From: an uncultured virus (IMG/VR IMGVR_UViG_3300047274_000159)
Lineage: Duplodnaviria > Heunggongvirae > Uroviricota > Caudoviricetes
Length of the DNA stretch: 64,000 nt
Direction: 5' to 3' (one strand)
Virus record (IMG/VR): IMGVR_UViG_3300047274_000159
Location: 1-64,000 of that record
A program made the position numbers and the translations under genes. Numbering within the stretch: the stretch's first letter is position 1; each line of letters begins with the position of its first letter. Below, piece after piece: positions 1-64,000 of the stretch. The notes under the pieces are model-generated. The model saw only the letters and a list, made by a program, of their open reading frames with translations, was not told the DNA's origin and ran no database searches.

Positions 1-1480
1 GATAGGTAGTGGCGCTGACTTTAAAAGGAACTACCCTATAAACATATTTTTTTGCTTTTACGTTTCGAATCCTGTCAAAATCAAGTAACTGTATTTGCAC
101 ATCTATCCGGAACCAATCTACCATACCGTCTTTGATATTTTCGCCTTTTAGACTCTTTACACAATATTCAGATGCCGAGACGATGTACTTGATTATTTCG
201 GTGATCTTTGAACCCTGAGGAAATTGTATTTCTCGCTGCTTGGGATCAATGGTCATCCTATCTCGTACGATACGACCGGTCTTTTCATCTATTATGTCAC
301 CTTCAAGTTTAAAATTATAGTTTCCGCCAGATGTCTCTGAAAATCCCATACTGGCGCTGCCTATGACTCCTTGGCCAAAAGTTCCAGCTGCGGCTTCTCT
401 GGCTTGGACTGCTATCCTCTGTGTCACAGGCTTTTTAGGATCTGCCATGGCTTTTAATACTTCGGTCGATAATCCGCCGTCTAATCCTACTTTATCCGAG
501 GCATCGATAGGAAACACTATTTCGTATAGGTCTGGTATTTCTGCTTGTTTTTTGTTAACGTTTTCTAATTGCAACTGATTCAACGCATTGATAAGACTCT
601 GCGGTCCGGAAGATAAGACTTCAGACACTTTCATTCCTGTTAATTTTAAATCTGTAGGAATATTATTAATAACATCGCTGAAACCTTGATGATGAAAAGG
701 TGCTGCTTCAACTTTATATTTGCTGCCACCCTCATTAACAGTGAACTCAGCTTTGGTAATTTTAATTGTAAAATATTTTGCCAGATCTTCTGTAGAGCCA
801 AAAACAGCGCCGCTGTCTTGATATCCTAAAAATTCTAGTTTGAGCAGATACGGAGTATCATTAAGGTAGGACGGATACCCGGCACCGATGGCCGCTGCCT
901 GTAGACTTTGTAAAAATAATCCTAATGAATAAGGTTCATAGACTTCAAAAGAAAAACTAGAAACGTTGGTATTACCCGTCTTTGCTGAGCCACCAAGCTG
1001 TGCCTGTAGTACAAAATTATCTACAAAATATTCAGGTGTTCCGTAGGCAGTGGCCACACGCTTTTCGTCAAATCTTCCTGCAGAAGAAAATACTACATTT
1101 TTTAAAGCAGACGGATTTCCTCTATAGGTAGTAGGATCATTAAACTGATTTGGTTCGAGGCAGCTCAGAGTCCATAAAGGTACATAGGAAGCGAATTGCT
1201 CTAATACATTCTCATAGGGAGGTCCTGAACCAGCAGTGGTTTTTCCCGACAAGGTTTTGTAAAGACCAAAAGTAGTTACCGCTAGGGTCTTTCCGGAATC
1301 TTGAACAACATTGTCAATGTTCTTTGGATCAATGGTTGCGGTAGCAGCAGACACCTGTCCAGTAATAGCCTGTGCATTACCTTGTAAAATATTTGGAACT
1401 GTAGGTATGTCAAGTATTGGTCTGCCAGAGGGCATCAAAAGATTGCCTACTTTCTGGCCTATGTCTCTGAATATCGACAC
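1..1480 (-). CDS. Probable baseplate hub-type structural protein, partial (runs off the left edge)
   Basis: Not in the ORF track. A GTG at 1480, immediately after the TAA of the gp53-like gene, opens a frame reading MSIFRDIGQKVGNLLMP...YENVLEQFASYVPLWTLSCLEP. It follows gp48/gp53-like baseplate genes; product inferred from context. Confidence 0.55.
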   Translation of the reverse strand, partial: MSIFRDIGQKVGNLLMPSGRPILDIPTVPNILQGNAQAITGQVSAATATIDPKNIDNVVQDSGKTLAVTTFGLYKTLSGKTTAGSGPPYENVLEQFASYVPLWTLSCLEPNQFNDPTTYRGNPSALKNVVFSSAGRFDEKRVATAYGTPEYFVDNFVLQAQLGGSAKTGNTNVSSFSFEVYEPYSLGLFLQSLQAAAIGAGYPSYLNDTPYLLKLEFLGYQDSGAVFGSTEDLAKYFTIKITKAEFTVNEGGSKYKVEAAPFHHQGFSDVINNIPTDLKLTGMKVSEVLSSGPQSLINALNQLQLENVNKKQAEIPDLYEIVFPIDASDKVGLDGGLSTEVLKAMADPKKPVTQRIAVQAREAAAGTFGQGVIGSASMGFSETSGGNYNFKLEGDIIDEKTGRIVRDRMTIDPKQREIQFPQGSKITEIIKYIVSASEYCVKSLKGENIKDGMVDWFRIDVQIQLLDFDRIRNVKAKKYVYRVVPFKVSATTY

Positions 1481-1481
1481 G

Positions 1482-1781
1482 TTAGACTCCGATAAACTTT
1501 TCTAAGTTTGATTTTTTAGGACAATATATAGTAACCCCGGGTTCAAAATCATATATGGGATCTCTAAGAACTTCCATGTTCCTTTGAACAAATACCCACC
1601 ACAGATTAGAATTACCGTATAAGTCATAGGCTAAAAGATCTGGTCTATGTTTATACTGTCCCTCTATAACGTATTGAAAATCGTCTGCCTCGGCCGGTAC
1701 TGGTCGTATAGCCAATAGTTCTAGATAAAGATTATTTTGCTTGGTTGTAAAATACGGTGATGTTTTTTTGTAGACTGCCAT
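1482..1781 (-). CDS. gp53: Baseplate wedge protein, T4 gp53-like (LysM-like)
   Basis: Motif YKHRPDLLAYDLYGNSNLWWV...N...DPIYDFEPG is typical of gp53/LysM wedge proteins. Confidence 0.75.
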   Translation of the reverse strand: MAVYKKTSPYFTTKQNNLYLELLAIRPVPAEADDFQYVIEGQYKHRPDLLAYDLYGNSNLWWVFVQRNMEVLRDPIYDFEPGVTIYCPKKSNLEKFIGV

Positions 1782-1782
1782 A

Positions 1783-2886
1783 TTATAGATATCCTACGGT
1801 TTTTCCAGCAGCATAATCATTCAGAGAGAATCTACGCAACTTTGTTCTGTTATAGATAGGCGCAACAGTAACAGAGATCGTGCTCATGATCGGCACCCAG
1901 GTGTTAGCACCGTCTAGAGAACATTTGATATAATTCACATCATCTTTGAAATCTACGCTAAAACTTTTTATGATAACCGGAACTGAATTAAAGACTCTAG
2001 CGCCATAGCCCGTGAGATTACAAATGATCGGAGGATTTCCTACATTAGGTCCTTGACCAAAAAACATCTTGGTAGCTGTTCTTAAAAAGGTGGTGCCCTG
2101 TATCCAGTACTGAGCATCTAGCTCTGTTTCAACTGAAAACTCTCCGCTGATCTGTATGTCATCTATCTGACTGTTCTTATATGCATAGAAAGGTTGTAGA
2201 TTATGTATAGGATCTATCTGGGTATAATTGGCTTTACTGGCAACGGTGATGGTAGGGAGATAAGGCCAAACAAAACCGTTGGTCGCCGACAGTCTTGAAA
2301 AGGCTGTGCCGAACAAACCAAAATTACAATTGAGTTTTACTCTCCAGTCATCGGCTGTGCCCGGTTTTACTTCGACAAACGCACCTTGCTGATTAAATAA
2401 TTCTGCACCACTAGGTAGGTTTTTTCCTCTAGCCATACTTAAAAGATTGTTTATCATTCCAGCCGCAGAAGATATGCCTGTGGCAAGTTGAGCTAGGCCG
2501 CCACCTAAACCACCACTGGCCAAACCTAATTTGTTCAAACTAGCACCTATAGCAGCTCCAGCATTGCTGACCGCTCCGGCAACCCCGCCTAGTGATCCCA
2601 AAGCACTACTTCCCCCTGTGGCGTTTGATGCTAGGCTCTGTATTGGACTTCCTACGCCCTTTAATGCTGATGCAGCATTGCCCATCATAGTATTAGCGGC
2701 TGCGGTGGCTCCGTTGAGTCCGCTGCCGATTTCGCCCGAGAGTCTTCCCACAGTGGCATCTACGTTGGCTTTAAGAGCCGAAGTATCTGCTGCTGCCAGA
2801 GATGACTGCGCAGACTGTGCTGCTGCTCCTACTTGCGACGAAACGCTGTTGACTAATTTAGCCAGAGGATTGATTGATAACGCCAT
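1783..2886 (-). CDS. Baseplate/tail-tube initiator-like protein (gp48/gp54-type) with Ala/Gly/Ser-rich N-terminus
   Basis: C-terminal tube-like domain (WPYLPTITV...GNPPIICNLTGYG...VPVIIKSFSVDF); lies upstream of the gp53-like gene; late promoter motif upstream. Confidence 0.55.
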   Translation of the reverse strand: MALSINPLAKLVNSVSSQVGAAAQSAQSSLAAADTSALKANVDATVGRLSGEIGSGLNGATAAANTMMGNAASALKGVGSPIQSLASNATGGSSALGSLGGVAGAVSNAGAAIGASLNKLGLASGGLGGGLAQLATGISSAAGMINNLLSMARGKNLPSGAELFNQQGAFVEVKPGTADDWRVKLNCNFGLFGTAFSRLSATNGFVWPYLPTITVASKANYTQIDPIHNLQPFYAYKNSQIDDIQISGEFSVETELDAQYWIQGTTFLRTATKMFFGQGPNVGNPPIICNLTGYGARVFNSVPVIIKSFSVDFKDDVNYIKCSLDGANTWVPIMSTISVTVAPIYNRTKLRRFSLNDYAAGKTVGYL

Positions 2887-2912
2887 TTTGACAAAATTTT
2901 CCTAGTTTACAC

Positions 2913-2918
2913 TATTTA
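2913..2918 (-). promoter_or_regulatory. T4-type late promoter core (TAAATA)
   Basis: TAAATA on the minus strand upstream of the baseplate operon; the same motif precedes most structural operons. Confidence 0.6.
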
Positions 2919-2967
2919 TTCTTGACAAAATGTGCTACTATATTAACTATTGGAGAATACTGAGTAT

Positions 2968-3807
2968 ATGACAGAACAAAAAATAAAATACCTAACTAAC
3001 AAAGATTTACTAAGAGAAATACATCTAAGCAAAAATACCTTCTGTACCTTTACGGATCCGATCTACGCTGATTACGATATTATTCTTCCTAATCTAGCCA
3101 AGATCAATATTAGAACCATAGCCGAAGCTAAAAGAAATAAAGCAGCTAAACTTAGTAAGCAGGCACACGAAGCGGCTCAAAAAACCGGCAAAAAATCATC
3201 AGCCAAGGAACACGAAATAGACTATAAGAAAATTTCCAAACACGATCTAGTGTTTAGAATCATGACATTCGAACATATTCCGCTGGCTCCTGGTCGTAAG
3301 AAAACTCTTAAGAATACCGCAGACAGCCACGATAAAGTAAACTTTCCTCCTTTCCAACACTGGAAGTTTGATGATAACGATAACCTAATCTGTGTAGGTA
3401 AGAGCCACTGGAAGGGAGATCTAAACACAGGATCGTTTAACAAAGAACACGGTCAGATGACCAACAATCTAGCTCGTATGTTCCTAAAACTCTGCGAACG
3501 ATATGCTACTAGAGGCAACGTTCGAGGCTACACCTACAACGACGAAATGCGTGGACAGGCTATTCTACAGTTAACTCAGATAGGCTTACAGTTCGATGAA
3601 TCTAAATCCGATAATCCTTTTGCTTATTATACCGCTGCTGTTACTAATTCATTCGTGCGAATTATCAACATCGAAAAACGCAACCAAAACATTCGAGACG
3701 ACATTCTTGAAATGAATGGTATGAACCCAAGTTGGACCAGACAAAACTCGGGCAGTGGAGCAGGTGCTGTGAATACCGCTCCTGTAGATGGTAGTGATTG
3801 GGATTGA
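2968..3807 (+). CDS. gp55: Late-transcription sigma factor, T4 gp55-like
   Basis: YLTNKDLL N-terminus, N.RGYTYNDEM, QFDESKSDNPFAYYT...NSF.RII..EK motifs; gp55-gp47-gp46 synteny. Start taken at ATG 2968 (track starts at TTG 2950). Confidence 0.85.
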   Translation: MTEQKIKYLTNKDLLREIHLSKNTFCTFTDPIYADYDIILPNLAKINIRTIAEAKRNKAAKLSKQAHEAAQKTGKKSSAKEHEIDYKKISKHDLVFRIMTFEHIPLAPGRKKTLKNTADSHDKVNFPPFQHWKFDDNDNLICVGKSHWKGDLNTGSFNKEHGQMTNNLARMFLKLCERYATRGNVRGYTYNDEMRGQAILQLTQIGLQFDESKSDNPFAYYTAAVTNSFVRIINIEKRNQNIRDDILEMNGMNPSWTRQNSGSGAGAVNTAPVDGSDWD

Positions 3808-3832
3808 TATAGTCAATTAATAGTGTTATAAT
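3804..3832 (+). promoter_or_regulatory. Sigma70-type early promoter of gp47/gp46
   Basis: TTGATA(3804-3809)-N17-TATAAT(3827-3832) with extended -10 TG; ATG 5 nt downstream. Confidence 0.7.
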
Positions 3833-3837
3833 ATATT

Positions 3838-4848
3838 ATGAATCTTTTCAAAAAAGTAGCCTGTTTTACTGACATACACTTTGGGTTGAAATCAGGTAGT
3901 CGTACTCACAATATCGATTGTGAAGAGTTTGTAAAATGGTTTTGCGAAACTGCTCGAGCAGAAGGCGCAGAAACCTGTATCTTCTTAGGTGATTGGCATC
4001 ACAATCGCAGTACCACTGACGTGAGTACTATGAACTATACTGTGTCAAACTTAGAAAGACTAAGTCAAAATTTTGAGAAAGTGTATTTTATTCTAGGAAA
4101 CCACGACTTGTTCTATAAGGACAAACGTGAAATTAACTCTATCGAGTTTATGCGGCTGTTTCCTAACATCGTTCCCATCAAAGATACACTTACTCAGGGC
4201 AATGTCACTATCATGCCCTGGCTAGTAGCCGACGAATGGAAAGATATTCCTAACATTAAAAGTCGATATATCTTTGGACATCTAGAATTACCTAGCTTTT
4301 ACATGAATGCCATGGTACAGATGCCCGATCACGGTACTATTCAACGTTCTCACTTTGTCAATCAAGACTATGTGTTTACAGGGCACTTTCACAAACGACA
4401 ACAGGCTGCTAATATCGTCTATATAGGCAATGCATTTCCGCACAATTATGCAGACGCAGGTGACGACGAGCGTGGCATGATGATCTTAGAATGGGGTGGT
4501 GTGCCAGAGTATCGAACTTGGCCCGGTCAGCCTGTTTATAGAATATACAAGTTAAGCCAGATCATCGATCGCCCAGACGAGTTACTCAAAGAAAAAATGC
4601 ACTGTCGGGTGACCATAGATCTGCCTATCACTTTCGAAGAAGCAAATTTCATCAAAGAGCAGTTTATTCCGCAGTATAATCTGCGAGAATTGATGTTGAT
4701 TCCAGAAAAAGTAGAAATTGAAACTTCACAGGTAGCGATAGATATTCAATTTGAATCAGTAGACACGATCGTTCTGAATCAGATCAATGCTATCGAAAGC
4801 GATACCTATGACAAGGGTCTATTAGTAGACATTTACAAAGAATTATGA
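3838..4848 (+). CDS. gp47: Recombination endonuclease subunit, Mre11/SbcD-like (T4 gp47)
   Basis: Metallophosphoesterase motifs DIHFG, GDWHH, GNHD, GHLE, GHFH. Confidence 0.92.
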   Translation: MNLFKKVACFTDIHFGLKSGSRTHNIDCEEFVKWFCETARAEGAETCIFLGDWHHNRSTTDVSTMNYTVSNLERLSQNFEKVYFILGNHDLFYKDKREINSIEFMRLFPNIVPIKDTLTQGNVTIMPWLVADEWKDIPNIKSRYIFGHLELPSFYMNAMVQMPDHGTIQRSHFVNQDYVFTGHFHKRQQAANIVYIGNAFPHNYADAGDDERGMMILEWGGVPEYRTWPGQPVYRIYKLSQIIDRPDELLKEKMHCRVTIDLPITFEEANFIKEQFIPQYNLRELMLIPEKVEIETSQVAIDIQFESVDTIVLNQINAIESDTYDKGLLVDIYKEL

Positions 4849-6623
4849 TCAAGATAAAGAATCTAACTGTAAGAAATTTCATGAGCGTGGGTAATCAAAC
4901 CCAGGCTATCGACTTTGACCGTGGGCAGTTGACCTTGGTCCTAGGTGAAAATTTAGATCTAGGAGGTGATGACTCTGGCGCCCGCAACGGAACAGGCAAA
5001 ACTACAATCATCAACGGACTGAGCTATGCTATCTACGGTCAAGCCCTAACCAACATCAAGCGCGATAATCTTATCAATAAGATCAACAGCAAAGGTATGT
5101 TGGTCACTGTGACCTTTGAAAAAGACGGAGTTGAGTATCACATCGAACGTGGACGCAAACCTAATCTTTTAAAATTTAGTATCAACGGAGAAGAACAGGA
5201 ACTTAAAGACCTAGACGAGTCGCAGGGAGACAGCAGAGAAACACAGAAGTCCATCGAAGAAGTGTTTTCTATGAGCCACGAGATGTTCAAACATTTAGTT
5301 GCTCTCAACACTTATACCGAACCGTTCCTTAGTATGAAGGCTGCGGATCAAAGATCTATCATTGAGCAGCTATTAGGAATCACACAGCTCAGTGAAAAAG
5401 CAGAAAACCTCAAAGAACAGATCAAACATACCAAAGATGCTATCTCAACCGAAAACACAAGGATTGAAACTGTAAAGGCATCCAACGATCGTATACAACA
5501 AAGCATCGAAGCTCTAGAGAGAAAGCAGAAGATCTGGGAAGATCAAAAAGAGTCAAGTCTTGAAAATCTAAGAAAAAGCATAGACCGTCTCAGTAACATA
5601 GACATCGATCAAGAAATACTAGATCAAAAAAATCTCTCGGATTGGTCAAAAAACAAAAAAGAGAAAGACAGTCTTACTGCATTGATCGCTAAACAGACAT
5701 CGACATTGGACAAAGAACAGCGTATGCTAGAAAAGCTAGAAAAAGAACTGGTCTTATTAGCTGAACATAAGTGCCATGCCTGCGGTCAGGACATACACGA
5801 TCATAAACATGAAGATATGGTCACTGCTAAATCCAAACAAGTCGAAGATAGTCTAGCTTTGATCAAAGAATATGAAACAGAACTAGCTACACTCAACGAA
5901 GCTCTCGGACTGCTGGGAGATCTCGGTGCATGTCCTACTGTGATTTATAACAGCCTAGAGGAAGCACTGAATCATAAGAACACTCTAGAAAGTCTAGAAA
6001 GAGACCTTAGTATCAAAGAAGCAGAATCTAATCCCTACGGTGAACAGATCGACGAGCTACGCAAAACTGCCGTACAAGAAATCGACTGGAATTCTGTCAA
6101 CGAATTGACTAGAGTTAAAGATCATCAAGAATTCCTGCATAAATTGTTGACCAACAAAGATAGTTTTGTCCGTAAGCGCATCATTGACCAGAATCTAGCA
6201 TTTTTAAATCAGCGTCTAACCTATTATCTAGACAAGATCGGACTACCCCATATCGTAGAATTCCAGAATGATCTAACTGTGACCATTACACAACTAGGAC
6301 AAGACCTAGATTTCGATAATCTGAGTCGAGGTGAACGTAATAGATTAATCCTAAGTCTAAGCTGGGCATTTAGAGATGTATGGGAAAATTTATATACCAG
6401 CATCAATCTACTGTTTATCGACGAACTAGTAGACTCGGGCATGGACGCCAGTGGTGTCGAATCAAGTATCGCTGTACTCAAGAGGATGACTAGAGAACGT
6501 GATAAGAATGTTTTCTTGATCAGCCATCGAGACGACCTGACAAATCGAGTAAATCATGTATTAAAGGTCATCAAAGAAAACGGATTTACCAGTTACAGTA
6601 ACGATGTGGAGATATTAGATTGA
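4845..6623 (+). CDS. gp46: Recombination ATPase subunit, Rad50/SbcC-like (T4 gp46)
   Basis: Walker A NGTGKTT, coiled coil with Zn-hook CHAC, signature LSRGE, Walker B LFIDE, ISH motif. Confidence 0.93.
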   Translation: MIKIKNLTVRNFMSVGNQTQAIDFDRGQLTLVLGENLDLGGDDSGARNGTGKTTIINGLSYAIYGQALTNIKRDNLINKINSKGMLVTVTFEKDGVEYHIERGRKPNLLKFSINGEEQELKDLDESQGDSRETQKSIEEVFSMSHEMFKHLVALNTYTEPFLSMKAADQRSIIEQLLGITQLSEKAENLKEQIKHTKDAISTENTRIETVKASNDRIQQSIEALERKQKIWEDQKESSLENLRKSIDRLSNIDIDQEILDQKNLSDWSKNKKEKDSLTALIAKQTSTLDKEQRMLEKLEKELVLLAEHKCHACGQDIHDHKHEDMVTAKSKQVEDSLALIKEYETELATLNEALGLLGDLGACPTVIYNSLEEALNHKNTLESLERDLSIKEAESNPYGEQIDELRKTAVQEIDWNSVNELTRVKDHQEFLHKLLTNKDSFVRKRIIDQNLAFLNQRLTYYLDKIGLPHIVEFQNDLTVTITQLGQDLDFDNLSRGERNRLILSLSWAFRDVWENLYTSINLLFIDELVDSGMDASGVESSIAVLKRMTRERDKNVFLISHRDDLTNRVNHVLKVIKENGFTSYSNDVEILD

Positions 6624-6850
6624 CCACTGAAAGTCATGATAAAATGATCGAAGCATTTCAGCAGTATTTTAAATGGCAAGATCGTTTTGAGTACAGAAAT
6701 TCAGATGAGGCAGGCATCAAAGCTAGGTATTGGCTATCAGAAATACGTAACGAGGCATCAAAAAGGCGAGTAGAAATACAAGAAAAAAGAAAGCAACGTA
6801 AGAAATCCAGAAAAGGCATGCTAGGCAGACCCCCCAAGGTAACTAAATGA
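6620..6850 (+). CDS. Small basic nucleic-acid-binding protein, Hc1 histone-like type
   Basis: F....AGIKAR..L.E......RR.EIQEK pattern resembles Hc1-family N-terminal helices; K/R-rich tail with AT-hook-like GRPPK. Confidence 0.45.
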   Translation: MTTESHDKMIEAFQQYFKWQDRFEYRNSDEAGIKARYWLSEIRNEASKRRVEIQEKRKQRKKSRKGMLGRPPKVTK

Positions 6851-7285
6851 GTGCTGTGGACATATCAAAATCAACCCGTAGAAGAAATACCCGAAGGCTA
6901 TATTGGCTTTGTTTATCTTATTACAAATCTCACCACCGGACAGAAATACATAGGCAAAAAACTAGCACAGTTTAAGCGCACAAAACCACCTCTCAAAGGC
7001 AAAAAACTTAAAAGAAGATCAGTAGTTGAAAGCGATTGGCGCGATTACTGGGGTTCTTCTGATAGGCTACAAGCAGACGTCCAAGCATTAGGTCCGGAAA
7101 ACTTCACAAGAGAAATACTTTACCTTTGCAAATCCAAGGCAGAAATGTCATATCTAGAGGCTAGAGAGCAGTTTGAACGCAGAGTTTTAGAAACAGATGA
7201 CTATTATAATGGCATTATAAACGTCAGAGTCGGCGGATCAAACATACTTAGACAGCGCCTCGAAGAACATAAAAAGGCAAAATAA
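6851..7285 (+). CDS. Single-domain GIY-YIG endonuclease
   Basis: GFVYLITNLTTGQKYIGKK, later conserved E (YLEAREQF) and YYN; no appended DNA-binding domain. Confidence 0.85.
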   Translation: MLWTYQNQPVEEIPEGYIGFVYLITNLTTGQKYIGKKLAQFKRTKPPLKGKKLKRRSVVESDWRDYWGSSDRLQADVQALGPENFTREILYLCKSKAEMSYLEAREQFERRVLETDDYYNGIINVRVGGSNILRQRLEEHKKAK

Positions 7286-7289
7286 CAGC

Positions 7290-7646
7290 GGTTTTTGGCT
7301 AGCGCAGGCCCAAATTCGTGCGCTCTATACCTGGTCAATCGTGGTCACAGGGACGGAAAACCTTGCCGCTAAGGTGCTCAACCACTACCCTTCGGGATGA
7401 AGATCGCTTGTAAGCCCTGCGATTTGGTTGTTTGAATAGGATAAAAAGGCAAAAAGAGCAGGGAAAACCTGCACGTCTACAGCAGTGATAGCGTATTGTT
7501 GTAGGCCGCCGTTGTGTAAAGACGTGGCTCGAGGTACCGGACAACCGCCTCTGTAATGCCATAACGCTGTGTGACTTGCCGAACTCGGATAATGTACTCT
7601 TGGCCCTTAGCTGGGCTAAGTGTGACCATTAAAATCTGGATAATGC
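7290..7646 (+). ncRNA. Putative large structured non-coding RNA of unknown family
   Basis: Dense nested stems with G-U pairs that work only on the + strand (e.g. 7475-7487/7494-7506, 13 bp with 4 G-U; 7599-7606/7613-7620), long-range pair 7341-7349/7621-7629, C(UUCG)G loop; no credible ORF. Ends are approximate. Confidence 0.6.
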
Positions 7647-7651
7647 TAAAC

Positions 7652-7734
7652 TTTCCGCTTCGCGGAAAAAATCCTAAGAAAGAAAAAATTGCGTTGAGCG
7701 TAAGCGAAAACGCAAAACGAGCGCAAGCTCGTTT
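7652..7734. repeat. Cluster of three inverted repeats (hairpins)
   Basis: TTTCCGC-TTC-GCGGAAA (7652-7668); TTGCGTT...GC-GTAA-GC...AACGCAA (7689-7715); AAACGAGC-GCAA-GCTCGTTT (7715-7734), the last followed by a T-rich tail and possibly a terminator. Confidence 0.75.
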
Positions 7735-7736
7735 CT

Positions 7737-7746
7737 TAAATAAATA
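7737..7746 (+). promoter_or_regulatory. Late promoter core (tandem TAAATA)
   Basis: TAAATAAATA just upstream of the 7759 ORF. Confidence 0.55.
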
Positions 7747-7758
7747 AACAATATTGGA

Positions 7759-9282
7759 TTGAAAATTAATAATATCCTTGTTGAAAATCATCTGACGGAG
7801 TCTCGTAGAGTACTAGTGGAGTCTTGTCAAGGTCTTGATCAACAACAACGTAAGATTGTCGAGGGGATTGTTAAAGAACTACAGCCTTTAATCGAAGCTA
7901 GTCTAACACCTCAACAGATACAGGGCATATTTGGTGGTGTGGAAAAAGCAGCCACTGATGCTGGAGGAAACAGGACTCTATTAGGCAAAGGAGTTGATGT
8001 TGCCAAGAAAGCAGATGCGATCATCAATAACATCGGTAAGTGGTTACAGGACACCACACCAGTTAAGGCTTTTGATCAAAAGTTTGAAGATCTCAAGGCC
8101 ACTATCAGCAAGAAGTTTCCTGATCTATCACAGAAAGTCGCAGGTATGGGAGAATGGGCCAAGGCCAATCCCGGAAAAACTGCGGCCATTGTCGGTGTAT
8201 TAACAGCCATCGCTTCGTTGGCAGGTGGACCTGTCGGTGGCGCTATCGCTGGTCAAGTACTGAGAGGTTCTGTAGAACTGCTCAAGGGCGAAAAACTTTC
8301 CACAGCCATTGGTAAAGGTGTTAAGACCGCAGTATTTGGTTATCTATCCGGCAAGGCATTTGAAATGCTGGGCGAATTCGCTGAAGGTATTAGGATTAAA
8401 TCTCTTCCATTTGGTCCTGAGAATGCAGGATTTGAACAGGTATCGTTTGGTGCTACTAAAACAATCACTGCTCCAGGCATGGAGTGGACACGAGAAATAC
8501 AGGGCATCGATATTATCGTAGATCCTGAAATGGCCAGTGCTGTGAGATCAGCAGAAACCCTATTAAGGATGGGCGGTGACGCTGCCAACGAAGGTTTTGA
8601 GCAGTTAGAAAATGTAGCCAAGATCATCAACAGCGCAGAATATAAACAAGAAATCGCAAGTGCCCTAGAAATCAGTAGACAAGAACTTATTAAAAATGAT
8701 TCGCTGCTTAATTTTATCAAAGCAGCCAAAGAAGGACTACAGGCAGTGTCTCAGGGTGCTGTGGCTGCTGCTGGTGTCGCTGGCGGCAAAGAAAAGAAAG
8801 AGAGTGTTTACCTACAATCTAGACCTCTCAGTGAAGGGCAAGTATATTTGGTATTCAATAGGATTGCTGCAGAACAGCTCAACGAAGGTCCCATGGACAT
8901 GGTTAAAGGTGCAGCTAACTGGGTTTCTAAGAAAGCAGGAAATCTAACCACAAAAATCACAGCAGACAAACTAAATTCTGCTTGGCAGAAAGCAGGCAGT
9001 CCTACAGATTCGGATCAGCTAGCAGATTTTCTTGCCAAACAAAACATTGACACTGAAATGATCAAGAGTGTCTATGCTTCAATGAAACTACCAGCACCCG
9101 GCTCAGGCAAGGCTCTAGCAGATCTAGAAACAGTAAAACAACTGGTAGCAAAATTACCTGTGGACCGCAAGGCAAGATTGTTAAAATACCTATTAGGTGG
9201 CGCCAAAGGTATGAAACAATCAGCAGAAATCGCCGCAGACAGAGAAAGACTGTTACCGCAGGCCGCAGAGGACATCAAATGA
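7759..9282 (+). CDS. Hypothetical protein, probable internal head/ejection protein
   Basis: 507 aa; N-terminal LVE/LTE motifs resembling gp21 cleavage sites; Gly-rich hydrophobic hairpin; late promoter; TTG start. Confidence 0.5.
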   Translation: MKINNILVENHLTESRRVLVESCQGLDQQQRKIVEGIVKELQPLIEASLTPQQIQGIFGGVEKAATDAGGNRTLLGKGVDVAKKADAIINNIGKWLQDTTPVKAFDQKFEDLKATISKKFPDLSQKVAGMGEWAKANPGKTAAIVGVLTAIASLAGGPVGGAIAGQVLRGSVELLKGEKLSTAIGKGVKTAVFGYLSGKAFEMLGEFAEGIRIKSLPFGPENAGFEQVSFGATKTITAPGMEWTREIQGIDIIVDPEMASAVRSAETLLRMGGDAANEGFEQLENVAKIINSAEYKQEIASALEISRQELIKNDSLLNFIKAAKEGLQAVSQGAVAAAGVAGGKEKKESVYLQSRPLSEGQVYLVFNRIAAEQLNEGPMDMVKGAANWVSKKAGNLTTKITADKLNSAWQKAGSPTDSDQLADFLAKQNIDTEMIKSVYASMKLPAPGSGKALADLETVKQLVAKLPVDRKARLLKYLLGGAKGMKQSAEIAADRERLLPQAAEDIK

Positions 9283-10262
9283 AAATCAATGAACTATTAA
9301 ACGAAAGCCAACAACAAGAACTGTCAGTGTTACAGGAAGGCCCTATCCTTAACAAGATTGGTCAAGGTGTAGGCAAGGTTGCAGGAACTGCTGCCAAGGC
9401 GGTGGGATCTGTGGCCGGCGGTGTTGCCGGACTAGGATCAGCTTTTATGAAAGGCTATCGTGGAGGCAAATCTACCGTGGCCGCAGCCGGTGACGATGAT
9501 GAAGCAGACACAGCCGCAGATACGGGCAATACAGCTCAAAGCGGAGGTACTACTAAGACAGCCGCAACCGGTGGTAGTAGCAGTAGTGGAGCAGCACCAG
9601 CTGCTGGGGGAGGTAGTGCAGCACCTGCAGCCGATACTGGAACAGCATCTGCACCAAAAGCTACCAAAGCTGCACCTAAGAGCACATTTGGTAAACTAAC
9701 CACAGCAGCCGCAGGCGGCGCTGATGCTGCTGCCGGCAGAGTAGAACCAACTTTAGACGAACCTAAATCTGATACAGCATATGCTCAGGCACAAAAAGCA
9801 GTGTCGTCATTGGCACCTGAACAGAAAAAAGAAATCGTAACCATGCTCCAGGCTGATCCAAAAGTTAAAGCAGCCATGGAAAGACCCGCTGCTAAGAAGC
9901 CAGCAGCCAAACCTGCAGCAGCACCAGCGGCCGATGCTGGTGCAAGTGCAATGGGACAAATGGTCGGACAGTTAGCCAAAGGGGGAGCAGAACAACCTAA
10001 CACGATGGCAAATGCTCCGGTAAGTAAAACTAATACTGCTAAACCAGGTAATCCAAATGCAGCACCAGCTGCTAAACCTACGACAGCACCTGCGGCAGCA
10101 GAGCCCAAGCCAAATAAAAGAAAACCTGCCAAGAAACCAGCAGGTCCTAGTCAGGCCGAAATCGATGCAGATCGCGCAAGAATTATGGGACCAACTTCTG
10201 ACAGCATTGTTAGAACCAAAGCTAGTCTAACTGAAAACTTTAGTCTGTTCAGAAGAAGTTAA
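9279..10262 (+). CDS. Hypothetical Ala/Pro/Lys-rich protein, probable internal head protein
   Basis: 327 aa, low complexity; MKINELLNE...LQEG N-terminus with I/L-x-E motifs; start overlaps the upstream stop codon. Confidence 0.5.
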   Translation: MKINELLNESQQQELSVLQEGPILNKIGQGVGKVAGTAAKAVGSVAGGVAGLGSAFMKGYRGGKSTVAAAGDDDEADTAADTGNTAQSGGTTKTAATGGSSSSGAAPAAGGGSAAPAADTGTASAPKATKAAPKSTFGKLTTAAAGGADAAAGRVEPTLDEPKSDTAYAQAQKAVSSLAPEQKKEIVTMLQADPKVKAAMERPAAKKPAAKPAAAPAADAGASAMGQMVGQLAKGGAEQPNTMANAPVSKTNTAKPGNPNAAPAAKPTTAPAAAEPKPNKRKPAKKPAGPSQAEIDADRARIMGPTSDSIVRTKASLTENFSLFRRS

Positions 10263-10492
10263 AAGAAAGGTAAACCTGTTTTCTTAGTAGTTTCAAGATT
10301 GTCTTTGATGATCTCGCCTATGATGTTTCTTTCTTCATAGCTGAGCATCATAGCATCAGAATAGCTCATACCTCGCATATACCAACAGATCTTGAGAAGA
10401 TCTTTTTTGATAGACAGCGCCTCTTTTTCTATTTGTTTTACAAATTCAAGGATCTCAGACTGAGGCAGTGTTAAGACCCTTTGGCGAAAAAA
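10259..10492 (-). CDS. gp51-like/tail-assembly-chaperone C-terminal segment, probably expressed by -1 frameshift from the gp26-like gene
   Basis: Reads RQRVLTLPQSE...CWYMRGMSYSDAMMLSYEER...TGLPFF; overlaps the end of the upstream gene in the -1 frame at a slippery site; no convincing start of its own. Confidence 0.6.
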   Translation of the reverse strand, partial: FFRQRVLTLPQSEILEFVKQIEKEALSIKKDLLKICWYMRGMSYSDAMMLSYEERNIIGEIIKDNLETTKKTGLPFF

Positions 10493-11337
10493 TTTGTCTG
10501 ATCCATACTTACAGTCACAGTCCAGTGATGTTTGCATTCTGCGCATTCAACATCCTGCGCTTTGAGTTCCATAAGTTCTTTCATATCTCTGATATGATCA
10601 TTGACCGTGTTAAACACAGTACTGTCTGCATTTTCCATAAAGTCTAAAATGATCTGTTGATCAGTCACATCACCATCCGGTGTGGAGATTCGTGTGATAC
10701 AGCCTGCTACTACATCAACAGTAAGTTCAGTTAACTTGACAAAACTTTCTCCAAATCGTTCAATTTTTTCTTCGTCACTCATGTTAGGATCATTAACCAC
10801 TTCGAAGATTTTTTGTTGTTCTAGAGTTTTGATAGCAGTCTTGGTAATTTCTTTGTAGCTGTAGGGTCTTAAATGGATAGTCAGCGGACCTACAGATAAT
10901 TCAGAAGCATATCTAAACTTATAAGTTTCTTCAAGATAACCGAGAAGATTCAGTTGATAATCATTATAATGACTACAGCTAGGACAGGTACTGCTAATTT
11001 CCATGCTTTCGCCGTAGGTAGCGATCCTAATAGCGATAAGACATGCATCTAGATCGATGCTGGGCATGAGCCAAGGTTCTTTGATCGCTGGAATACAGCT
11101 CTTGATAACTTCTACAGTAGATTGACCGTTCATGAGAGCATCGGGAGTTTTAAACATCAACTCATCTTTGGCTGTCATGGCATACACAGCGTATTCTTCG
11201 TTTTGACTCACATCTAAAGAACCAGGCGGATAAAAGTTCCCCTGGCTAGGTAATCTCATATATAACTTTGGTTGTCTAAAATAATTTGCTAGAGGATTAG
11301 ACACCCTCTTTACTTGCTGATTGGATTGGTCCATCAT
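10471..11337 (-). CDS. gp26: Baseplate hub assembly protein, T4 gp26-like
   Basis: NPL..YFRQPK.Y..LPS, MTAKDEL..K, D.DA.LIAIR.A.YGE, CPSC and CAEC Zn-type motifs, terminal NFF. Confidence 0.75.
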   Translation of the reverse strand: MMDQSNQQVKRVSNPLANYFRQPKLYMRLPSQGNFYPPGSLDVSQNEEYAVYAMTAKDELMFKTPDALMNGQSTVEVIKSCIPAIKEPWLMPSIDLDACLIAIRIATYGESMEISSTCPSCSHYNDYQLNLLGYLEETYKFRYASELSVGPLTIHLRPYSYKEITKTAIKTLEQQKIFEVVNDPNMSDEEKIERFGESFVKLTELTVDVVAGCITRISTPDGDVTDQQIILDFMENADSTVFNTVNDHIRDMKELMELKAQDVECAECKHHWTVTVSMDQTNFFAKGS

Positions 11338-11348
11338 ATTTTTTCCCC

Positions 11349-11379
11349 GATAAATAATTTATCTACTCATATATTTATA
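11349..11379. promoter_or_regulatory. Face-to-face late promoters for tape measure (+) and gp26 (-)
   Basis: TAAATA at 11351-11356 (+) and full T4 consensus TATAAATA at 11372-11379 (-); small palindrome GATAAA-TAA-TTTATC at 11349-11363. Confidence 0.6.
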
Positions 11380-11405
11380 TGCGCAGTTTTCATGGATTTT
11401 ACTAA

Positions 11406-14400
11406 ATGGCAGACGTAACTGGCGATCTCGGCGGGCAACCAATACAGCTCAATAATGCAGCAACTGAAATCACGCTCAAGCAGATTTTGGCTGCTATGCT
11501 GGCGCAAACTGCGGCCATGGCCAAGCAAGGCAAGGCCGGCGCCGGCGGAATGGATCCAAAGACTCTCAAAGAGCTAGAAAAAGAATTAGAAAGACTAGCC
11601 AAAGCCAGTAAAAAACAAAAAGAAGAATCCGAGGCGTTACAAAAAGCTCAACGCGACGAAACTGAAGAAAAGAAAAAAGCTCTAGAACACGAGAAAAAGA
11701 AAGGTCTGTTTTCTGCTAAAGAACTGAAGCAGATGCAGCAGACAATGAGCAGCCTAGCTACTCTAGGTTCGGCAGTATCTGGTGTTGCTCTAGGCATGAC
11801 AAATCTCATGTCTGCATTAGCCAATACTGGCAACAGCATGAGTGCTGCTGCACAGACCATGAACAATATCCCTATAGTCGGGGGTGTGCTAGCAGGAGTG
11901 TTTGGTGCGGTAGCTGGCGCAGCAGAAAAAACCTACAAGGCCTTTCAACAAAGTGCCAGCGTAGGTGCGAACTTTGGTGGCAGCATTGTTACAATGATAG
12001 ATTCTGCTACCGCAGCAGGTCTAACATTTGAACAATTCTCTGGGATCATCGCTAGGAATGGCCAACAGCTGGCTCTGCTAGGTGGTACATCGGAAGAAGG
12101 TGCTAAGAGATTAGCACAGCTAGGAAAAACCATCAAGAACTCACCGCTGGGCAATGATCTAGCTAGGATGGGTTATAGTACAGAGCAGATTAATGAAGGA
12201 TTCGCCAAGTATTCTGCTCAGCTGGCCGCTACAGGTAAACTACAAGGGATGAGTAATTCTCAACTGGTAGCACAGACCGGAGCGTACCTACAAGACTTAG
12301 ATGCACTTACTAAGCTCACCGGTAAGAATCGTGCAGATCTAGAAAAAGAAAGAGAAGCAAGATTAAAAGACTCTCAGTTTAGAAACATCATGAGCAAGTT
12401 AGACGCTGACAGTCAACGAAACTTGCAGAACCTAATGGACAGTATACCTGCTGAACATCAGGAAGGCATGAAAGAAATTATTGCTACAGGTACAGCAACA
12501 TCTGAAGCAGGTAAGAAAGCTCTGGCTTTCTTACCAGAATCTGCCCGTAATATGATGCAGTTGAACCAACAGATCCGTACCACGGGTAAGATGGGAGCAG
12601 ATCAAGCAGCAAGGATCAATGCAGCTTATAAACAAGAAGTAACTAATTTTACCAAATCTGGCGTAGCAGAAAACATGGCGCTATATGGGGACGAAGCCAG
12701 TAAGCGTTTCTATGTAGGTGCTATGGATGCCGCAGCTAATCAAAAAACTCTAGGCCAGGTACAGGCAGAACAACAAAAAGCTGCCGCAGAAAGAGCTGCT
12801 AAAGAAAAACAATTACAGGCTGAAGGTTTAGATCCTGCGAAATTAAAAGAATATCAAGAAAAGATCGCCCAGACTAGTAACACGTTTACAAAATTCTTAG
12901 CCACTAGCGGTCTACTTGATACGATGATGCAGGCATTTACCATGCTTACGGATTTTACAATAAGTTATGTTGTACCAGCATTCCAGTGGATGGCACGTAA
13001 TTTTGAAACGATCGTGCTAGTAGCAACACCATTGATAGCTCTATTTGCTATATTAAAAGCAGCTATATTTGCACATAACGTTGTCCAAGCACTGCAAACT
13101 CTAGGAGTTACAGCTTCACTAGCTCCATTAGCAGCAATGGCGGGTGCAGCACTGGCAGTAGCTCTGCCTATACTAGCATTGGTCGCAGCAGGTTGGGCTC
13201 TGTATAAAGGATTCCAATGGATTTCAGATAAGGTCAAAGAAGCAGGATGGTCGTTCAGTGATGTATTTGAAGCCATAGGAGATAATCTAAAACGCTTTGC
13301 ACTGTTCTATACAGATATATGGTTAGCTATAGCAGAAAAAGTTGCTAAGTTTTTTGGCGGCGGTGATACTATCAAAGCCATGCGAGATCGAATCAAAGAA
13401 GAGCAGACTGAATTAGACGAAAAAGAAAAAGCTAGAGATCAACGTAGAAAAGAAGCTGGTGACAAATATAAACAAGAAAAAGCTCTCAAAGAACAAAAAG
13501 AAAAAGAGCTTGAAGCCAGTAAAAAATTAACTGAACAAAAAGCACAAGAAGCTAAAGCTGGAGCAAGTGCCGCTAGTGCGAACGAAGCCAATGCAGCCGC
13601 TGCCGCTGCTGCTCCACCACCTATTGATTTTAGTTCTCCTCAAAAAATGTTTGACAGCATGAAGAAGAGAATGGAAGGTCAAGCACAACAACAACAGCAG
13701 CCAGGAACTACAACTACTGCGCCCGTAACTGGCACATCTACTGCACCACCGCCTGTAAACCAAGACCAAAAGAAAAACATGGAATTGGTCAAAGCTGCCC
13801 TAATTAAACAAGGCATCACAGATCCAAAATATATCGCTGCTACATTGGGCAACGTTATGAAGGAAACTGGCGGCAAGAGTATTTCTGAGAACATGAATTA
13901 TGGCGGTACCTCTAATGATCGTATCAGAAAGATTTTTGGTTCGAGAGCCGCAGGAAAAACCGATGCAGAACTAGATGCAATCAAAAAAGATCCATCAAAG
14001 ATGGGCGAAATGATGTATGGTGCCGGTACTAAACTAGGCCAACAAATGGGCAACACTGAGCCCGGAGATGGCTTCAAATTCCGCGGACGAGGTTTTATTC
14101 AACTCACAGGCAAAAACAATTATGCTGCGGCATCAAAAGCTATCTATGGTGACGATAGATTGGTACAGAATCCAGATCTAGTCAACAATCCAGAAGTTGC
14201 AGCACAGGTATCGGCTTGGTATATGAAAAAAGGCCAAACTAGTATGGCCAGCAAGCTAGGTATAAACACCGCTAACATGACCCAAGAGCAGGCTAATCTA
14301 TTAGCTACAAGTCAGATCGCAGGTGGAGACATTAGAAAGAAAGGAGCCATCGGTGCAGAAATTTCTGCCAAAGTTGATAAGTTTTCTACTCAAATGGCAG

Positions 14401-14750
14401 GCATAGCAGGAGCTCCTGTGGCTCCGGATGCATCGCAGGCATTGGCTCAAGTTAGAACACCGGCAACAACAACTACACCGGCTGCTACTACCACACAAAC
14501 AGCTCTAGCCCAAAATAAACCAGCAGATACAGTGGCAGCTGAACAGGAAAGGATTAGACGTGAAGGAAAAGCAGTACCAGGAACAGGCACGGTTGGAAGC
14601 CAAGATACCCCTGCGGGACTGCTATCTGCGTTAAATACTAAGATGGATACTTTGATTTCTTTAACACGTCGTGTCAATGAAGTTAACGAACGCCAACTAT
14701 CTGTTCAACGAAACATAGCTCAAAGCGGTGACCTTTATAGTGCTGCTTAA
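11406..14750 (+). CDS. Tape measure-like protein with C-terminal GH19 (chitinase/lysozyme-like) domain
   Basis: Long helical Ala/Gln/Lys-rich body, hydrophobic segments, then KETGG..ENMNY and GNTEPGDGFKFRGRGFIQLTGKNNY (GH19 signature). Confidence 0.8.
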   Translation: MADVTGDLGGQPIQLNNAATEITLKQILAAMLAQTAAMAKQGKAGAGGMDPKTLKELEKELERLAKASKKQKEESEALQKAQRDETEEKKKALEHEKKKGLFSAKELKQMQQTMSSLATLGSAVSGVALGMTNLMSALANTGNSMSAAAQTMNNIPIVGGVLAGVFGAVAGAAEKTYKAFQQSASVGANFGGSIVTMIDSATAAGLTFEQFSGIIARNGQQLALLGGTSEEGAKRLAQLGKTIKNSPLGNDLARMGYSTEQINEGFAKYSAQLAATGKLQGMSNSQLVAQTGAYLQDLDALTKLTGKNRADLEKEREARLKDSQFRNIMSKLDADSQRNLQNLMDSIPAEHQEGMKEIIATGTATSEAGKKALAFLPESARNMMQLNQQIRTTGKMGADQAARINAAYKQEVTNFTKSGVAENMALYGDEASKRFYVGAMDAAANQKTLGQVQAEQQKAAAERAAKEKQLQAEGLDPAKLKEYQEKIAQTSNTFTKFLATSGLLDTMMQAFTMLTDFTISYVVPAFQWMARNFETIVLVATPLIALFAILKAAIFAHNVVQALQTLGVTASLAPLAAMAGAALAVALPILALVAAGWALYKGFQWISDKVKEAGWSFSDVFEAIGDNLKRFALFYTDIWLAIAEKVAKFFGGGDTIKAMRDRIKEEQTELDEKEKARDQRRKEAGDKYKQEKALKEQKEKELEASKKLTEQKAQEAKAGASAASANEANAAAAAAAPPPIDFSSPQKMFDSMKKRMEGQAQQQQQPGTTTTAPVTGTSTAPPPVNQDQKKNMELVKAALIKQGITDPKYIAATLGNVMKETGGKSISENMNYGGTSNDRIRKIFGSRAAGKTDAELDAIKKDPSKMGEMMYGAGTKLGQQMGNTEPGDGFKFRGRGFIQLTGKNNYAAASKAIYGDDRLVQNPDLVNNPEVAAQVSAWYMKKGQTSMASKLGINTANMTQEQANLLATSQIAGGDIRKKGAIGAEISAKVDKFSTQMAGIAGAPVAPDASQALAQVRTPATTTTPAATTTQTALAQNKPADTVAAEQERIRREGKAVPGTGTVGSQDTPAGLLSALNTKMDTLISLTRRVNEVNERQLSVQRNIAQSGDLYSAA

Positions 14751-14763
14751 GGGAAATTAATTA

Positions 14764-16464
14764 ATGTCTTGGAAAAAATATTTTACTCCTGTTAATTTAG
14801 ATAACCAAAAATCTTCCTATAGTCCTGTAGGTAACGGAGGACGTCCAGGACCGGCTCGAGCTAATTATTCAAGTTTCTTGCCCGATGTATATGCCGGCGC
14901 ACCAAATCGTGTTGAGCGTTATATGCAGTACGATACTATGGACATGGACTCGGAAGTCAATGCTGCCCTAGATATCTTAACCGAATTCTGCACACAGAAA
15001 GACAAAGAAAATAGCACAGCGTTCCATTTATTTTTCAGAGGACAACCAACATCCACTGAAACTAAACTTCTAAAAGAAAGTCTACAGAAGTGGAGTAAAC
15101 AACAGCAGTTCGAAACTAGAATATTCCGCATAGTTAGAAATGCATTCAAGTATGGCGATTGTTTCTTTGTCAAAGATCCGCAGACTATGAAGTGGTTGTT
15201 CGTAGATGCTTCAAAAGTGACTAAAATTATCGTTAATGAATCGGAAGGTAAGGTTCCTGAGCAGTATGTGATCAAAGATATCAACTTTAATTTCAAAGAC
15301 CTTATAGCCACAACACCTCATAACACCACAAACACTGCACCTAGCGGAACTAGCTCATATACCACAGGCGGTGGATTTGGTCGCGGTATGGTCGGTGATG
15401 CTGCACGACCACCAGGAACGAGATTCCAAAACGGCACTAACGAAATAGCCGTAGATGCAAAAAATATCGTGCATATCAGTCTTTCAGAGGGCCTAGACAA
15501 CAACTATCCTTTTGGTAATTCGTTGCTAGAATCAGTGTTCAAGGTCTACAAGCAGAAAGAACTACTTGAAGATGCTATCATTATCTATCGTATTCAACGT
15601 GCTCCAGAACGTAGGATTTTCTATGTTGACGTAGGTAACATGCCTGCGCACATGGCCATGGCATTTGTCGAGCGTGTTAAAAATGAAATCCATCAACGTA
15701 GAATTCCTAGCTCGACCGGCGGCGGCCAAAACATGGTTGATGCTAGTTATAATCCATTAAGCGTTTCAGAAGATTACTTCTTTCCGCAGACAGCAGAAGG
15801 CCGTGGCAGTAAAGTAGAAACCTTACCCGGAGGTACGAATCTTGGAGAAATTACAGATCTTCGTTATTTTACTAACAAATTGTTTAGGGCTTTGCGCATA
15901 CCTGCTTCATATCTTCCTACAGCCATAGATGAACAGGCTAATACTGTATCAGATGGCAAAGTAGGTACTGCCTACATACAAGAGTTACGTTTTAACAAGT
16001 ACTGTGAGCGACTACAGTCGATGATCGTAGAAACTTTTGATCAAGAATTTAAACTTTGGTTGAACAACAACGGTATTAATATAGATTTTAGTTTGTTTGA
16101 ATTAAAGTTTAATCCTCCACAGAATTTTGCAGCATACAGACAATCAGAACTAGATACAGCTAGGGCAGCTACCTTTGCACAACTGCAAGAAATCGCACAC
16201 CTCAGCAAACGATTCGCTCTAAAACGATTCCTAGGTCTAACTGAAGAAGAAATCAAAGAAAACGAACGCCTCTGGAGAGAAGAGAACGGTTCAAATCTTA
16301 AGCCTTCTTTAGATGCAGCTAGCCAAATGAGAAGTATTGGCGTAAGTCCTGCAGGACTAGGTGCAGAAGCTGCTACACAAACCGCCGAAGCACCAGTAGA
16401 AGCGCCAGAAGCAGGCGCAGAAGCAGGCGCCGAGGCAGCTCCGGCTCAAGAACCCGCACAATAA
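14764..16464 (+). CDS. gp20: Portal protein, T4 gp20-like
   Basis: LEDAIIIYRIQRAPERRIFYVDVGNMP, EDYFFP...GRGSKVETLPGG.NLGEI.D..YF..KL.RAL.IP motifs. Confidence 0.95.
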   Translation: MSWKKYFTPVNLDNQKSSYSPVGNGGRPGPARANYSSFLPDVYAGAPNRVERYMQYDTMDMDSEVNAALDILTEFCTQKDKENSTAFHLFFRGQPTSTETKLLKESLQKWSKQQQFETRIFRIVRNAFKYGDCFFVKDPQTMKWLFVDASKVTKIIVNESEGKVPEQYVIKDINFNFKDLIATTPHNTTNTAPSGTSSYTTGGGFGRGMVGDAARPPGTRFQNGTNEIAVDAKNIVHISLSEGLDNNYPFGNSLLESVFKVYKQKELLEDAIIIYRIQRAPERRIFYVDVGNMPAHMAMAFVERVKNEIHQRRIPSSTGGGQNMVDASYNPLSVSEDYFFPQTAEGRGSKVETLPGGTNLGEITDLRYFTNKLFRALRIPASYLPTAIDEQANTVSDGKVGTAYIQELRFNKYCERLQSMIVETFDQEFKLWLNNNGINIDFSLFELKFNPPQNFAAYRQSELDTARAATFAQLQEIAHLSKRFALKRFLGLTEEEIKENERLWREENGSNLKPSLDAASQMRSIGVSPAGLGAEAATQTAEAPVEAPEAGAEAGAEAAPAQEPAQ

Positions 16465-16474
16465 TAAATACACT

Positions 16475-16723
16475 ATGCTTCTACTTGAATTCCTTTATTT
16501 CAATGACAACAACAATGATTTTGCTGTGGATCGTCGCTACGACAACAGCAAGGACAAATCTGTGATTGAAAAAAGCGATACAAGAAAGATTCGTCTAACA
16601 CTTAGACAAATAAATCAACTGAGAATGCAAAGCGAAGCCCACGAATACGAGCGAGATTCAGAGCTGGAATTTGTTAAACAAATGTACGGAACTCCAGTTG
16701 AAGCACAGCAAACAGCCGAATAA
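16475..16723 (+). CDS. Small head-module protein (hypothetical)
   Basis: 82 aa directly after portal; TAAATA at 16465-16470 upstream; DTRK.RLTL.QIN.LR motif. Confidence 0.6.
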   Translation: MLLLEFLYFNDNNNDFAVDRRYDNSKDKSVIEKSDTRKIRLTLRQINQLRMQSEAHEYERDSELEFVKQMYGTPVEAQQTAE

Positions 16724-17339
16724 CACCGCATTCGTACTAGGTAACGGCACTAGTAGACTACAGTTAAATCACAAAAATCTCCTAGACAAAGGTACTGTCT
16801 ATGCATGTAATGCCATGTATAGAGAGTTTGAGCCCCACTATTTGATAGCTGTAGACGTGAAAATGGTCAACGAAATCATAGCCAGCGGCTATCATAAACG
16901 TTGTTCAGTTTGGACAAATCCTAACAAAGGTGTGTCTACCAAGCACCATGTAAACTTCTTTAATCCACATAAAGGATGGAGTTCGGGTCCTACCGCTCTT
17001 TCCTTGGCTTGCGACCACGGGCACCGCGAAATTTATATATTTGGCTTTGATTATGCAGGGATCAACGGCAGATTTAACAATGTATACGCCAATACTTTTA
17101 ACTATAAAAAAAGCACAGATCCTGCAACATTTCACGGAAACTGGCTGACACAAACAGAAAGAACCATACGAGATCATAAGAATATTAATTTTGTACGGGT
17201 CATACAGGGAGATGCATTTATTCCTGATCAGCTAGGACCTCATCATAGAAATCTCAAACACATGAACTATGAAGATTTTGAAAAAATTTATCCGGGTTGT
17301 ATTTACAAAACGGAAAATCTTCAAAAAAGTACCATTTAA
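16671..17339 (+). CDS. Maf/CstII (GT42/DUF115)-like glycosyltransferase-fold protein
   Basis: VLGNGTSR...YACNAMY...IAVD...SSGPTAL.LA...GHREIYIFGFDY matches the GNGPS / CN / TSG / G.KEIYL.GIDF pattern of CstII and Maf proteins; true start may be TTG near 16698. Confidence 0.6.
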   Translation: MLNKCTELQLKHSKQPNNTAFVLGNGTSRLQLNHKNLLDKGTVYACNAMYREFEPHYLIAVDVKMVNEIIASGYHKRCSVWTNPNKGVSTKHHVNFFNPHKGWSSGPTALSLACDHGHREIYIFGFDYAGINGRFNNVYANTFNYKKSTDPATFHGNWLTQTERTIRDHKNINFVRVIQGDAFIPDQLGPHHRNLKHMNYEDFEKIYPGCIYKTENLQKSTI

Positions 17340-17402
17340 CACCTTTTTAATAAAAGTGTAGTAAATAACTCACAGCCTAACCATCTTGAAGGAGAATACA
17401 AC

Positions 17403-18320
17403 ATGGCAGATAAATCATTACTTGAGCAAATGCTCGAGAACCTGGTTAACGATAATCAGGCCAAAGCAGAAGAATTATTCCACGAATATGTAGTTGCAAA
17501 ATCACGCGAAATCTACGAAGGTTTGATCGAAGCAGAAATGTCCGACGAAGAGGACGAAGAAGTTGATGAAGCAGCTGAAGACGAAGAAGCTGAAGACGAA
17601 AAAGTCGACGAAGCATCTGAAAGCGAAGACGACGAAGATATGGAAGAAGGTTTCGATGATATCGCTATTGAAGCCGATGATGAAATGGGCGGCGACCCAA
17701 CCGATGATCTAGAAAGTGAACTAGACATGGGAGACGAAGAAGAAGGCGAAGAAGGTGAAAAGTCTGAAGAAGAACTTTTCCAAGACTTAGACGCTATCGT
17801 TGACGAACTACAAGCTAAGTTTGATGAACTCAAAGGCGGCGACATGGGCGACGACATGGGCGGCGAAGAAGAAATGAAAGACGACATGGACTTAGAAACA
17901 GTTCGTGAATACGTAGAAAAAGTTGCAGGCGGTCATGGCGCCGAAAAGAAAGGCGCAGGCGAAGGTTCTCTAGTAGGAACTGGCGCACAAGGTGACAAAC
18001 CAAGCCTAAATGCTAAGAGCATCGTAGCTGGTAAGAACGACATGGGCGGTACCGCAGCAAACATTCTAGGCAGCAAAGAAGAAGCAGGTGTTCTAGCTAA
18101 CCAAGGACAATTAAAAGGTTCTGGATTGCTAAAAGGAACCCCAAAAGAAGATAACGCAGGTAATATCAATGTTCCAGGCGGCAAAGCAGGCAGTGCTTTC
18201 TCTAAGAAAGAGCCAGGCCATGGCGCTGAAAAGAAAGGCGAAGCCGAAGGCAAGTTTTCTGGAGCAGGCGGTAGTGCAGGCAAGACCGATACCGCAAGTC
18301 TTTTCCGTGGTCGTAGATAA
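17403..18320 (+). CDS. Acidic prohead core/scaffold-type protein
   Basis: Extremely Asp/Glu-rich; lies between portal and protease like T4 gp67/68; SD GGAG and TAAATA at 17362-17367. Confidence 0.65.
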   Translation: MADKSLLEQMLENLVNDNQAKAEELFHEYVVAKSREIYEGLIEAEMSDEEDEEVDEAAEDEEAEDEKVDEASESEDDEDMEEGFDDIAIEADDEMGGDPTDDLESELDMGDEEEGEEGEKSEEELFQDLDAIVDELQAKFDELKGGDMGDDMGGEEEMKDDMDLETVREYVEKVAGGHGAEKKGAGEGSLVGTGAQGDKPSLNAKSIVAGKNDMGGTAANILGSKEEAGVLANQGQLKGSGLLKGTPKEDNAGNINVPGGKAGSAFSKKEPGHGAEKKGEAEGKFSGAGGSAGKTDTASLFRGRR

Positions 18321-18329
18321 TAGGACTTA

Positions 18330-18959
18330 ATGGTGAAAAACTACCTATCAGAACATTTGAGTTTCGACCAGGCCAAGATTGTATTAGAGAGCGAAGGTGA
18401 AGGCGATAAAAAATCGCTGCATCTGAACGGTATCTGCATCCAAGGAGATATCCGTAATCAGAACCAGCGTGTTTATTCTTCTCAAGAAATTGGCAGGGCT
18501 GTCAAAACGCTCAATGAACAGATCGCTGGCGGATACTCCGTTCTAGGAGAAGTTGATCACCCGCAGGATTTAAAAATCAATCTTGATCGTGTTTCACACA
18601 TGATTACCAAGATGTGGATGGATGGTCCTAACGGCTACGGAAAACTTAAAATCCTCCCGACACCTATGGGCAAGTTAATTGAAACTATGCTCACGTCGGG
18701 AGTTAAGTTGGGTGTAAGTAGTAGAGGTTCCGGTGAAGTGGATTCAGGTGGCAATGTTCAAGGTTTTGAAATTATCACAGTTGACATTGTAGCGCAACCT
18801 TCCGCCCCGGGAGCATACCCAACCCCAGTTTATGAACACCTTATGAATAACACAGGTGGATATCAGGCATTTAAAATAGCACAAGAAGTTCAAGGCGATC
18901 CAAAGGCTCAGAAATACTTAGCAGAGAATCTGGTGAAAATCATCAGAGGGCTCAAATAA
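18330..18959 (+). CDS. gp21: Prohead protease, T4 gp21-like
   Basis: GICIQGD.RNQN.RVY, LGEVDHP, VSH, GVSSRGSG, DIVAQPSAP.AY motifs. Confidence 0.93.
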   Translation: MVKNYLSEHLSFDQAKIVLESEGEGDKKSLHLNGICIQGDIRNQNQRVYSSQEIGRAVKTLNEQIAGGYSVLGEVDHPQDLKINLDRVSHMITKMWMDGPNGYGKLKILPTPMGKLIETMLTSGVKLGVSSRGSGEVDSGGNVQGFEIITVDIVAQPSAPGAYPTPVYEHLMNNTGGYQAFKIAQEVQGDPKAQKYLAENLVKIIRGLK

Positions 18960-18976
18960 CCAAGTAGGAGAATCAC

Positions 18977-20065
18977 ATGCTAGATATCGTAAAACAACTG
19001 TTTGAGAACAATGTGATTTCCGAAGAAATTAAATCGGAAATTGAATCCGCTTGGCAAGCTAGAATCCAAGAAAATCGTGACCAAGTTACGGCTCAGTTAC
19101 GTGAAGAATTTGCGCAGAAATACGAACATGACAAGTCAGCTATGATTGACGCTGTAGAAGGAATGCTTGCAGACCGTCTACAGGCAGAACTATCAGAACT
19201 AGCTGAAGATCGTCAGAGTCTTATTGATGCAAGAGCTCGTTATGCAGAAAAGATATCTCAAGATTCTAAGGTATTAGAATCTTTTGTTATGAAAAATCTA
19301 CATAAAGAACTCAGCGAACTTCACGATGATCGTAAGTCAGTGGCCAGCAATGTTACAAAATTAGAATCTTTCATCGTAGATTCTCTAGCGAAGGAAATCG
19401 CAGAGTTCCACGCAGACAAGAAAGACCTAGCCGAAACCAAAGTTCGTTTGGTTCGCGAAAGCAAGGCTAAGTTTGAAGAAATCAAGAAAGATTTTATCTC
19501 CCGTTCAGCAAAAATCATTGAAGAAACAGTGTCTAAGGGCCTGAAGTCTGAAATGACACAGCTACGCGAGGACATTGATGCTGCTCGCAAAAATGATTTT
19601 GGTCGTAGGATTTTTGAAAGCTTCGCCAGCGAATATGCTGCAAGTCATCTCAATGAAAAATCTGAAACAGCTAAACTGTTAAAAGCAGTAGCTGCCAAAG
19701 AAGCAGAATTAGAAGAAGCAGCCAAAGTTGTTGCAGAAACACAAAAATTAGTTGAAAGTCGTGAACAAGAATTACGCATTGCCAAAGATACAGCCGCTCG
19801 CAAGGAAGTTATGAGCGAATTGCTAGGGCCACTATCCGGCGACAAGCGTACAGTAATGAAAGAATTACTAGAATCCGTTCAAACTGACAAACTACGCGGC
19901 GCTTTCGACAAGTACTTACCAGCCGTCATGGATGGTGGAGCACCGGCAAAGAAAGCACTCACAGAGGCAAAAGAAATCACAGGCGATAAGCAGGCACAAC
20001 CTATCAGCGAAGAAAAAACCGCTGAAATATTTGACATCCGCAGGCTTGCGGGACTAAAAGTTTAA
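18977..20065 (+). CDS. gp22: Prohead scaffolding protein, T4 gp22-like
   Basis: Long coiled coil between protease and major capsid gene; GRRIFESF motif. Confidence 0.8.
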   Translation: MLDIVKQLFENNVISEEIKSEIESAWQARIQENRDQVTAQLREEFAQKYEHDKSAMIDAVEGMLADRLQAELSELAEDRQSLIDARARYAEKISQDSKVLESFVMKNLHKELSELHDDRKSVASNVTKLESFIVDSLAKEIAEFHADKKDLAETKVRLVRESKAKFEEIKKDFISRSAKIIEETVSKGLKSEMTQLREDIDAARKNDFGRRIFESFASEYAASHLNEKSETAKLLKAVAAKEAELEEAAKVVAETQKLVESREQELRIAKDTAARKEVMSELLGPLSGDKRTVMKELLESVQTDKLRGAFDKYLPAVMDGGAPAKKALTEAKEITGDKQAQPISEEKTAEIFDIRRLAGLKV

Positions 20066-20076
20066 GGAGAACTATA

Positions 20077-21249
20077 ATGTCACAACTACTCGAGTCACGC
20101 TGGTCGGAGACTAAAGAGGCACTATTAGAAGGCCTACAAGGTAACAAGCGTACAGTTATGGCAACAACTCTAGAAAATACTCGCAAGTATTTGGCAGAGT
20201 CTGCCACTGCTGGTGCTACTTCCGCCGGTAACGTTGCAACCCTAAATCGTGTGATCCTACCTGTGATCAGACGTGTAATGCCAACAGTCATTGCTAATGA
20301 ACTAGTTGGTGTACAACCAATGACAGGCCCAGTTGGCCAAATTCACACTCTACGTGTTCGCTATTCAGATGCTTTCACAGGCTCTGCAGGCGGATCCGCT
20401 AGTGCAGGTGAAGAGGCACTAAGCCCATTCAAGATCGCTGAAGGCTATTCTGGTAACGCTAATGGTAAAGCTGATGCGACAGCTGCCAAAGAAGGTGTTG
20501 CTGGTAACAGACTAAGCATTCAAATCTTGAAGCAAACAGTTGAAGCTAAGACACGTAAGTTGTCAGCTCGCTGGACATTTGAAGCTGCTCAAGATGCACA
20601 AGCCCAACAAGGCATTGACATCGAAGCAGAAATCATGGCTGCTCTAGCACAAGAGATCACTGCTGAAATCGACCAAGAAGTTCTACGTAGCCTAGCTACC
20701 CTAGCTTCTGGTGCAGGTAACACAGTGGCTTTTGACCAAGCAGCAGTTAGCGGTACAGCTACATTCGTTGGTGACGAGCATGCAGCTCTAGCAGTTGCTA
20801 TCAACCGCGTTGCTAACACAATCGCTCAGCGTACACGCCGTGGTGCTGGTAATTGGGCAGTTGTTAGCCCAACAGCATTGACAATTCTTCAGAGTGCTAC
20901 AACTTCTGCGTTCGCAAGAACAACAGAAGGCACATTCGAAGCACCTACAAACACCAAGTTTGTTGGTACATTGAACAGCGCGATGAAGATCTATGTCAAC
21001 ACCTACGCTGATGATGACACAGTTCTAGTTGGCTACAAAGGTTCTAGCGAATCTGATGCAGCAGCATTCTACTGCCCATACATTCCATTGATGAGCAGCG
21101 GTGTTGTTCTAGATCCTAGCACATTTGAGCCAGTAGTTAGCTTTATGACACGTTACGGATATGTTGAGTTGACAAACACAGCATCATCTCTAGGTAACGC
21201 AGCTGACTACCTAGGTCGTGTGACAATCGCTAACGCATCATTCACCTAA
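20077..21249 (+). CDS. gp23: Major capsid protein, T4 gp23-like
   Basis: VGVQPMTGPVGQI, EAKTRKL.ARWT.E.AQD, FYCPYIPL, F.TRYG motifs. Confidence 0.96.
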   Translation: MSQLLESRWSETKEALLEGLQGNKRTVMATTLENTRKYLAESATAGATSAGNVATLNRVILPVIRRVMPTVIANELVGVQPMTGPVGQIHTLRVRYSDAFTGSAGGSASAGEEALSPFKIAEGYSGNANGKADATAAKEGVAGNRLSIQILKQTVEAKTRKLSARWTFEAAQDAQAQQGIDIEAEIMAALAQEITAEIDQEVLRSLATLASGAGNTVAFDQAAVSGTATFVGDEHAALAVAINRVANTIAQRTRRGAGNWAVVSPTALTILQSATTSAFARTTEGTFEAPTNTKFVGTLNSAMKIYVNTYADDDTVLVGYKGSSESDAAAFYCPYIPLMSSGVVLDPSTFEPVVSFMTRYGYVELTNTASSLGNAADYLGRVTIANASFT

Positions 21250-21277
21250 TCAAAGGTACACACTTTTCAAGTGTTTC

Positions 21278-21301
21278 AAAAAGGCTCTTCGGAGCCTTTT
21301 T
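21278..21301 (+). terminator. Rho-independent terminator after gp23
   Basis: AAAAAGGCTC-TTCG-GAGCCTTTTT. Confidence 0.9.
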
Positions 21302-21320
21302 GTTTGGCTTAAATATCGGT

Positions 21321-21587
21321 ATGCAGATCGAAACGCATAACGATTTTTCTAAACTAAGAGAACAATTTAATATTTGGCGCCGCCGATTTCCAATGTTCAC
21401 ACACGATGTAAAACAAATAGAAAACATCGTTGAAAATCATATCACTAACTACAGTAAGCATCTAGTAGAGTATAGGCGTACACATCATACCATTCATCTA
21501 GAACGAGCACAATCGGAAATAGACGAAATTAATAGAGTGCTGGCTACAGTAAGTAAATTGGAACTGATGGCTATGCTCAGCCGCTGA
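21321..21587 (+). CDS. Hypothetical protein
   Basis: ATG 21321 lies 5 nt after TAAATA (21310-21315); helical 88 aa product. Confidence 0.6.
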   Translation: MQIETHNDFSKLREQFNIWRRRFPMFTHDVKQIENIVENHITNYSKHLVEYRRTHHTIHLERAQSEIDEINRVLATVSKLELMAMLSR

Positions 21588-21663
21588 TAAATAAAGTATC
21601 TAGATGATTGCGCAGTTTTGCCACTGAGCGAGACCTAGAACGTCACTCTAAAGGAGAAAACAA

Positions 21664-22182
21664 ATGGCAAATAAGTTAAGTAAGAGATATTTTGGAATCA
21701 CAGGCGGATCCCCAGCAAAGATTCCTATCAGATTTAAAACCGGTGGTACAGTCTATGAGGGTTACATTGTTAATCAAGTAAGTGCTCGTAGATTTAAATG
21801 TGCCGACGATGGCACAAACGTCGCCGACGGAAGCCTAGTAGTTGGTAGTCAATATGTGATCGAATCTGTAGGCGACTCAGATTTTACCGCAGCAGGCGCA
21901 CTACACAATGCTGTCAATGGTAGAGTATTCACAGCTACCGCAGTTGGCGGATCAGGCACAGGTGTTGTTAACACTGTAGTAACTGCTAAGTTAGTACAAG
22001 GCACAAACTCCGATCCTGCAAACAACGGTGAAGCTACACTAGTAGGAATTAATTCTACTGGTAATCCTGTAACTTTAAGAAAGATTAATTTTAGAACAGC
22101 CACTGATTTTAACGGAAATCGTTACAAGTGGTCATTGAGCGACGACTCATCTCAAACTTTGTTAATTTTAACAGCTATCTAA
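21664..22182 (+). CDS. Hypothetical virion structural protein
   Basis: Strong SD AAGGAG, late promoter 21588-21593, beta-rich Gly/Thr/Val composition. Confidence 0.6.
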   Translation: MANKLSKRYFGITGGSPAKIPIRFKTGGTVYEGYIVNQVSARRFKCADDGTNVADGSLVVGSQYVIESVGDSDFTAAGALHNAVNGRVFTATAVGGSGTGVVNTVVTAKLVQGTNSDPANNGEATLVGINSTGNPVTLRKINFRTATDFNGNRYKWSLSDDSSQTLLILTAI

Positions 22183-22196
22183 TCTAGGAAGTAGGC

Positions 22197-23183
22197 ATGG
22201 GACAGTTTTTCCAAGTTAACGGCGATTACAACATCAAAACCAGCGAAGGTGCTGATATTAAATTAGACACCGGACCTGGTGTTGGTAGAACAATCGTTAC
22301 TGGAAATCTAGTAGTAGAAGGCGATACTACTATTATCTCTGCCGAAAATCTAGCGATTAAAGATAACATCATTATTGTTAATGATGGTGAAACTGGAGCC
22401 GGGGTAACTCTTCGTTATTCCGGCATCCAAGTTGATCGAGGTACTGAAGAAGATGTTCTGCTTGTTTGGGACGAAGACGATGATACTTGGAATTTCAAAC
22501 AAGGCGCAGGTTATAATAGCAGTAGATTAAGAGTCAAAGAAATCCTGACCAATGCAGACACAGACGCAGGCGACCTAACACTAATCGGCACAGGCACAGG
22601 TGTAGTCAAAGTCGCAGGCACACTAAATTATGAATTGAATGTCACTGATGACGATGATATACCTAACAAAAGATATGTTGACACAGCGATTCAGACTAAT
22701 CCAACATTCCAGATCGTCCGAGATAATACCAGAGTAGCAGCCTTTGATTCAAACAATCCTGCCACTGGATTATTTCCTATCGGACCATATGCTGTTCAAC
22801 CACTAGAAAGCCAAGTAGCTGTAGTAGTTGAAAATAATATCGTCACAGAATTTTTTAGCAACAGGGTGCAGTTTGGTGGATTGACTCTGTACACAGAAGA
22901 TCCAACACCTTTTAATCCGTTGATTCCGGATGCTGCGGTAATACAAACAAGAAATACCAACGCTAACATTAAATTTGAAACTAACGGCACGGGCAAGGTA
23001 GAAATTACCTATGCTCTACAAATGAACAATCTAGGAACTACACCTGCATCAGTCAGTGGAGGCAGTCTACTGTATGGAAATACCGCAGGAGTAGGAACTA
23101 CTGGTCTTTATTTTGTTAACACAACTAAAACAGATGAACTTATTAGCAAAAGCAAGGCTTTGGTTTTTAGTATGATATTTTAA
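22197..23183 (+). CDS. Tail fibre/appendage structural protein
   Basis: GNLVVEGDTT...IKDNII.VN.GETG fibre-type repeats, PNKRYVD motif. Confidence 0.6.
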   Translation: MGQFFQVNGDYNIKTSEGADIKLDTGPGVGRTIVTGNLVVEGDTTIISAENLAIKDNIIIVNDGETGAGVTLRYSGIQVDRGTEEDVLLVWDEDDDTWNFKQGAGYNSSRLRVKEILTNADTDAGDLTLIGTGTGVVKVAGTLNYELNVTDDDDIPNKRYVDTAIQTNPTFQIVRDNTRVAAFDSNNPATGLFPIGPYAVQPLESQVAVVVENNIVTEFFSNRVQFGGLTLYTEDPTPFNPLIPDAAVIQTRNTNANIKFETNGTGKVEITYALQMNNLGTTPASVSGGSLLYGNTAGVGTTGLYFVNTTKTDELISKSKALVFSMIF

Positions 23184-23192
23184 GAGAAAAAC

Positions 23193-23561
23193 ATGATATA
23201 CAGCACAAGATTAACTACCACAGGTGATACATTAGTGTATACTAGTACAACTACAGGAGCAGCCATTGGTCCTGGCGTAACTGGTCAAACCAATGCTGTA
23301 ACATCGATTATAGTCTGTAATACAGGAACTCCAAACCTAACAGACGAAACTGTAAACTCTGCGAACTTGACACTTAATCTAGTGGTCAGCGGAGGAGTTA
23401 GTACAGATACAAATACCATAGTAAAAAATCTTACGGTACCCGCAGGTGAAACGGTATTTTTCAGCGACGAAAGAATCGTTCTTAGCTCCGGAGATCAGAT
23501 CCGTGCTACAGCCAGCGCAGCTAATCTATTGAGCATCACAGTGAGTTCGTTACCAGTATGA
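23193..23561 (+). CDS. Small beta-rich fibre adaptor-like protein (paralog of 26383 and 40985)
   Basis: Shared pattern VY..., S/C..CN, L.V.., E(K/R)..L, I.V.VS. Confidence 0.55.
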   Translation: MIYSTRLTTTGDTLVYTSTTTGAAIGPGVTGQTNAVTSIIVCNTGTPNLTDETVNSANLTLNLVVSGGVSTDTNTIVKNLTVPAGETVFFSDERIVLSSGDQIRATASAANLLSITVSSLPV

Positions 23562-24058
23562 GATTCTTAAAGCAAAAAACTATCAGCAAATATAGTCCCA
23601 GCGACAATACGCTGTTTACTAATCATTATGGTAGGGCAGTAATGGACCTAACAGGCGGACTAAGATTGCCTAAAGGTACTACTGCAGAACGCCCGCAGCT
23701 CAGCGGCGTAAGAAATCCCAACGGCGCTAACGGTTTTATTCGATACAATACTACAACGAATTCTATCGAAGCATATATCGATGGAGTTTGGGAAGTGGTA
23801 AGAGCACCGGGCGCAACTACAATAACAAAACAAACACTTACCGGTGCAGACGGCATAGAAACAACATTTGGTCCCCTAAGCCAAATACCTAGTTCAGAAA
23901 ACAATATTTTGGTATTTGTAGAAAACGTTTTTCAAATATCAGATACTAACTTTAACCTTGTTGACAATTATCTAGGATCAGGAAATACCTATATAGTTTT
24001 TACAAGTCCGGTGCCGTTAGCTAAAGATATTACTATCTATTACGGATTTGCCAACTAA
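23558..24058 (+). CDS. Tail fibre-associated protein
   Basis: LRLPKGTTAERP...GFIRYNTTT...E.Y.DG.W motif shared with 24068 and 25327. Confidence 0.6.
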   Translation: MRFLKQKTISKYSPSDNTLFTNHYGRAVMDLTGGLRLPKGTTAERPQLSGVRNPNGANGFIRYNTTTNSIEAYIDGVWEVVRAPGATTITKQTLTGADGIETTFGPLSQIPSSENNILVFVENVFQISDTNFNLVDNYLGSGNTYIVFTSPVPLAKDITIYYGFAN

Positions 24059-24067
24059 GGAGATAGT

Positions 24068-25177
24068 ATGCCAGCAGCGCCAGGACCATCGACTCCGCCA
24101 GGATATTCTATAGGTAGAATCAGTGGACCTATGCTGACTCAGAATCTTCTGAGGAACGGGGTAGATCTTACATTTAGAAATGCTGCGCTCGACGACGATC
24201 TATTATATCTCGATGTAACTAATAGACGCATCGGAATTAACGCTAATCCCCCAAATTTTACTCTAGATATCACAGGTGATGGAAAAATTACCGGAGACTT
24301 GTTAGCTTCGGGAACTTTGGCTACATTCGACAACATAAGATTTAATTCAAATGGATCTATAACTTCAACCGTAGGTCCTATTAACATCGTGCCCGTAGGA
24401 GTAGATGCTTATGTTGAACTTGGTCGTGCAGAAACTCCTTCTATCAACATAGACGGCAATAGGATTTCTGGTGCTGTGCTTAATGAAGATATAGTGCTTA
24501 ATGCCAGCGGCACTGGACGAGTTGTGTTTCAAAGAGATACAGCTATCCTAGGCAACCTAGCAGTTACTGGAAATATACAGTCTACAGAAACTGTGCAGTT
24601 AAATGGGCAGCTTATAATCGGAGATAGTCCTATAGATACTGTGACCATTGCTCCAGATTTTACACAAAGTATAGTTCCTGGATCGGACGATCAGTATGAC
24701 ATCGGATCTCCTAGCCACAGATGGAATGATACTTATATCGTTGACTTGAACGGATCTCAAAATCCCACTATCACTAATTTAATCGTAGGCGATCAAGCAA
24801 ACTATAGCGCAAACAGGATAGAAGCCCTGCAGAGCAATGATGATCTGTATCTGCTACCAGATACTGGTACAGTCATTATAGAAAATATTTCTATCAATCA
24901 AGGCACTATAACGAATCTACTAAATTCTCCCGTGACTATCTCGCATACCGGTACGGGCTATCTAGTGATCAACGATACCGGCGCCATGCGTATTCCTGTG
25001 GGAAATAATTCTCAAAGACTGGGCGTTGAAGTAGGTGAAACACGTTGGAACAACGAACTAGGTTATCTAGAATGTTTTGACGGTACAATCTGGCAAGTGG
25101 CTACTGGCGGTGGTACTGTGGTAACTCCTGCGGTTATGGAAGAACTTGGCCACGTTTACACCCTCATCTTTGGTTAA
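24068..25177 (+). CDS. Tail fibre protein (paralog of 25327)
   Basis: GRISGP.L..NL.R.GVDL.F...LLYLDVTN.RIG N-terminus; beta-repeat shaft; RIPVG...R..G.TRWN module. Confidence 0.65.
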   Translation: MPAAPGPSTPPGYSIGRISGPMLTQNLLRNGVDLTFRNAALDDDLLYLDVTNRRIGINANPPNFTLDITGDGKITGDLLASGTLATFDNIRFNSNGSITSTVGPINIVPVGVDAYVELGRAETPSINIDGNRISGAVLNEDIVLNASGTGRVVFQRDTAILGNLAVTGNIQSTETVQLNGQLIIGDSPIDTVTIAPDFTQSIVPGSDDQYDIGSPSHRWNDTYIVDLNGSQNPTITNLIVGDQANYSANRIEALQSNDDLYLLPDTGTVIIENISINQGTITNLLNSPVTISHTGTGYLVINDTGAMRIPVGNNSQRLGVEVGETRWNNELGYLECFDGTIWQVATGGGTVVTPAVMEELGHVYTLIFG

Positions 25178-25190
25178 TTCCCCAATCTGA

Positions 25191-25322
25191 CTAAATACTA
25201 CTAATCGCAGCAAATGACCAATTTCTGCGTGATTAAACTGTGGTAAACCAGCAAAGAGCCGTCGAAGCGGCTGCGGAGAAATCCAAAATTGGTTAACCGT
25301 GAAACACGGGGTATTTAGGAGA
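25191..25322 (+). promoter_or_regulatory. Late promoter plus structured 5' leader (candidate cis-regulatory RNA)
   Basis: TAAATA 25192-25197 followed by several hairpins (25202-25235; AGCCGT-CGAA-GCGGCT; GGA-GAAA-TCC; CCGTG-AAA-CACGG) ending at SD AGGAG. Confidence 0.55.
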
Positions 25323-25326
25323 GCGC

Positions 25327-26379
25327 ATGGCTATTGGTCGAATTTCCGGTCCGCTCTTAAAGGCCAATCTCATCAGAGATGGTGTGGACCTAGCCTTTGA
25401 GACCGACCTTCTCTATCTGGACGTTACGAATTCGCGCATTGGAGTGAAAACTTCTTCTCCTCAATACACATTAGATGTTGCTGGATCCACAAGAGTCACA
25501 GACCTTGAAGTTACCAATCAATTTGACATAGGTAATCTTACTATAACCGGCAATACAATTTCCAGCGATCTTCCCTCAATAACATTTACTGCTTCCGGCG
25601 GCGAGGCTACGATCTATCATTCTAGACTGATCGTAAACGATATAGAAATTTCAGGAAACACGATCGCTACTATAGTTTCTAATTCTAATCTAGAACTTAG
25701 ACCTAATGGTACAGGTATTGTGGATATACAAGCACCTACTGATATTACAGGAAATCTAAGTGTAACAGGCAATATCAATGCCACGGGTAATATTACCATA
25801 GGCGGAAATTTGATCATAGGCGATAGTATCGCCGACACCGTTACTATCAATGCTAGCCTAAACAGTAACCTTATTCCTGAAACAGACAATACCTACGATA
25901 TAGGTAGCCCTAGTAACAGATGGAGAAATATTTATTCTACTAATCTGTTCGCTACTAACCTAAGTCTTACAGAATTTAACATCGGTAATCTACAACTCAT
26001 AGATAACCGCATTAACACTACTACTGGACAGGATCTAATTTTAGAAGGCAATGGTGCAGGATCTGTGAGATTAGGAAATTTTGCGATTAGAAACAATCTG
26101 ATCACAAACACAGTCAGCGGATCTATTACACAGCTTGACCAATCTGGTACAGGCTACTTTGTTATCTCCGGTACTAACGCTTTTGTTCCTCCAAAAGGTA
26201 CAGCAGGGGACAGACCTACTGCTTATGCAGTAGAAGGTATGACCAGATACAATACAGATTCAAAAGCCTTAGAAATTTGGGACGGCACTGCTTGGGCTAG
26301 TCCGGCCGGTACGATTGGTGCGGTATCAGAAACCGCCGCCACAGACATCGCAATACGATTTGCATTAACACTAGGATAA
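25327..26379 (+). CDS. Tail fibre protein (paralog of 24068)
   Basis: MAIGRISGPLLKANL...; G(N/D)L.(I/V)TG repeats; PKGT...RP...G.TRYNT...E.WDG module. Confidence 0.65.
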   Translation: MAIGRISGPLLKANLIRDGVDLAFETDLLYLDVTNSRIGVKTSSPQYTLDVAGSTRVTDLEVTNQFDIGNLTITGNTISSDLPSITFTASGGEATIYHSRLIVNDIEISGNTIATIVSNSNLELRPNGTGIVDIQAPTDITGNLSVTGNINATGNITIGGNLIIGDSIADTVTINASLNSNLIPETDNTYDIGSPSNRWRNIYSTNLFATNLSLTEFNIGNLQLIDNRINTTTGQDLILEGNGAGSVRLGNFAIRNNLITNTVSGSITQLDQSGTGYFVISGTNAFVPPKGTAGDRPTAYAVEGMTRYNTDSKALEIWDGTAWASPAGTIGAVSETAATDIAIRFALTLG

Positions 26380-26382
26380 AAA

Positions 26383-26715
26383 ATGCCTACAACATTCAAA
26401 CACGCAGTTAATAAAAATATAGGAACAACACCGGTAGATGTAGTACAGACACCTGTAGGATTTAGATCAACAGTAATTGGCTGTAACATTGCTAATGTCA
26501 CTGATTATGATACAGTAAATGTAGATGTTTATGTAATCAGCGAAGATAGCGAACAGGCATATTATGTCAAAGGATTAACAGTAGCTCCTAATTCTGCGGT
26601 AAAAATCATCACCAACGGCGAAAAATTAATCCTGCCAGAAACTTCAGGCCTAAGAATAGTCAGCGATACCGCAGACAGCATCGATGTGGTTGTAAGTTAC
26701 GTAGAAATAAGCTAA
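26383..26715 (+). CDS. Small beta-rich fibre adaptor-like protein
   Basis: Paralogous to 23193 and 40985 (TVIGCNIAN...GEKLIL...DVVVSY.E). Confidence 0.55.
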   Translation: MPTTFKHAVNKNIGTTPVDVVQTPVGFRSTVIGCNIANVTDYDTVNVDVYVISEDSEQAYYVKGLTVAPNSAVKIITNGEKLILPETSGLRIVSDTADSIDVVVSYVEIS

Positions 26716-26725
26716 GGAGTTACAA

Positions 26726-27094
26726 ATGAATAATAATTATGTACTAGGCAATGATCCGTACACAAGATTAGGAGATACTCCTAGATTTTTCTATGGTCTA
26801 AGAAAAAATGAAAACGGAAGTTTATTTTTACAAAGAAATGATCAATTAAAAAGCAACGATGCTATTGAACTAAATCGTCCAGGGGATGAAGCGGGTAATT
26901 ATAATGATCTCGAAACTGGAGTTGATTTCTATGAAGGAATTGATGTAAATCATAATACTGTATTCGAAAACTTAAAATATCAACAATATCGTTGGGACGA
27001 CAGAGCTATATTTTACTATATAGATAACGAAGGACAATTAGTAGCTAGAATAAACAACGGATACACTTACGATTCTGGAGCATCAGAGGATTAA
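26726..27094 (+). CDS. Hypothetical structural-module protein
   Basis: SD AAGGAG; 122 aa ORF tightly packed in the fibre operon. Confidence 0.6.
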   Translation: MNNNYVLGNDPYTRLGDTPRFFYGLRKNENGSLFLQRNDQLKSNDAIELNRPGDEAGNYNDLETGVDFYEGIDVNHNTVFENLKYQQYRWDDRAIFYYIDNEGQLVARINNGYTYDSGASED

Positions 27095-27097
27095 TAA

Positions 27098-30000
27098 ATG
27101 GCAGATTTTAAATTAAGTAGATTCAAACATACATGGAAAGGCGAGTGGACAGCCTACGGACGTTATAACCCAGACGATGTTATCAGCTTCGGAGGTAAGG
27201 TCTACAACTGTCTAGCAACACACGTTGCTAATCCTGATTTTTATTATGATCTAGAATTTTATAATTCAGATATTCCTCCCGCCTTAGAACCAAAGTGGGA
27301 GTTAATGGCAGACGGAACTAGCTGGTTAGGCGAATGGACCGCAGAAACTTATTATAAAATCGGTGATATCGTAAAACTTGGCGGTGTAATATATGTATGT
27401 ACCAATGATCATACATCTGCTGAAGACGAAACCGGATTTCCAGATCAGTCCGTTAATTGGACGGTTTTATTAAATTCTCAAGAGTGGAAAATAAATTGGC
27501 AGACAGAAACCTATTATAAAATCGGCGATGTTGTAAGATACGGCGGAAAGATCTATAGATGTAATACCAGCCATGAATCTGCAGGAGATATTTCTCAGGG
27601 ACTAGAATCAAACATAGGATTTTGGAACGAGGTATCAATAGCAGAAGATTGGAAAGGTAACTGGACTACAAATTTTAGATATAAAGCAAATGATCTAGTA
27701 AAATACGGCGGCTATGTATACAACTGTGATATAGCCCATACTTCTACAAGTGTAGTCGAACTGGGATTACCTGCAGATCAGGCCAAGTGGTCAGTGGTCA
27801 ACGAAGGAATTGACTACAAAGGAAACTGGACTACATTAACTATCTATAAAATAGGTGACATTGTAAAATATGGATCTTATCTTTATAAGAACAATACTTT
27901 TCATATTTCTGGATCGGTTATATCTACCATATACTTTGACATGTATATTCCCGGACAAGAATATGATGTGGTCTGGAATTCTACGACATTATATCAGCCA
28001 GGAGATGTTGTTTCTTACGGCGGTAATTTATATTATAACACATTCTTACATTCAAATCTAACTCCCAGCACTTCGACTTCAACTTGGCAATTATTGTTTC
28101 AAGGTTCCAAGATACAAGGATCCTGGAATTCATTTACTAATTACGAACTGGGCGATGTAGTAAGACGAGGCGGTAATCTTTATGCTTGTATTTTAGACAA
28201 CATAGCCCAAGATCCAGATTTTTTTGATGACGGTAGTACTACTAATTCCACATATTGGGATCTTATAATTCCCGGAATTAATTGGAGAGGAGTATGGACC
28301 GAAGGTGTTACCTATATGGCCGGAGATACGGTCGTATGGGTTTCTAGTTCTTATCGATGCAAAGATAAACACATTTCCGATCCAGGAAATCGTCCTGATG
28401 ACGACGGCGAAATGGGTTCTACACTAGAAGGAAGATACTGGGCAAAAATTACCGACGGCAACAGGATCAATAGATTAAAAAATATTGGTGATATTAGAAC
28501 CTACGGAGCCACAGAAGATGGTAGCACTATTGGGTATAAAGCATTGCCTGTTGGTTCGCAAGGAAAAGTCCTCACAGCAGTCAGTAACGAAAACAGTTGG
28601 CAATTATTACAAAATACAGAAAAGGTTTATTTTGTTGCAAACTTTGGTGAAGATATACCTAGCGCAGGTACATCTCCCGAAAATCCGTGGAAAACAATAC
28701 GTTATGCCTGTGAACAAGTGACAGGGTATGCTACTATATTTGTAAGAACAGGCGATTATGAAGAAGTACTGCCTATTCGTATACCTGCTTTTGTTGCCAT
28801 AGTAGGTGACGAACTCAGATCAACAACAGTTAAACCAGTCAATACTTTATTTGATGAATCGTATATCACATTAATACTCGCGGCTGCTAATAGATTAGAA
28901 TCTCTATTATCTAGAGTAGTTCGAGAACTAACAGTCGGACAAGAAATTTTAGGATTTCCGAATGTTGATCTGTACGGTGATATAGCACAAGACTTCAGCG
29001 GCACATCGGCTACGATATCCGAAGTTAACACTCTAGGAACTCTGTTAGAAATTTTTAGAAATAGAGTAGATAATTTCTTAAACGTTGCTATCACAGGCAC
29101 TAATACAGTTACAACGAATCTAGATAAACTAGCTGCCTATGATCAGATTGAAAATAATCACGAATTTATATTAAACGAAACATTACTATATTTAGAAGCT
29201 AATTATTTAGATTCAACACAGACTGCTTTGCCCGCTAGACTAGAGCAGGATATATCTACAATACTTAATTCTATCGCATATGATCTAATCTATCCCGGTA
29301 ATTACAAGACCATAGAAACATCGACTTTCTTTATTAACGGATCAACATATTCAAGAAACAAAGAAAGCAATATGTTTTTAATGAGAGACGGATCTGGTTT
29401 AAGAAATCTAACCCTTATGGGATTAGAAGGCACACTTGGTTCGGCAAATATCTATGGAACACAACGACCTTCAGCCGGAGCATTCGTTAGTCTTGATCCA
29501 GGATACGGTCCAGCAGATACAACTGCATGGGTAGGTACTAAATCGCCGTACGTACAAAACGTTACTAACTTTGGTACGGGATGTATCGGATTCAAGATCG
29601 ACGGTGATATTCATAGTGGCGGAAATCAAACTATGGTTTCTAACGACTTTACCCAGGTTATCAGCGATGGTATTGGAGTATGGGCTAACGGTACCGGAAA
29701 AACAGAATGTGTTTCTGTGTTTACATATTATAACCATATTGGTTATTTGGCCACTAATGGCGGAAAAATTCGTGGAACTAACGGAAACTGTTCCTACGGT
29801 GACTTCGGAGCGGTATCTGAAGGATACAATATCTCCGAATCACCTATAACAGCAAAAATAACAAACAGATACTACGAAGCAGATGTCTATCAAGCTCTCG
29901 TAGATAATACAACAGGAATTCAAAAATTATTTTTCTCCAATGCAGGAACATCCTACACTACCGGAACTATGTCTATAGTAGGTTCTGGCCTAGGTGCTGC

Positions 30001-32557
30001 GTTGGTCATGGACGAATTTAGAGATGGTTCGGTATACGAAGTTAGGATCGCGAATCCTGGAGATAGTTCTGCAGAAGGCGGATCTGGATATACATTTGTT
30101 ACCAATGCTGCCCAAGGCGGCGATACATTTAATATTCAACTCGCAGGTTCAGACGAAAACATAGCTACACAATATCGTGGTCTCAGACTTGTTGTTGGCA
30201 GAGGAACCGGAACCGGACAATATGGTTATATTGCAGACTACGATGCGACCGGAAAATATGCCTACATAGGTAAAGAGTCAAAACCAGCAGTGACTGTGAC
30301 CGCTACTACATCTTCCGGAATGTTACTAACAGTTTCTAGTACAAGTCACTTGTCTATTAACGATCCTATTATATTTTCCGGAACAAAATTTGGTAATATA
30401 CAAGATTTCACAGTCTATTATGTAAGAACTATTCCTAACTCGACGCAGATCACAATAAGTGCTAGTTCAGGACCAGGCGCTGTGTTTAATTTAATCAACG
30501 GTACAGGCACCATGACACTTCATTGTGCTGGCTGGGAACATCTAATAGATGGGACTAGTATATTAGCATCTCTAGATACTTCTACCAATTATTATATCGA
30601 ACCAAGAATAACATTCAGCAGTCCTGGATTTACTTCGACATCGAGATCGTTGCCTGCTAGTCGACAATGGTCTAGTATCGGCGGAAATTCTAGTAAGTTC
30701 GTAGCTGTGGCATTAGATACCAATGCTTTTGCATATTCAGCAGACGGTATTAATTGGACAGGCGGAACATTACCGGCGCTGGCTTTATGGACCAAAGTAA
30801 AATATGTAGGAAGCCTATGGATGGCGTTAGCCACAGGCGGGCAAGCAGCTAGATCCACAGATGGTGTATCATGGTCATCTATGACCATGAGTAGTACAGC
30901 AGAGTGGAGAGATGTTACCTACGGCAACGGAAAATATGTAGCCGTAGCAGCTGGAGGTACAAAAGCCGCATATTCGACCGACGGTGTTACTTGGACCGCC
31001 GCAACTTTACCAGAAGGTGCAGACTGGAATGCTATTGAATACGGTAAGGGTAAATATATAGCGACTGCATTAAGTGATTCTTCTATATCCGGCGCTGCCA
31101 CTGCTTATAGTTCCGACGGTGTTACTTGGACATTAGGCACATTAACACAGGGTAGTTACTCGTTAGCCTATGGCAATGGACGATTTGTCGCTCTGTCTGG
31201 AGGATATGCTGGTGCTACAGAAGTTTCTATCAGCTTTGACGGTATAACCTGGACAGAATCAGTTATACAATCCGAAGACTGGAGAAGTATTGTATATGCA
31301 CAAGGAACTTTTGTAGCTGTAGCTACAGGTTCAGCTACATGTGCAGTGTCAAAAGACGGTAAAGTATGGACCTATCAAACCCTAGCATCGAGCGGTCCGT
31401 GGTGCGGAATAGCATTTTCTAATGCCGCTAAACCTGGAAAATTTTTAACCATCGGCGGACTAACATCTAATTCTACCCAGGCGATGGAAATCAATACTGG
31501 AAGAACTGCTGAAGCCAGAGCAGTTGTTGTTTCAGGAAGAATATCAAGCATAAATCTATGGGAGCCTGGTAGCGGTTACGTTTCGGCTCCTGCAATGACT
31601 ATTACAGATCCAAACAATTCTAGCGAAGTCTTTACGCAGATCAGAATAGGCAACGGAGTGATAGCCAATCCGACTATTTCCGATGCAGGTGCAGGGTATG
31701 AAACTTCAAGTACTAGAATAACAATATCTGGAGACGGTTTTAAAGATCAATATCATATCGGATCTGATATAGTAGTAACCAATTTAACTAGGATTCCGGG
31801 CCCCGGTGATAACCTCAATATTTCGGGAATCAATGATTATACCTATAAATTATTAACTGCTACGATTCTGGGCGGTACAACAGGGAATTTCACAGCTAGA
31901 ATTACAATAGCCAAAGATTTAGGAAGAGAAGAAAGCCCAGAACATGCCACAGATGTGACAATTAGACAGTTATATTCTCAGGTTAGAATCACCGGACATG
32001 ATTTCTTGGATATTGGTCTAGGAAATCAAGTTGAAACTAACTATCCGGATACTTTAAATCCAAATGGAACGGTAGTGGCACCTGAAAATGAAATCAAGGA
32101 AAGCAATGGCGGTCGTGTGTTCTACACAAGTACCGACCAAGATGGTAACTTTAGAGTTGGGGAATTATTTGCAGTAGAACAGGCGACAGGAACTGTCACT
32201 TTAAATGCTCAATTTTTCGCACTAGAAGGCCTAGAAGAAATTAGATTGGGCGGATTTACTGTAGGCGGCTCGGGTGTTGTTATCCGTGAATTCTCAACTG
32301 ATAACACATTTACCGCGGATTCAAATAACATCGTACCCACACAGAGAGCGATTAAAGCATATCTAACAGCTAGGGTATCTGGAGGTGGTGCTGATGCTAT
32401 TACAGGACAATTAACTGCAGGTACTGTACAGATTGGTCCAGATTCTCTAGGAACGACCACGGGCGACGAATTGATTTTTACCGCTAAAGTTAATTTTAGA
32501 GGCGGTATTGATGGTTCGTTAGTAGCATTAAATTATTTTACATCGTCTGGAGCATAA
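27098..32557 (+). CDS. Giant tail fibre/appendage protein (1819 aa): W-rich CBM5/12-like repeats, beta-helix-like region, Asp-box propeller repeats
   Basis: Tandem W.G.W....Y..GD.V.YGG..Y.C...H repeats; SPYVQNVT.FG...SNDFTQ beta-helix-like segment; YS.DG..W repeats; paralog of 32616. Confidence 0.75.
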   Translation: MADFKLSRFKHTWKGEWTAYGRYNPDDVISFGGKVYNCLATHVANPDFYYDLEFYNSDIPPALEPKWELMADGTSWLGEWTAETYYKIGDIVKLGGVIYVCTNDHTSAEDETGFPDQSVNWTVLLNSQEWKINWQTETYYKIGDVVRYGGKIYRCNTSHESAGDISQGLESNIGFWNEVSIAEDWKGNWTTNFRYKANDLVKYGGYVYNCDIAHTSTSVVELGLPADQAKWSVVNEGIDYKGNWTTLTIYKIGDIVKYGSYLYKNNTFHISGSVISTIYFDMYIPGQEYDVVWNSTTLYQPGDVVSYGGNLYYNTFLHSNLTPSTSTSTWQLLFQGSKIQGSWNSFTNYELGDVVRRGGNLYACILDNIAQDPDFFDDGSTTNSTYWDLIIPGINWRGVWTEGVTYMAGDTVVWVSSSYRCKDKHISDPGNRPDDDGEMGSTLEGRYWAKITDGNRINRLKNIGDIRTYGATEDGSTIGYKALPVGSQGKVLTAVSNENSWQLLQNTEKVYFVANFGEDIPSAGTSPENPWKTIRYACEQVTGYATIFVRTGDYEEVLPIRIPAFVAIVGDELRSTTVKPVNTLFDESYITLILAAANRLESLLSRVVRELTVGQEILGFPNVDLYGDIAQDFSGTSATISEVNTLGTLLEIFRNRVDNFLNVAITGTNTVTTNLDKLAAYDQIENNHEFILNETLLYLEANYLDSTQTALPARLEQDISTILNSIAYDLIYPGNYKTIETSTFFINGSTYSRNKESNMFLMRDGSGLRNLTLMGLEGTLGSANIYGTQRPSAGAFVSLDPGYGPADTTAWVGTKSPYVQNVTNFGTGCIGFKIDGDIHSGGNQTMVSNDFTQVISDGIGVWANGTGKTECVSVFTYYNHIGYLATNGGKIRGTNGNCSYGDFGAVSEGYNISESPITAKITNRYYEADVYQALVDNTTGIQKLFFSNAGTSYTTGTMSIVGSGLGAALVMDEFRDGSVYEVRIANPGDSSAEGGSGYTFVTNAAQGGDTFNIQLAGSDENIATQYRGLRLVVGRGTGTGQYGYIADYDATGKYAYIGKESKPAVTVTATTSSGMLLTVSSTSHLSINDPIIFSGTKFGNIQDFTVYYVRTIPNSTQITISASSGPGAVFNLINGTGTMTLHCAGWEHLIDGTSILASLDTSTNYYIEPRITFSSPGFTSTSRSLPASRQWSSIGGNSSKFVAVALDTNAFAYSADGINWTGGTLPALALWTKVKYVGSLWMALATGGQAARSTDGVSWSSMTMSSTAEWRDVTYGNGKYVAVAAGGTKAAYSTDGVTWTAATLPEGADWNAIEYGKGKYIATALSDSSISGAATAYSSDGVTWTLGTLTQGSYSLAYGNGRFVALSGGYAGATEVSISFDGITWTESVIQSEDWRSIVYAQGTFVAVATGSATCAVSKDGKVWTYQTLASSGPWCGIAFSNAAKPGKFLTIGGLTSNSTQAMEINTGRTAEARAVVVSGRISSINLWEPGSGYVSAPAMTITDPNNSSEVFTQIRIGNGVIANPTISDAGAGYETSSTRITISGDGFKDQYHIGSDIVVTNLTRIPGPGDNLNISGINDYTYKLLTATILGGTTGNFTARITIAKDLGREESPEHATDVTIRQLYSQVRITGHDFLDIGLGNQVETNYPDTLNPNGTVVAPENEIKESNGGRVFYTSTDQDGNFRVGELFAVEQATGTVTLNAQFFALEGLEEIRLGGFTVGGSGVVIREFSTDNTFTADSNNIVPTQRAIKAYLTARVSGGGADAITGQLTAGTVQIGPDSLGTTTGDELIFTAKVNFRGGIDGSLVALNYFTSSGA

Positions 32558-32615
32558 TAGATGTCGAATAGTTTTTTGAATAAATATGAATTAATGCATG
32601 TATATGGAGCTATAA

Positions 32616-35600
32616 ATGGCTGAATTTAAATTAGGTAGAATAAAATTTGTATGGAAAAATGATTGGGTTACAGGTACCACTTATTACAAAGATGATATCG
32701 TAGCCTATGGCGGTAAAACATATCTTTGTGTAGTGGGACATACCGCTGCCGCAGATTTTTATACTGACCTAGATAATGTTCCTTCTAAATGGAATCAGTT
32801 CAGTGACGGATTAGATTGGAAAGGCAATTGGACATCAACCACACTATACAAAGAAAACGATATCGTAAAATATGGCGGTTATGTTTATATTTGTAATAAT
32901 GGACACACTAGCTCATCTACTCTAGAAGCTAACCAGGCGAACTGGGATCTACTTGCCGAAGGTTTTGACTGGAAAGGATCTTGGGCAAACGCAACTACAT
33001 ATAAGGTAAATGACCTAGTCAAGTATGGCGGTTTGGTCTATATCTGCAACACAGCACATACATCAGCGGCCACAGTTGCCCTAGGATTAGAAGCCGACCA
33101 ATCTAAATGGGATGTATTTAGTAGAGGTGTAGATTGGAAAGGATCTTGGTCTATATCTACTAGATATAAAGTAGGCGATTTAGTCAAAAATGGCGGAAAC
33201 ACCTACGTATGTAATCAAGGACATACTTCTGCTGCTACAGAAGCTCTGGGATTAGAAGCAGATCAATCTAAATGGGATTATTTTAATCAAGGTATCGATT
33301 ATAAAGGAACTTGGTCAGTAACTTCGCGTTATAAACATAACGATGTAGTAAAATACGGTGGCGGCACTTGGATTTGTATTACACCACATACTTCTACATC
33401 TAGCTTTGTTACAGACAATGCATACTGGAATCAGTTTGTTGAAGGTATAGAATTTGAAGGCGACTGGCTTTCAGGCACAACATATCAACCGGGCGATATC
33501 GTTCGATACGGTGGTAACAGTTACATTGCTAAAAATACTCATGTTGCGGGATCGACTCCGCCTGCAACTCCGTTTGATTGGGATTTATTTTCCACAGGAT
33601 TTAGATTACAGGGCGATTGGAGCTCATTAACTACTTACAAAGTTGGAGAGGTAGTTAGAAATCACGGCTTCACATATGTGGCCACAGCTGATAGTACAAA
33701 TCAAAGACCTCCAAATGCTTCATATTGGAGCAAATTAAATGAAGGTATTGATTGGGAAGGCGACTGGGTTTCGTCACATGTTTATGTGTTAGGCGATGCT
33801 GTCAAGTTCGGAGCCAATTCTTATATCTGTGTTCAGGCTCATACATCAACAACAGGATCTGATAGACCGGATAACGATATCACAGGTACATACTGGAACT
33901 TGCTGACCGCAGGTAATGAAGAAAGTGTACTAACTACCATCGGTGATCTAGTTTATTATAGCGGAAGCGGCCCTACACGTTTGCCTATCGGTGACGAGGG
34001 TCAGGTTCTTACAGTAGAATCTGGTTTACCAACTTGGAAATTTTTTGGTAAGGTAAAAAATGTTTGGTATGTCGCACCGCACGGCATTGACGAACCAGCA
34101 CCTACATACGGATCAACCGTAGACAAGCCGTGGGCTAGTGTACGCTATGCCTGCGAACAAATAGAACATGGTACAGAATATCCACAGGCAGCATATCTAT
34201 TAAGACAAAATAGAACATTTATTCAGCGAGAAATCACTAAATGGGTAGAGTATCAGATCGCAGGCGGCTCTGGAATCTGGTCTGGATTTGTCAATGACAG
34301 TGCTGCTCTGTGCGAAAGAGATATGGGATTAATCGTAGATGCAATAGTTTACGATCTTACACATACCGGAAATGTAAAATCTAGAACAGCAGCACTGTCG
34401 TATTTTGACGAAGCAGGTGCATTAGAAACATTTATTTCCGACGAAGAAGAACAACTTGTTGCAGCTATCAATTACGGTGTGAGTTTAATTGGCAGCGTGT
34501 TGAGCAATACCGCTCCTGCAGCAAATTATCAAGCATTACAAGGTGTTGCAGTCGGAGATAGAATCAAGCAAATTATTGATTCGAACTACACAGCCGAAAC
34601 AGGTTCACTTGATATCTGCGAAGATCTAGCAGCTATTATTACTAATGCAGTCACAGCAGGCAGTATCACAGGCATGCCTAAGGAAGATCTGCCTAACTAT
34701 ACAATTAATGTTAAAACTGGTCAATATTACGAAGTTTTACCAATTAGGGTTCCTTCCGGAACAGCAGTTGTCGGTGATGAATTACGTTCTTCAAGAATTA
34801 GTCCTGCAGGAAAGTTAGTTGAAGACAATGATAAGGCTAAATCTGTAGCGGTCCTAACCCATCTAAAATCTATTACCGATGAAATAGTAACTAATACCGC
34901 AGTCACTCCAACAACAGGCAATACAGCTACACAAGATACGACCAGTCAGAACGAGGGTAATGTTGGAAGCTCTACAGCAGTAACCAGTATTGTAAACAAT
35001 GTTACAGAAATCAAAGATATCCTAACCAACGGATTAGGATCTGTAGATGCATTTGTAATTCCAAATCCTACTAACTGGGGTTCTTCATTAACTGATACTG
35101 CATACGCATCTACAGGCAATGCTACAGGTGCAACATCTACCTATGACAATGCTAGAGCACAGATTCTTGCCAACACTAACTTTATCAAAGCTGAAATCAC
35201 AGCATGGATCGCAGTACAGGTAGCAGGTAACATAGCACCGTTTACCACATCGTTTACCTACGATGCAGCGGCCTGCGCTAGAGATGTTGGATATGTTTTA
35301 GATGCTATTCGTTATGATTTAACCTACGGTGGCAATACACAAACAAGAATCGCCGCTGATGCATATTATAGCTACGGTGTAGCCACGTTTGGCAACGGCG
35401 AAAAAGAAGAAACACTGGCCGCATATGCAAGACTTAAAACAGTAGTTGGTCAGGTCATTACAGAAGCTTCGGTAACAGTTTCTGCAGGTAATGCAGAAAC
35501 ACAAGATGTCAGCGGTACAGCAGGTAATACTTCAGCTAAAAACTTTGCTGAAGAGCGTGTTCAGGAAATTATCAACACAATCACTGCCGACGGTACCTTA

Positions 35601-38600
35601 CCAACATCGATATCACCTGCCACATCCTGGGTAGCCACTGCTTTAGTAACAGCTAGAACAGCAGTAAACACTGCTAGAGCAGAAATTCAAACAGATGCTG
35701 TACAGTATATTAAGAGAGAGTATCCAACGCTTGACTTTAATACCACTACCTGTTCTCGAGATGTTGGATATATCGTAGATGCTCTGGGCTACGATCTAAT
35801 GTTTGGTTCTAATTTTGCATCTATCAAAGCAGGAATGGCCTACAGAAGAGGGACTTCATCTGCACTAGAAGTTGTAAGCAATCAACTAGCCGCAACACAG
35901 GCAATTTTAGATTTTATATCAGCTAAGGCTAAACGAATTGCAGCCAGCGGTGCAAGTGTATTGTCTGGACTATTATGGGATGATATTATTTCTTATGTGA
36001 ATACAGGAACAAGACCAATCATCACTGGTCGTGTTACACCCACAACTGATCTAGATCAAATCAATGGCGGTAAGATTTTAGAGCTGAATTCAAATTTTTT
36101 AGCAGCTGAAGCAACAGCCTATGCCAGTGAAACATTTAAAGCAACAGTAACATCTGCAGACGCTGGTACAGACACATTTACCTGTGGATCACAAACATGG
36201 ATGGTTGCAGGCGACACTGTTAAATTTAGCGGTACAACTTTTGGTGGTGTTAATACAACAACTACCTACTACATACTAGCTAGCGGATTAACCGCAACAA
36301 CATTTAAAGTCAGTCTAACACTAGGTGGCACAGCCGTTGATTTATCTGCAGCTTCGGGATCAATGACCGTTACATGGAATTACGATACAGCAAGATGTCA
36401 AAATGATGTAAGAAATTATGTCAAGGCTATCTCTTCCGATCTGATGTATACAGGAAACTATTATTCTGTATATGCTGCTCGTTTCTATAGAAGTGCCCTA
36501 ACTGGTTCTAAACTTGAAGATATGTTCTATGTACGCAATGGTTGCGGTATAAGAAATCATACACTGTTAGGACTAGATGGTACATCAGACGGAAATACAG
36601 CCGGTGCAGGTGATGCAGATGGATTAACCGTGGTCAACGAGTTTGGTACAAAGCGTCCGTTGGCCGGCGCTTATGTCAGTCTCGATCCAGGATACGGTCC
36701 TAACGACTCGAATGTTTGGGTAACAAGTCGTTCGACTTATGTACAAAACGTAACAACATTCGGAACCGGCTGTACTGGACAGAAAATTGACGGAAGCCTG
36801 CACAATGGCGGAGTTGATTCAATCGTTTCCAATGACTTTACACAGGTATTGAGCAACGGTATTGGTGCATGGATTACTAATCTAGGCCGTGCAGAACTTG
36901 TTTCTGTGTTCACATATTATAATCACATCGGTTATCTAGCTGAAAACGGCGGTAAGATTCGTGCTACCAACGGTAACAACTCTTACGGTGACTTTGGTTC
37001 CGTATCTGAAGGTATAGATATCAACGAAGTTCCGATCACAGGTCAACTCAATAATCGTGCAGAAGAAGCAGATGTTAGAAATGTTATAACAGACGGCGAT
37101 GATATCTTAATCTACGAATTCGGTAATGCAGGTTCGGATTATTCTTCAGCAACATTTACAACATCGGGTGCAGGCGCAGGTGTAGCAACAGTGGCTAATG
37201 AATTTAGAGATGGTGCTGTATTCCAAGTACGCTTGACAGATCCGGGCGATAGTTCGGGTACTGGCGGTACAGGATATATCACCGCCACCAATCTAGCACA
37301 GTCGGGTAACACAACACAGATCACATTGGCTGCGGCTGATACTGCTACTAGTGCTGCATATGTGGGAATGAGCATCTATCTAACCTCAGGAACAGGCGCA
37401 GGACAGTACGGTTATATTAACACATATAATTCGGGTTCTAAGATCGCAACTGTTTATAAAGAATCAACAGGAACTGCTGGCTGGGATCATGTGGTTCCGG
37501 GAACTGCTATCGAAGCAGCGTTAGATGTGACCACATCTTATACGATCACTCCGAGACTATCGTTTACTGATGTTCCTTATACTAAGACTATCTCAAATAT
37601 TACAGCAGCGAATAATTGGACTGATGTAGCATACGGCGACGGTTATGCAAGTTACACAGGATTATCTGCAACTGGAGGTTCTGGAAGTCTAGCAGCATTT
37701 AACGTTGTTAGAAGAAAAGGCAGTTACACAGTGTCAATCAGTACTCCGGGTGTTTTATACACAGCAGGTAATACCTTAACTATTGCAGGTACTTCTCTAG
37801 GAGGTACAAGTCCTGCTAATGATTTGACCATAACTGTAGATACTATTAATTCTCCTAGCGGATCTATAGCATCAGTGACTCCATCCGGAACAGCCGTGAC
37901 ACCTAAATATGTAGCCGTTGCTAGCGGAACCACTGCCGCGGCTTATAGTTTAGATGGAATAACTTGGACAGCAATGACTATGCCAACCGCAACAAGTTCG
38001 GGTGGCGGCGAAGATAATAACCAATGGAGTGCTATTGCCTACGGGATGTCAAGTAACGTTAGCTACTATGTGGCTGTGGCCAGAGCAACTTCTACTGCTG
38101 CTTATTCAACTGACGGCATTAATTGGACCGCAGCCAATCTAGGAGAAGTGGCAGATTGGTGCGATATAGCATATGGTAATGGTTCTTTTGTAGCTATTGC
38201 AGAAAGTGATTCTTCATCCACATATAGAGCAGTATCAACTAACGGAGGATCAACCTGGAGCACTACAACACTAGCATCCGGAGCTAAAGCCATAGCCTAT
38301 GGCGGAACTAGATTCGTAGTTGTAGAAGGAAACTTCTCAAACAGTTTTGCTTACTCTACCAGTGGAGTAGCATGGACTGTAGGAACATTGCCTAGCAATG
38401 ATGATTCGAGCGAAAGCAATTGGGTAGACATAACCTATGGAAATGGTAGATTCGTAGCCATAGCAGATAGTTCATCAATGGCTGCATATTCCTTAGACGG
38501 AATTTCCTGGACTAAGAGCAATTTGCCAGCTAACTATGAGTGGAGTTCGATCGGCTACGGACAGGGTTTATTCTATGTTACTAGCCTAGGCGATGCAGCA

Positions 38601-40970
38601 GCTAGTTCTACAGATGGCCTAGTATGGACACTACGCGATGCATCGACAGCGTCGTTGAATGTAACTGCAACGGCCAAAGACACAATTTCTGGTACTTATG
38701 CAGAAACATCTACTCTAACTTCAGGAACTTGGACCAGTGTTTTATATGACGGTACTAGATTCTTAGCAGTGGGCTACGACGGATCTTCGGGTCTATATGC
38801 AACAAGTACCAACGGAACTTCTTGGACTAACGGAACCTTGCCAACAGTGAGCGGCAGCTTTGAATATACCGCTGTAGCCTATAATGGTAGTAACCAATAT
38901 GTAGCAATAATAGGCGGTAGTGGCGGAACAAGAAACATTGCATACTCAGCAGACGGTGCAACCTGGACAGGCCAAACATTAGCGTTAACAGCTAATGCAT
39001 ACTGGAAAGACATGGTATACGGTGCAGGTAGATATATTGCAATCAGAGGAGATTCCTCAGCAATTAACTACTCGACTAACGGTACATCATGGACCAACGC
39101 AGCAGTTACATCCGGATCATCAGAGATGAGTGCCATATCATACGGTCAGATCAGTGGTGTTGATTATTTCGTGACCGTAGCAGGATATTCAACAGGTAGC
39201 CAAGTATCATCATATTCTACTAACGGTGGAGTAACATGGACATCTGGTAATACACTACCTAGTTCAGATTTCTGGGCCGACGTTACATTCGGCGACGGAA
39301 AATTCGTAGCAGTCGCAGGCGGAACAACCAACACTACTACAAAAGCTGCTTATTCTACTAACGGAACAACCTGGACAGCCGCTACCCTTCCGGGAGCAGC
39401 AGCTCGTTGGAACAAAGTAGTCTACGGCGGTGGTGGTTATACAGCATTTGCCTATAATAGTGATAGAACAGCTTATTCTGCAGACGGTATTACATGGGTA
39501 GAAGGACCTGCTCAGGCCGCGACTAGAAACTGGGCTGAAGCTGCCTACGGCGGAACTAAACTGATATCCATAGCCACAGGAACCACTATAGGTTCGTATG
39601 CTGATTTTGTATTGAATACAAATTACCTAACAACATCCAGCACAACTAATTTGAAATTAAATGACAGAGTTAGGTTTACCGGTGCAACTATTGGCGGAAT
39701 AGTTCCTGAGGTTTATTACTATGTGACCAGTATTGCTAGCTCAACACAATTCACAATCTCTTCTACCAAGGGAGGTTCTAACTTTGTATTGACCACAGCC
39801 AGCGGCACTGCTCCGTTCTTAGCCAGCAGAGATTTCATAGCATCGGCACTGGGAAATTATCAAGGAACTCCAAGATGGGTCGTACTTGGTGCTAACAGTC
39901 CTAGCGTACAAAACATACGCCAAGGTACTAAAACTAGAGCTAGAGCATATGTTTCAGATAACAAGATCTCTGAAATATGGATACAAGAACCGGGATCAGG
40001 ATACGTATCTGCTCCGACTATGACTATTACAGATCCTAACAACACCGGAGCAGATGCTACCACTGAAGTACGCTTAGGTAACGGTGCTATAGCTCAGCCA
40101 ATGTTTACCAATAGAGGAACCAGCTATACCGCAGCCGCAGCAGAAATCACAGGTGACGGTTATGCTGACAACTATCAAACAAGTGCGTTTGTGGCATTTA
40201 AGAATCTCAGCGGAATACCCAAAGCCGGTTCAAACGTACAACTTGCGGGCATCGACGATGTTTGGTATAGACTAGTTAATGTAACTAATCTATTACCTAA
40301 TGCCGACGGAACTTATAATGCTACTCTGCAAATAAGTCCAGCTATAGGTGCAGCCGAAGCTCCAAATCACGAAGCAGCAACTACTATCCGTAGACGTTAT
40401 TCTCAGGTTCGTTTAACAGGACACGATCTATTAGATATCGGTACTGGTGATTTTATTAATTCAAATTACCCCGGATTACCTTTGTCTGATCCTATTCCTG
40501 CTCAAGAGTACAAGCAGAGCAACGGTGGTCGTGTGTTCTACACATCAACTGACCAAGACGGTAACTTCCGAGTTGGCGGATTGTTCAACGTTGAACAAAG
40601 TACTGGTGTTGCAACATTGAATGCTGATGCGTTTAACATCGCAGGATTGAACGAACTATCGCTAGGTTCTGTTGCATTGGGTGGTTCAGGAGCTACAATT
40701 TCTGAATTCTCGACAGATCCGTTCTTTACACAAGATTCGGACACAGTAGTACCGACACAGCGAGCTATTAAAGCGTACATTACTAGCCAAATTGGTGGCG
40801 GTGGATCTAGCTTGAACGTAAATACCCTCACTGCAGGCGTTGTTTACATCGCAGGACAGACAATAGCCACAACTACAAATGTACAGATTAACATAAATAC
40901 AAAGGTAAACTTCAAAGGCGGAATTGCTGGCGATGCACTTGTATTGAACTACTTTTTACTAAACAATTAA
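32616..40970 (+). CDS. Giant tail fibre/appendage protein (2784 aa), paralog of 27098 with extra helical CxRD repeats and a second propeller block
   Basis: Same domain order as 27098; shared C-terminus (YSQVR.TGHD.LDIG.G, GGRVFYTSTDQDGNFRVG, VPTQRAIKAY); TAAATA at 32581-32586. Confidence 0.75.
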   Translation: MAEFKLGRIKFVWKNDWVTGTTYYKDDIVAYGGKTYLCVVGHTAAADFYTDLDNVPSKWNQFSDGLDWKGNWTSTTLYKENDIVKYGGYVYICNNGHTSSSTLEANQANWDLLAEGFDWKGSWANATTYKVNDLVKYGGLVYICNTAHTSAATVALGLEADQSKWDVFSRGVDWKGSWSISTRYKVGDLVKNGGNTYVCNQGHTSAATEALGLEADQSKWDYFNQGIDYKGTWSVTSRYKHNDVVKYGGGTWICITPHTSTSSFVTDNAYWNQFVEGIEFEGDWLSGTTYQPGDIVRYGGNSYIAKNTHVAGSTPPATPFDWDLFSTGFRLQGDWSSLTTYKVGEVVRNHGFTYVATADSTNQRPPNASYWSKLNEGIDWEGDWVSSHVYVLGDAVKFGANSYICVQAHTSTTGSDRPDNDITGTYWNLLTAGNEESVLTTIGDLVYYSGSGPTRLPIGDEGQVLTVESGLPTWKFFGKVKNVWYVAPHGIDEPAPTYGSTVDKPWASVRYACEQIEHGTEYPQAAYLLRQNRTFIQREITKWVEYQIAGGSGIWSGFVNDSAALCERDMGLIVDAIVYDLTHTGNVKSRTAALSYFDEAGALETFISDEEEQLVAAINYGVSLIGSVLSNTAPAANYQALQGVAVGDRIKQIIDSNYTAETGSLDICEDLAAIITNAVTAGSITGMPKEDLPNYTINVKTGQYYEVLPIRVPSGTAVVGDELRSSRISPAGKLVEDNDKAKSVAVLTHLKSITDEIVTNTAVTPTTGNTATQDTTSQNEGNVGSSTAVTSIVNNVTEIKDILTNGLGSVDAFVIPNPTNWGSSLTDTAYASTGNATGATSTYDNARAQILANTNFIKAEITAWIAVQVAGNIAPFTTSFTYDAAACARDVGYVLDAIRYDLTYGGNTQTRIAADAYYSYGVATFGNGEKEETLAAYARLKTVVGQVITEASVTVSAGNAETQDVSGTAGNTSAKNFAEERVQEIINTITADGTLPTSISPATSWVATALVTARTAVNTARAEIQTDAVQYIKREYPTLDFNTTTCSRDVGYIVDALGYDLMFGSNFASIKAGMAYRRGTSSALEVVSNQLAATQAILDFISAKAKRIAASGASVLSGLLWDDIISYVNTGTRPIITGRVTPTTDLDQINGGKILELNSNFLAAEATAYASETFKATVTSADAGTDTFTCGSQTWMVAGDTVKFSGTTFGGVNTTTTYYILASGLTATTFKVSLTLGGTAVDLSAASGSMTVTWNYDTARCQNDVRNYVKAISSDLMYTGNYYSVYAARFYRSALTGSKLEDMFYVRNGCGIRNHTLLGLDGTSDGNTAGAGDADGLTVVNEFGTKRPLAGAYVSLDPGYGPNDSNVWVTSRSTYVQNVTTFGTGCTGQKIDGSLHNGGVDSIVSNDFTQVLSNGIGAWITNLGRAELVSVFTYYNHIGYLAENGGKIRATNGNNSYGDFGSVSEGIDINEVPITGQLNNRAEEADVRNVITDGDDILIYEFGNAGSDYSSATFTTSGAGAGVATVANEFRDGAVFQVRLTDPGDSSGTGGTGYITATNLAQSGNTTQITLAAADTATSAAYVGMSIYLTSGTGAGQYGYINTYNSGSKIATVYKESTGTAGWDHVVPGTAIEAALDVTTSYTITPRLSFTDVPYTKTISNITAANNWTDVAYGDGYASYTGLSATGGSGSLAAFNVVRRKGSYTVSISTPGVLYTAGNTLTIAGTSLGGTSPANDLTITVDTINSPSGSIASVTPSGTAVTPKYVAVASGTTAAAYSLDGITWTAMTMPTATSSGGGEDNNQWSAIAYGMSSNVSYYVAVARATSTAAYSTDGINWTAANLGEVADWCDIAYGNGSFVAIAESDSSSTYRAVSTNGGSTWSTTTLASGAKAIAYGGTRFVVVEGNFSNSFAYSTSGVAWTVGTLPSNDDSSESNWVDITYGNGRFVAIADSSSMAAYSLDGISWTKSNLPANYEWSSIGYGQGLFYVTSLGDAAASSTDGLVWTLRDASTASLNVTATAKDTISGTYAETSTLTSGTWTSVLYDGTRFLAVGYDGSSGLYATSTNGTSWTNGTLPTVSGSFEYTAVAYNGSNQYVAIIGGSGGTRNIAYSADGATWTGQTLALTANAYWKDMVYGAGRYIAIRGDSSAINYSTNGTSWTNAAVTSGSSEMSAISYGQISGVDYFVTVAGYSTGSQVSSYSTNGGVTWTSGNTLPSSDFWADVTFGDGKFVAVAGGTTNTTTKAAYSTNGTTWTAATLPGAAARWNKVVYGGGGYTAFAYNSDRTAYSADGITWVEGPAQAATRNWAEAAYGGTKLISIATGTTIGSYADFVLNTNYLTTSSTTNLKLNDRVRFTGATIGGIVPEVYYYVTSIASSTQFTISSTKGGSNFVLTTASGTAPFLASRDFIASALGNYQGTPRWVVLGANSPSVQNIRQGTKTRARAYVSDNKISEIWIQEPGSGYVSAPTMTITDPNNTGADATTEVRLGNGAIAQPMFTNRGTSYTAAAAEITGDGYADNYQTSAFVAFKNLSGIPKAGSNVQLAGIDDVWYRLVNVTNLLPNADGTYNATLQISPAIGAAEAPNHEAATTIRRRYSQVRLTGHDLLDIGTGDFINSNYPGLPLSDPIPAQEYKQSNGGRVFYTSTDQDGNFRVGGLFNVEQSTGVATLNADAFNIAGLNELSLGSVALGGSGATISEFSTDPFFTQDSDTVVPTQRAIKAYITSQIGGGGSSLNVNTLTAGVVYIAGQTIATTTNVQININTKVNFKGGIAGDALVLNYFLLNN

Positions 40971-40984
40971 CGGAGAAATAATAA

Positions 40985-41305
40985 ATGGCAACAGGAATCT
41001 TAGGTCAAGCAGCTTTATCAGCAGCTACGAACACGACCGTTTATACCGTTCCGGCAACAACTTTCACAGTCATGTCAGTATCTGTTTGTAACAGAGGATC
41101 TACAGTAGCTAGTGTGAGAATAGCCTTAGCAGCAGCCGCATCGCCAACCAACGCAGAATACATTGAATATGATGCACAGATTGGTCCAAATGGTGTCCTA
41201 GAAAGAACAGGCATCATGATGAACGCAGGAAAACTTTTAGTTGTCTATGCTAATACCGCTAACATCAGCGTTACTGCATTCGGCATAGAAACTTCAACAG
41301 TATAA
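40985..41305 (+). CDS. Small beta-rich fibre adaptor-like protein
   Basis: TTVYTVPA...SVCNRG...LERTGI; paralog of 23193 and 26383. Confidence 0.55.
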   Translation: MATGILGQAALSAATNTTVYTVPATTFTVMSVSVCNRGSTVASVRIALAAAASPTNAEYIEYDAQIGPNGVLERTGIMMNAGKLLVVYANTANISVTAFGIETSTV

Positions 41306-41322
41306 TAGGGGAGTAAATTAAC

Positions 41323-41649
41323 ATGGGAAGACAGGTAACATCGTTTGGTACCGACTCAGTCGTAAATAGGACATTAACTTCAGCAACAACACTTTCGTCA
41401 AATGAAAGAATTTTTGCTGATGCAACCTCAGGTGCCTTTACACTTACGCTACCAGCAAGTCCAACTACAGGCGACACTATACAAATCATAGACGTAGCAG
41501 GTATTTTTTCCACTAACAATGTAACCATTGGTAGAAACGGAAAAAAGATTCAAAACTTATCAGAGGATTTAGTTTTAAATCTTAATAATGCTGCGGTCAC
41601 GATGATTTTCAGTGGCGACACCTATGGTTGGGTGTTTATTGGACCTTAA
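41323..41649 (+). CDS. Small structural protein with T4 gp9/gp10-like repeat
   Basis: DATSGAFTLTLPASP..GD.I.IID....F.TNNVTI..NG motif. Confidence 0.55.
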   Translation: MGRQVTSFGTDSVVNRTLTSATTLSSNERIFADATSGAFTLTLPASPTTGDTIQIIDVAGIFSTNNVTIGRNGKKIQNLSEDLVLNLNNAAVTMIFSGDTYGWVFIGP

Positions 41650-41662
41650 TAGGAATTGAAAT

Positions 41663-42694
41663 ATGGCAAAACTTTCTGATCTTCTTTCCACAAGGGAGGT
41701 CATAGCGTTCCAAGAAAACTTACCGAAAGGTAAGGTTTATTCTGTATCGGGTGTATCAGCGATGTATGCCTGTATCAGAACGGAATTCCAATGGTGTTGG
41801 AACTCGCCGGGCTGCGGAACTGCTACGATCGAAATGTGGGGTGCCGGAGGGACAGCGGCATGTAACTGCTGCTGTGCGGTTGGTATGCCGGGCAATAGTG
41901 GGGGATATACCAAAAAAACTATCGCAGTTTGGCCCTGCTCTGTAATATTTGGCCGACCAGGAGTTCCTTGTAATGGTCCTGGTACAGCGTTTTCTAACCC
42001 TTGCTTATCGGAAGGTTCTTGTCTAGTCTGGGAACGAGCTAGAGATTTATGCGGTAATACATCGGGATGTATGTGTGCCCAGGGCGGTCTAGGTGGCAGA
42101 ACCTGCTGCTGGGGATCATCATATGATAGTCCCTACTGTTGTTTTGCTGCTATGGGATATTGCAACACTTTGATCTGTAACGGCTGCGGTATTATATGTA
42201 ATGTACGTTCAGGCGATTGGTGGGCCTGCGGTTGGGGTGGCGATATTAACAAGTGTGGTGTCTATGGTAAAGTTGAATTCCGCGGATGTCAGCCAATGTG
42301 TACATGCCAGTTTATTCAATATGTTGCTCACCCTCCAGGACAGTTCTCTGAAGACGGCGGCTGGGTAGCGTTCCCGATCGAAAATGATCACGGCGGTAAT
42401 CAATGGGCAGGTGCTGGTATGGCATCAGTTGGATACTTAATTAACGCACACTCTAAATCTCCAACAGGCGGTATGCCGTGGTATAACTGTTGGAACGGTA
42501 ATAGATTCTGTACATGTTATGAACATCATTCATGTATGAACTACATGCCGTATGGCTGGGGTGCTACCCAAGCGACTCCATGTCCAGGTGTTAGAGATTC
42601 CGGACGTCGAGGCGGCCAGGGTGCTATCAGAGTCACTTATCGTGGTACCAATGTCAACGAAGAAATGTCGCATGTAAGATACGGAGAATTTTAA
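41663..42694 (+). CDS. Cys-rich, Gly-rich putative adhesin/fibre tip, paralog 1
   Basis: IEMWGAGG ... GG.GA.R..Y Gly-rich frame; about 32 Cys in 343 aa (hand count). Confidence 0.6.
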   Translation: MAKLSDLLSTREVIAFQENLPKGKVYSVSGVSAMYACIRTEFQWCWNSPGCGTATIEMWGAGGTAACNCCCAVGMPGNSGGYTKKTIAVWPCSVIFGRPGVPCNGPGTAFSNPCLSEGSCLVWERARDLCGNTSGCMCAQGGLGGRTCCWGSSYDSPYCCFAAMGYCNTLICNGCGIICNVRSGDWWACGWGGDINKCGVYGKVEFRGCQPMCTCQFIQYVAHPPGQFSEDGGWVAFPIENDHGGNQWAGAGMASVGYLINAHSKSPTGGMPWYNCWNGNRFCTCYEHHSCMNYMPYGWGATQATPCPGVRDSGRRGGQGAIRVTYRGTNVNEEMSHVRYGEF

Positions 42695-42695
42695 A

Positions 42696-43913
42696 ATGGC
42701 ATTGTTAACACAACTTTTAGGAAATCGAGAACTAGGCTGGGAAGACCAACTAGAAAAAGGTCGTATCTGGGTCTATGGTGACGGCAATGAATATACTCCG
42801 TTGTGTAACGGTTTTTGCTGGAAACCACCAGGATGCGGTAAGGTTATTATTGAAATGTGGGGTCCTGGCGGATCTTCCGGCCGCGGTTGCTGCTGCGGGT
42901 CTAGTTTGCCTAGTAATCCCGGAGCATATACTAGAAAATGCATCTGTGTGTGCCCGTCAAACTATATCTGTGGTTCTATAGGTAGAGCCTGCGGAGATAC
43001 TCCTGCATACAGTAGAGGCGATCCAGAGCCTGTACAGCTATGCTGGTTTGGCTGCGCACCTAACGCCCTTTTCTGGGGCGGTGCAAACTCAAGAGTTTCT
43101 CAGAGCACATGGAAAGGAAACAATCCATGGGGCTGGGGCAACGGAGAAACCACAGCAAATATACAGAACTGCCATGCAGACGGTAAGTATTGGGCTCCAA
43201 GAGGTTCTAATGCCACAATGTGTGGTGCAGGATCTTGCTGTGTGTGCTGTGATGCAGGTGCTAGTCGAGGATGTATGTGTGTACAAGGCGGTAAATCCGG
43301 TTGGTTTATGTGCGTTGACGGTAACAGAAATCACTTCCACTGCTGGGGTAACGTAAAACACTGTCAGCGTAGATTTAAAACTCAAGAAAGCTGTAGCTGG
43401 TGGAGTTGCACCATGGTCTGCAATATCTGTTCAGATCAAAGTAACCAATATAATGCTACTGGATTTAGATGCGGATTTGGTGGCGACATGAACTGCTGCG
43501 GTACCTTATCCTGTTCACGTTTCTTAGATTGTGTACAAAATAATCCGGGATGTATATATCAATACAATCAATCAACACCTCCTATGATGTATTCAACAGA
43601 GGGCGGCGTATTCAGCTATCAGCACGAACATGATAGTCCGTCCGGTGCTACTTCGGGCGGTGCTGTTACAGCGATGTTAGCCGGAGTACAAACACTTTCT
43701 AGACAACCAAGTCACATGCCAACACACTGGTGCTGGAACGGTGCTAGAGCCTGCGGATGTTACGAAATGTGGGGTTGTGTACCATTCAGTCCTCCGGGCA
43801 TGGGCGGATACCCTACGCATGTCTGCGGCGACGTGCGAGATCATGGCGGCCGAGGTGGCATGGGTATGGTAAGAATCAGATATGTACCAACAGATGGAGG
43901 CAATACGTACTAA
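42696..43913 (+). CDS. Cys-rich, Gly-rich putative adhesin/fibre tip, paralog 2
   Basis: IEMWGPGG ... GGMGMVRIRY; about 39 Cys in 405 aa (hand count). Confidence 0.6.
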   Translation: MALLTQLLGNRELGWEDQLEKGRIWVYGDGNEYTPLCNGFCWKPPGCGKVIIEMWGPGGSSGRGCCCGSSLPSNPGAYTRKCICVCPSNYICGSIGRACGDTPAYSRGDPEPVQLCWFGCAPNALFWGGANSRVSQSTWKGNNPWGWGNGETTANIQNCHADGKYWAPRGSNATMCGAGSCCVCCDAGASRGCMCVQGGKSGWFMCVDGNRNHFHCWGNVKHCQRRFKTQESCSWWSCTMVCNICSDQSNQYNATGFRCGFGGDMNCCGTLSCSRFLDCVQNNPGCIYQYNQSTPPMMYSTEGGVFSYQHEHDSPSGATSGGAVTAMLAGVQTLSRQPSHMPTHWCWNGARACGCYEMWGCVPFSPPGMGGYPTHVCGDVRDHGGRGGMGMVRIRYVPTDGGNTY

Positions 43914-43914
43914 T

Positions 43915-44916
43915 ATGGCTACCTTAAGAACATTAGTTGAAAACAAATTAAATCAGATCGACACTGACGAAACAGATCTAGAAAAAGGGCAGGTATGGAC
44001 TTTTGCACCTGCCGGATCTGCTGGTATTAACTTCCATCCTAGTAACATATTTTGTTGGACAGCCCCTGGTACAGGTCGAGTGATTATCGATATCTGGGGT
44101 GCTGGCGGTTCAAGTCCAAGTATCCGTTGCTGCGGAGTGGGTCTTCCAGGAAACCCAGGAGCATGGTCTAGAAAATGTATTTGTGTAACCAACGGATGCA
44201 TGATCTGCGGACAAATAGGTATTAGCTGCGGTAATCCAGAAACATTCTGTTTTAAAGGCTGTTCCGAACCGACGCAGGTATGCTGGGCCGGTAGAAATCA
44301 ATACACAGGTGATGCCGTAAACGGATGTATGTGTGCCCAGGGCGGTCGTGGAGGTACAGCGTATTGTGCTCCGGGATCAGCAGCAGTATTCTGCTGTTTC
44401 CAAAGCGGTAACTTCTGTGTAACTAATTATTCAAACGGTACCTGTGGTATCGTATGTAACTATGGCCCAGGAACAGGATCATGCTGTGCAGAATCTTGGG
44501 GCGGTGATATTAACAAGCGCGGCGGATTCAGCTGTGCTACATTCTGGACCTGTTATAGTAATTGTCCATGCTCTACTCAAGCACACGTGGCTATTCCTCC
44601 GGGACTATTTTCATGTGATGGCGCTGTTGTGACGCATGGATTTGAGACAGATAGTGATTATTCACAATGGAACGGATCTGGTTATCATCAGTTCACATTT
44701 ATGCTAAATGCATTGAACAGAAGCCCACAACGCGGTCACCCACTTACCCATTGCTGGGTATCAACTAAAGCCTGTGGATGTTATCAGATGCAGGCATGTG
44801 TACCGTTCTTCCCAACAGGCACAGGCGGAACTATGCCAACACCATGCGGTGACCACTGCAACTTTGGTTGGAGAGGCGGCTATGGCGCAGTAAGAATTAA
44901 TTTTATACCGAGGTAA
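43915..44916 (+). CDS. Cys-rich, Gly-rich putative adhesin/fibre tip, paralog 3
   Basis: IDIWGAGG ... GGYGAVRINF; about 32 Cys in 333 aa; start reassigned to ATG 43915 (MATLRTL) by paralogy. Confidence 0.6.
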   Translation: MATLRTLVENKLNQIDTDETDLEKGQVWTFAPAGSAGINFHPSNIFCWTAPGTGRVIIDIWGAGGSSPSIRCCGVGLPGNPGAWSRKCICVTNGCMICGQIGISCGNPETFCFKGCSEPTQVCWAGRNQYTGDAVNGCMCAQGGRGGTAYCAPGSAAVFCCFQSGNFCVTNYSNGTCGIVCNYGPGTGSCCAESWGGDINKRGGFSCATFWTCYSNCPCSTQAHVAIPPGLFSCDGAVVTHGFETDSDYSQWNGSGYHQFTFMLNALNRSPQRGHPLTHCWVSTKACGCYQMQACVPFFPTGTGGTMPTPCGDHCNFGWRGGYGAVRINFIPR

Positions 44917-44919
44917 AAA

Positions 44920-45561
44920 ATGAGAAAAACATTTATACATACATTGCCAGACGAGCCATATAAGCAAAGTTCTCGTCTTAACAAAACAGTCCAATGTGAA
45001 TACAATGGTCCAAGATATCACGTAGTAAGGATGCTAGAAAAAGATGGAACAGTCCTGAATGTAGAAAGATCGGGCGATGATAGAGAAGCCTTAGAAGCCA
45101 CTATCGTTGATGACGGTCCTATATTTGACTTTTTTATTCTTGACTCAGATACACATCCATGGGAAGCAGCATACCTAACACATGCGTATTCACACGGTGA
45201 AGTTCAAGATTACGAAGAAACTCTTCCTACAGGCCAGAAGTATCTTTATCAATTGTTAGACGGTCATGGAATTATTGAGCAATTCCATGCTGTGAACACC
45301 ATGAAATACGATAAGGGTTCAAATTTATTTGTAAAACCACCTTTTACAACACATCCGATCACTAAATCGGAATTCTGGGAAGGTGTCGATAATCAAATTA
45401 AAGAAATTGGCAAAATGATCGAACGAGGAACATCTCAGTATTCGGATCAGCAACTAGCAAATCTACAATCGTATAAAGCTAGCCTAGAATCAATCAAAGC
45501 TAATTTATCCGGTGTAGACCATTGGAAGATTCCATTTCCTACATATCCAGACCTAAGCTGA
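44920..45561 (+). CDS. Hypothetical protein, possible fibre assembly chaperone
   Basis: C-terminal Y..SL..I......W.IPFP..P resembles tail-fibre assembly protein endings; follows the adhesin triplet. Confidence 0.4.
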   Translation: MRKTFIHTLPDEPYKQSSRLNKTVQCEYNGPRYHVVRMLEKDGTVLNVERSGDDREALEATIVDDGPIFDFFILDSDTHPWEAAYLTHAYSHGEVQDYEETLPTGQKYLYQLLDGHGIIEQFHAVNTMKYDKGSNLFVKPPFTTHPITKSEFWEGVDNQIKEIGKMIERGTSQYSDQQLANLQSYKASLESIKANLSGVDHWKIPFPTYPDLS

Positions 45562-45574
45562 TATTTTTTAAACC

Positions 45575-45631
45575 AAGAAAGGCCTTGTACCTATATCCGT
45601 GAGGATATATAATCAGTACAAGGCCTTTCTT
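45575..45631 (+). promoter_or_regulatory. Perfect 16-bp inverted repeat enclosing a sigma70-like promoter
   Basis: AAGAAAGGCCTTGTAC (45575-45590) / GTACAAGGCCTTTCTT (45616-45631); inner TATATCC-GTGA-GGATATA; TTGTAC-N17-TATAAT (45585-45613). Confidence 0.7.
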
Positions 45632-45643
45632 ATTGGAGTTTAA

Positions 45644-46579
45644 ATGACAAGATCTAAAGCGTTTTTTATAAACGGCGGTGCTGGCAGAATGATTTGTTCA
45701 ATTCCTGCTTTTGAAAAATACGAAGAAGAATCTGGAGATAAAGATTTTATCATAGTCTGCGAAGGCGGAACAGATGTATATAAAGGGCATCCTAAATTAG
45801 ATCATAGAGTCTATGATATCTGGCACAAAAATTTGTTCCAAGATAAGTTAAAGGATATGGACGTAATTACCTTAGAGCCGTATAGGATCTGGGAATATTA
45901 CAATCAAAAATGTTCGATAGCACAGGCATTTGACATCCAAATGAACGACAAGGGCATTAGAAGCCTACCAAAGCCTACTGTGTATCTGTCCAAAGACGAA
46001 TTACTCCATGGTAGACAAGTTGTCGGAGAAGTGAAAAACAAGCTGAAAAAAGACAAACTGGCAGTTTTTCAACCTTTCGGTAGAGGAATTGAATATATCG
46101 ACGAAACTTTGATCGACAAAACAGGTCGTAGTTTTGAGTTAAAAGATGTTAAACAGATTATCAAAAAATTACAAGATCACGGTTATGCTATAGTAATGAT
46201 GTCTGAATTTAAGGTTGATCTAACTGATGCTAAACTTAAAGACGAAGTAGCCGTACCTGAAAATGTTAATGTAAGAGTCTGGGCAGCGATAATAAAATAT
46301 TCAGATCATTTCCTAGGATGTGATAGTCTAGGTCAACATCTAGCTTATTCAGTCGGAACTCAAGCAACTGTGGTAACAGGAGCTACCTATCCCATTAATG
46401 TCAGTTATCCAGACACAGAAGGTGTTGATGTGTTAGATATGGGAGAAGTGGATCGAGAGTACAGCCCTATCAGAATTACTATGGACGAAAGAATTGACAG
46501 AAAAAATGAAAAAATCATGACTATGAGCGAGGAAATAACGACTCATATTGTTAACTATGTTTTAGGAAAAAAAGAATGA
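45644..46579 (+). CDS. GT-B fold glycosyltransferase, GT9 (heptosyltransferase)-like
   Basis: N-terminal INGGAGR.ICSIPA and C-terminal AAII....HFLGCDSLGQHLA match the GT9 G.GD and DSG..HLA patterns. Confidence 0.65.
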   Translation: MTRSKAFFINGGAGRMICSIPAFEKYEEESGDKDFIIVCEGGTDVYKGHPKLDHRVYDIWHKNLFQDKLKDMDVITLEPYRIWEYYNQKCSIAQAFDIQMNDKGIRSLPKPTVYLSKDELLHGRQVVGEVKNKLKKDKLAVFQPFGRGIEYIDETLIDKTGRSFELKDVKQIIKKLQDHGYAIVMMSEFKVDLTDAKLKDEVAVPENVNVRVWAAIIKYSDHFLGCDSLGQHLAYSVGTQATVVTGATYPINVSYPDTEGVDVLDMGEVDREYSPIRITMDERIDRKNEKIMTMSEEITTHIVNYVLGKKE

Positions 46580-48405
46580 CACTGAAATCTATTAAAAAAG
46601 AAAAAAAATCTGTGTGGATAGCCGGTATCGCCCGTGGACATAATGCAGGTGTGTGTCTACTCAAAGACGGAGAAATCGTTTTTAGTATCGAAGAAGAAAG
46701 ACTGACTCGACAGAAATATGATGGCGGTCCGCTAGCCAGCATGGTTAAGATTTTAGAGTACACAGATAAATTAGATTATTTGGTCGTAGCCCACACACAG
46801 CCCTTACACGAAACAGCCGGAAAGATTGACTATACCGGTGACGATATGTATACTGGTATGGCTCGTAAGCTAGGATTGATCGAACGGAAGGTGCCTAATC
46901 TGCATAAGCATCCTCAGGTCATCGACATGAGTTATATGCATCATAAACTACATACTGCCTGTGCATTTTATCGTAGTGGCTTTGAAGAAGCAGTTTCGTT
47001 GATCGTAGACGGCGCCGGCACATTTTTCCCGATGGAATATAACGGAAACCAACTTTGGTTTTGGGAAACAGAATCCATAGTTGACTGTAAGTACCCAGCA
47101 GATTTTAAAACCTTATACAAACATTACGGAACCAAAGATCCAATCGGATCTGCTTTCATACCTAAATTTGATTCTAGCGCGATCGGTGAATCTGGTGAAA
47201 CACATGAAGCATGGTTAACTGATCGCTCTGGTATTGTTAAGGTCTATGAAGGAGTTACAGAATACTGCGGCTTTTCGGCGATCGAAGCAGGAAAAACCAT
47301 GGGCCTATTCCCCTACGGAAAACCCAATGAAAAAATTCCTCCTTTGTTTGATTCGTCAGGCAAGACGCCACTATCGAACAGAAACTTAATAGTTCCTAAG
47401 TACCCAATGAGCAGTGTCATTAATATGAACTTGTTTGATGCTCTAGAACAAGAACCAGAAAATGCCGAAGATGATCTTACACTTCTGGAAAGTCGTAGAG
47501 ATTTAGCCTATGCTGTTCAGACACAAACGCAAGAACAGGTAGTTCGTTTGATCAAATATGCTGTGGAGAAAAGTGGTAAGAACAAAGTAACGATCAGTGG
47601 AGGATACGGATTAAACTGTGTGGCAAATTATCACTATCTAGAACAATTAAAAGACAGCGGCATTGAAATATATGTAGAACCCATTTCAAATGATGCAGGA
47701 ACCGCCATGGGAGCAGCACTGATGTTCTGGCACGGAATGTACAACGATTCTACTATTCGCAGCTACGGTACACTTTATCTAGGTCCCGAATATCATTACA
47801 CATCCGATGAGATCGCGGAAAAAGTAGCTAAAGTAAACGCAGCCACGGTGTCCGATGCGACTCATAAAGATATTGTCAAACTCCTACGTGAAAAAAATAT
47901 TGTTACTATTTTTCAGGGACGATCTGAAAATGGACCTAGGGCACTAGGTAACCGTTCGGTATTATTTGATCCGACTTTCCCTGATGGCAAGGACTTTGTC
48001 AACGAAGTTAAACGTCGCGAATATTTCCGTCCATTTGCCGGTAGTATTTTACAGGACGATGTACACGAGTGGTTCGACCTACGTGGTATGAAAGACAGCC
48101 CGTTTATGATGTATGCTGTAAATTGTCGACCCGGCATCGAAGAAAAGATTCCTTCAATTATCCACGAAGATCATACCTGCAGAATACAGACTGTTACGCA
48201 GGAACAGAATAAGCATTACTATGATCTGATTAAAGCATTTAAAGATGAAACAGGAGTTCCTATCCTGTTCAATACCAGCTTTAATCTGGGAGGCGAACCT
48301 CTAGTAGAAACTCTAGATGATGCTATCTGGACCCTACAAAATTCAGATATTGAATATTTGTACCTGCCAGAATACGGAAAACTAATTCACGTACCCAATA
48401 ATTAA
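46576..48405 (+). CDS. O-carbamoyltransferase, NodU/CmcH/TobZ family
   Basis: EEERL.R.K, HH.LH...AF..S, DGAG, GK.MGL..YG, GG..LNCVAN, DAGTA.G, GR.E.GPRALGNRS, KRRE.FRPFA, NTSFN. Confidence 0.92.
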   Translation: MTLKSIKKEKKSVWIAGIARGHNAGVCLLKDGEIVFSIEEERLTRQKYDGGPLASMVKILEYTDKLDYLVVAHTQPLHETAGKIDYTGDDMYTGMARKLGLIERKVPNLHKHPQVIDMSYMHHKLHTACAFYRSGFEEAVSLIVDGAGTFFPMEYNGNQLWFWETESIVDCKYPADFKTLYKHYGTKDPIGSAFIPKFDSSAIGESGETHEAWLTDRSGIVKVYEGVTEYCGFSAIEAGKTMGLFPYGKPNEKIPPLFDSSGKTPLSNRNLIVPKYPMSSVINMNLFDALEQEPENAEDDLTLLESRRDLAYAVQTQTQEQVVRLIKYAVEKSGKNKVTISGGYGLNCVANYHYLEQLKDSGIEIYVEPISNDAGTAMGAALMFWHGMYNDSTIRSYGTLYLGPEYHYTSDEIAEKVAKVNAATVSDATHKDIVKLLREKNIVTIFQGRSENGPRALGNRSVLFDPTFPDGKDFVNEVKRREYFRPFAGSILQDDVHEWFDLRGMKDSPFMMYAVNCRPGIEEKIPSIIHEDHTCRIQTVTQEQNKHYYDLIKAFKDETGVPILFNTSFNLGGEPLVETLDDAIWTLQNSDIEYLYLPEYGKLIHVPNN

Positions 48406-48431
48406 AAAAGCCCGAAAGGGCTTTTTTAATT
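48400..48431. terminator. Rho-independent terminator (bidirectional-looking)
   Basis: AATTAAAAAAGCCC-GAAA-GGGCTTTTTTAATT. Confidence 0.9.
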
Positions 48432-48447
48432 TCTGATAAATACTACT

Positions 48448-48885
48448 ATGATCAATTTCGCTAAATTCTTCTTTCAGGGTGTTAAGAACACGCTAAGAGT
48501 TCAAAACGGTGTTAACTTTGCCTATAAAGGACCGTGGATACCAGTATTCCAGGATACTGTCGTAGATGAATGGTACGTGGGCGATTTTATGGCTGCAGAA
48601 TATACTATTGCCGTTGACGTTGGAAATACCAAAAAAGAGATTATCAAGGCTATGGTAGTTGCAGGGCCTGCCCAGGCCAACGTTACGATCTATGGACGAA
48701 TTAGTTTAAATGAAAGATTAGTAGATCTAACAGTTAGTGTAAATGATTCAAAACTACAATTGATCGCTAATCCTGCAAGTAGCCCTAGCGACAGCACCTA
48801 CGACGATTCCATGCTTTTAACGGGATCTAAGCTGATCTTTAGTGCCACGTATTATCACACTTTGAACGATCTCGTAAGTTACTAA
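48448..48885 (+). CDS. Hypothetical virion structural protein
   Basis: TAAATA 48437-48442 upstream; beta-rich 145 aa. Confidence 0.55.
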   Translation: MINFAKFFFQGVKNTLRVQNGVNFAYKGPWIPVFQDTVVDEWYVGDFMAAEYTIAVDVGNTKKEIIKAMVVAGPAQANVTIYGRISLNERLVDLTVSVNDSKLQLIANPASSPSDSTYDDSMLLTGSKLIFSATYYHTLNDLVSY

Positions 48886-48951
48886 AAATCAAGCCCGCAT
48901 AAATACATAGTCTTTGTAGAAGGTGTAGGCGGAGTAATAGCGGAGATCTAA

Positions 48952-49575
48952 ATGTCAATTAACTACATACCCTTAGAATCAAAAAGCGGCTTTAAAAGTC
49001 CGGGATTCTCTGTCAACGAAGTCGGAGACCTAGTAGTAGACGGTGCTGTGCTGTTTAACAGCCAGCTCAATGTCGCTCCAGATTTTACTGTTAACGGAAT
49101 ATTGATTATCGATGCTACAGATTCTATAGTGGCACTTGGTGATGGTATCAAACACAGCAGCCTTACTAAACTAGGCACACTAGAAAATCTTCAAATCGAT
49201 GGCGATTTTACAGTGGCCCAGGGATCTACTCCATATGTAAGTATAGTCAACGGACATGTTGAAATTAATTCTGTAGCCGGAGTTGGATCTATAGATAACA
49301 TGGACATAGGACTAAAAGATCCCAGAGATGCTAATTTCAAATCAGTGAATATAGGTCCAGGCGATAGTACCGGAGAACTCACTGTACAGGGAAATGCAAG
49401 TATAACTATAGATCTTACAGTTACGGGAGACATTTCTGCATCAGACATTTCTGCAGCGGACATTTCTGCAGGAGATATCGTGATCGCAAATGCTCCTACA
49501 GCGATCAATCATGCTACAAGAAAAGATTACGTAGACTCTAGAGCTACAGCATTTGCAGTGGCGTTTGGAGCATAA
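48952..49575 (+). CDS. Short tail-fibre-like protein
   Basis: SSLT.LGTL..L, G.IDN..IG, HATRKDYVD motifs; C-terminal AFAVAFG; TAAATA 48900-48905. Confidence 0.6.
   Translation: MSINYIPLESKSGFKSPGFSVNEVGDLVVDGAVLFNSQLNVAPDFTVNGILIIDATDSIVALGDGIKHSSLTKLGTLENLQIDGDFTVAQGSTPYVSIVNGHVEINSVAGVGSIDNMDIGLKDPRDANFKSVNIGPGDSTGELTVQGNASITIDLTVTGDISASDISAADISAGDIVIANAPTAINHATRKDYVDSRATAFAVAFGA
49429..49473 (+). repeat. In-frame 15-bp tandem repeat x3 (GACATTTCTGCA-NNN; DISAx)
   Basis: Identical 12-mers at 49429, 49444 and 49459. Confidence 0.9.
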
Positions 49576-49585
49576 GGATAGATAA

Positions 49586-52500
49586 ATGGCAAAGAAACAG
49601 TTAAAAAAATATGTATTTGAACCGGGCATTAGTAAAGATAGCAATCTGTATCCCAATGCAGTGACCCTACTCAGTGCTAATAAGGCGTTTTTACAAGCAC
49701 AAGTAGTTGCCTTTATTAACAATCAAATCACTAATGAAGTAGCACCATACGTAGGTTACACATATGCATCTCAAAAGTGTACCAGAGACGTAGGTTATTA
49801 TATCGATGCTATTTTACACGATCTTAGATACGGCGGCAATGTAAAGTGTAGACAGACTGCAGATTATTTCTGGATTGACGGAGAACCCCAGATTCGAGGA
49901 GACGTCAGCCCCGAAACTACAGGTATCGCTTATCTTAGAGATCTTGTTAACAATTTTATTTTTACCAATACCACAGTTACACCTTCTTATGGAAATGTAG
50001 TTTCTCAGGTCAAGATCACTGGCCAGAATGCAGAAACTGGAGCGTCATCGAGAAACACAACATTGTGGAATATTTTTAGCTCTGTGATTACCAACGGTCT
50101 ATCAGCTATGCCAGCCAAGGTGACTGGTGTAAGTTCATTTAGAATAATCGGTAAGTATGACCCCAGCGAATTATTGCTAATCACCGATACCAGCAACGGA
50201 AATATTTTATATAATTTTGCAGATTCAAATAACTCAGTAACCTGTGAATACAAGCAAGGACGCAGCAGTGGTAATGGAGAATTATTATCTGATGTTGATT
50301 TTCCACGTTGGTGGCATACTTCAGATTCGATCACTACAATCTATCTATCTGAAGATACTTCAGCATTAAGTTCAGCAGCAGATATACAGATATTTGTTGA
50401 AGACTCCGTACAAACCATTCGCCCTTGGGAATTTGGCACAGATGCGATTGAACGTATGCGTGTTGCCGCACCCCAGGCCATGTTGGACGCTGACTTCGAG
50501 TACGGACTACAACCTACTAAGTGGCAGGCTCTGGGATTGATTCGTATGTACCCTTCGGTCTATGAAATTCCAGGAACCGACTTGAGTATTTCGGCGATTA
50601 CTACAGATGCTTCCTCAAATACAGGATTTTTTGGATCTTCGTTGATCACTGTCACTACCACCGGTACACACGGATTTAGCGTAGGTCAACCTATTACAGT
50701 AAAAGGACTTCAGTCAACAGTCAGCGGATTTGCTAGAGCAGAAGGTTCTTTCTTAATTTACAGTATACCAAATGCTGTGTCTTTTACCTACTATGCATCT
50801 GCTAAAGTCGGCACATCTAACGGAGAAAGTCTTTTCACCAGCTTTGCACAAATTAGGCAAGCTGGATTCTATACCGGTGCTTCAGTAGGCACGCCTACGT
50901 TTTCTTTATTCAGCAACGGAACTAGTCTAACAGTAACATCAAAATTTACAACATCTTCCGGATCAACTACGATCGCATTCGATGGCACTGCACCTACATC
51001 TGGATCTCCTATCACAGGATCACCGGTATTTGCTCAAGGTACAGCTATTTCGGGAGTTATCGGTACCTCGACGATTAATACAAACATAAAAAATTCTACC
51101 TCGCCCACAGATACTAGTATTAGCGTAGTTGATGCGACTGGTATACAGCAGCAAATGGCTGTGTCATCTGGCAGTGGTTCGGCGTTATTTGTTACTTCAT
51201 TATCGGGAACTACTCTTAATTTAACAGGTGCAATAGGATCTACTCTTATTGGTGCCGATGCAACTAACACAGGAATCACAGGCACTAACATTTCTCCTAT
51301 AGGTGTAGGAGCTACATTTTCTGTGTCAAGAAATGCAGGTGTGTATACTGTTTCTGATTCAGAAGATTCAACATTAAACGGACAAAATTACGCTATTGGA
51401 GATAGATTACTGATAGCTGGTACAGATCTAGGAGGAGTGTCTCCTACCAACGACATCGTTGTTACTATTAGCAACATCGATTCTGGTGGTGCCATTACAA
51501 GTTTTAATTTTACAGGAACTGCCGTTAGCGGCGGCGCTTCTTACACAGGGGTCGCTCAAAGTTCTACTACTAGTACGCTAGGTTCCGGTGCTGCGATCAA
51601 TGTAACTAGAGTAGGCGGCACTGGAGTTTATTCATCTATCACCGTTTCGAACGGAGGATCTAATTTTGCTCCTGGCGATACAGTAACATTCGCAGGTACT
51701 GATCTCGGGGGAGTAAGTCCGGACAATGATATAGTAATACAAGTTGACGGAGTTACATCGGGTGTAATCGTTGATTATCAGATTTTAGGTAGTCCTATAG
51801 GTGCCACTGGAAATGCTACTTATTCTCCAGTCATTCCTACAAATATTGCCAACGTGGGAGTAGGCGCTGTTTTCTCAGTGATTAGAGCCGCAGGTGCTTA
51901 CACAGCTATCGCTACAACTGCTGGATCCGGTTATGAAGCAGGAAATAGCATTAGGATATTAGGAACTGATCTCGACGGAGCAAGTCCCCTAAACGATTGT
52001 ATATTAACAGTGTTGAGTGTTGGTGGAGGATCGATGTCTGTAACCGCCACTGGCACACCGTATGATGGCGATAGTATTTCTGTATACCCAACGCTGACAA
52101 TCAGTGAAGCCATTACCGGAAGTTTAGGCGCAGACACATTATTAAATGTAGGCGCTATTCCAACTATACAGGTTGATTTTCCTAGCAATCATGGTCTATT
52201 GCCCGGTACGACTATTTTAACGCAGATCACTTCGAACCCAGCACCAGATTTTGCATCAACTTCTAGGACACTATCGGCCAATTTAACATGGAGAGGTGTT
52301 GCATTTTCTGGAGGAACATTTGTAGCGATAGCGACAGGAACTAACGTTACAACTAGGTCTATCGACGGACAAACCTGGACAGCAGGGGGTAATTTACCTT
52401 CTTCTACAACATGGGTATCGGTAGCGGCCGGCACAATAGGTGCTACTACTTATTTTGTTGCAGTGGCCAGTGGTGGCACCGCAGCAGCATACTCTACTGA

Positions 52501-55500
52501 TGGCGGCCAAAATTGGACAGCATCCACATTACCGTCGTCGTCGACATGGGCTAGCGTTGCTTACTATAATAGTACTTTTGTAGCAGTGGCCAGCGGTGGC
52601 ACCGCAGCAGCATACTCTACTAACGGCACTACCTGGACTGCCGCAACATTGCCGGCATCGGCAACATGGTCAGATGTCGAGGGCGGATTTATTGGTACGT
52701 CTGTATATTTCGTTGCAATCGCATCAGGCGGCACTGCCGCAGCATACTCAGCTGACAACGGTGCAACCTGGACCAGCACCGGAGCTCTACCAGCATCTAC
52801 TACATGGTCGAGTCTTACATTTGGTAATAATCGATTCGTAGCAGTAGCTCGTGCAAGCACCAATGCTGCTATATCAACAAACGGTATCACATGGACCAGT
52901 GTTACATTGCCTTCCTCAGCTAACTGGAACAGTATTGCCTATGGTAATGATAATTTTGTTGTAGTAGCAGATGGAGGAACCAGCGCCCTATATTCATTTA
53001 CTGGAGAAAGCGGTTCATGGACAGCCGGTACATTAGCATCGTCTTCAACCTGGGAAGAAATAGCCTACGGTAATTATTCTGGACTAGGAATTTTTGCTGT
53101 AGTAGGTAATAGTGCCACAGGAGCCAGTGTTTCTTTAACTTCAGCAAATCATCAACTGGCCACTGGACCTCACGTGATATCACAAGTACCTAGTGCATCA
53201 TCGATACGATATTATTCTAGAACCACTGGAACAGTCAATGTAACAAATCAAAGTCTTACTGGGGTTATCTATGCTAGACCCGATGCATTTTTTACTCACA
53301 GACCATTTGATGGAGGAGTACAATTAGGAACAGGCAATCCTAGCCACGGCGCACAGGCTGTACGTCAAAGTAAAAAATATGTTCGTTATCAATCTGGTAA
53401 GGGTATTATGTATACTACAGGCGGATTGTTTGCTCCTAGCTACGGCCTAGCATCGGCAACCGCTTCGGCAGTGACAGTCAACAGTCTTATTACATTTACC
53501 ACAGATGATACAGACCACGGACTACAAGCAGGCGCTGAAATAGAAATCATAGGTATGACATCCTTTGAATATAATGGAGATTATACAGTAGAAAGTATTG
53601 TAGATGCTAGACGGTTCCAAGTAAGATCTCAAGTAGTTTTGAGTAGCACCACCGGAACTTTAGGACCTGATGCTAAGGTAGTATTGAAACACTGGCACGG
53701 ATCTTCCGTGAAAATAGGCGCCTTTGATGAACAGAACGGTCTGTTCTATCAATACGATGGCCAAGAAATGAGTCTGGTCAAACGCTCTAGCACTAATCAA
53801 TTAACTGGAACAGTGTCTATCACTACCGAAAGTAATCTAGTTACCGGAACAGGAACTCGTTTTCAGGATCAGTTAAAGGTAGGAGACAAGATAGTAGTCC
53901 GAGGCATGAGCCACATAGTGACCGGTATTACTAGTCAAACTTCTTTAACAATGGCACCTGATTGGAGAGGCGCTAACTCAATCATTGGAGCTAGGATGGC
54001 TATCACAGAAGATCTATATATTCCTCAAAGTGAATGGAATTTAGATCCTATAGATGGCACTGGACCTAGTGGATATAACGTATTACCTTGGCGCATGCAG
54101 ATGTTAGGCATGCAATATTCATGGTATGCTGCTGGTTTTATTGAATGGATGTTGCGTGGCGCAGATGGTAAATTCGTGTTCTTGCATAGGCTAAGGAATT
54201 CAAACGTAAACACAGAAGCATACATGCGTACAGCTAACTTGCCTGTGCGTTACGAAGTTGAAAACCGTAGTGCTGTAAGTAAATTGTCGGCAGCAGTTAA
54301 TTCTACACAAAATACTCTGCCACTTACAGATGCATCTAGATTCCCGTCAAATGGTATTGTTTACATCGATAATGAAATGATCAGCTACAGCGGTAAAAGT
54401 GGTAATACTTTGACTAACTGTACTAGATCTGCTGCTATGAATGCATTTACTGCGGGTCAAAATAGAACAGTTACAGGTGGCGCAGCTTCTGCACACGAAG
54501 TTAACGCCGGTGTACAACTTGTAAGCTGTACCGCTACTCCTACGATCAGCCACTGGGGTTCTGCGTTACTCACTGACGGCATGTTTGACAATGATCGTGG
54601 ATATATCTTCAGCTATGCTGCTACCGGTTTAAGTATTTCTTTGGCTAAACAGACAGCATTCATGATACGATTGGCACCTAGTGTTTCAAATGCTCTCGTC
54701 GGCGACCTTGGAGAAAGAGACTTGCTTAACAGGGCGCAGTTATTATTGAACGAAATCGCAGTCACCGCAGACACAGGTACCGGCGCGATCGTTATTGAAG
54801 GTATCCTTAATCCAAAAAATTACCCTACTAATCCAACTAATATTTCTTGGGGTGGTTTGTCAAATGCAGCAGCAGGAGGCCAGCCTTCATTCGCACAAAT
54901 CGCATTAGGAGGATCTATAAATTGGGGAGGAGTCCCAGCAAGCACTTCCACAGCCACCGTCCAGGGTGCATTAACTACAACTATCACTGCGAGAGCGTTC
55001 TCAACAGTTACAAATACAATTTCAGCAGTGTCTAATCCTTCTGGTTTGAGTGGATATTCCAATGCTGTAAGTGCAAGCAGAACAGATTTTGTAATAACAA
55101 ATTCTTCTTACGACACGCTGCTGTCAACTACTGCATTACGGGTAGGTGACGTGCTATCTATGTCAAGCGCGACCACACTAAGCAGTGTTAATGTCAGCGG
55201 TAGTACAGGTCAATTTACATGTAATAGTACTCTATTAGCAGTAGGAATGACCGTTACGCTTACTGGAGGAAAATCTACAGGTAGTGGTAGCATTTTTGGT
55301 TACAGTAGCCCAACAACTTACAGAATTTCGGCTACAAACGGTTCAACAACATTTACGCTCACTACATTAGCAGGCGGTACTATTTTTACACAGAACGGAA
55401 GTGCTGATGGAACATTCACCTTGAATAACTTTATAGGATCTGGTAGATCAATTACTTCGATCACTAGAAGTTATCTTGGTAGTAGCTTTACTAGAATAGT

Positions 55501-56296
55501 AATGAATCAAGTAGGCAATAACACTTCTGTAGCTGCATCCAATGTAAGTATAGTAGTAACTAACAGTATCAGCACAAGCTATGCTAATGCTATCAGTACA
55601 GCTAGAAACGATTTCTTGGTTACTAACACCGACTGGAATAATGCTTTTGCAGCAGTTGGCGACAGTTTATCGCTGGCAAGTTTTATTGTAGCCGGACAAA
55701 CTATCACCGGGTTTACAACTAGTTACGCAACAGTATCAGGTGTTGCCTACACTAGGATAGTGATGAGTACTAATGGAAATAACGTTTCTTCGAGTGGTGC
55801 TAATCAAACCGTAACTATCCAAGCAGGTAGTACCGCAGCATCTTACTCTAACACAAACTATCTGTTTTTTACATCAGCATCGTGGAATGCATCCGGAGCA
55901 AGTGTGGGTACTCGAATAGCCACTAGTTATACCCAGTTCCCTGCGGGAACATCGGTCGCAGCGGTTACTTCTAGAAGACTAGGATCTACTACTATACAGC
56001 GTGTAACGTTCACACAATCTTCAAATACTGCTATTACCGCTGCAGGAACAGTGACTTTCCAATTTGGTGATCCGCAATATGCGCTACCGGGAGAGCAGGT
56101 TTTCTCATTCGTTGCTAATCCAGGAAACACTACAAGTTTGAGCTTAACTGAACTCAAAGAACTAACAACCACTGCCATTGGCGGTCGAGGTGCTTTCCCG
56201 AACGGACCAGACGTCTTGGCTATTAATGTTTATAAGGTTACAGGAACTGCAACTCCTGGATCGCTCATTCTTCGCTGGGGTGAGGCGCAGGCTTAA
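49586..56296 (+). CDS. Giant virion fibre/appendage protein (2236 aa)
   Basis: N-terminal CxRD helical unit, DADFEYGLQPTKW motif, GT.LGG.SP.ND repeats, YS.DG..W propeller repeats, Ser/Thr-rich C-terminus. Confidence 0.7.
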   Translation: MAKKQLKKYVFEPGISKDSNLYPNAVTLLSANKAFLQAQVVAFINNQITNEVAPYVGYTYASQKCTRDVGYYIDAILHDLRYGGNVKCRQTADYFWIDGEPQIRGDVSPETTGIAYLRDLVNNFIFTNTTVTPSYGNVVSQVKITGQNAETGASSRNTTLWNIFSSVITNGLSAMPAKVTGVSSFRIIGKYDPSELLLITDTSNGNILYNFADSNNSVTCEYKQGRSSGNGELLSDVDFPRWWHTSDSITTIYLSEDTSALSSAADIQIFVEDSVQTIRPWEFGTDAIERMRVAAPQAMLDADFEYGLQPTKWQALGLIRMYPSVYEIPGTDLSISAITTDASSNTGFFGSSLITVTTTGTHGFSVGQPITVKGLQSTVSGFARAEGSFLIYSIPNAVSFTYYASAKVGTSNGESLFTSFAQIRQAGFYTGASVGTPTFSLFSNGTSLTVTSKFTTSSGSTTIAFDGTAPTSGSPITGSPVFAQGTAISGVIGTSTINTNIKNSTSPTDTSISVVDATGIQQQMAVSSGSGSALFVTSLSGTTLNLTGAIGSTLIGADATNTGITGTNISPIGVGATFSVSRNAGVYTVSDSEDSTLNGQNYAIGDRLLIAGTDLGGVSPTNDIVVTISNIDSGGAITSFNFTGTAVSGGASYTGVAQSSTTSTLGSGAAINVTRVGGTGVYSSITVSNGGSNFAPGDTVTFAGTDLGGVSPDNDIVIQVDGVTSGVIVDYQILGSPIGATGNATYSPVIPTNIANVGVGAVFSVIRAAGAYTAIATTAGSGYEAGNSIRILGTDLDGASPLNDCILTVLSVGGGSMSVTATGTPYDGDSISVYPTLTISEAITGSLGADTLLNVGAIPTIQVDFPSNHGLLPGTTILTQITSNPAPDFASTSRTLSANLTWRGVAFSGGTFVAIATGTNVTTRSIDGQTWTAGGNLPSSTTWVSVAAGTIGATTYFVAVASGGTAAAYSTDGGQNWTASTLPSSSTWASVAYYNSTFVAVASGGTAAAYSTNGTTWTAATLPASATWSDVEGGFIGTSVYFVAIASGGTAAAYSADNGATWTSTGALPASTTWSSLTFGNNRFVAVARASTNAAISTNGITWTSVTLPSSANWNSIAYGNDNFVVVADGGTSALYSFTGESGSWTAGTLASSSTWEEIAYGNYSGLGIFAVVGNSATGASVSLTSANHQLATGPHVISQVPSASSIRYYSRTTGTVNVTNQSLTGVIYARPDAFFTHRPFDGGVQLGTGNPSHGAQAVRQSKKYVRYQSGKGIMYTTGGLFAPSYGLASATASAVTVNSLITFTTDDTDHGLQAGAEIEIIGMTSFEYNGDYTVESIVDARRFQVRSQVVLSSTTGTLGPDAKVVLKHWHGSSVKIGAFDEQNGLFYQYDGQEMSLVKRSSTNQLTGTVSITTESNLVTGTGTRFQDQLKVGDKIVVRGMSHIVTGITSQTSLTMAPDWRGANSIIGARMAITEDLYIPQSEWNLDPIDGTGPSGYNVLPWRMQMLGMQYSWYAAGFIEWMLRGADGKFVFLHRLRNSNVNTEAYMRTANLPVRYEVENRSAVSKLSAAVNSTQNTLPLTDASRFPSNGIVYIDNEMISYSGKSGNTLTNCTRSAAMNAFTAGQNRTVTGGAASAHEVNAGVQLVSCTATPTISHWGSALLTDGMFDNDRGYIFSYAATGLSISLAKQTAFMIRLAPSVSNALVGDLGERDLLNRAQLLLNEIAVTADTGTGAIVIEGILNPKNYPTNPTNISWGGLSNAAAGGQPSFAQIALGGSINWGGVPASTSTATVQGALTTTITARAFSTVTNTISAVSNPSGLSGYSNAVSASRTDFVITNSSYDTLLSTTALRVGDVLSMSSATTLSSVNVSGSTGQFTCNSTLLAVGMTVTLTGGKSTGSGSIFGYSSPTTYRISATNGSTTFTLTTLAGGTIFTQNGSADGTFTLNNFIGSGRSITSITRSYLGSSFTRIVMNQVGNNTSVAASNVSIVVTNSISTSYANAISTARNDFLVTNTDWNNAFAAVGDSLSLASFIVAGQTITGFTTSYATVSGVAYTRIVMSTNGNNVSSSGANQTVTIQAGSTAASYSNTNYLFFTSASWNASGASVGTRIATSYTQFPAGTSVAAVTSRRLGSTTIQRVTFTQSSNTAITAAGTVTFQFGDPQYALPGEQVFSFVANPGNTTSLSLTELKELTTTAIGGRGAFPNGPDVLAINVYKVTGTATPGSLILRWGEAQA

Positions 56297-56573
56297 CGAT
56301 AAACTTAGAACGTTTCCACATATCGATCTTAGAGTCCATGGACTTTTTGATCGATATGATGTTAGCTCGAATATCTGTTATTTCGGTAGGAATACGACCA
56401 CTAACCAAAAGTTGTTGATGATTTTTATCAATATGTCCGACCTGCTCTTTGAGACGTCCTAGTAAATTTAATAGCTCTGCTTTTAACGATTGGTCGGTAA
56501 TAGCAGAAATTTCATTGACATATCTGTTGTAATCTTCTATATATTTTGGATTGGTTGTTAAGGATGGAATCAT
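56265..56573 (-). CDS. Hypothetical protein
   Basis: 102 aa helical; start overlaps the stop of the upstream minus-strand gene. Confidence 0.55.
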   Translation of the reverse strand: MIPSLTTNPKYIEDYNRYVNEISAITDQSLKAELLNLLGRLKEQVGHIDKNHQQLLVSGRIPTEITDIRANIISIKKSMDSKIDMWKRSKFIVKPAPHPSEE

Positions 56574-56944
56574 TTTTCTAGCACCATAATAGTTTCTAAT
56601 TTCGCTCTTATCAGTTGATTATTTAATGTGGTTTTCAAACCACTGTGCAGATTTCTAGGAAGATAATCTAAGTCTGCCCAACATATAGTTTTATCGGTCG
56701 CGGCAAAAAACTCTGTTTCAACTAAACAGACATAGGTACCGTATTCAAACCCGCGATCTTCGCTGAGATACAGTTCTATAGGCAATAACTTACCTACAGA
56801 GTATTTAGAGAGTAAAGATTGTGCATCTTCTAGCAGTGAACTGGACCTAGCGAATGTAGGCACAGTCCATTTTTCATCTTCCAAAATTAGGAAAATCCTA
56901 CTGCTATTTTTAGCTAAGAAAAGTAATCCGGCACGCTGTTGCAT
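56570..56944 (-). CDS. Nudix-fold-like protein lacking the Nudix box
   Basis: AGLLF...RIFL...W, later P.E.Y.S.D..F.Y.TY, W...LP..LH.GL flanks resemble phage Nudix proteins; start reassigned to ATG 56944. Confidence 0.4.
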   Translation of the reverse strand: MQQRAGLLFLAKNSSRIFLILEDEKWTVPTFARSSSLLEDAQSLLSKYSVGKLLPIELYLSEDRGFEYGTYVCLVETEFFAATDKTICWADLDYLPRNLHSGLKTTLNNQLIRAKLETIMVLEK

Positions 56945-56952
56945 ACCTTTAC

Positions 56953-58578
56953 TTATTGCGGATCGAGGTCTAGTCTCCAATAACCTGAAGCGTATTCGCC
57001 TTCGAAGCTCTTATACCACTGTCCTTCGTTGCTCCAGCGATACTGTAGGCCAGTCTTGAGATTTTGGAATATCAACGTTATGGATTCAAAGTTTTCGCTG
57101 TCTGAAGGTATCACTGTGTTTTCACCGTCGGCGATATTGTTTTTTACCCTGTAGGCAACTCCGTCATAGATAATGATCTGGCCACTAGTATACTTTGTGG
57201 TGTTTGAAAACGGATACACACTCATGGACCAAACTGCTAATAGATCGATCCAAGCAGAGCCGTTCCACTCAATGATCGTATTAGCACGTATTACCGGATC
57301 CGAACCGTTGGTATTTTTCCAAGCATCTGGGCCGTCATAATTCCAGTTAGGATCGATATCCACAGGTCCGCCTACATTTTCGCTGTTGTTGACATCATCT
57401 AATACTAGGTATCTAGTACCTGCTGTGATAGGTTGATCAGTCAATTCTTTATTTGGTCTCTTAGGATTAAATTTATAAGGATCAACTATAGCATCAACTG
57501 TGGTTCTTCCCGACGGATATATCGAACTATACAACACAGTATTCGATGGTATGTCAGTGATACTGACCAACAAGTAAGTTGGATCTAATTCGTGTACTGT
57601 AAAAGTTCCACCTATTTCAGTACCGTCGACCTGTAGGAAGAAAATTTTACTGATTCCTGCTATGTATCCGCCGTAGTTATCTAGTACGACATTCCAATCT
57701 ACACGTTCGCCGGCTTTAACAGGGATATCAAGCCCTAGTGCGGATAATACTTCTCCCGGCGAAACGATACTGACATCATAGTCTGATGGTTCGCTGTTGG
57801 CGCTCTTTAATAACAATACCCTCCAATTGCCCTGTACGAATCTCTGTTGAGAATTGCTGTTATCACCGTCATAGATTAGATCATCAAGACCGAGAACGTC
57901 GCCTGTGTCTGAAAACACATTCATAACAAGATTACGAACAACGCCCAACTTCTTGACCTTGGCAGGAGGACTGATATAGATAGGCATTTCAAATTCTAAA
58001 GAACAGATGTCTATGTCTGACTCAGCACCCACCGGAATGGTTCTAGAACTGAAATTAGTACTGACGAGATTCAGCACACTAAGACTAGTCCAGTCGATAT
58101 AATTATCTGTGGTCTGTATTTCTAGGCTAGGATTAAACAACATCAGTATCTGTTCAACTATCTGCAACTTCTGATCTGTGTTAGACGTCCAGATATCAGC
58201 TTTCATTTTCAGCTTGAACGGAGTGGGCATCAACCGTTCGATGGTATAGCCGCCACCTTGTACATTTTGATATTGGATTTCACCGTCTACAGAATTCCAT
58301 GCTCGTTCGCGTATATTCAGCTTACTGACAAAACTAGCGTCCGCTAGCCTGGTGTTATCCATTTCTAATCCGGAGATATAGCAAGCTATCCTAGGTACAG
58401 TGGGCATCTTGTTCTCGGAATTTTCCTTGATAATAGCAGCGACCTGCCTGGTAAGATCTCCGTAGAGTACAGGAATGTGTCTTAGGGTATCATCGCCGGT
58501 CTTGTATTTGAAACCTATGAACACACGCATGAATTGTGTGACATAGCGTCTTATCTGCCCATCGTAAAAGAAATCCAT
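56953..58578 (-). CDS. gp15: Tail terminator / sheath stabiliser, T4 gp15-like, with long C-terminal extension
   Basis: FFYD.QIRRY..QF, IPV.YG, P.PF, QK.QI.EQIL..FNP motifs; adjacent to gp14 and gp13. Confidence 0.8.
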   Translation of the reverse strand: MDFFYDGQIRRYVTQFMRVFIGFKYKTGDDTLRHIPVLYGDLTRQVAAIIKENSENKMPTVPRIACYISGLEMDNTRLADASFVSKLNIRERAWNSVDGEIQYQNVQGGGYTIERLMPTPFKLKMKADIWTSNTDQKLQIVEQILMLFNPSLEIQTTDNYIDWTSLSVLNLVSTNFSSRTIPVGAESDIDICSLEFEMPIYISPPAKVKKLGVVRNLVMNVFSDTGDVLGLDDLIYDGDNSNSQQRFVQGNWRVLLLKSANSEPSDYDVSIVSPGEVLSALGLDIPVKAGERVDWNVVLDNYGGYIAGISKIFFLQVDGTEIGGTFTVHELDPTYLLVSITDIPSNTVLYSSIYPSGRTTVDAIVDPYKFNPKRPNKELTDQPITAGTRYLVLDDVNNSENVGGPVDIDPNWNYDGPDAWKNTNGSDPVIRANTIIEWNGSAWIDLLAVWSMSVYPFSNTTKYTSGQIIIYDGVAYRVKNNIADGENTVIPSDSENFESITLIFQNLKTGLQYRWSNEGQWYKSFEGEYASGYWRLDLDPQ

Positions 58579-59852
58579 TATTCGTCTGCCTTAGGTCTAA
58601 GAGCTTTTGACAAGCTCTGTTTTTCTTTGATCTGTTTACCATTTATGGTATTGACCTTGTCATTGTTTATGAAAGATGTTTTTTGTGTTAACCTTACATC
58701 GCGATCAAGGAATACATCGTTGGGTGAACCTCCTGCGACTACATCTTCATTGCCCATGTTGCTCATAGTCATTCTTGTTACATCCTCTACTTTTACCCAA
58801 CGTCTTCCGTTGTATCTAAATAATCTCTTTGGTAGATAGTCTGTTCTTAGATGATATTGACCGTCGGAGGGCAATAGCGGAAAACTTATACCAGCAGTGA
58901 AAGGTGCTCCGTTGGGAGGAATACCGTCTCCGTCGCCGATCATAGGTCCGTTGTATTCTGGACTTCTAAATATCGTAGACGATGTTGGTCCCACATATAC
59001 AGGATTGCCATTTTCGTCAGACAAAGGAACGCCATTCTCGTCGGTAGCTCGGGTCTGTACACTAGCATCTAGTTGAGTAGAATCTACAGTGACTAGCTCA
59101 GCACGACCTCGCTCGTCTGTCTGTAACATATAGTGCTTGGTAGTATCATAACCACTTCTAGGAGCATCTGTTTCTGCTTGATCAAGAACCGCAGCAGTGA
59201 TCTGCATTTCTTTTTCGTAGGTACTCATGATGTCTCTGAGAGTGGTTGTACCATCTTCTCCCGATTCATCAGCAAGTCCGTCGAGTATATCTTTGAATTC
59301 TTGACTATCTACCAGCGGTTTACATTTGGCACGATATAGATGTGGATACCATGTTACAGAAAAACCTTCTGCAGCACGAGTGACTTCTTCGATTACATAG
59401 AATCGTTTGAGAGCAAACTGTAGATCGTTGAGTGCATATTCATCTTTGAGATGCGGTAGCTCGATAACATCTCCTGAAATGATCTTTCGTCCAAGTTTTT
59501 CCACAGTATCGTTAATATGGAATGTGATAAAAATCGTATCGTTTTGTAGGAATAAACCAAACTGACTTAGATTAAAATCCGTATCTTGTATATTATACAC
59601 ACCACGAAGCACATAGACATCGGGATCATATTTTCGATCCCTGTTTTCTAGAAACAACAGATCTTGGATCTGTGTGACAGCAGTGTCTGTATAACTAGGA
59701 GTAGTTGGAGAGTTTTCTAGACTAGCTCCAGGTCCTAAATATTTGTGCAGTAGGCAATCAGTACCGCCCACTTGGAACATTTCCCAGGCAGTTTTATCGA
59801 TGAACTTGTAGTCGTTGCCCTTTTCCGGGCGATAAAGCGAAAGTCTTGGCAT
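58578..59852 (-). CDS. gp14: Neck protein, T4 gp14-like
   Basis: LSQFGLFL..D...ITF, GDVIELPH, FYVIEEV motifs; start reassigned to MPRLSLY (59852). Confidence 0.7.
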   Translation of the reverse strand: MPRLSLYRPEKGNDYKFIDKTAWEMFQVGGTDCLLHKYLGPGASLENSPTTPSYTDTAVTQIQDLLFLENRDRKYDPDVYVLRGVYNIQDTDFNLSQFGLFLQNDTIFITFHINDTVEKLGRKIISGDVIELPHLKDEYALNDLQFALKRFYVIEEVTRAAEGFSVTWYPHLYRAKCKPLVDSQEFKDILDGLADESGEDGTTTLRDIMSTYEKEMQITAAVLDQAETDAPRSGYDTTKHYMLQTDERGRAELVTVDSTQLDASVQTRATDENGVPLSDENGNPVYVGPTSSTIFRSPEYNGPMIGDGDGIPPNGAPFTAGISFPLLPSDGQYHLRTDYLPKRLFRYNGRRWVKVEDVTRMTMSNMGNEDVVAGGSPNDVFLDRDVRLTQKTSFINNDKVNTINGKQIKEKQSLSKALRPKADE

Positions 59853-59859
59853 AGTCATA

Positions 59860-59880
59860 TATTTACCGCAGCAATAAATA
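59860..59880. promoter_or_regulatory. Back-to-back divergent late promoters for gp14 (-) and gp13 (+)
   Basis: TAAATA at 59860-59865 (-) and 59875-59880 (+) within a 33-bp intergenic gap. Confidence 0.7.
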
Positions 59881-59885
59881 GTAGT

Positions 59886-60644
59886 ATGAGTACTAATGAT
59901 CAAGCCAGACAATCAGTCTACGATTACTGCAAAACCATGCTGGGCGACGGCATGATTGATGTAGAATTGGATCCTATCCATTATCAAACAGCCCTAGATA
60001 GATCTTTGGGTGTTTTCCGCCAACGCAGCGATAATGCTGTAGAGGAAAGCTACTGCTTTTTGATGTTGGAACAGGACAAAAATGAATATATTCTGCCCAA
60101 GGAAATCCAGCAGGTTCGACAGATCTTCCGTAGAAGCATAGGTTCTAGAACAGGTAACGGTACAGGTGGTACGGTGTTCGAACCCTTTAACCTAGCCTAT
60201 ACAAATACCTACTTGCTATCATCAACTAACATGGGCGGTTTGCTAACCTACGAACTATTCAGTCAATATCAGGAACTTGTGGGCAAGATGTTTGGTAGCT
60301 TTATCAATTTTACCTGGCAATCACAGAGCCGAAAACTCATGATACAACAGCGTCCTAGAGGCGAAGAAGAAGTTTTGTTATGGGTTTACAACACTAGGCC
60401 TGATTTTGCTATCATAGAAGACACCTATGCAGGACAGTGGATCAAAGATTACACGCTGGCCAACTGCAAGATGATGCTAGGTCAAGCTCGAGAAAAATTC
60501 GCACAGATCGCAGGTCCGGGCGGTGGCTCTAGTCTAAACGGTGCTGCTATGAAATCTGAAGCTACTGCTGACATAGAACGTCTAACCAAAGAATTGGAAA
60601 CCCTAGTGTCCGGCGGGTCTGGATATACATTCGTCATCGGTTGA
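59886..60644 (+). CDS. gp13: Neck protein, T4 gp13-like
   Basis: LG..MIDVELD, WIKDY.LA..K..LG..R.KF..I.GP.GG..LNG motifs; start reassigned to ATG 59886. Confidence 0.85.
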   Translation: MSTNDQARQSVYDYCKTMLGDGMIDVELDPIHYQTALDRSLGVFRQRSDNAVEESYCFLMLEQDKNEYILPKEIQQVRQIFRRSIGSRTGNGTGGTVFEPFNLAYTNTYLLSSTNMGGLLTYELFSQYQELVGKMFGSFINFTWQSQSRKLMIQQRPRGEEEVLLWVYNTRPDFAIIEDTYAGQWIKDYTLANCKMMLGQAREKFAQIAGPGGGSSLNGAAMKSEATADIERLTKELETLVSGGSGYTFVIG

Positions 60645-60670
60645 CATAGTTTTAATATCAATGTTATAAT
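60641..60670 (+). promoter_or_regulatory. Sigma70-type early promoter of dNMP kinase
   Basis: TTGACA(60641-60646)-N18-TATAAT(60665-60670) with extended -10 TG; SD GGAGG follows. Confidence 0.8.
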
Positions 60671-60690
60671 GTCTGTAATTGGAGGACATT

Positions 60691-61347
60691 ATGATCATAG
60701 GAATATGCGGATTTATTGGCAGCGGCAAAGATACTGTCGCTGACTATCTAGTTAACTTTCACGAATTTAGACGCGAGTCATTTGCCAGCACTCTCAAAGA
60801 TGCTGTAAGCGCGGTGTTTGGATGGGACCGAACGCTGTTAGAAGGGCGAACCAAGGAAGCCCGAGAGTGGCGAGAGCAAGTGGACCCGTGGTGGGCAGAG
60901 CGTCTTGACATGCCTACACTTACTCCTCGCTGGGTCTTACAATATTGGGGCACAGAAGTATGTCGTCGAGCGTTTCACGATGATATCTGGATCGCCAGCC
61001 TGGAAAACAAACTCCGTAACTCCAAAGACCATGTCGTGATTTCAGATTGTCGTTTTCCTAACGAAATCCAAAGTATTCGAAATGCTGGGGGTAAAATTAT
61101 CTGGGTAACTAGGGGAGATCTGCCCGAATGGTATCAATATGCTCTAGCAGCTAATCAGTTAGGCAGTAATCTAGCACTCAACGAACTTAAAATGCGTAAA
61201 ATCCATGCCAGCGAAACTGCTTGGGTAGGCACTGAGTTTGATCATGTCATAGAAAACGATTCTACTATAGATGCTCTCTATACACAGGTACGATCAATAG
61301 TCAGCGGTCAGGTCGCCCTGTCTCCAAGTGATACCTTCTTTGCCTAG
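60691..61347 (+). CDS. gp1: Deoxynucleoside monophosphate kinase, T4 gp1-like
   Basis: IIGICGFIGSGKDT, FA..LKD, TPR..LQ..GTE, DCRFPNE, H.SE motifs; start ATG 60691 after GGAGG. Confidence 0.9.
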   Translation: MIIGICGFIGSGKDTVADYLVNFHEFRRESFASTLKDAVSAVFGWDRTLLEGRTKEAREWREQVDPWWAERLDMPTLTPRWVLQYWGTEVCRRAFHDDIWIASLENKLRNSKDHVVISDCRFPNEIQSIRNAGGKIIWVTRGDLPEWYQYALAANQLGSNLALNELKMRKIHASETAWVGTEFDHVIENDSTIDALYTQVRSIVSGQVALSPSDTFFA

Positions 61348-61629
61348 GATCTGTGCGCAGTTACAGCATACGGTTTTGAGATTAGCAGGTCTACAGTTAT
61401 TAAGATCTCCGTCAACATGGAAAACTCTAAAGATTTCCTTGTGCGGACTTCGATAACCGCATTTATCGCAGATGCTTTTTATCTTATAGCCGTGTCTTAG
61501 CCAACGAGGGATTCCGTGATAAAGGCCGTTGGCCAAACATATTTCGCAGAGCCTACGATAGTAGGCTTTGTCGTTTTTATAATAATTAATGGCCCGGGGT
61601 CGTTGTCCGCACTTACAAAGAGGTCTCAT
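61294..61629 (-). CDS. Zn-finger HNH-like protein
   Basis: CKC...CEIC, CDKC, HVDGDLNN...NL..VCCNC; final His apparently absent; TAAATA at 61635-61640 (-). Confidence 0.7.
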   Translation of the reverse strand: MRPLCKCGQRPRAINYYKNDKAYYRRLCEICLANGLYHGIPRWLRHGYKIKSICDKCGYRSPHKEIFRVFHVDGDLNNCRPANLKTVCCNCAQILGKEGITWRQGDLTADY

Positions 61630-61733
61630 AGAAATATTTAAGCCTTTTCTGCCCCTTTTTCTTTTGGTATAACCGCCTGTTTTTGTAAACTACCGCTAAA
61701 TAATATGAGCAACTATTACCAGGAGAATAAGGT

Positions 61734-64000
61734 ATGGCACTAGTATCCCCAGGCGTACAAGTTACGGTAATCGACGAGAGTTTTTATACACCAGCTGAAC
61801 CTGGTACTACTCCGCTTATCGTAATAGCTACAGCTGAAAACAAATCTAACGCAGCAGGCACTGGAACTGCTGTTGGAACAACCGCGGCAAATGCCGGCAA
61901 AGTATTTAAGGTCACAAGTCAAAGAGAACTTGTTGATACCTATGGAGTACCTTTCTTTGAAAAGACAGCAAGTTCTACTCCAATCCACGGATCAGAAAGA
62001 AACGAATATGGTCTATTAGCAGCCTACAGCTTCTTAGGTGTTAGCAATGCTGCATTTATTTTACGTGCAGACGTAAACCTAGACGAATTAGAAGCACAAG
62101 CAACTGTCCCGGGAGCAGAACCAATCGACGGAACTTGGTGGGTAGACACACAGGCAACGACCTGGGGTATCCAGGAATGGAACGGTGCTGCTGCTACAAC
62201 CACAGGCGGCCAAAAATTTGCATTTAAAACTCCTATCGTCTTAACCGACACAGATGTTGCTAAAATTGAAAGTAACGCACCAAAAGGATCTGTAGGAGCT
62301 ATCGGAGACTACGCAGTAGTACTCGAAACAGTCAAAGGCGAAGATAACTTATCTTCTTTTAGTGCTAGCAAAGAACTAGCCAGGGTTTGGTTCAAGAGTC
62401 CAGGCGGTTCATATGCCAGCGGTTCTTTAGTAGATCCAGGACAATGGGTATTAGTAGGTTCCCCAGAATGGAAAGCCAGTTGGCCCGTGCTTACTGGTAC
62501 TGGAACAGCAACATTACCAGCAGGTAGCTTCACACTAAACGGAACATCTATCACTGTATCCGGCGGAACTTCGTATGCTACGCTCGCTGGCAACATCAAC
62601 AGCTTATGTGTTAACCAAGGTATCAGTGCAAAAGTTTCTTCCGCAGGATACCTACAGATTTTTGCAGATGGTACAGATTCTGCAACATCAGATTCATCAG
62701 CGATAAGCAGAGGTATTGTAACAGTAGGTGGTACTACTGGAGCTGGAACAGTCCTTAACGCTCTAGGTATCAGCACAGGCGATTACTATCCACCTTCACT
62801 ACAACAAACTCCGCACACACAAGTTCCTACATGGAAATCAAGTGGTGCTACACCTCGCCCAACAGGCTCTGTATGGGTTAAAACCACAGAACCTAATCTA
62901 GGGGCTCGTTGGAGAATCAAGCGTTGGAACTCTGCCACTAAGACCTGGCTCGAGATTTCAGCACCAATTTATTCAAGCACTCACTCTGCACTATATTATC
63001 TAGATCGTAGTGGTGGTGGCGTTAACCTAGGTTCAAATGCATTATTTGTTCAATCTAATGCCAACGAAGAAGTGGGACAAGAAGAAACTGCTTCATTTAG
63101 AGTTTGGAAGAGAAGAGCATCAGGTGCGACAGTGATCACTTCCGCAGCAGTTACATCAAGCACATTCGCAGCAGGTAACTATACATTTACACTTGCTGAA
63201 TCACTAGCCGGAGAAGCCGATCTAAGTGCATATTCGACAATCGAAATGACCGCAGCAAACGGTAATGCCTTAGCAGGTAATACTGCTGACGCAGAAAAGA
63301 TTGCCACTGCGATCAATGCTGCTGGTTTCGTACACATTGTCGCTGAAGTTACTTCGGACAATAAAGTACAGATCACACACAAAGCAGGTGGTGATATGAG
63401 ATTTGTAGACGGTACAGGTACACCGTTGAATAACATTTTCACAGCCTATAGTACCGATACTGGTAGCGGAACTGCTAACTTCTACAGCTTAGAAGCATTA
63501 GTAAACAGCGCAGTTGGTTACAGCGCAGCAACCAAGACCAACGAGTATCTAGCTTCAAACTGGGCACCATTGGCCACCGATGAATTGAGATTTGCAGCAG
63601 GCGGCGATGCTCCGTTGGCTGAGCCAGAAGATGGACAACTATGGTATAATCCAAACTTTGGCGAAGTTGACATCATGGTACATAACGGAGAGATTTGGGT
63701 AGGCTACAAGCACAGCTCATCTCCATATACCAATACAGATGCTAACGGCCCTATCGTAGCAGCCAGCATGCCAACAAAACAAAGTGATGGTACTACTAAC
63801 CTAGTAACAGGTGATCTATGGATCAGCACAGCTGACATGGAGAACTTCCCAACTATCTACAGATTCAATACAGATGCAGGTGCAACTGTAGCCGAAAGAT
63901 GGCAGTTGGTTGATAAGACTGATCAGACCACAGAAGAAGGTATCTTATTTGCAGATGCACGTTTTGGTATCAGCGGCGCTTCCGGTAACACAGAAGGATC
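61734..64000 (+). CDS. gp18: Tail sheath protein, T4 gp18-like, partial (runs off the right edge)
   Basis: Not in the ORF track; MALVSPGVQVTVIDESFY..., TSQRELV..YG.P.F, NEYGLLAAYS.LG; SD AGGAG and TAAATA 61697-61702. Confidence 0.9.
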   Translation, partial: MALVSPGVQVTVIDESFYTPAEPGTTPLIVIATAENKSNAAGTGTAVGTTAANAGKVFKVTSQRELVDTYGVPFFEKTASSTPIHGSERNEYGLLAAYSFLGVSNAAFILRADVNLDELEAQATVPGAEPIDGTWWVDTQATTWGIQEWNGAAATTTGGQKFAFKTPIVLTDTDVAKIESNAPKGSVGAIGDYAVVLETVKGEDNLSSFSASKELARVWFKSPGGSYASGSLVDPGQWVLVGSPEWKASWPVLTGTGTATLPAGSFTLNGTSITVSGGTSYATLAGNINSLCVNQGISAKVSSAGYLQIFADGTDSATSDSSAISRGIVTVGGTTGAGTVLNALGISTGDYYPPSLQQTPHTQVPTWKSSGATPRPTGSVWVKTTEPNLGARWRIKRWNSATKTWLEISAPIYSSTHSALYYLDRSGGGVNLGSNALFVQSNANEEVGQEETASFRVWKRRASGATVITSAAVTSSTFAAGNYTFTLAESLAGEADLSAYSTIEMTAANGNALAGNTADAEKIATAINAAGFVHIVAEVTSDNKVQITHKAGGDMRFVDGTGTPLNNIFTAYSTDTGSGTANFYSLEALVNSAVGYSAATKTNEYLASNWAPLATDELRFAAGGDAPLAEPEDGQLWYNPNFGEVDIMVHNGEIWVGYKHSSSPYTNTDANGPIVAASMPTKQSDGTTNLVTGDLWISTADMENFPTIYRFNTDAGATVAERWQLVDKTDQTTEEGILFADARFGISGASGNTEG

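Follow-up and report, generated by a model that had tools for sequence, protein, structure and literature searches.

Covariation evidence for a large pseudoknotted RNA that extends the Polynucleobacter-1 motif beside a GIY-YIG nuclease gene in a freshwater T4-like phage

The window analyzed here is a 64,000-nt stretch of the uncultured virus IMGVR_UViG_3300047274_000159, an uncultured freshwater T4-like phage, and all coordinates given below are window positions. Covariation among related loci shows that an ORF-poor gap behind a small GIY-YIG nuclease gene encodes a real multi-domain RNA on the + strand that is under selection at the RNA level, as an initial annotation of this DNA had proposed. 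We consider it probable that this is an autonomous, trans-acting structured scaffold RNA of ∼450 nt, with the GIY-YIG gene as a separately exchangeable neighbor and two boxes in the RNA that bind two partner copies, a reading that favors the independent large noncoding RNA listed by the annotation as an alternative to a nuclease-RNA system. The 5' third of the RNA is an already catalogued orphan motif; the 3' ∼300 nt are uncatalogued yet conserved.

The locus contains the following features.

4845..6623, + strand: gp46/Rad50-like ATPase gene (Pfam AAA_23, 3.4e-11, and SMC_N); context, upstream synteny anchor
6620..6850, + strand: basic ORF, 76 aa, without a known family (Pfam, PHROGs, NCBIfam, and PADLOC all negative)
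6851..7285, + strand: GIY-YIG nuclease, 144 aa, catalytic domain only (Pfam PF19835)
7286..7735, + strand: whole structured RNA, ∼450 nt, with ends placed by conservation
7739..7746, + strand: AATAAATA, outside the RNA, resembling the T4 late promoter consensus; candidate promoter for the downstream gene
7759..9282, + strand: 507-aa downstream ORF of no known family (no Pfam or PHROGs match); context

The gap between the GIY-YIG ORF and the next plausible gene (start 7759) spans 473 nt (7286-7758). The record's other long gaps without an ORF of at least 110 aa are filled by tightly packed 95- to 108-aa ORFs or by an open 493-aa frame together with a 99-aa ORF; since these gaps hold plausible ORFs, 7286-7758 is the window's longest stretch without a plausible gene, and its earlier description as the longest noncoding stretch holds. 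The ORFs within it (58 aa on the + strand, 75 and 104 aa on the − strand) are not retained at related loci, and the two that were checked gave no Pfam family match. In most phage-type loci, tblastn places gp46 homologues ahead of the RNA. The 76-aa ORF is weakly conserved, over its N-terminal 40 aa and at some related loci only. Of the 50 related loci, 15 lack the 507-aa ORF and have a converging baseplate-hub-like gene in its place.

Folding of the + strand of the gap was better than that of shuffled sequences (z = −2.17, with 3 of 100 shuffles equally good), and folding of the − strand was not (z = −0.24). Related loci were then compared for covariation, a check that the annotation had recommended, and the 50 phage RNAs aligned are conserved from the GIY-YIG stop codon through a terminal hairpin. 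In this set the whole-structure covariation score was 0.336, whereas shuffles gave 0.136, none of the 500 reaching the observed value, and sliding the partners gave no more than 0.099; 85.6% of the structure was paired against 73.8% in shuffles, and both-side-changed cells numbered 593 against 188, although the tested structure was partly derived from the same alignment and the aligned sequences are related, so that shuffle controls overstate significance. An independent set of 20 RNAs from small integrative islands of freshwater Burkholderiales has an equivalent architecture, including all three pseudoknots, with 92.9% pairing, a score of 0.259 against 0.137 in shuffles, and both-side changes at 41 of 92 pairs against 21. 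The elements of the RNA are as follows, with pairing statistics from the phage alignment.

7287..7370, + strand: pseudoknot PK1, 7287-7292 with the P3 hairpin loop 7365-7370; absent from the Rfam model
7297..7433, + strand: 5' domain, Rfam RF01718 Polynucleobacter-1 (cmscan), helices P1-P6
7458..7472, + strand: hairpin P7; both-side changes at 4 of 4 counted pairs, 91% paired
7475..7506, + strand: 13-bp stem-loop P8 (7475-7487/7494-7506); both-side changes at 12 of 13 pairs, 90.8% paired
7489..7569, + strand: pseudoknot PK2, P8 loop 7489-7493 with 7565-7569; 95.6% paired, 4 of 5 pairs covary
7511..7545, + strand: pseudoknot PK3, 7511-7515 with the P10 loop 7541-7545; 89.5% paired, 3 of 5 pairs covary
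7525..7561, + strand: helix P9 (7525-7528/7558-7561; 4 of 4 pairs covary, 95.5% paired) around hairpin P10 (7531-7535/7547-7551; 100% paired)
7582..7594, + strand: twin box B1, AACUCGGAUAAUG; mutual information and 7-mer identity with B2
7600..7619, + strand: hairpin P12; all 48 RNAs form 6 or more of the 7 pairs (control, 3 of 48)
7633..7645, + strand: twin box B2, AAUCUGGAUAAUG; mutual information and 7-mer identity with B1
7652..7668, + strand: hairpin P13 with a UUCG-type loop, in a variable-length segment; visible in most aligned RNAs
7689..7715, + strand: stem P14, enclosing a conserved GAGCG...GCGAAA loop-hairpin; pair counts
7716..7733, + strand: terminal 7-bp hairpin P15 with a GCAA loop, followed by UUUCUU; 95.4% paired, 6 of 7 pairs covary

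The annotation had been unable to match the RNA to group I/II introns, RNase P, tmRNA, or tRNA, but positions 7297-7433 are a confident match to RF01718 (101.1 bits against a gathering score of 37; E = 1.1e-20) that spans model positions 1-141, and a known-family hit was among the findings that the annotation had named as counting against its nuclease-RNA proposal. The scan of 7100-7900, at E values up to 10, returned neither HEARO nor any other family besides RF01718. The whole 141-position model, with P1-P6 and the invariant junction sequences, is present in the window RNA, and its habitat fits the entry for the motif (fresh water, Burkholderiales) in Table 1 of Weinberg et al. (2010, Genome Biol 11:R31, PMC2864571), a table that also marks the motif cis-regulatory "y" and switch "?". 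Our literature search found no other paper naming the motif. The catalogued motif, however, makes up just the first third of what is conserved: neither the PK1 strand (7287-7292) nor the ∼300 nt of 3' structure with the twin boxes belongs to the Rfam model, and in other phages the 3' core is joined to another 5' region. Within the 5' domain, the helices read by eye at 7301-7306/7319-7324, 7360-7375, 7379-7384/7425-7430, and 7402-7407/7419-7424 are all supported by covariation in the 50 RNAs, and the C(UUCG)G arm is invariant among them. PK1 ties the 5' end to this first domain; its columns 4/94 pair as GC in 27, AU in 17, and UA in 3 of the 50 phage RNAs, and in the island set it is 100% paired with 2 covarying pairs.

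The 3' core (∼300 nt) comprises nine helices (P7-P15), PK2, PK3, and the two twin boxes and recurs in RNAs from other aquatic T4-like phages and from the islands. PK2 has an island equivalent that is 99.3% paired with 4 covarying pairs, and that of PK3 is 96% paired; pair types in PK3 among the phage RNAs include, for example, CG 31/UA 18 and AU 23/GC 20. The third pair of P12 occurs as UA 22, CG 10, AU 5, GU 5, and UG 5 times, and in P14, which shows many pair types, 46 of the 50 RNAs form 5 or more of the 6 outer pairs, against 20 of 50 in the control; counting gives weak support for P13 (22 of 50 against 6 of 50). Four hairpins read by eye in this region, at 7458-7472 (P7), 7475-7506 (P8), 7531-7551 (P10), and 7599-7620 (P12), thus agree with the alignment. 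Two longer pairings do not: 7510-7516/7560-7566 is not confirmed in the 50 RNAs, and of the long-range 7341-7349/7621-7629 only an invariant UCACA/UGUGA core pairs, the outer positions being unpaired in 21 to 41 of the 50. Jointly these two score 0.090, against 0.090 in shuffles, and they clash with the covarying 7511-7515/7541-7545, 7525-7528/7558-7561, and 7489-7493/7565-7569.

The twin boxes covary by identity. For every variable position of B1, mutual information peaks at its counterpart in B2 (0.74 for 7587 and 7638, 0.84 for 7588 and 7639), and the variable 7 nt of the two boxes are the same in 50 of 50 phage RNAs; overall, 66 of 77 RNAs carry two identical 7-mers, whereas shuffling gives 11.9 ± 2.8 (maximum, 25), and the first-box 7-mer comes in 16 variants. 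Across the 64-kb window, B1 and B2 alone match the box pattern perfectly, and its 22 matches elsewhere in the window do not exceed the 20.05 ± 3.98 expected by chance. GOLLD and ROOL are large ornate RNAs of phages and mobile elements, several hundred nucleotides long with many helices and pseudoknots. The window RNA resembles them in length, multi-helix pseudoknotted fold, and occurrence on phages and mobile elements, but it is smaller, neither family scored in the Rfam scans, and we know of no description of twin boxes covarying by identity in either.

The nuclease was correctly described as a 144-aa protein without a C-terminal DNA-binding domain: its match to the SegE_GIY-YIG family PF19835 (2.4e-36) runs from residue 3 to 123 on profile positions 1-123, beside a match to phrog_447 (1.1e-39, PHROGs) and secondary matches to homing endonucleases (PADLOC, PHROGs). 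In structure comparison, its AlphaFold2 model (pLDDT 81.3) best matches 1ln0_B, the catalytic domain of I-TevI (Z 8.2, rmsd 2.6 over 84 aligned residues). Residues Y22, Y33, G35, E103, and N120 of the motif are invariant in 21 homologues, which suggests retained function, and the basic insert noted earlier corresponds to a conserved loop at residues 41-57 with low pLDDT. Absence of the usual DNA-binding parts is also seen in other enzymes that neighbor this RNA, namely 188- to 194-aa recombinases of the islands and a 171-aa PD-(D/E)XK nuclease.

OMEGA-type systems pair IscB with HEARO/omega RNA and TnpB with reRNA, the RNAs serving as guides of RuvC/HNH nucleases. The annotation's leading proposal was an analogous ribonucleoprotein, in which the GIY-YIG protein binds the RNA of its own 3' flank as scaffold or guide. 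The likeness is real in that a large structured RNA is encoded directly beside a small nuclease gene whose product is a catalytic domain with intact motif residues and a conserved basic loop but no nucleic-acid recognition domain of its own. Of 47 viral loci, 45 have a GIY-YIG gene ending 7 to 63 nt before the Rfam motif; the gene is adjacent in 37 of 39 phage-type clusters and overlaps the RNA in some lineages, the PK1 strand lying within the last codons of 10 of 57 distinct ORFs; in more distant lineages, where the RNA 5' domain differs, it is still paired with an ORF-poor gap of ∼430 to 640 nt. A GIY-YIG gene adjoins the RNA in 41 of all 61 RNA sequence clusters, and in one phage lineage (L028 and L116) the PD-(D/E)XK gene takes the same slot. 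Against this, 18 of the 61 clusters, those of the islands, have no nuclease neighbor, the RNA there adjoining a divergent DUF6641 gene and often the tyrosine recombinase; another phage lineage has two other genes inserted in the slot; and Methylophilales phage Melnitz carries a 65%-identical GIY-YIG without the RNA, so that each is found without the other, an outcome that the annotation had considered contrary to its proposal. At 64 loci of close GIY-YIG relatives, the sequence extends 200 nt or more past the gene; of these, 27 had the RF01718 domain, 21 had 3'-core similarity only, and 16 had neither; 20 loci lacking RF01718 were scanned and matched no Rfam family. Across 124 loci, including truncated ones and without correction for phylogeny, RNA 3' similarity to the window followed gp46 (rho = 0.68) and not GIY-YIG identity (rho = 0.05), and loci with 88 to 91% identical GIY-YIG but only ∼55% identical gp46 have a more distant RNA type. 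The window and L036 share 91% identical proteins yet differ in twin-box variant (GG against GC). No guide-like hypervariable segment beside a constant scaffold was found in the aligned RNAs, whose variable parts are hairpin loops and linkers, and the twin-box sequence has no excess copies elsewhere in the window. The nuclease also differs in fold from RuvC/HNH enzymes, and no transposon ends were seen. These comparisons show the RNA to be decoupled from the nuclease, and with the Rfam match, the separate occurrence, and the uncoupled similarity, we regard an RNA-guided ribonucleoprotein as unlikely. Tight adjacency, probable co-transcription, the catalytic-domain-only enzyme, and the PD-(D/E)XK gene in the slot hint at some link.

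The same exchange would suit a homing-type cassette spread by gene conversion, for which the conserved RNA is a mere landmark holding or neighboring the cleavage site. As in T4-like Seg enzymes and I-TevI, the gene has a SegE-type domain and an I-TevI-like fold, sits between conserved genes, and is exchanged independently of its flanks, not only in the loci above but also in group C (GIY-YIG 72 to 80% identical, gp46 ∼51%); a different nuclease fold occupies its slot in one lineage, and the Melnitz homologue adjoins nrdB, the ribonucleotide reductase small-chain gene. A selfish element should, however, be patchy, and this gene is nearly fixed in the phage group, where no empty site was seen; unlike known Seg and I-TevI enzymes, its product has no C-terminal DNA-binding region, and its motif residues are invariant. 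We therefore think such a homing-type cassette improbable. A cis-regulatory leader, that is, a 5' untranslated region of the downstream gene and possibly a riboswitch, as the 2010 table entry guessed, would fit the 33 of 50 loci at which a + strand ORF begins within ∼65 nt of the terminal hairpin. That guess is at odds with 15 of the 50 loci, where the complete RNA is kept without a downstream + strand gene, and elsewhere the covarying terminal hairpin and late-promoter-like motif intervene (AATAAATA motif and ORF both present at 26 loci, motif only at 2, ORF only at 7, neither at 15), so that the RNA is very unlikely to be a leader of that gene; the downstream proteins are not conserved, and in the islands at least ∼480 nt separate the RNA from the next + strand gene. 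There is little chance that the RNA is a primer or R-loop replication origin, a transcript hybridized to DNA and priming replication: recombination and replication gene neighbors and an A-rich linker speak for it, but what is selected is a compact, pseudoknotted fold whose junctions hold many invariant bases, none of which an R-loop needs, neither repeats nor an AT-rich unwinding tract was noticed in 7286-7758, and the islands carry the same RNA amid other gene sets.

Our preferred reading thus remains an autonomous scaffold RNA that acts in trans. Simple scans detected no + strand promoter before the RNA in the phage or in two islands, and the RNA is probably the 3' end of a gp47-gp46-orf76-GIY-YIG transcript or made from a promoter inside the GIY-YIG gene. 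Transcription probably ends at the terminal hairpin P15, a putative terminator that a simple terminator scan did not call. We infer that the RNA acts in trans and that its pseudoknotted fold displays B1 and B2 as equivalent sites for two copies of one partner, perhaps a dimeric protein, perhaps a repeated nucleic-acid element; such bivalent binding would account for two boxes that are kept alike within an RNA yet differ between lineages. The GIY-YIG gene would have long occupied the slot before the RNA as an exchangeable neighbor and no obligate subunit, and the comparative evidence says that RNA and nuclease are likely long-standing neighbors, not one RNA-guided machine.

The structured RNA at roughly 7286 to 7735 (+) is real; its first third is a member of Rfam family RF01718, and the remainder extends that family substantially. 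The window is part of a 76,697-base uncultured virus record, and four genes lie upstream of the RNA:

3838-4848, + strand: Metallophos gene (gp47/Mre11-like)
4845-6623, + strand: AAA_23/SMC_N gene (gp46/Rad50-like)
6620-6850, + strand: basic 76-aa ORF, no family
6851-7285, + strand: 144-aa GIY-YIG ORF (Pfam PF19835, SegE_GIY-YIG, 2.4e-36, residues 3-123; phrog_447, 1.1e-39)

Because the next plausible gene begins only at 7759, the gap at 7286 to 7758 spans 473 nt and is, as the initial annotation stated, the longest noncoding stretch of the window; other long gaps of the record that lack an ORF of at least 110 aa hold packed ORFs of 95 to 108 aa or an open 493-aa frame and a 99-aa ORF. We rejected a protein-coding role for the gap, given that its 58-aa and 104-aa ORFs matched no Pfam family and that ORFs vary among relatives. 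Just ahead of the downstream gene, the window (7750 to 7762) lacks 8 bases that are present in contig L025, to which it is otherwise identical; the ORF starts with ATG in L025 but with TTG at 7759 in the window. The same gp47-gp46-76-aa ORF-GIY-YIG-RNA block, with 81 to 88% protein identity to the window, occurs on a 9.2-kb contig (L054) binned with a Polynucleobacter MAG, which hints at either Polynucleobacter as the host genus or misbinned phage DNA. The window also encodes a single 2784-aa ORF (32616 to 40970, +) and, after a 507-aa ORF, a 327-aa low-complexity Ala/Pro/Lys-rich protein of no known family (9279 to 10262, +).

The match to RF01718 (Polynucleobacter-1) at 7297 to 7433 (+) covers model positions 1 to 141 of 141 with 101.1 bits against a cutoff of 37 (E = 1.1e-20), whereas the initial annotation had found no match among group I/II introns, RNase P, tmRNA, or tRNA, and it is the sole Rfam match at curated thresholds in the whole 64 kb. 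A permissive scan of 7100 to 7900 (E up to 10) returned nothing credible for 7434 to 7758 apart from a chance lncRNA row below the cutoff, the window contains no tRNA or tmRNA, and nhmmer searches with four profiles found this copy only in the 76.7-kb record. Our literature search found the motif named nowhere but in Weinberg et al. 2010 (PMC2864571), whose table row for it reads RNA "y," cis-regulatory "y," and switch "?" (Burkholderiales, fresh water/estuary) and whose supplements give 16 representatives and one RefSeq match, in a Polynucleobacter genome.

An invariant-junction pattern retrieved 47 loci from viral contigs, and all 20 of those scanned against Rfam were full RF01718 matches (83.8 to 122.1 bits). 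Like patterns retrieved 13 loci from species-representative genomes, 7 of them real RF01718 matches, and 96 stretches from metagenome contigs, and a 5'-domain profile recognized 146 of all 156 fetched loci. In alignments of 31 and then 50 nonredundant phage RNAs, conservation begins at the GIY-YIG stop codon and continues for ∼450 nt, as far as a terminal hairpin, and the conserved RNA is thus three times the length of the Rfam motif. Helices were identified with RNAalifold and a scan for runs of covarying columns. Covariation across related loci supports an RNA structure: the score for the 99 pairs counted on the 50-sequence alignment was 0.336 versus 0.136 in shuffles (0/500 reached this value) and no more than 0.099 with partners slid by 1 to 3 columns, with the caveat that the structure derives in part from these same, mutually related sequences. 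On the same alignment these pairs were 85.6% paired (73.8% in shuffles), 64 of them changed on both sides (45.1 ± 2.6 in shuffles), and 593 cells did so (188 in shuffles). Within the RF01718 domain (helices P1 to P6), changes on both sides were seen in 5/6 pairs of P1, 3/6 of P4, and 4/6 of P6, and P2 and P5 are invariant. Helices misaligned by MAFFT were rechecked one sequence at a time: P12 holds in 48/48 RNAs (control, 3), P3 in 50/50 (control, 33), P14 in 46/50 (control, 20), and P13 in just 22/50 (control, 6). The structure also includes three pseudoknots:

7287-7292, + strand: PK1, pairing with the loop of the third Rfam hairpin and lying outside the Rfam model
7565-7569, + strand: PK2, pairing with the loop of the 13-bp stem
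7511-7515, + strand: PK3, pairing with the loop of hairpin 7531-7551

Eight of the helices drawn by eye in the initial annotation stand, but both of its long-range pairings were rejected, having a covariation of 0.090 versus 0.090 in shuffles and outer positions unpaired in 21 to 41 of the 50 RNAs; these pairings also compete with PK2, PK3, and P9, all of which covary. At the 3' end, the covarying 7-bp hairpin at 7716 to 7733, a candidate intrinsic terminator, is followed by UUUCUU and was not called by a terminator consensus scan. A sigma-70 promoter scan found none on the + strand just upstream of the phage RNA and none in two island scans.

RNAs from integrative islands of freshwater Burkholderiales provide a second, independent set. 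Among 116 loci whose upstream sequence was long enough, 26 have no GIY-YIG gene, and 24 of these 26 have a different context, in which a DUF6641 gene (PF20346) diverges upstream of the RNA. In several such loci the RNA is followed, at a distance of ∼0.5 kb, by a gene for a 188- to 194-aa Phage_integrase-family protein. An AAA ATPase is encoded near the island RNA, and three of the genome contigs are labeled as Limnohabitans and "Syntrophobacter" MAG contigs. One island (L062:950-7049, with L057, L125, and L131 similar) encodes a 499-aa integrase, DUF6641, and a 101-aa ORF before the RNA and, 3' of it, a tyrosine recombinase consisting of its catalytic domain only (194 aa), an AAA ATPase (226 aa), and a 300-aa protein without a family. 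A defense-system search (PADLOC) gave only generic AAA matches for the island genes and only homing-endonuclease rows for the nuclease. The island RNAs are longer (about 500 to 600 nt) and much diverged, and an alignment of this set alone recovers the element order of the phage RNAs: PK1, P1 to P6, a long stem with a loop that pairs farther downstream, PK3, P9/P10, P12, the twin boxes described below, and two terminal hairpins. Among 20 of them, the counted pairs are 92.9% paired, changes on both sides occur in 41/92 pairs versus 21.0 ± 2.4 in shuffles, and the covariation score is 0.259 versus 0.137 in shuffles and at most 0.064 when slid. A covariance model built from 46 phage RNAs over 7456 to 7597 (R1; default filters) recovered no island or intermediate RNA; its only matches were the window itself and, in L004, 23 nt of P10 (E = 0.54), and the 3' homology of the island RNAs therefore rests on the by-eye alignment and the separate covariation count rather than on the model.

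Two 13-nt boxes in the 3' part of the RNA share a constant head and a 7-nt core:

7582-7594, + strand: first twin box (B1)
7633-7645, + strand: second twin box (B2)

With the boxes extracted by alignment column, the strongest mutual information of every variable core position is with its counterpart in the other box (0.74, 0.84, 0.52, 0.39, and 0.37), and the covariation takes the form of identity rather than complementarity. The 7-mers of the two boxes match exactly in 50/50 phage and intermediate RNAs (7 variants), in 11/20 island RNAs (the first six letters in 18/20), and in 5/7 RNAs of a more distant lineage. Overall, identity holds in 66/77 RNAs versus 11.9 ± 2.8 (maximum, 25) with second boxes shuffled, across 16 variants of the first-box 7-mer. 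No third column of the RNA has comparable mutual information that would suggest pairing of the boxes elsewhere in it. RNAalifold suggested on the island alignment that B1 pairs with box A2, which was not borne out by eye and was dropped. Box copies or complements are not enriched elsewhere in the 64-kb window (22 matches versus 20.05 ± 3.98 expected). No guide-like hypervariable unpaired segment was seen in the alignments, in which the 7-nt cores are the only lineage-specific unpaired letters. Sameness within an RNA combined with drift between lineages is an unusual signature of a two-fold partner, and we infer that the boxes are two equivalent sites for one partner.

The neighboring nuclease is a minimal GIY-YIG enzyme. 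An AF2 model has a mean pLDDT of 81.3, with low values in the basic loop (residues 41 to 57) and near residues 121 to 130, and its top Foldseek match is the I-TevI catalytic domain (probability, 0.92; E = 0.29). VIA-align likewise placed this domain highest (1ln0_B; Z = 8.2, rmsd = 2.6, 84 residues aligned), followed by 5hmC-specific GIY-YIG restriction enzymes (Z = 7.0 to 7.3) and the UvrC N-terminal domain (Z = 5.5 to 5.6). A PDB sequence search gave no match at E ≤ 1 for the single protein and a best E of 0.2 for profile A2, with T4 endonuclease II (EndoII, DenA) absent from the listed chains and from the listed fold matches; identity with this enzyme found no support in these comparisons. 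Y22, Y33, G35, E103, and N120 are invariant in 21 homologues, and we take the motif tyrosines, the glutamate, and the asparagine to be the catalytic residues of the family; with these motif residues invariant, the enzyme is probably active. The protein thus resembles Seg/I-TevI homing endonucleases in its catalytic domain and conserved motif residues but lacks their linked site-specificity DNA-binding domain, in agreement with the earlier description: the catalytic domain occupies residues 3 to 123 of 144, and the remainder is a short helix (130 to 143). For a gene of that type, patchy presence and mobility independent of its flanks would be expected; this one is nearly fixed beside the RNA, in 37/39 phage-type clusters, yet it is discordant in similarity with gp46 and the RNA and is replaced by a PD-(D/E)XK gene in one lineage (see below).

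Such proximity is one argument for a functional link between nuclease and RNA. A homologue ends 7 to 63 nt before the Rfam motif in 45/47 viral loci, and the nuclease adjoins the RNA in 41/61 clusters, including 4/7 intermediate ones. The window stop codon (7283 to 7285) is one base 5' of PK1, and for 10/57 distinct GIY-YIG ORFs the PK1 strand falls within the final codons, so that in those lineages the RNA and the mRNA share a transcript or there is an internal promoter. The association is nevertheless separable. The RNA has no nuclease neighbor in 18/61 clusters, all of them islands, and four genomes of the Methylophilales phage Melnitz carry a homologue, 65% identical, that sits directly behind the gene for the small chain of ribonucleotide reductase and is followed by a 148-nt gap, with no RF01718 match in the one fetched (L049; MZ577097.1 30449-30889). 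Thus, the obligate co-occurrence anticipated for an RNA-nuclease system, and expected of IscB/TnpB systems, does not hold here. In the cultured phage, this short GIY-YIG gene is annotated as hypothetical. In two loci of one phage lineage (L028:2431-2946 and L116:1943-2458, both +), the gene slot before the RNA holds a nonhomologous nuclease instead, a 171-aa PF24608 "phage putative PDDEXK endonuclease" (1.1e-25). Two near-identical loci, L013 (3115-4925, -) and L139, have two genes inserted between the GIY-YIG gene and the RNA: one encodes a 458-aa radical-SAM/B12-binding protein, and the other is a 151-aa ORF of no family.

We also searched from the protein side. At least 593 viral loci encode relatives of the nuclease, and among the 64 of the best 80 that have at least 200 nt downstream, 27 carry the RF01718 domain, 21 show 3'-core similarity only, and 16 show none at E ≤ 1e-3. 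Most loci lacking RF01718 still have a 430- to 640-nt ORF-poor gap, and an Rfam scan of 20 of them found no family. Five such RNAs (L193, L216, L219, L230, and L231), about 90 to 480 nt after the GIY-YIG stop codon, keep P10, P12, the terminal hairpins, and the twin boxes (both GAAUAAU, a further matched variant) and have a different, shorter 5' region; with the Polynucleobacter-1 domain replaced, the cataloged motif therefore looks like an optional module.

The nuclease is also discordant in similarity with both gp46 and the RNA. Across 124 loci, identity of the nuclease to that of the window does not predict how similar the RNA is (3' part, rho = 0.05; 5' part, rho = 0.08), whereas gp46 identity does (rho = 0.68 and 0.61, respectively); these correlations are rough, as they ignore phylogeny and include a few truncated loci. 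Loci with 72 to 80% identical nucleases have ∼51% identical gp46 and RNA similarity undetectable by blastn, while those with 50 to 60% identical nucleases have 52 to 59% identical gp46 and clearly similar RNA, and some loci combine an 88 to 91% identical nuclease with ∼55% identical gp46 and a distant RNA type. The nucleases of the window and L036 are 91% identical, yet their box variants differ. We conclude that the GIY-YIG gene, though a conserved neighbor of the RNA, is separable from it.

These observations bear on how the RNA might act. The 2010 cis-regulatory listing would make it a 5' leader of the next gene, a reading we rejected: in 15/50 loci there is no downstream + strand gene, and a converging baseplate-hub-like gene is next instead (phrog_150; 10471 to 11337 for the window copy), and elsewhere the terminal hairpin and a promoter-like motif intervene. 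This motif, [A/T]ATAAATA, occurs at most 45 nt after the terminal hairpin (motif and ORF in 26 of the 50 loci, motif only in 2, ORF only in 7, and neither in 15) and resembles the T4 late promoter consensus. The initial annotation had instead proposed that the RNA scaffolds or targets the nuclease. In a more far-reaching reading, the RNA would be a bivalent adaptor or guide that recruits or aims minimal DNA enzymes encoded beside it, with the boxes carrying one 7-nt specifier. Those enzymes would be the catalytic-domain-only GIY-YIG or the small PD-(D/E)XK nuclease in phages and the 188- to 194-aa tyrosine recombinase in islands, and what the boxes recognize would be either a pair of identical half-sites or a nucleic-acid target that is itself repeated or duplicated. 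A distant likeness is found in bridge RNAs, in which the two loops are required to have a core in common; if true, this reading would define a new class of RNA-programmed DNA enzyme. We consider it very improbable. IscB/TnpB systems use a RuvC fold (with or without HNH), and the protein here is a GIY-YIG domain. We favor an RNA that acts autonomously as a scaffold and offers two equivalent sites for binding.

Since 2010, Rfam has listed Polynucleobacter-1 as an orphan, filed as a 141-nt presumed leader. Our analysis recasts it as one optional domain of a far larger RNA of about 450 to 600 nt with three pseudoknots, which is spread widely among T4-like phages of aquatic habitats and among mobile islands in the probable hosts of these phages. 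Its size, pseudoknots, and spread add it to the few large "ornate" RNAs. Corrected boundaries and pseudoknots are now available for a better family model, and the pattern of an RNA beside a nuclease need not imply an RNA-guided enzyme, a lesson for annotation. The twin boxes provide a concrete handle on the presumed partner of this RNA.
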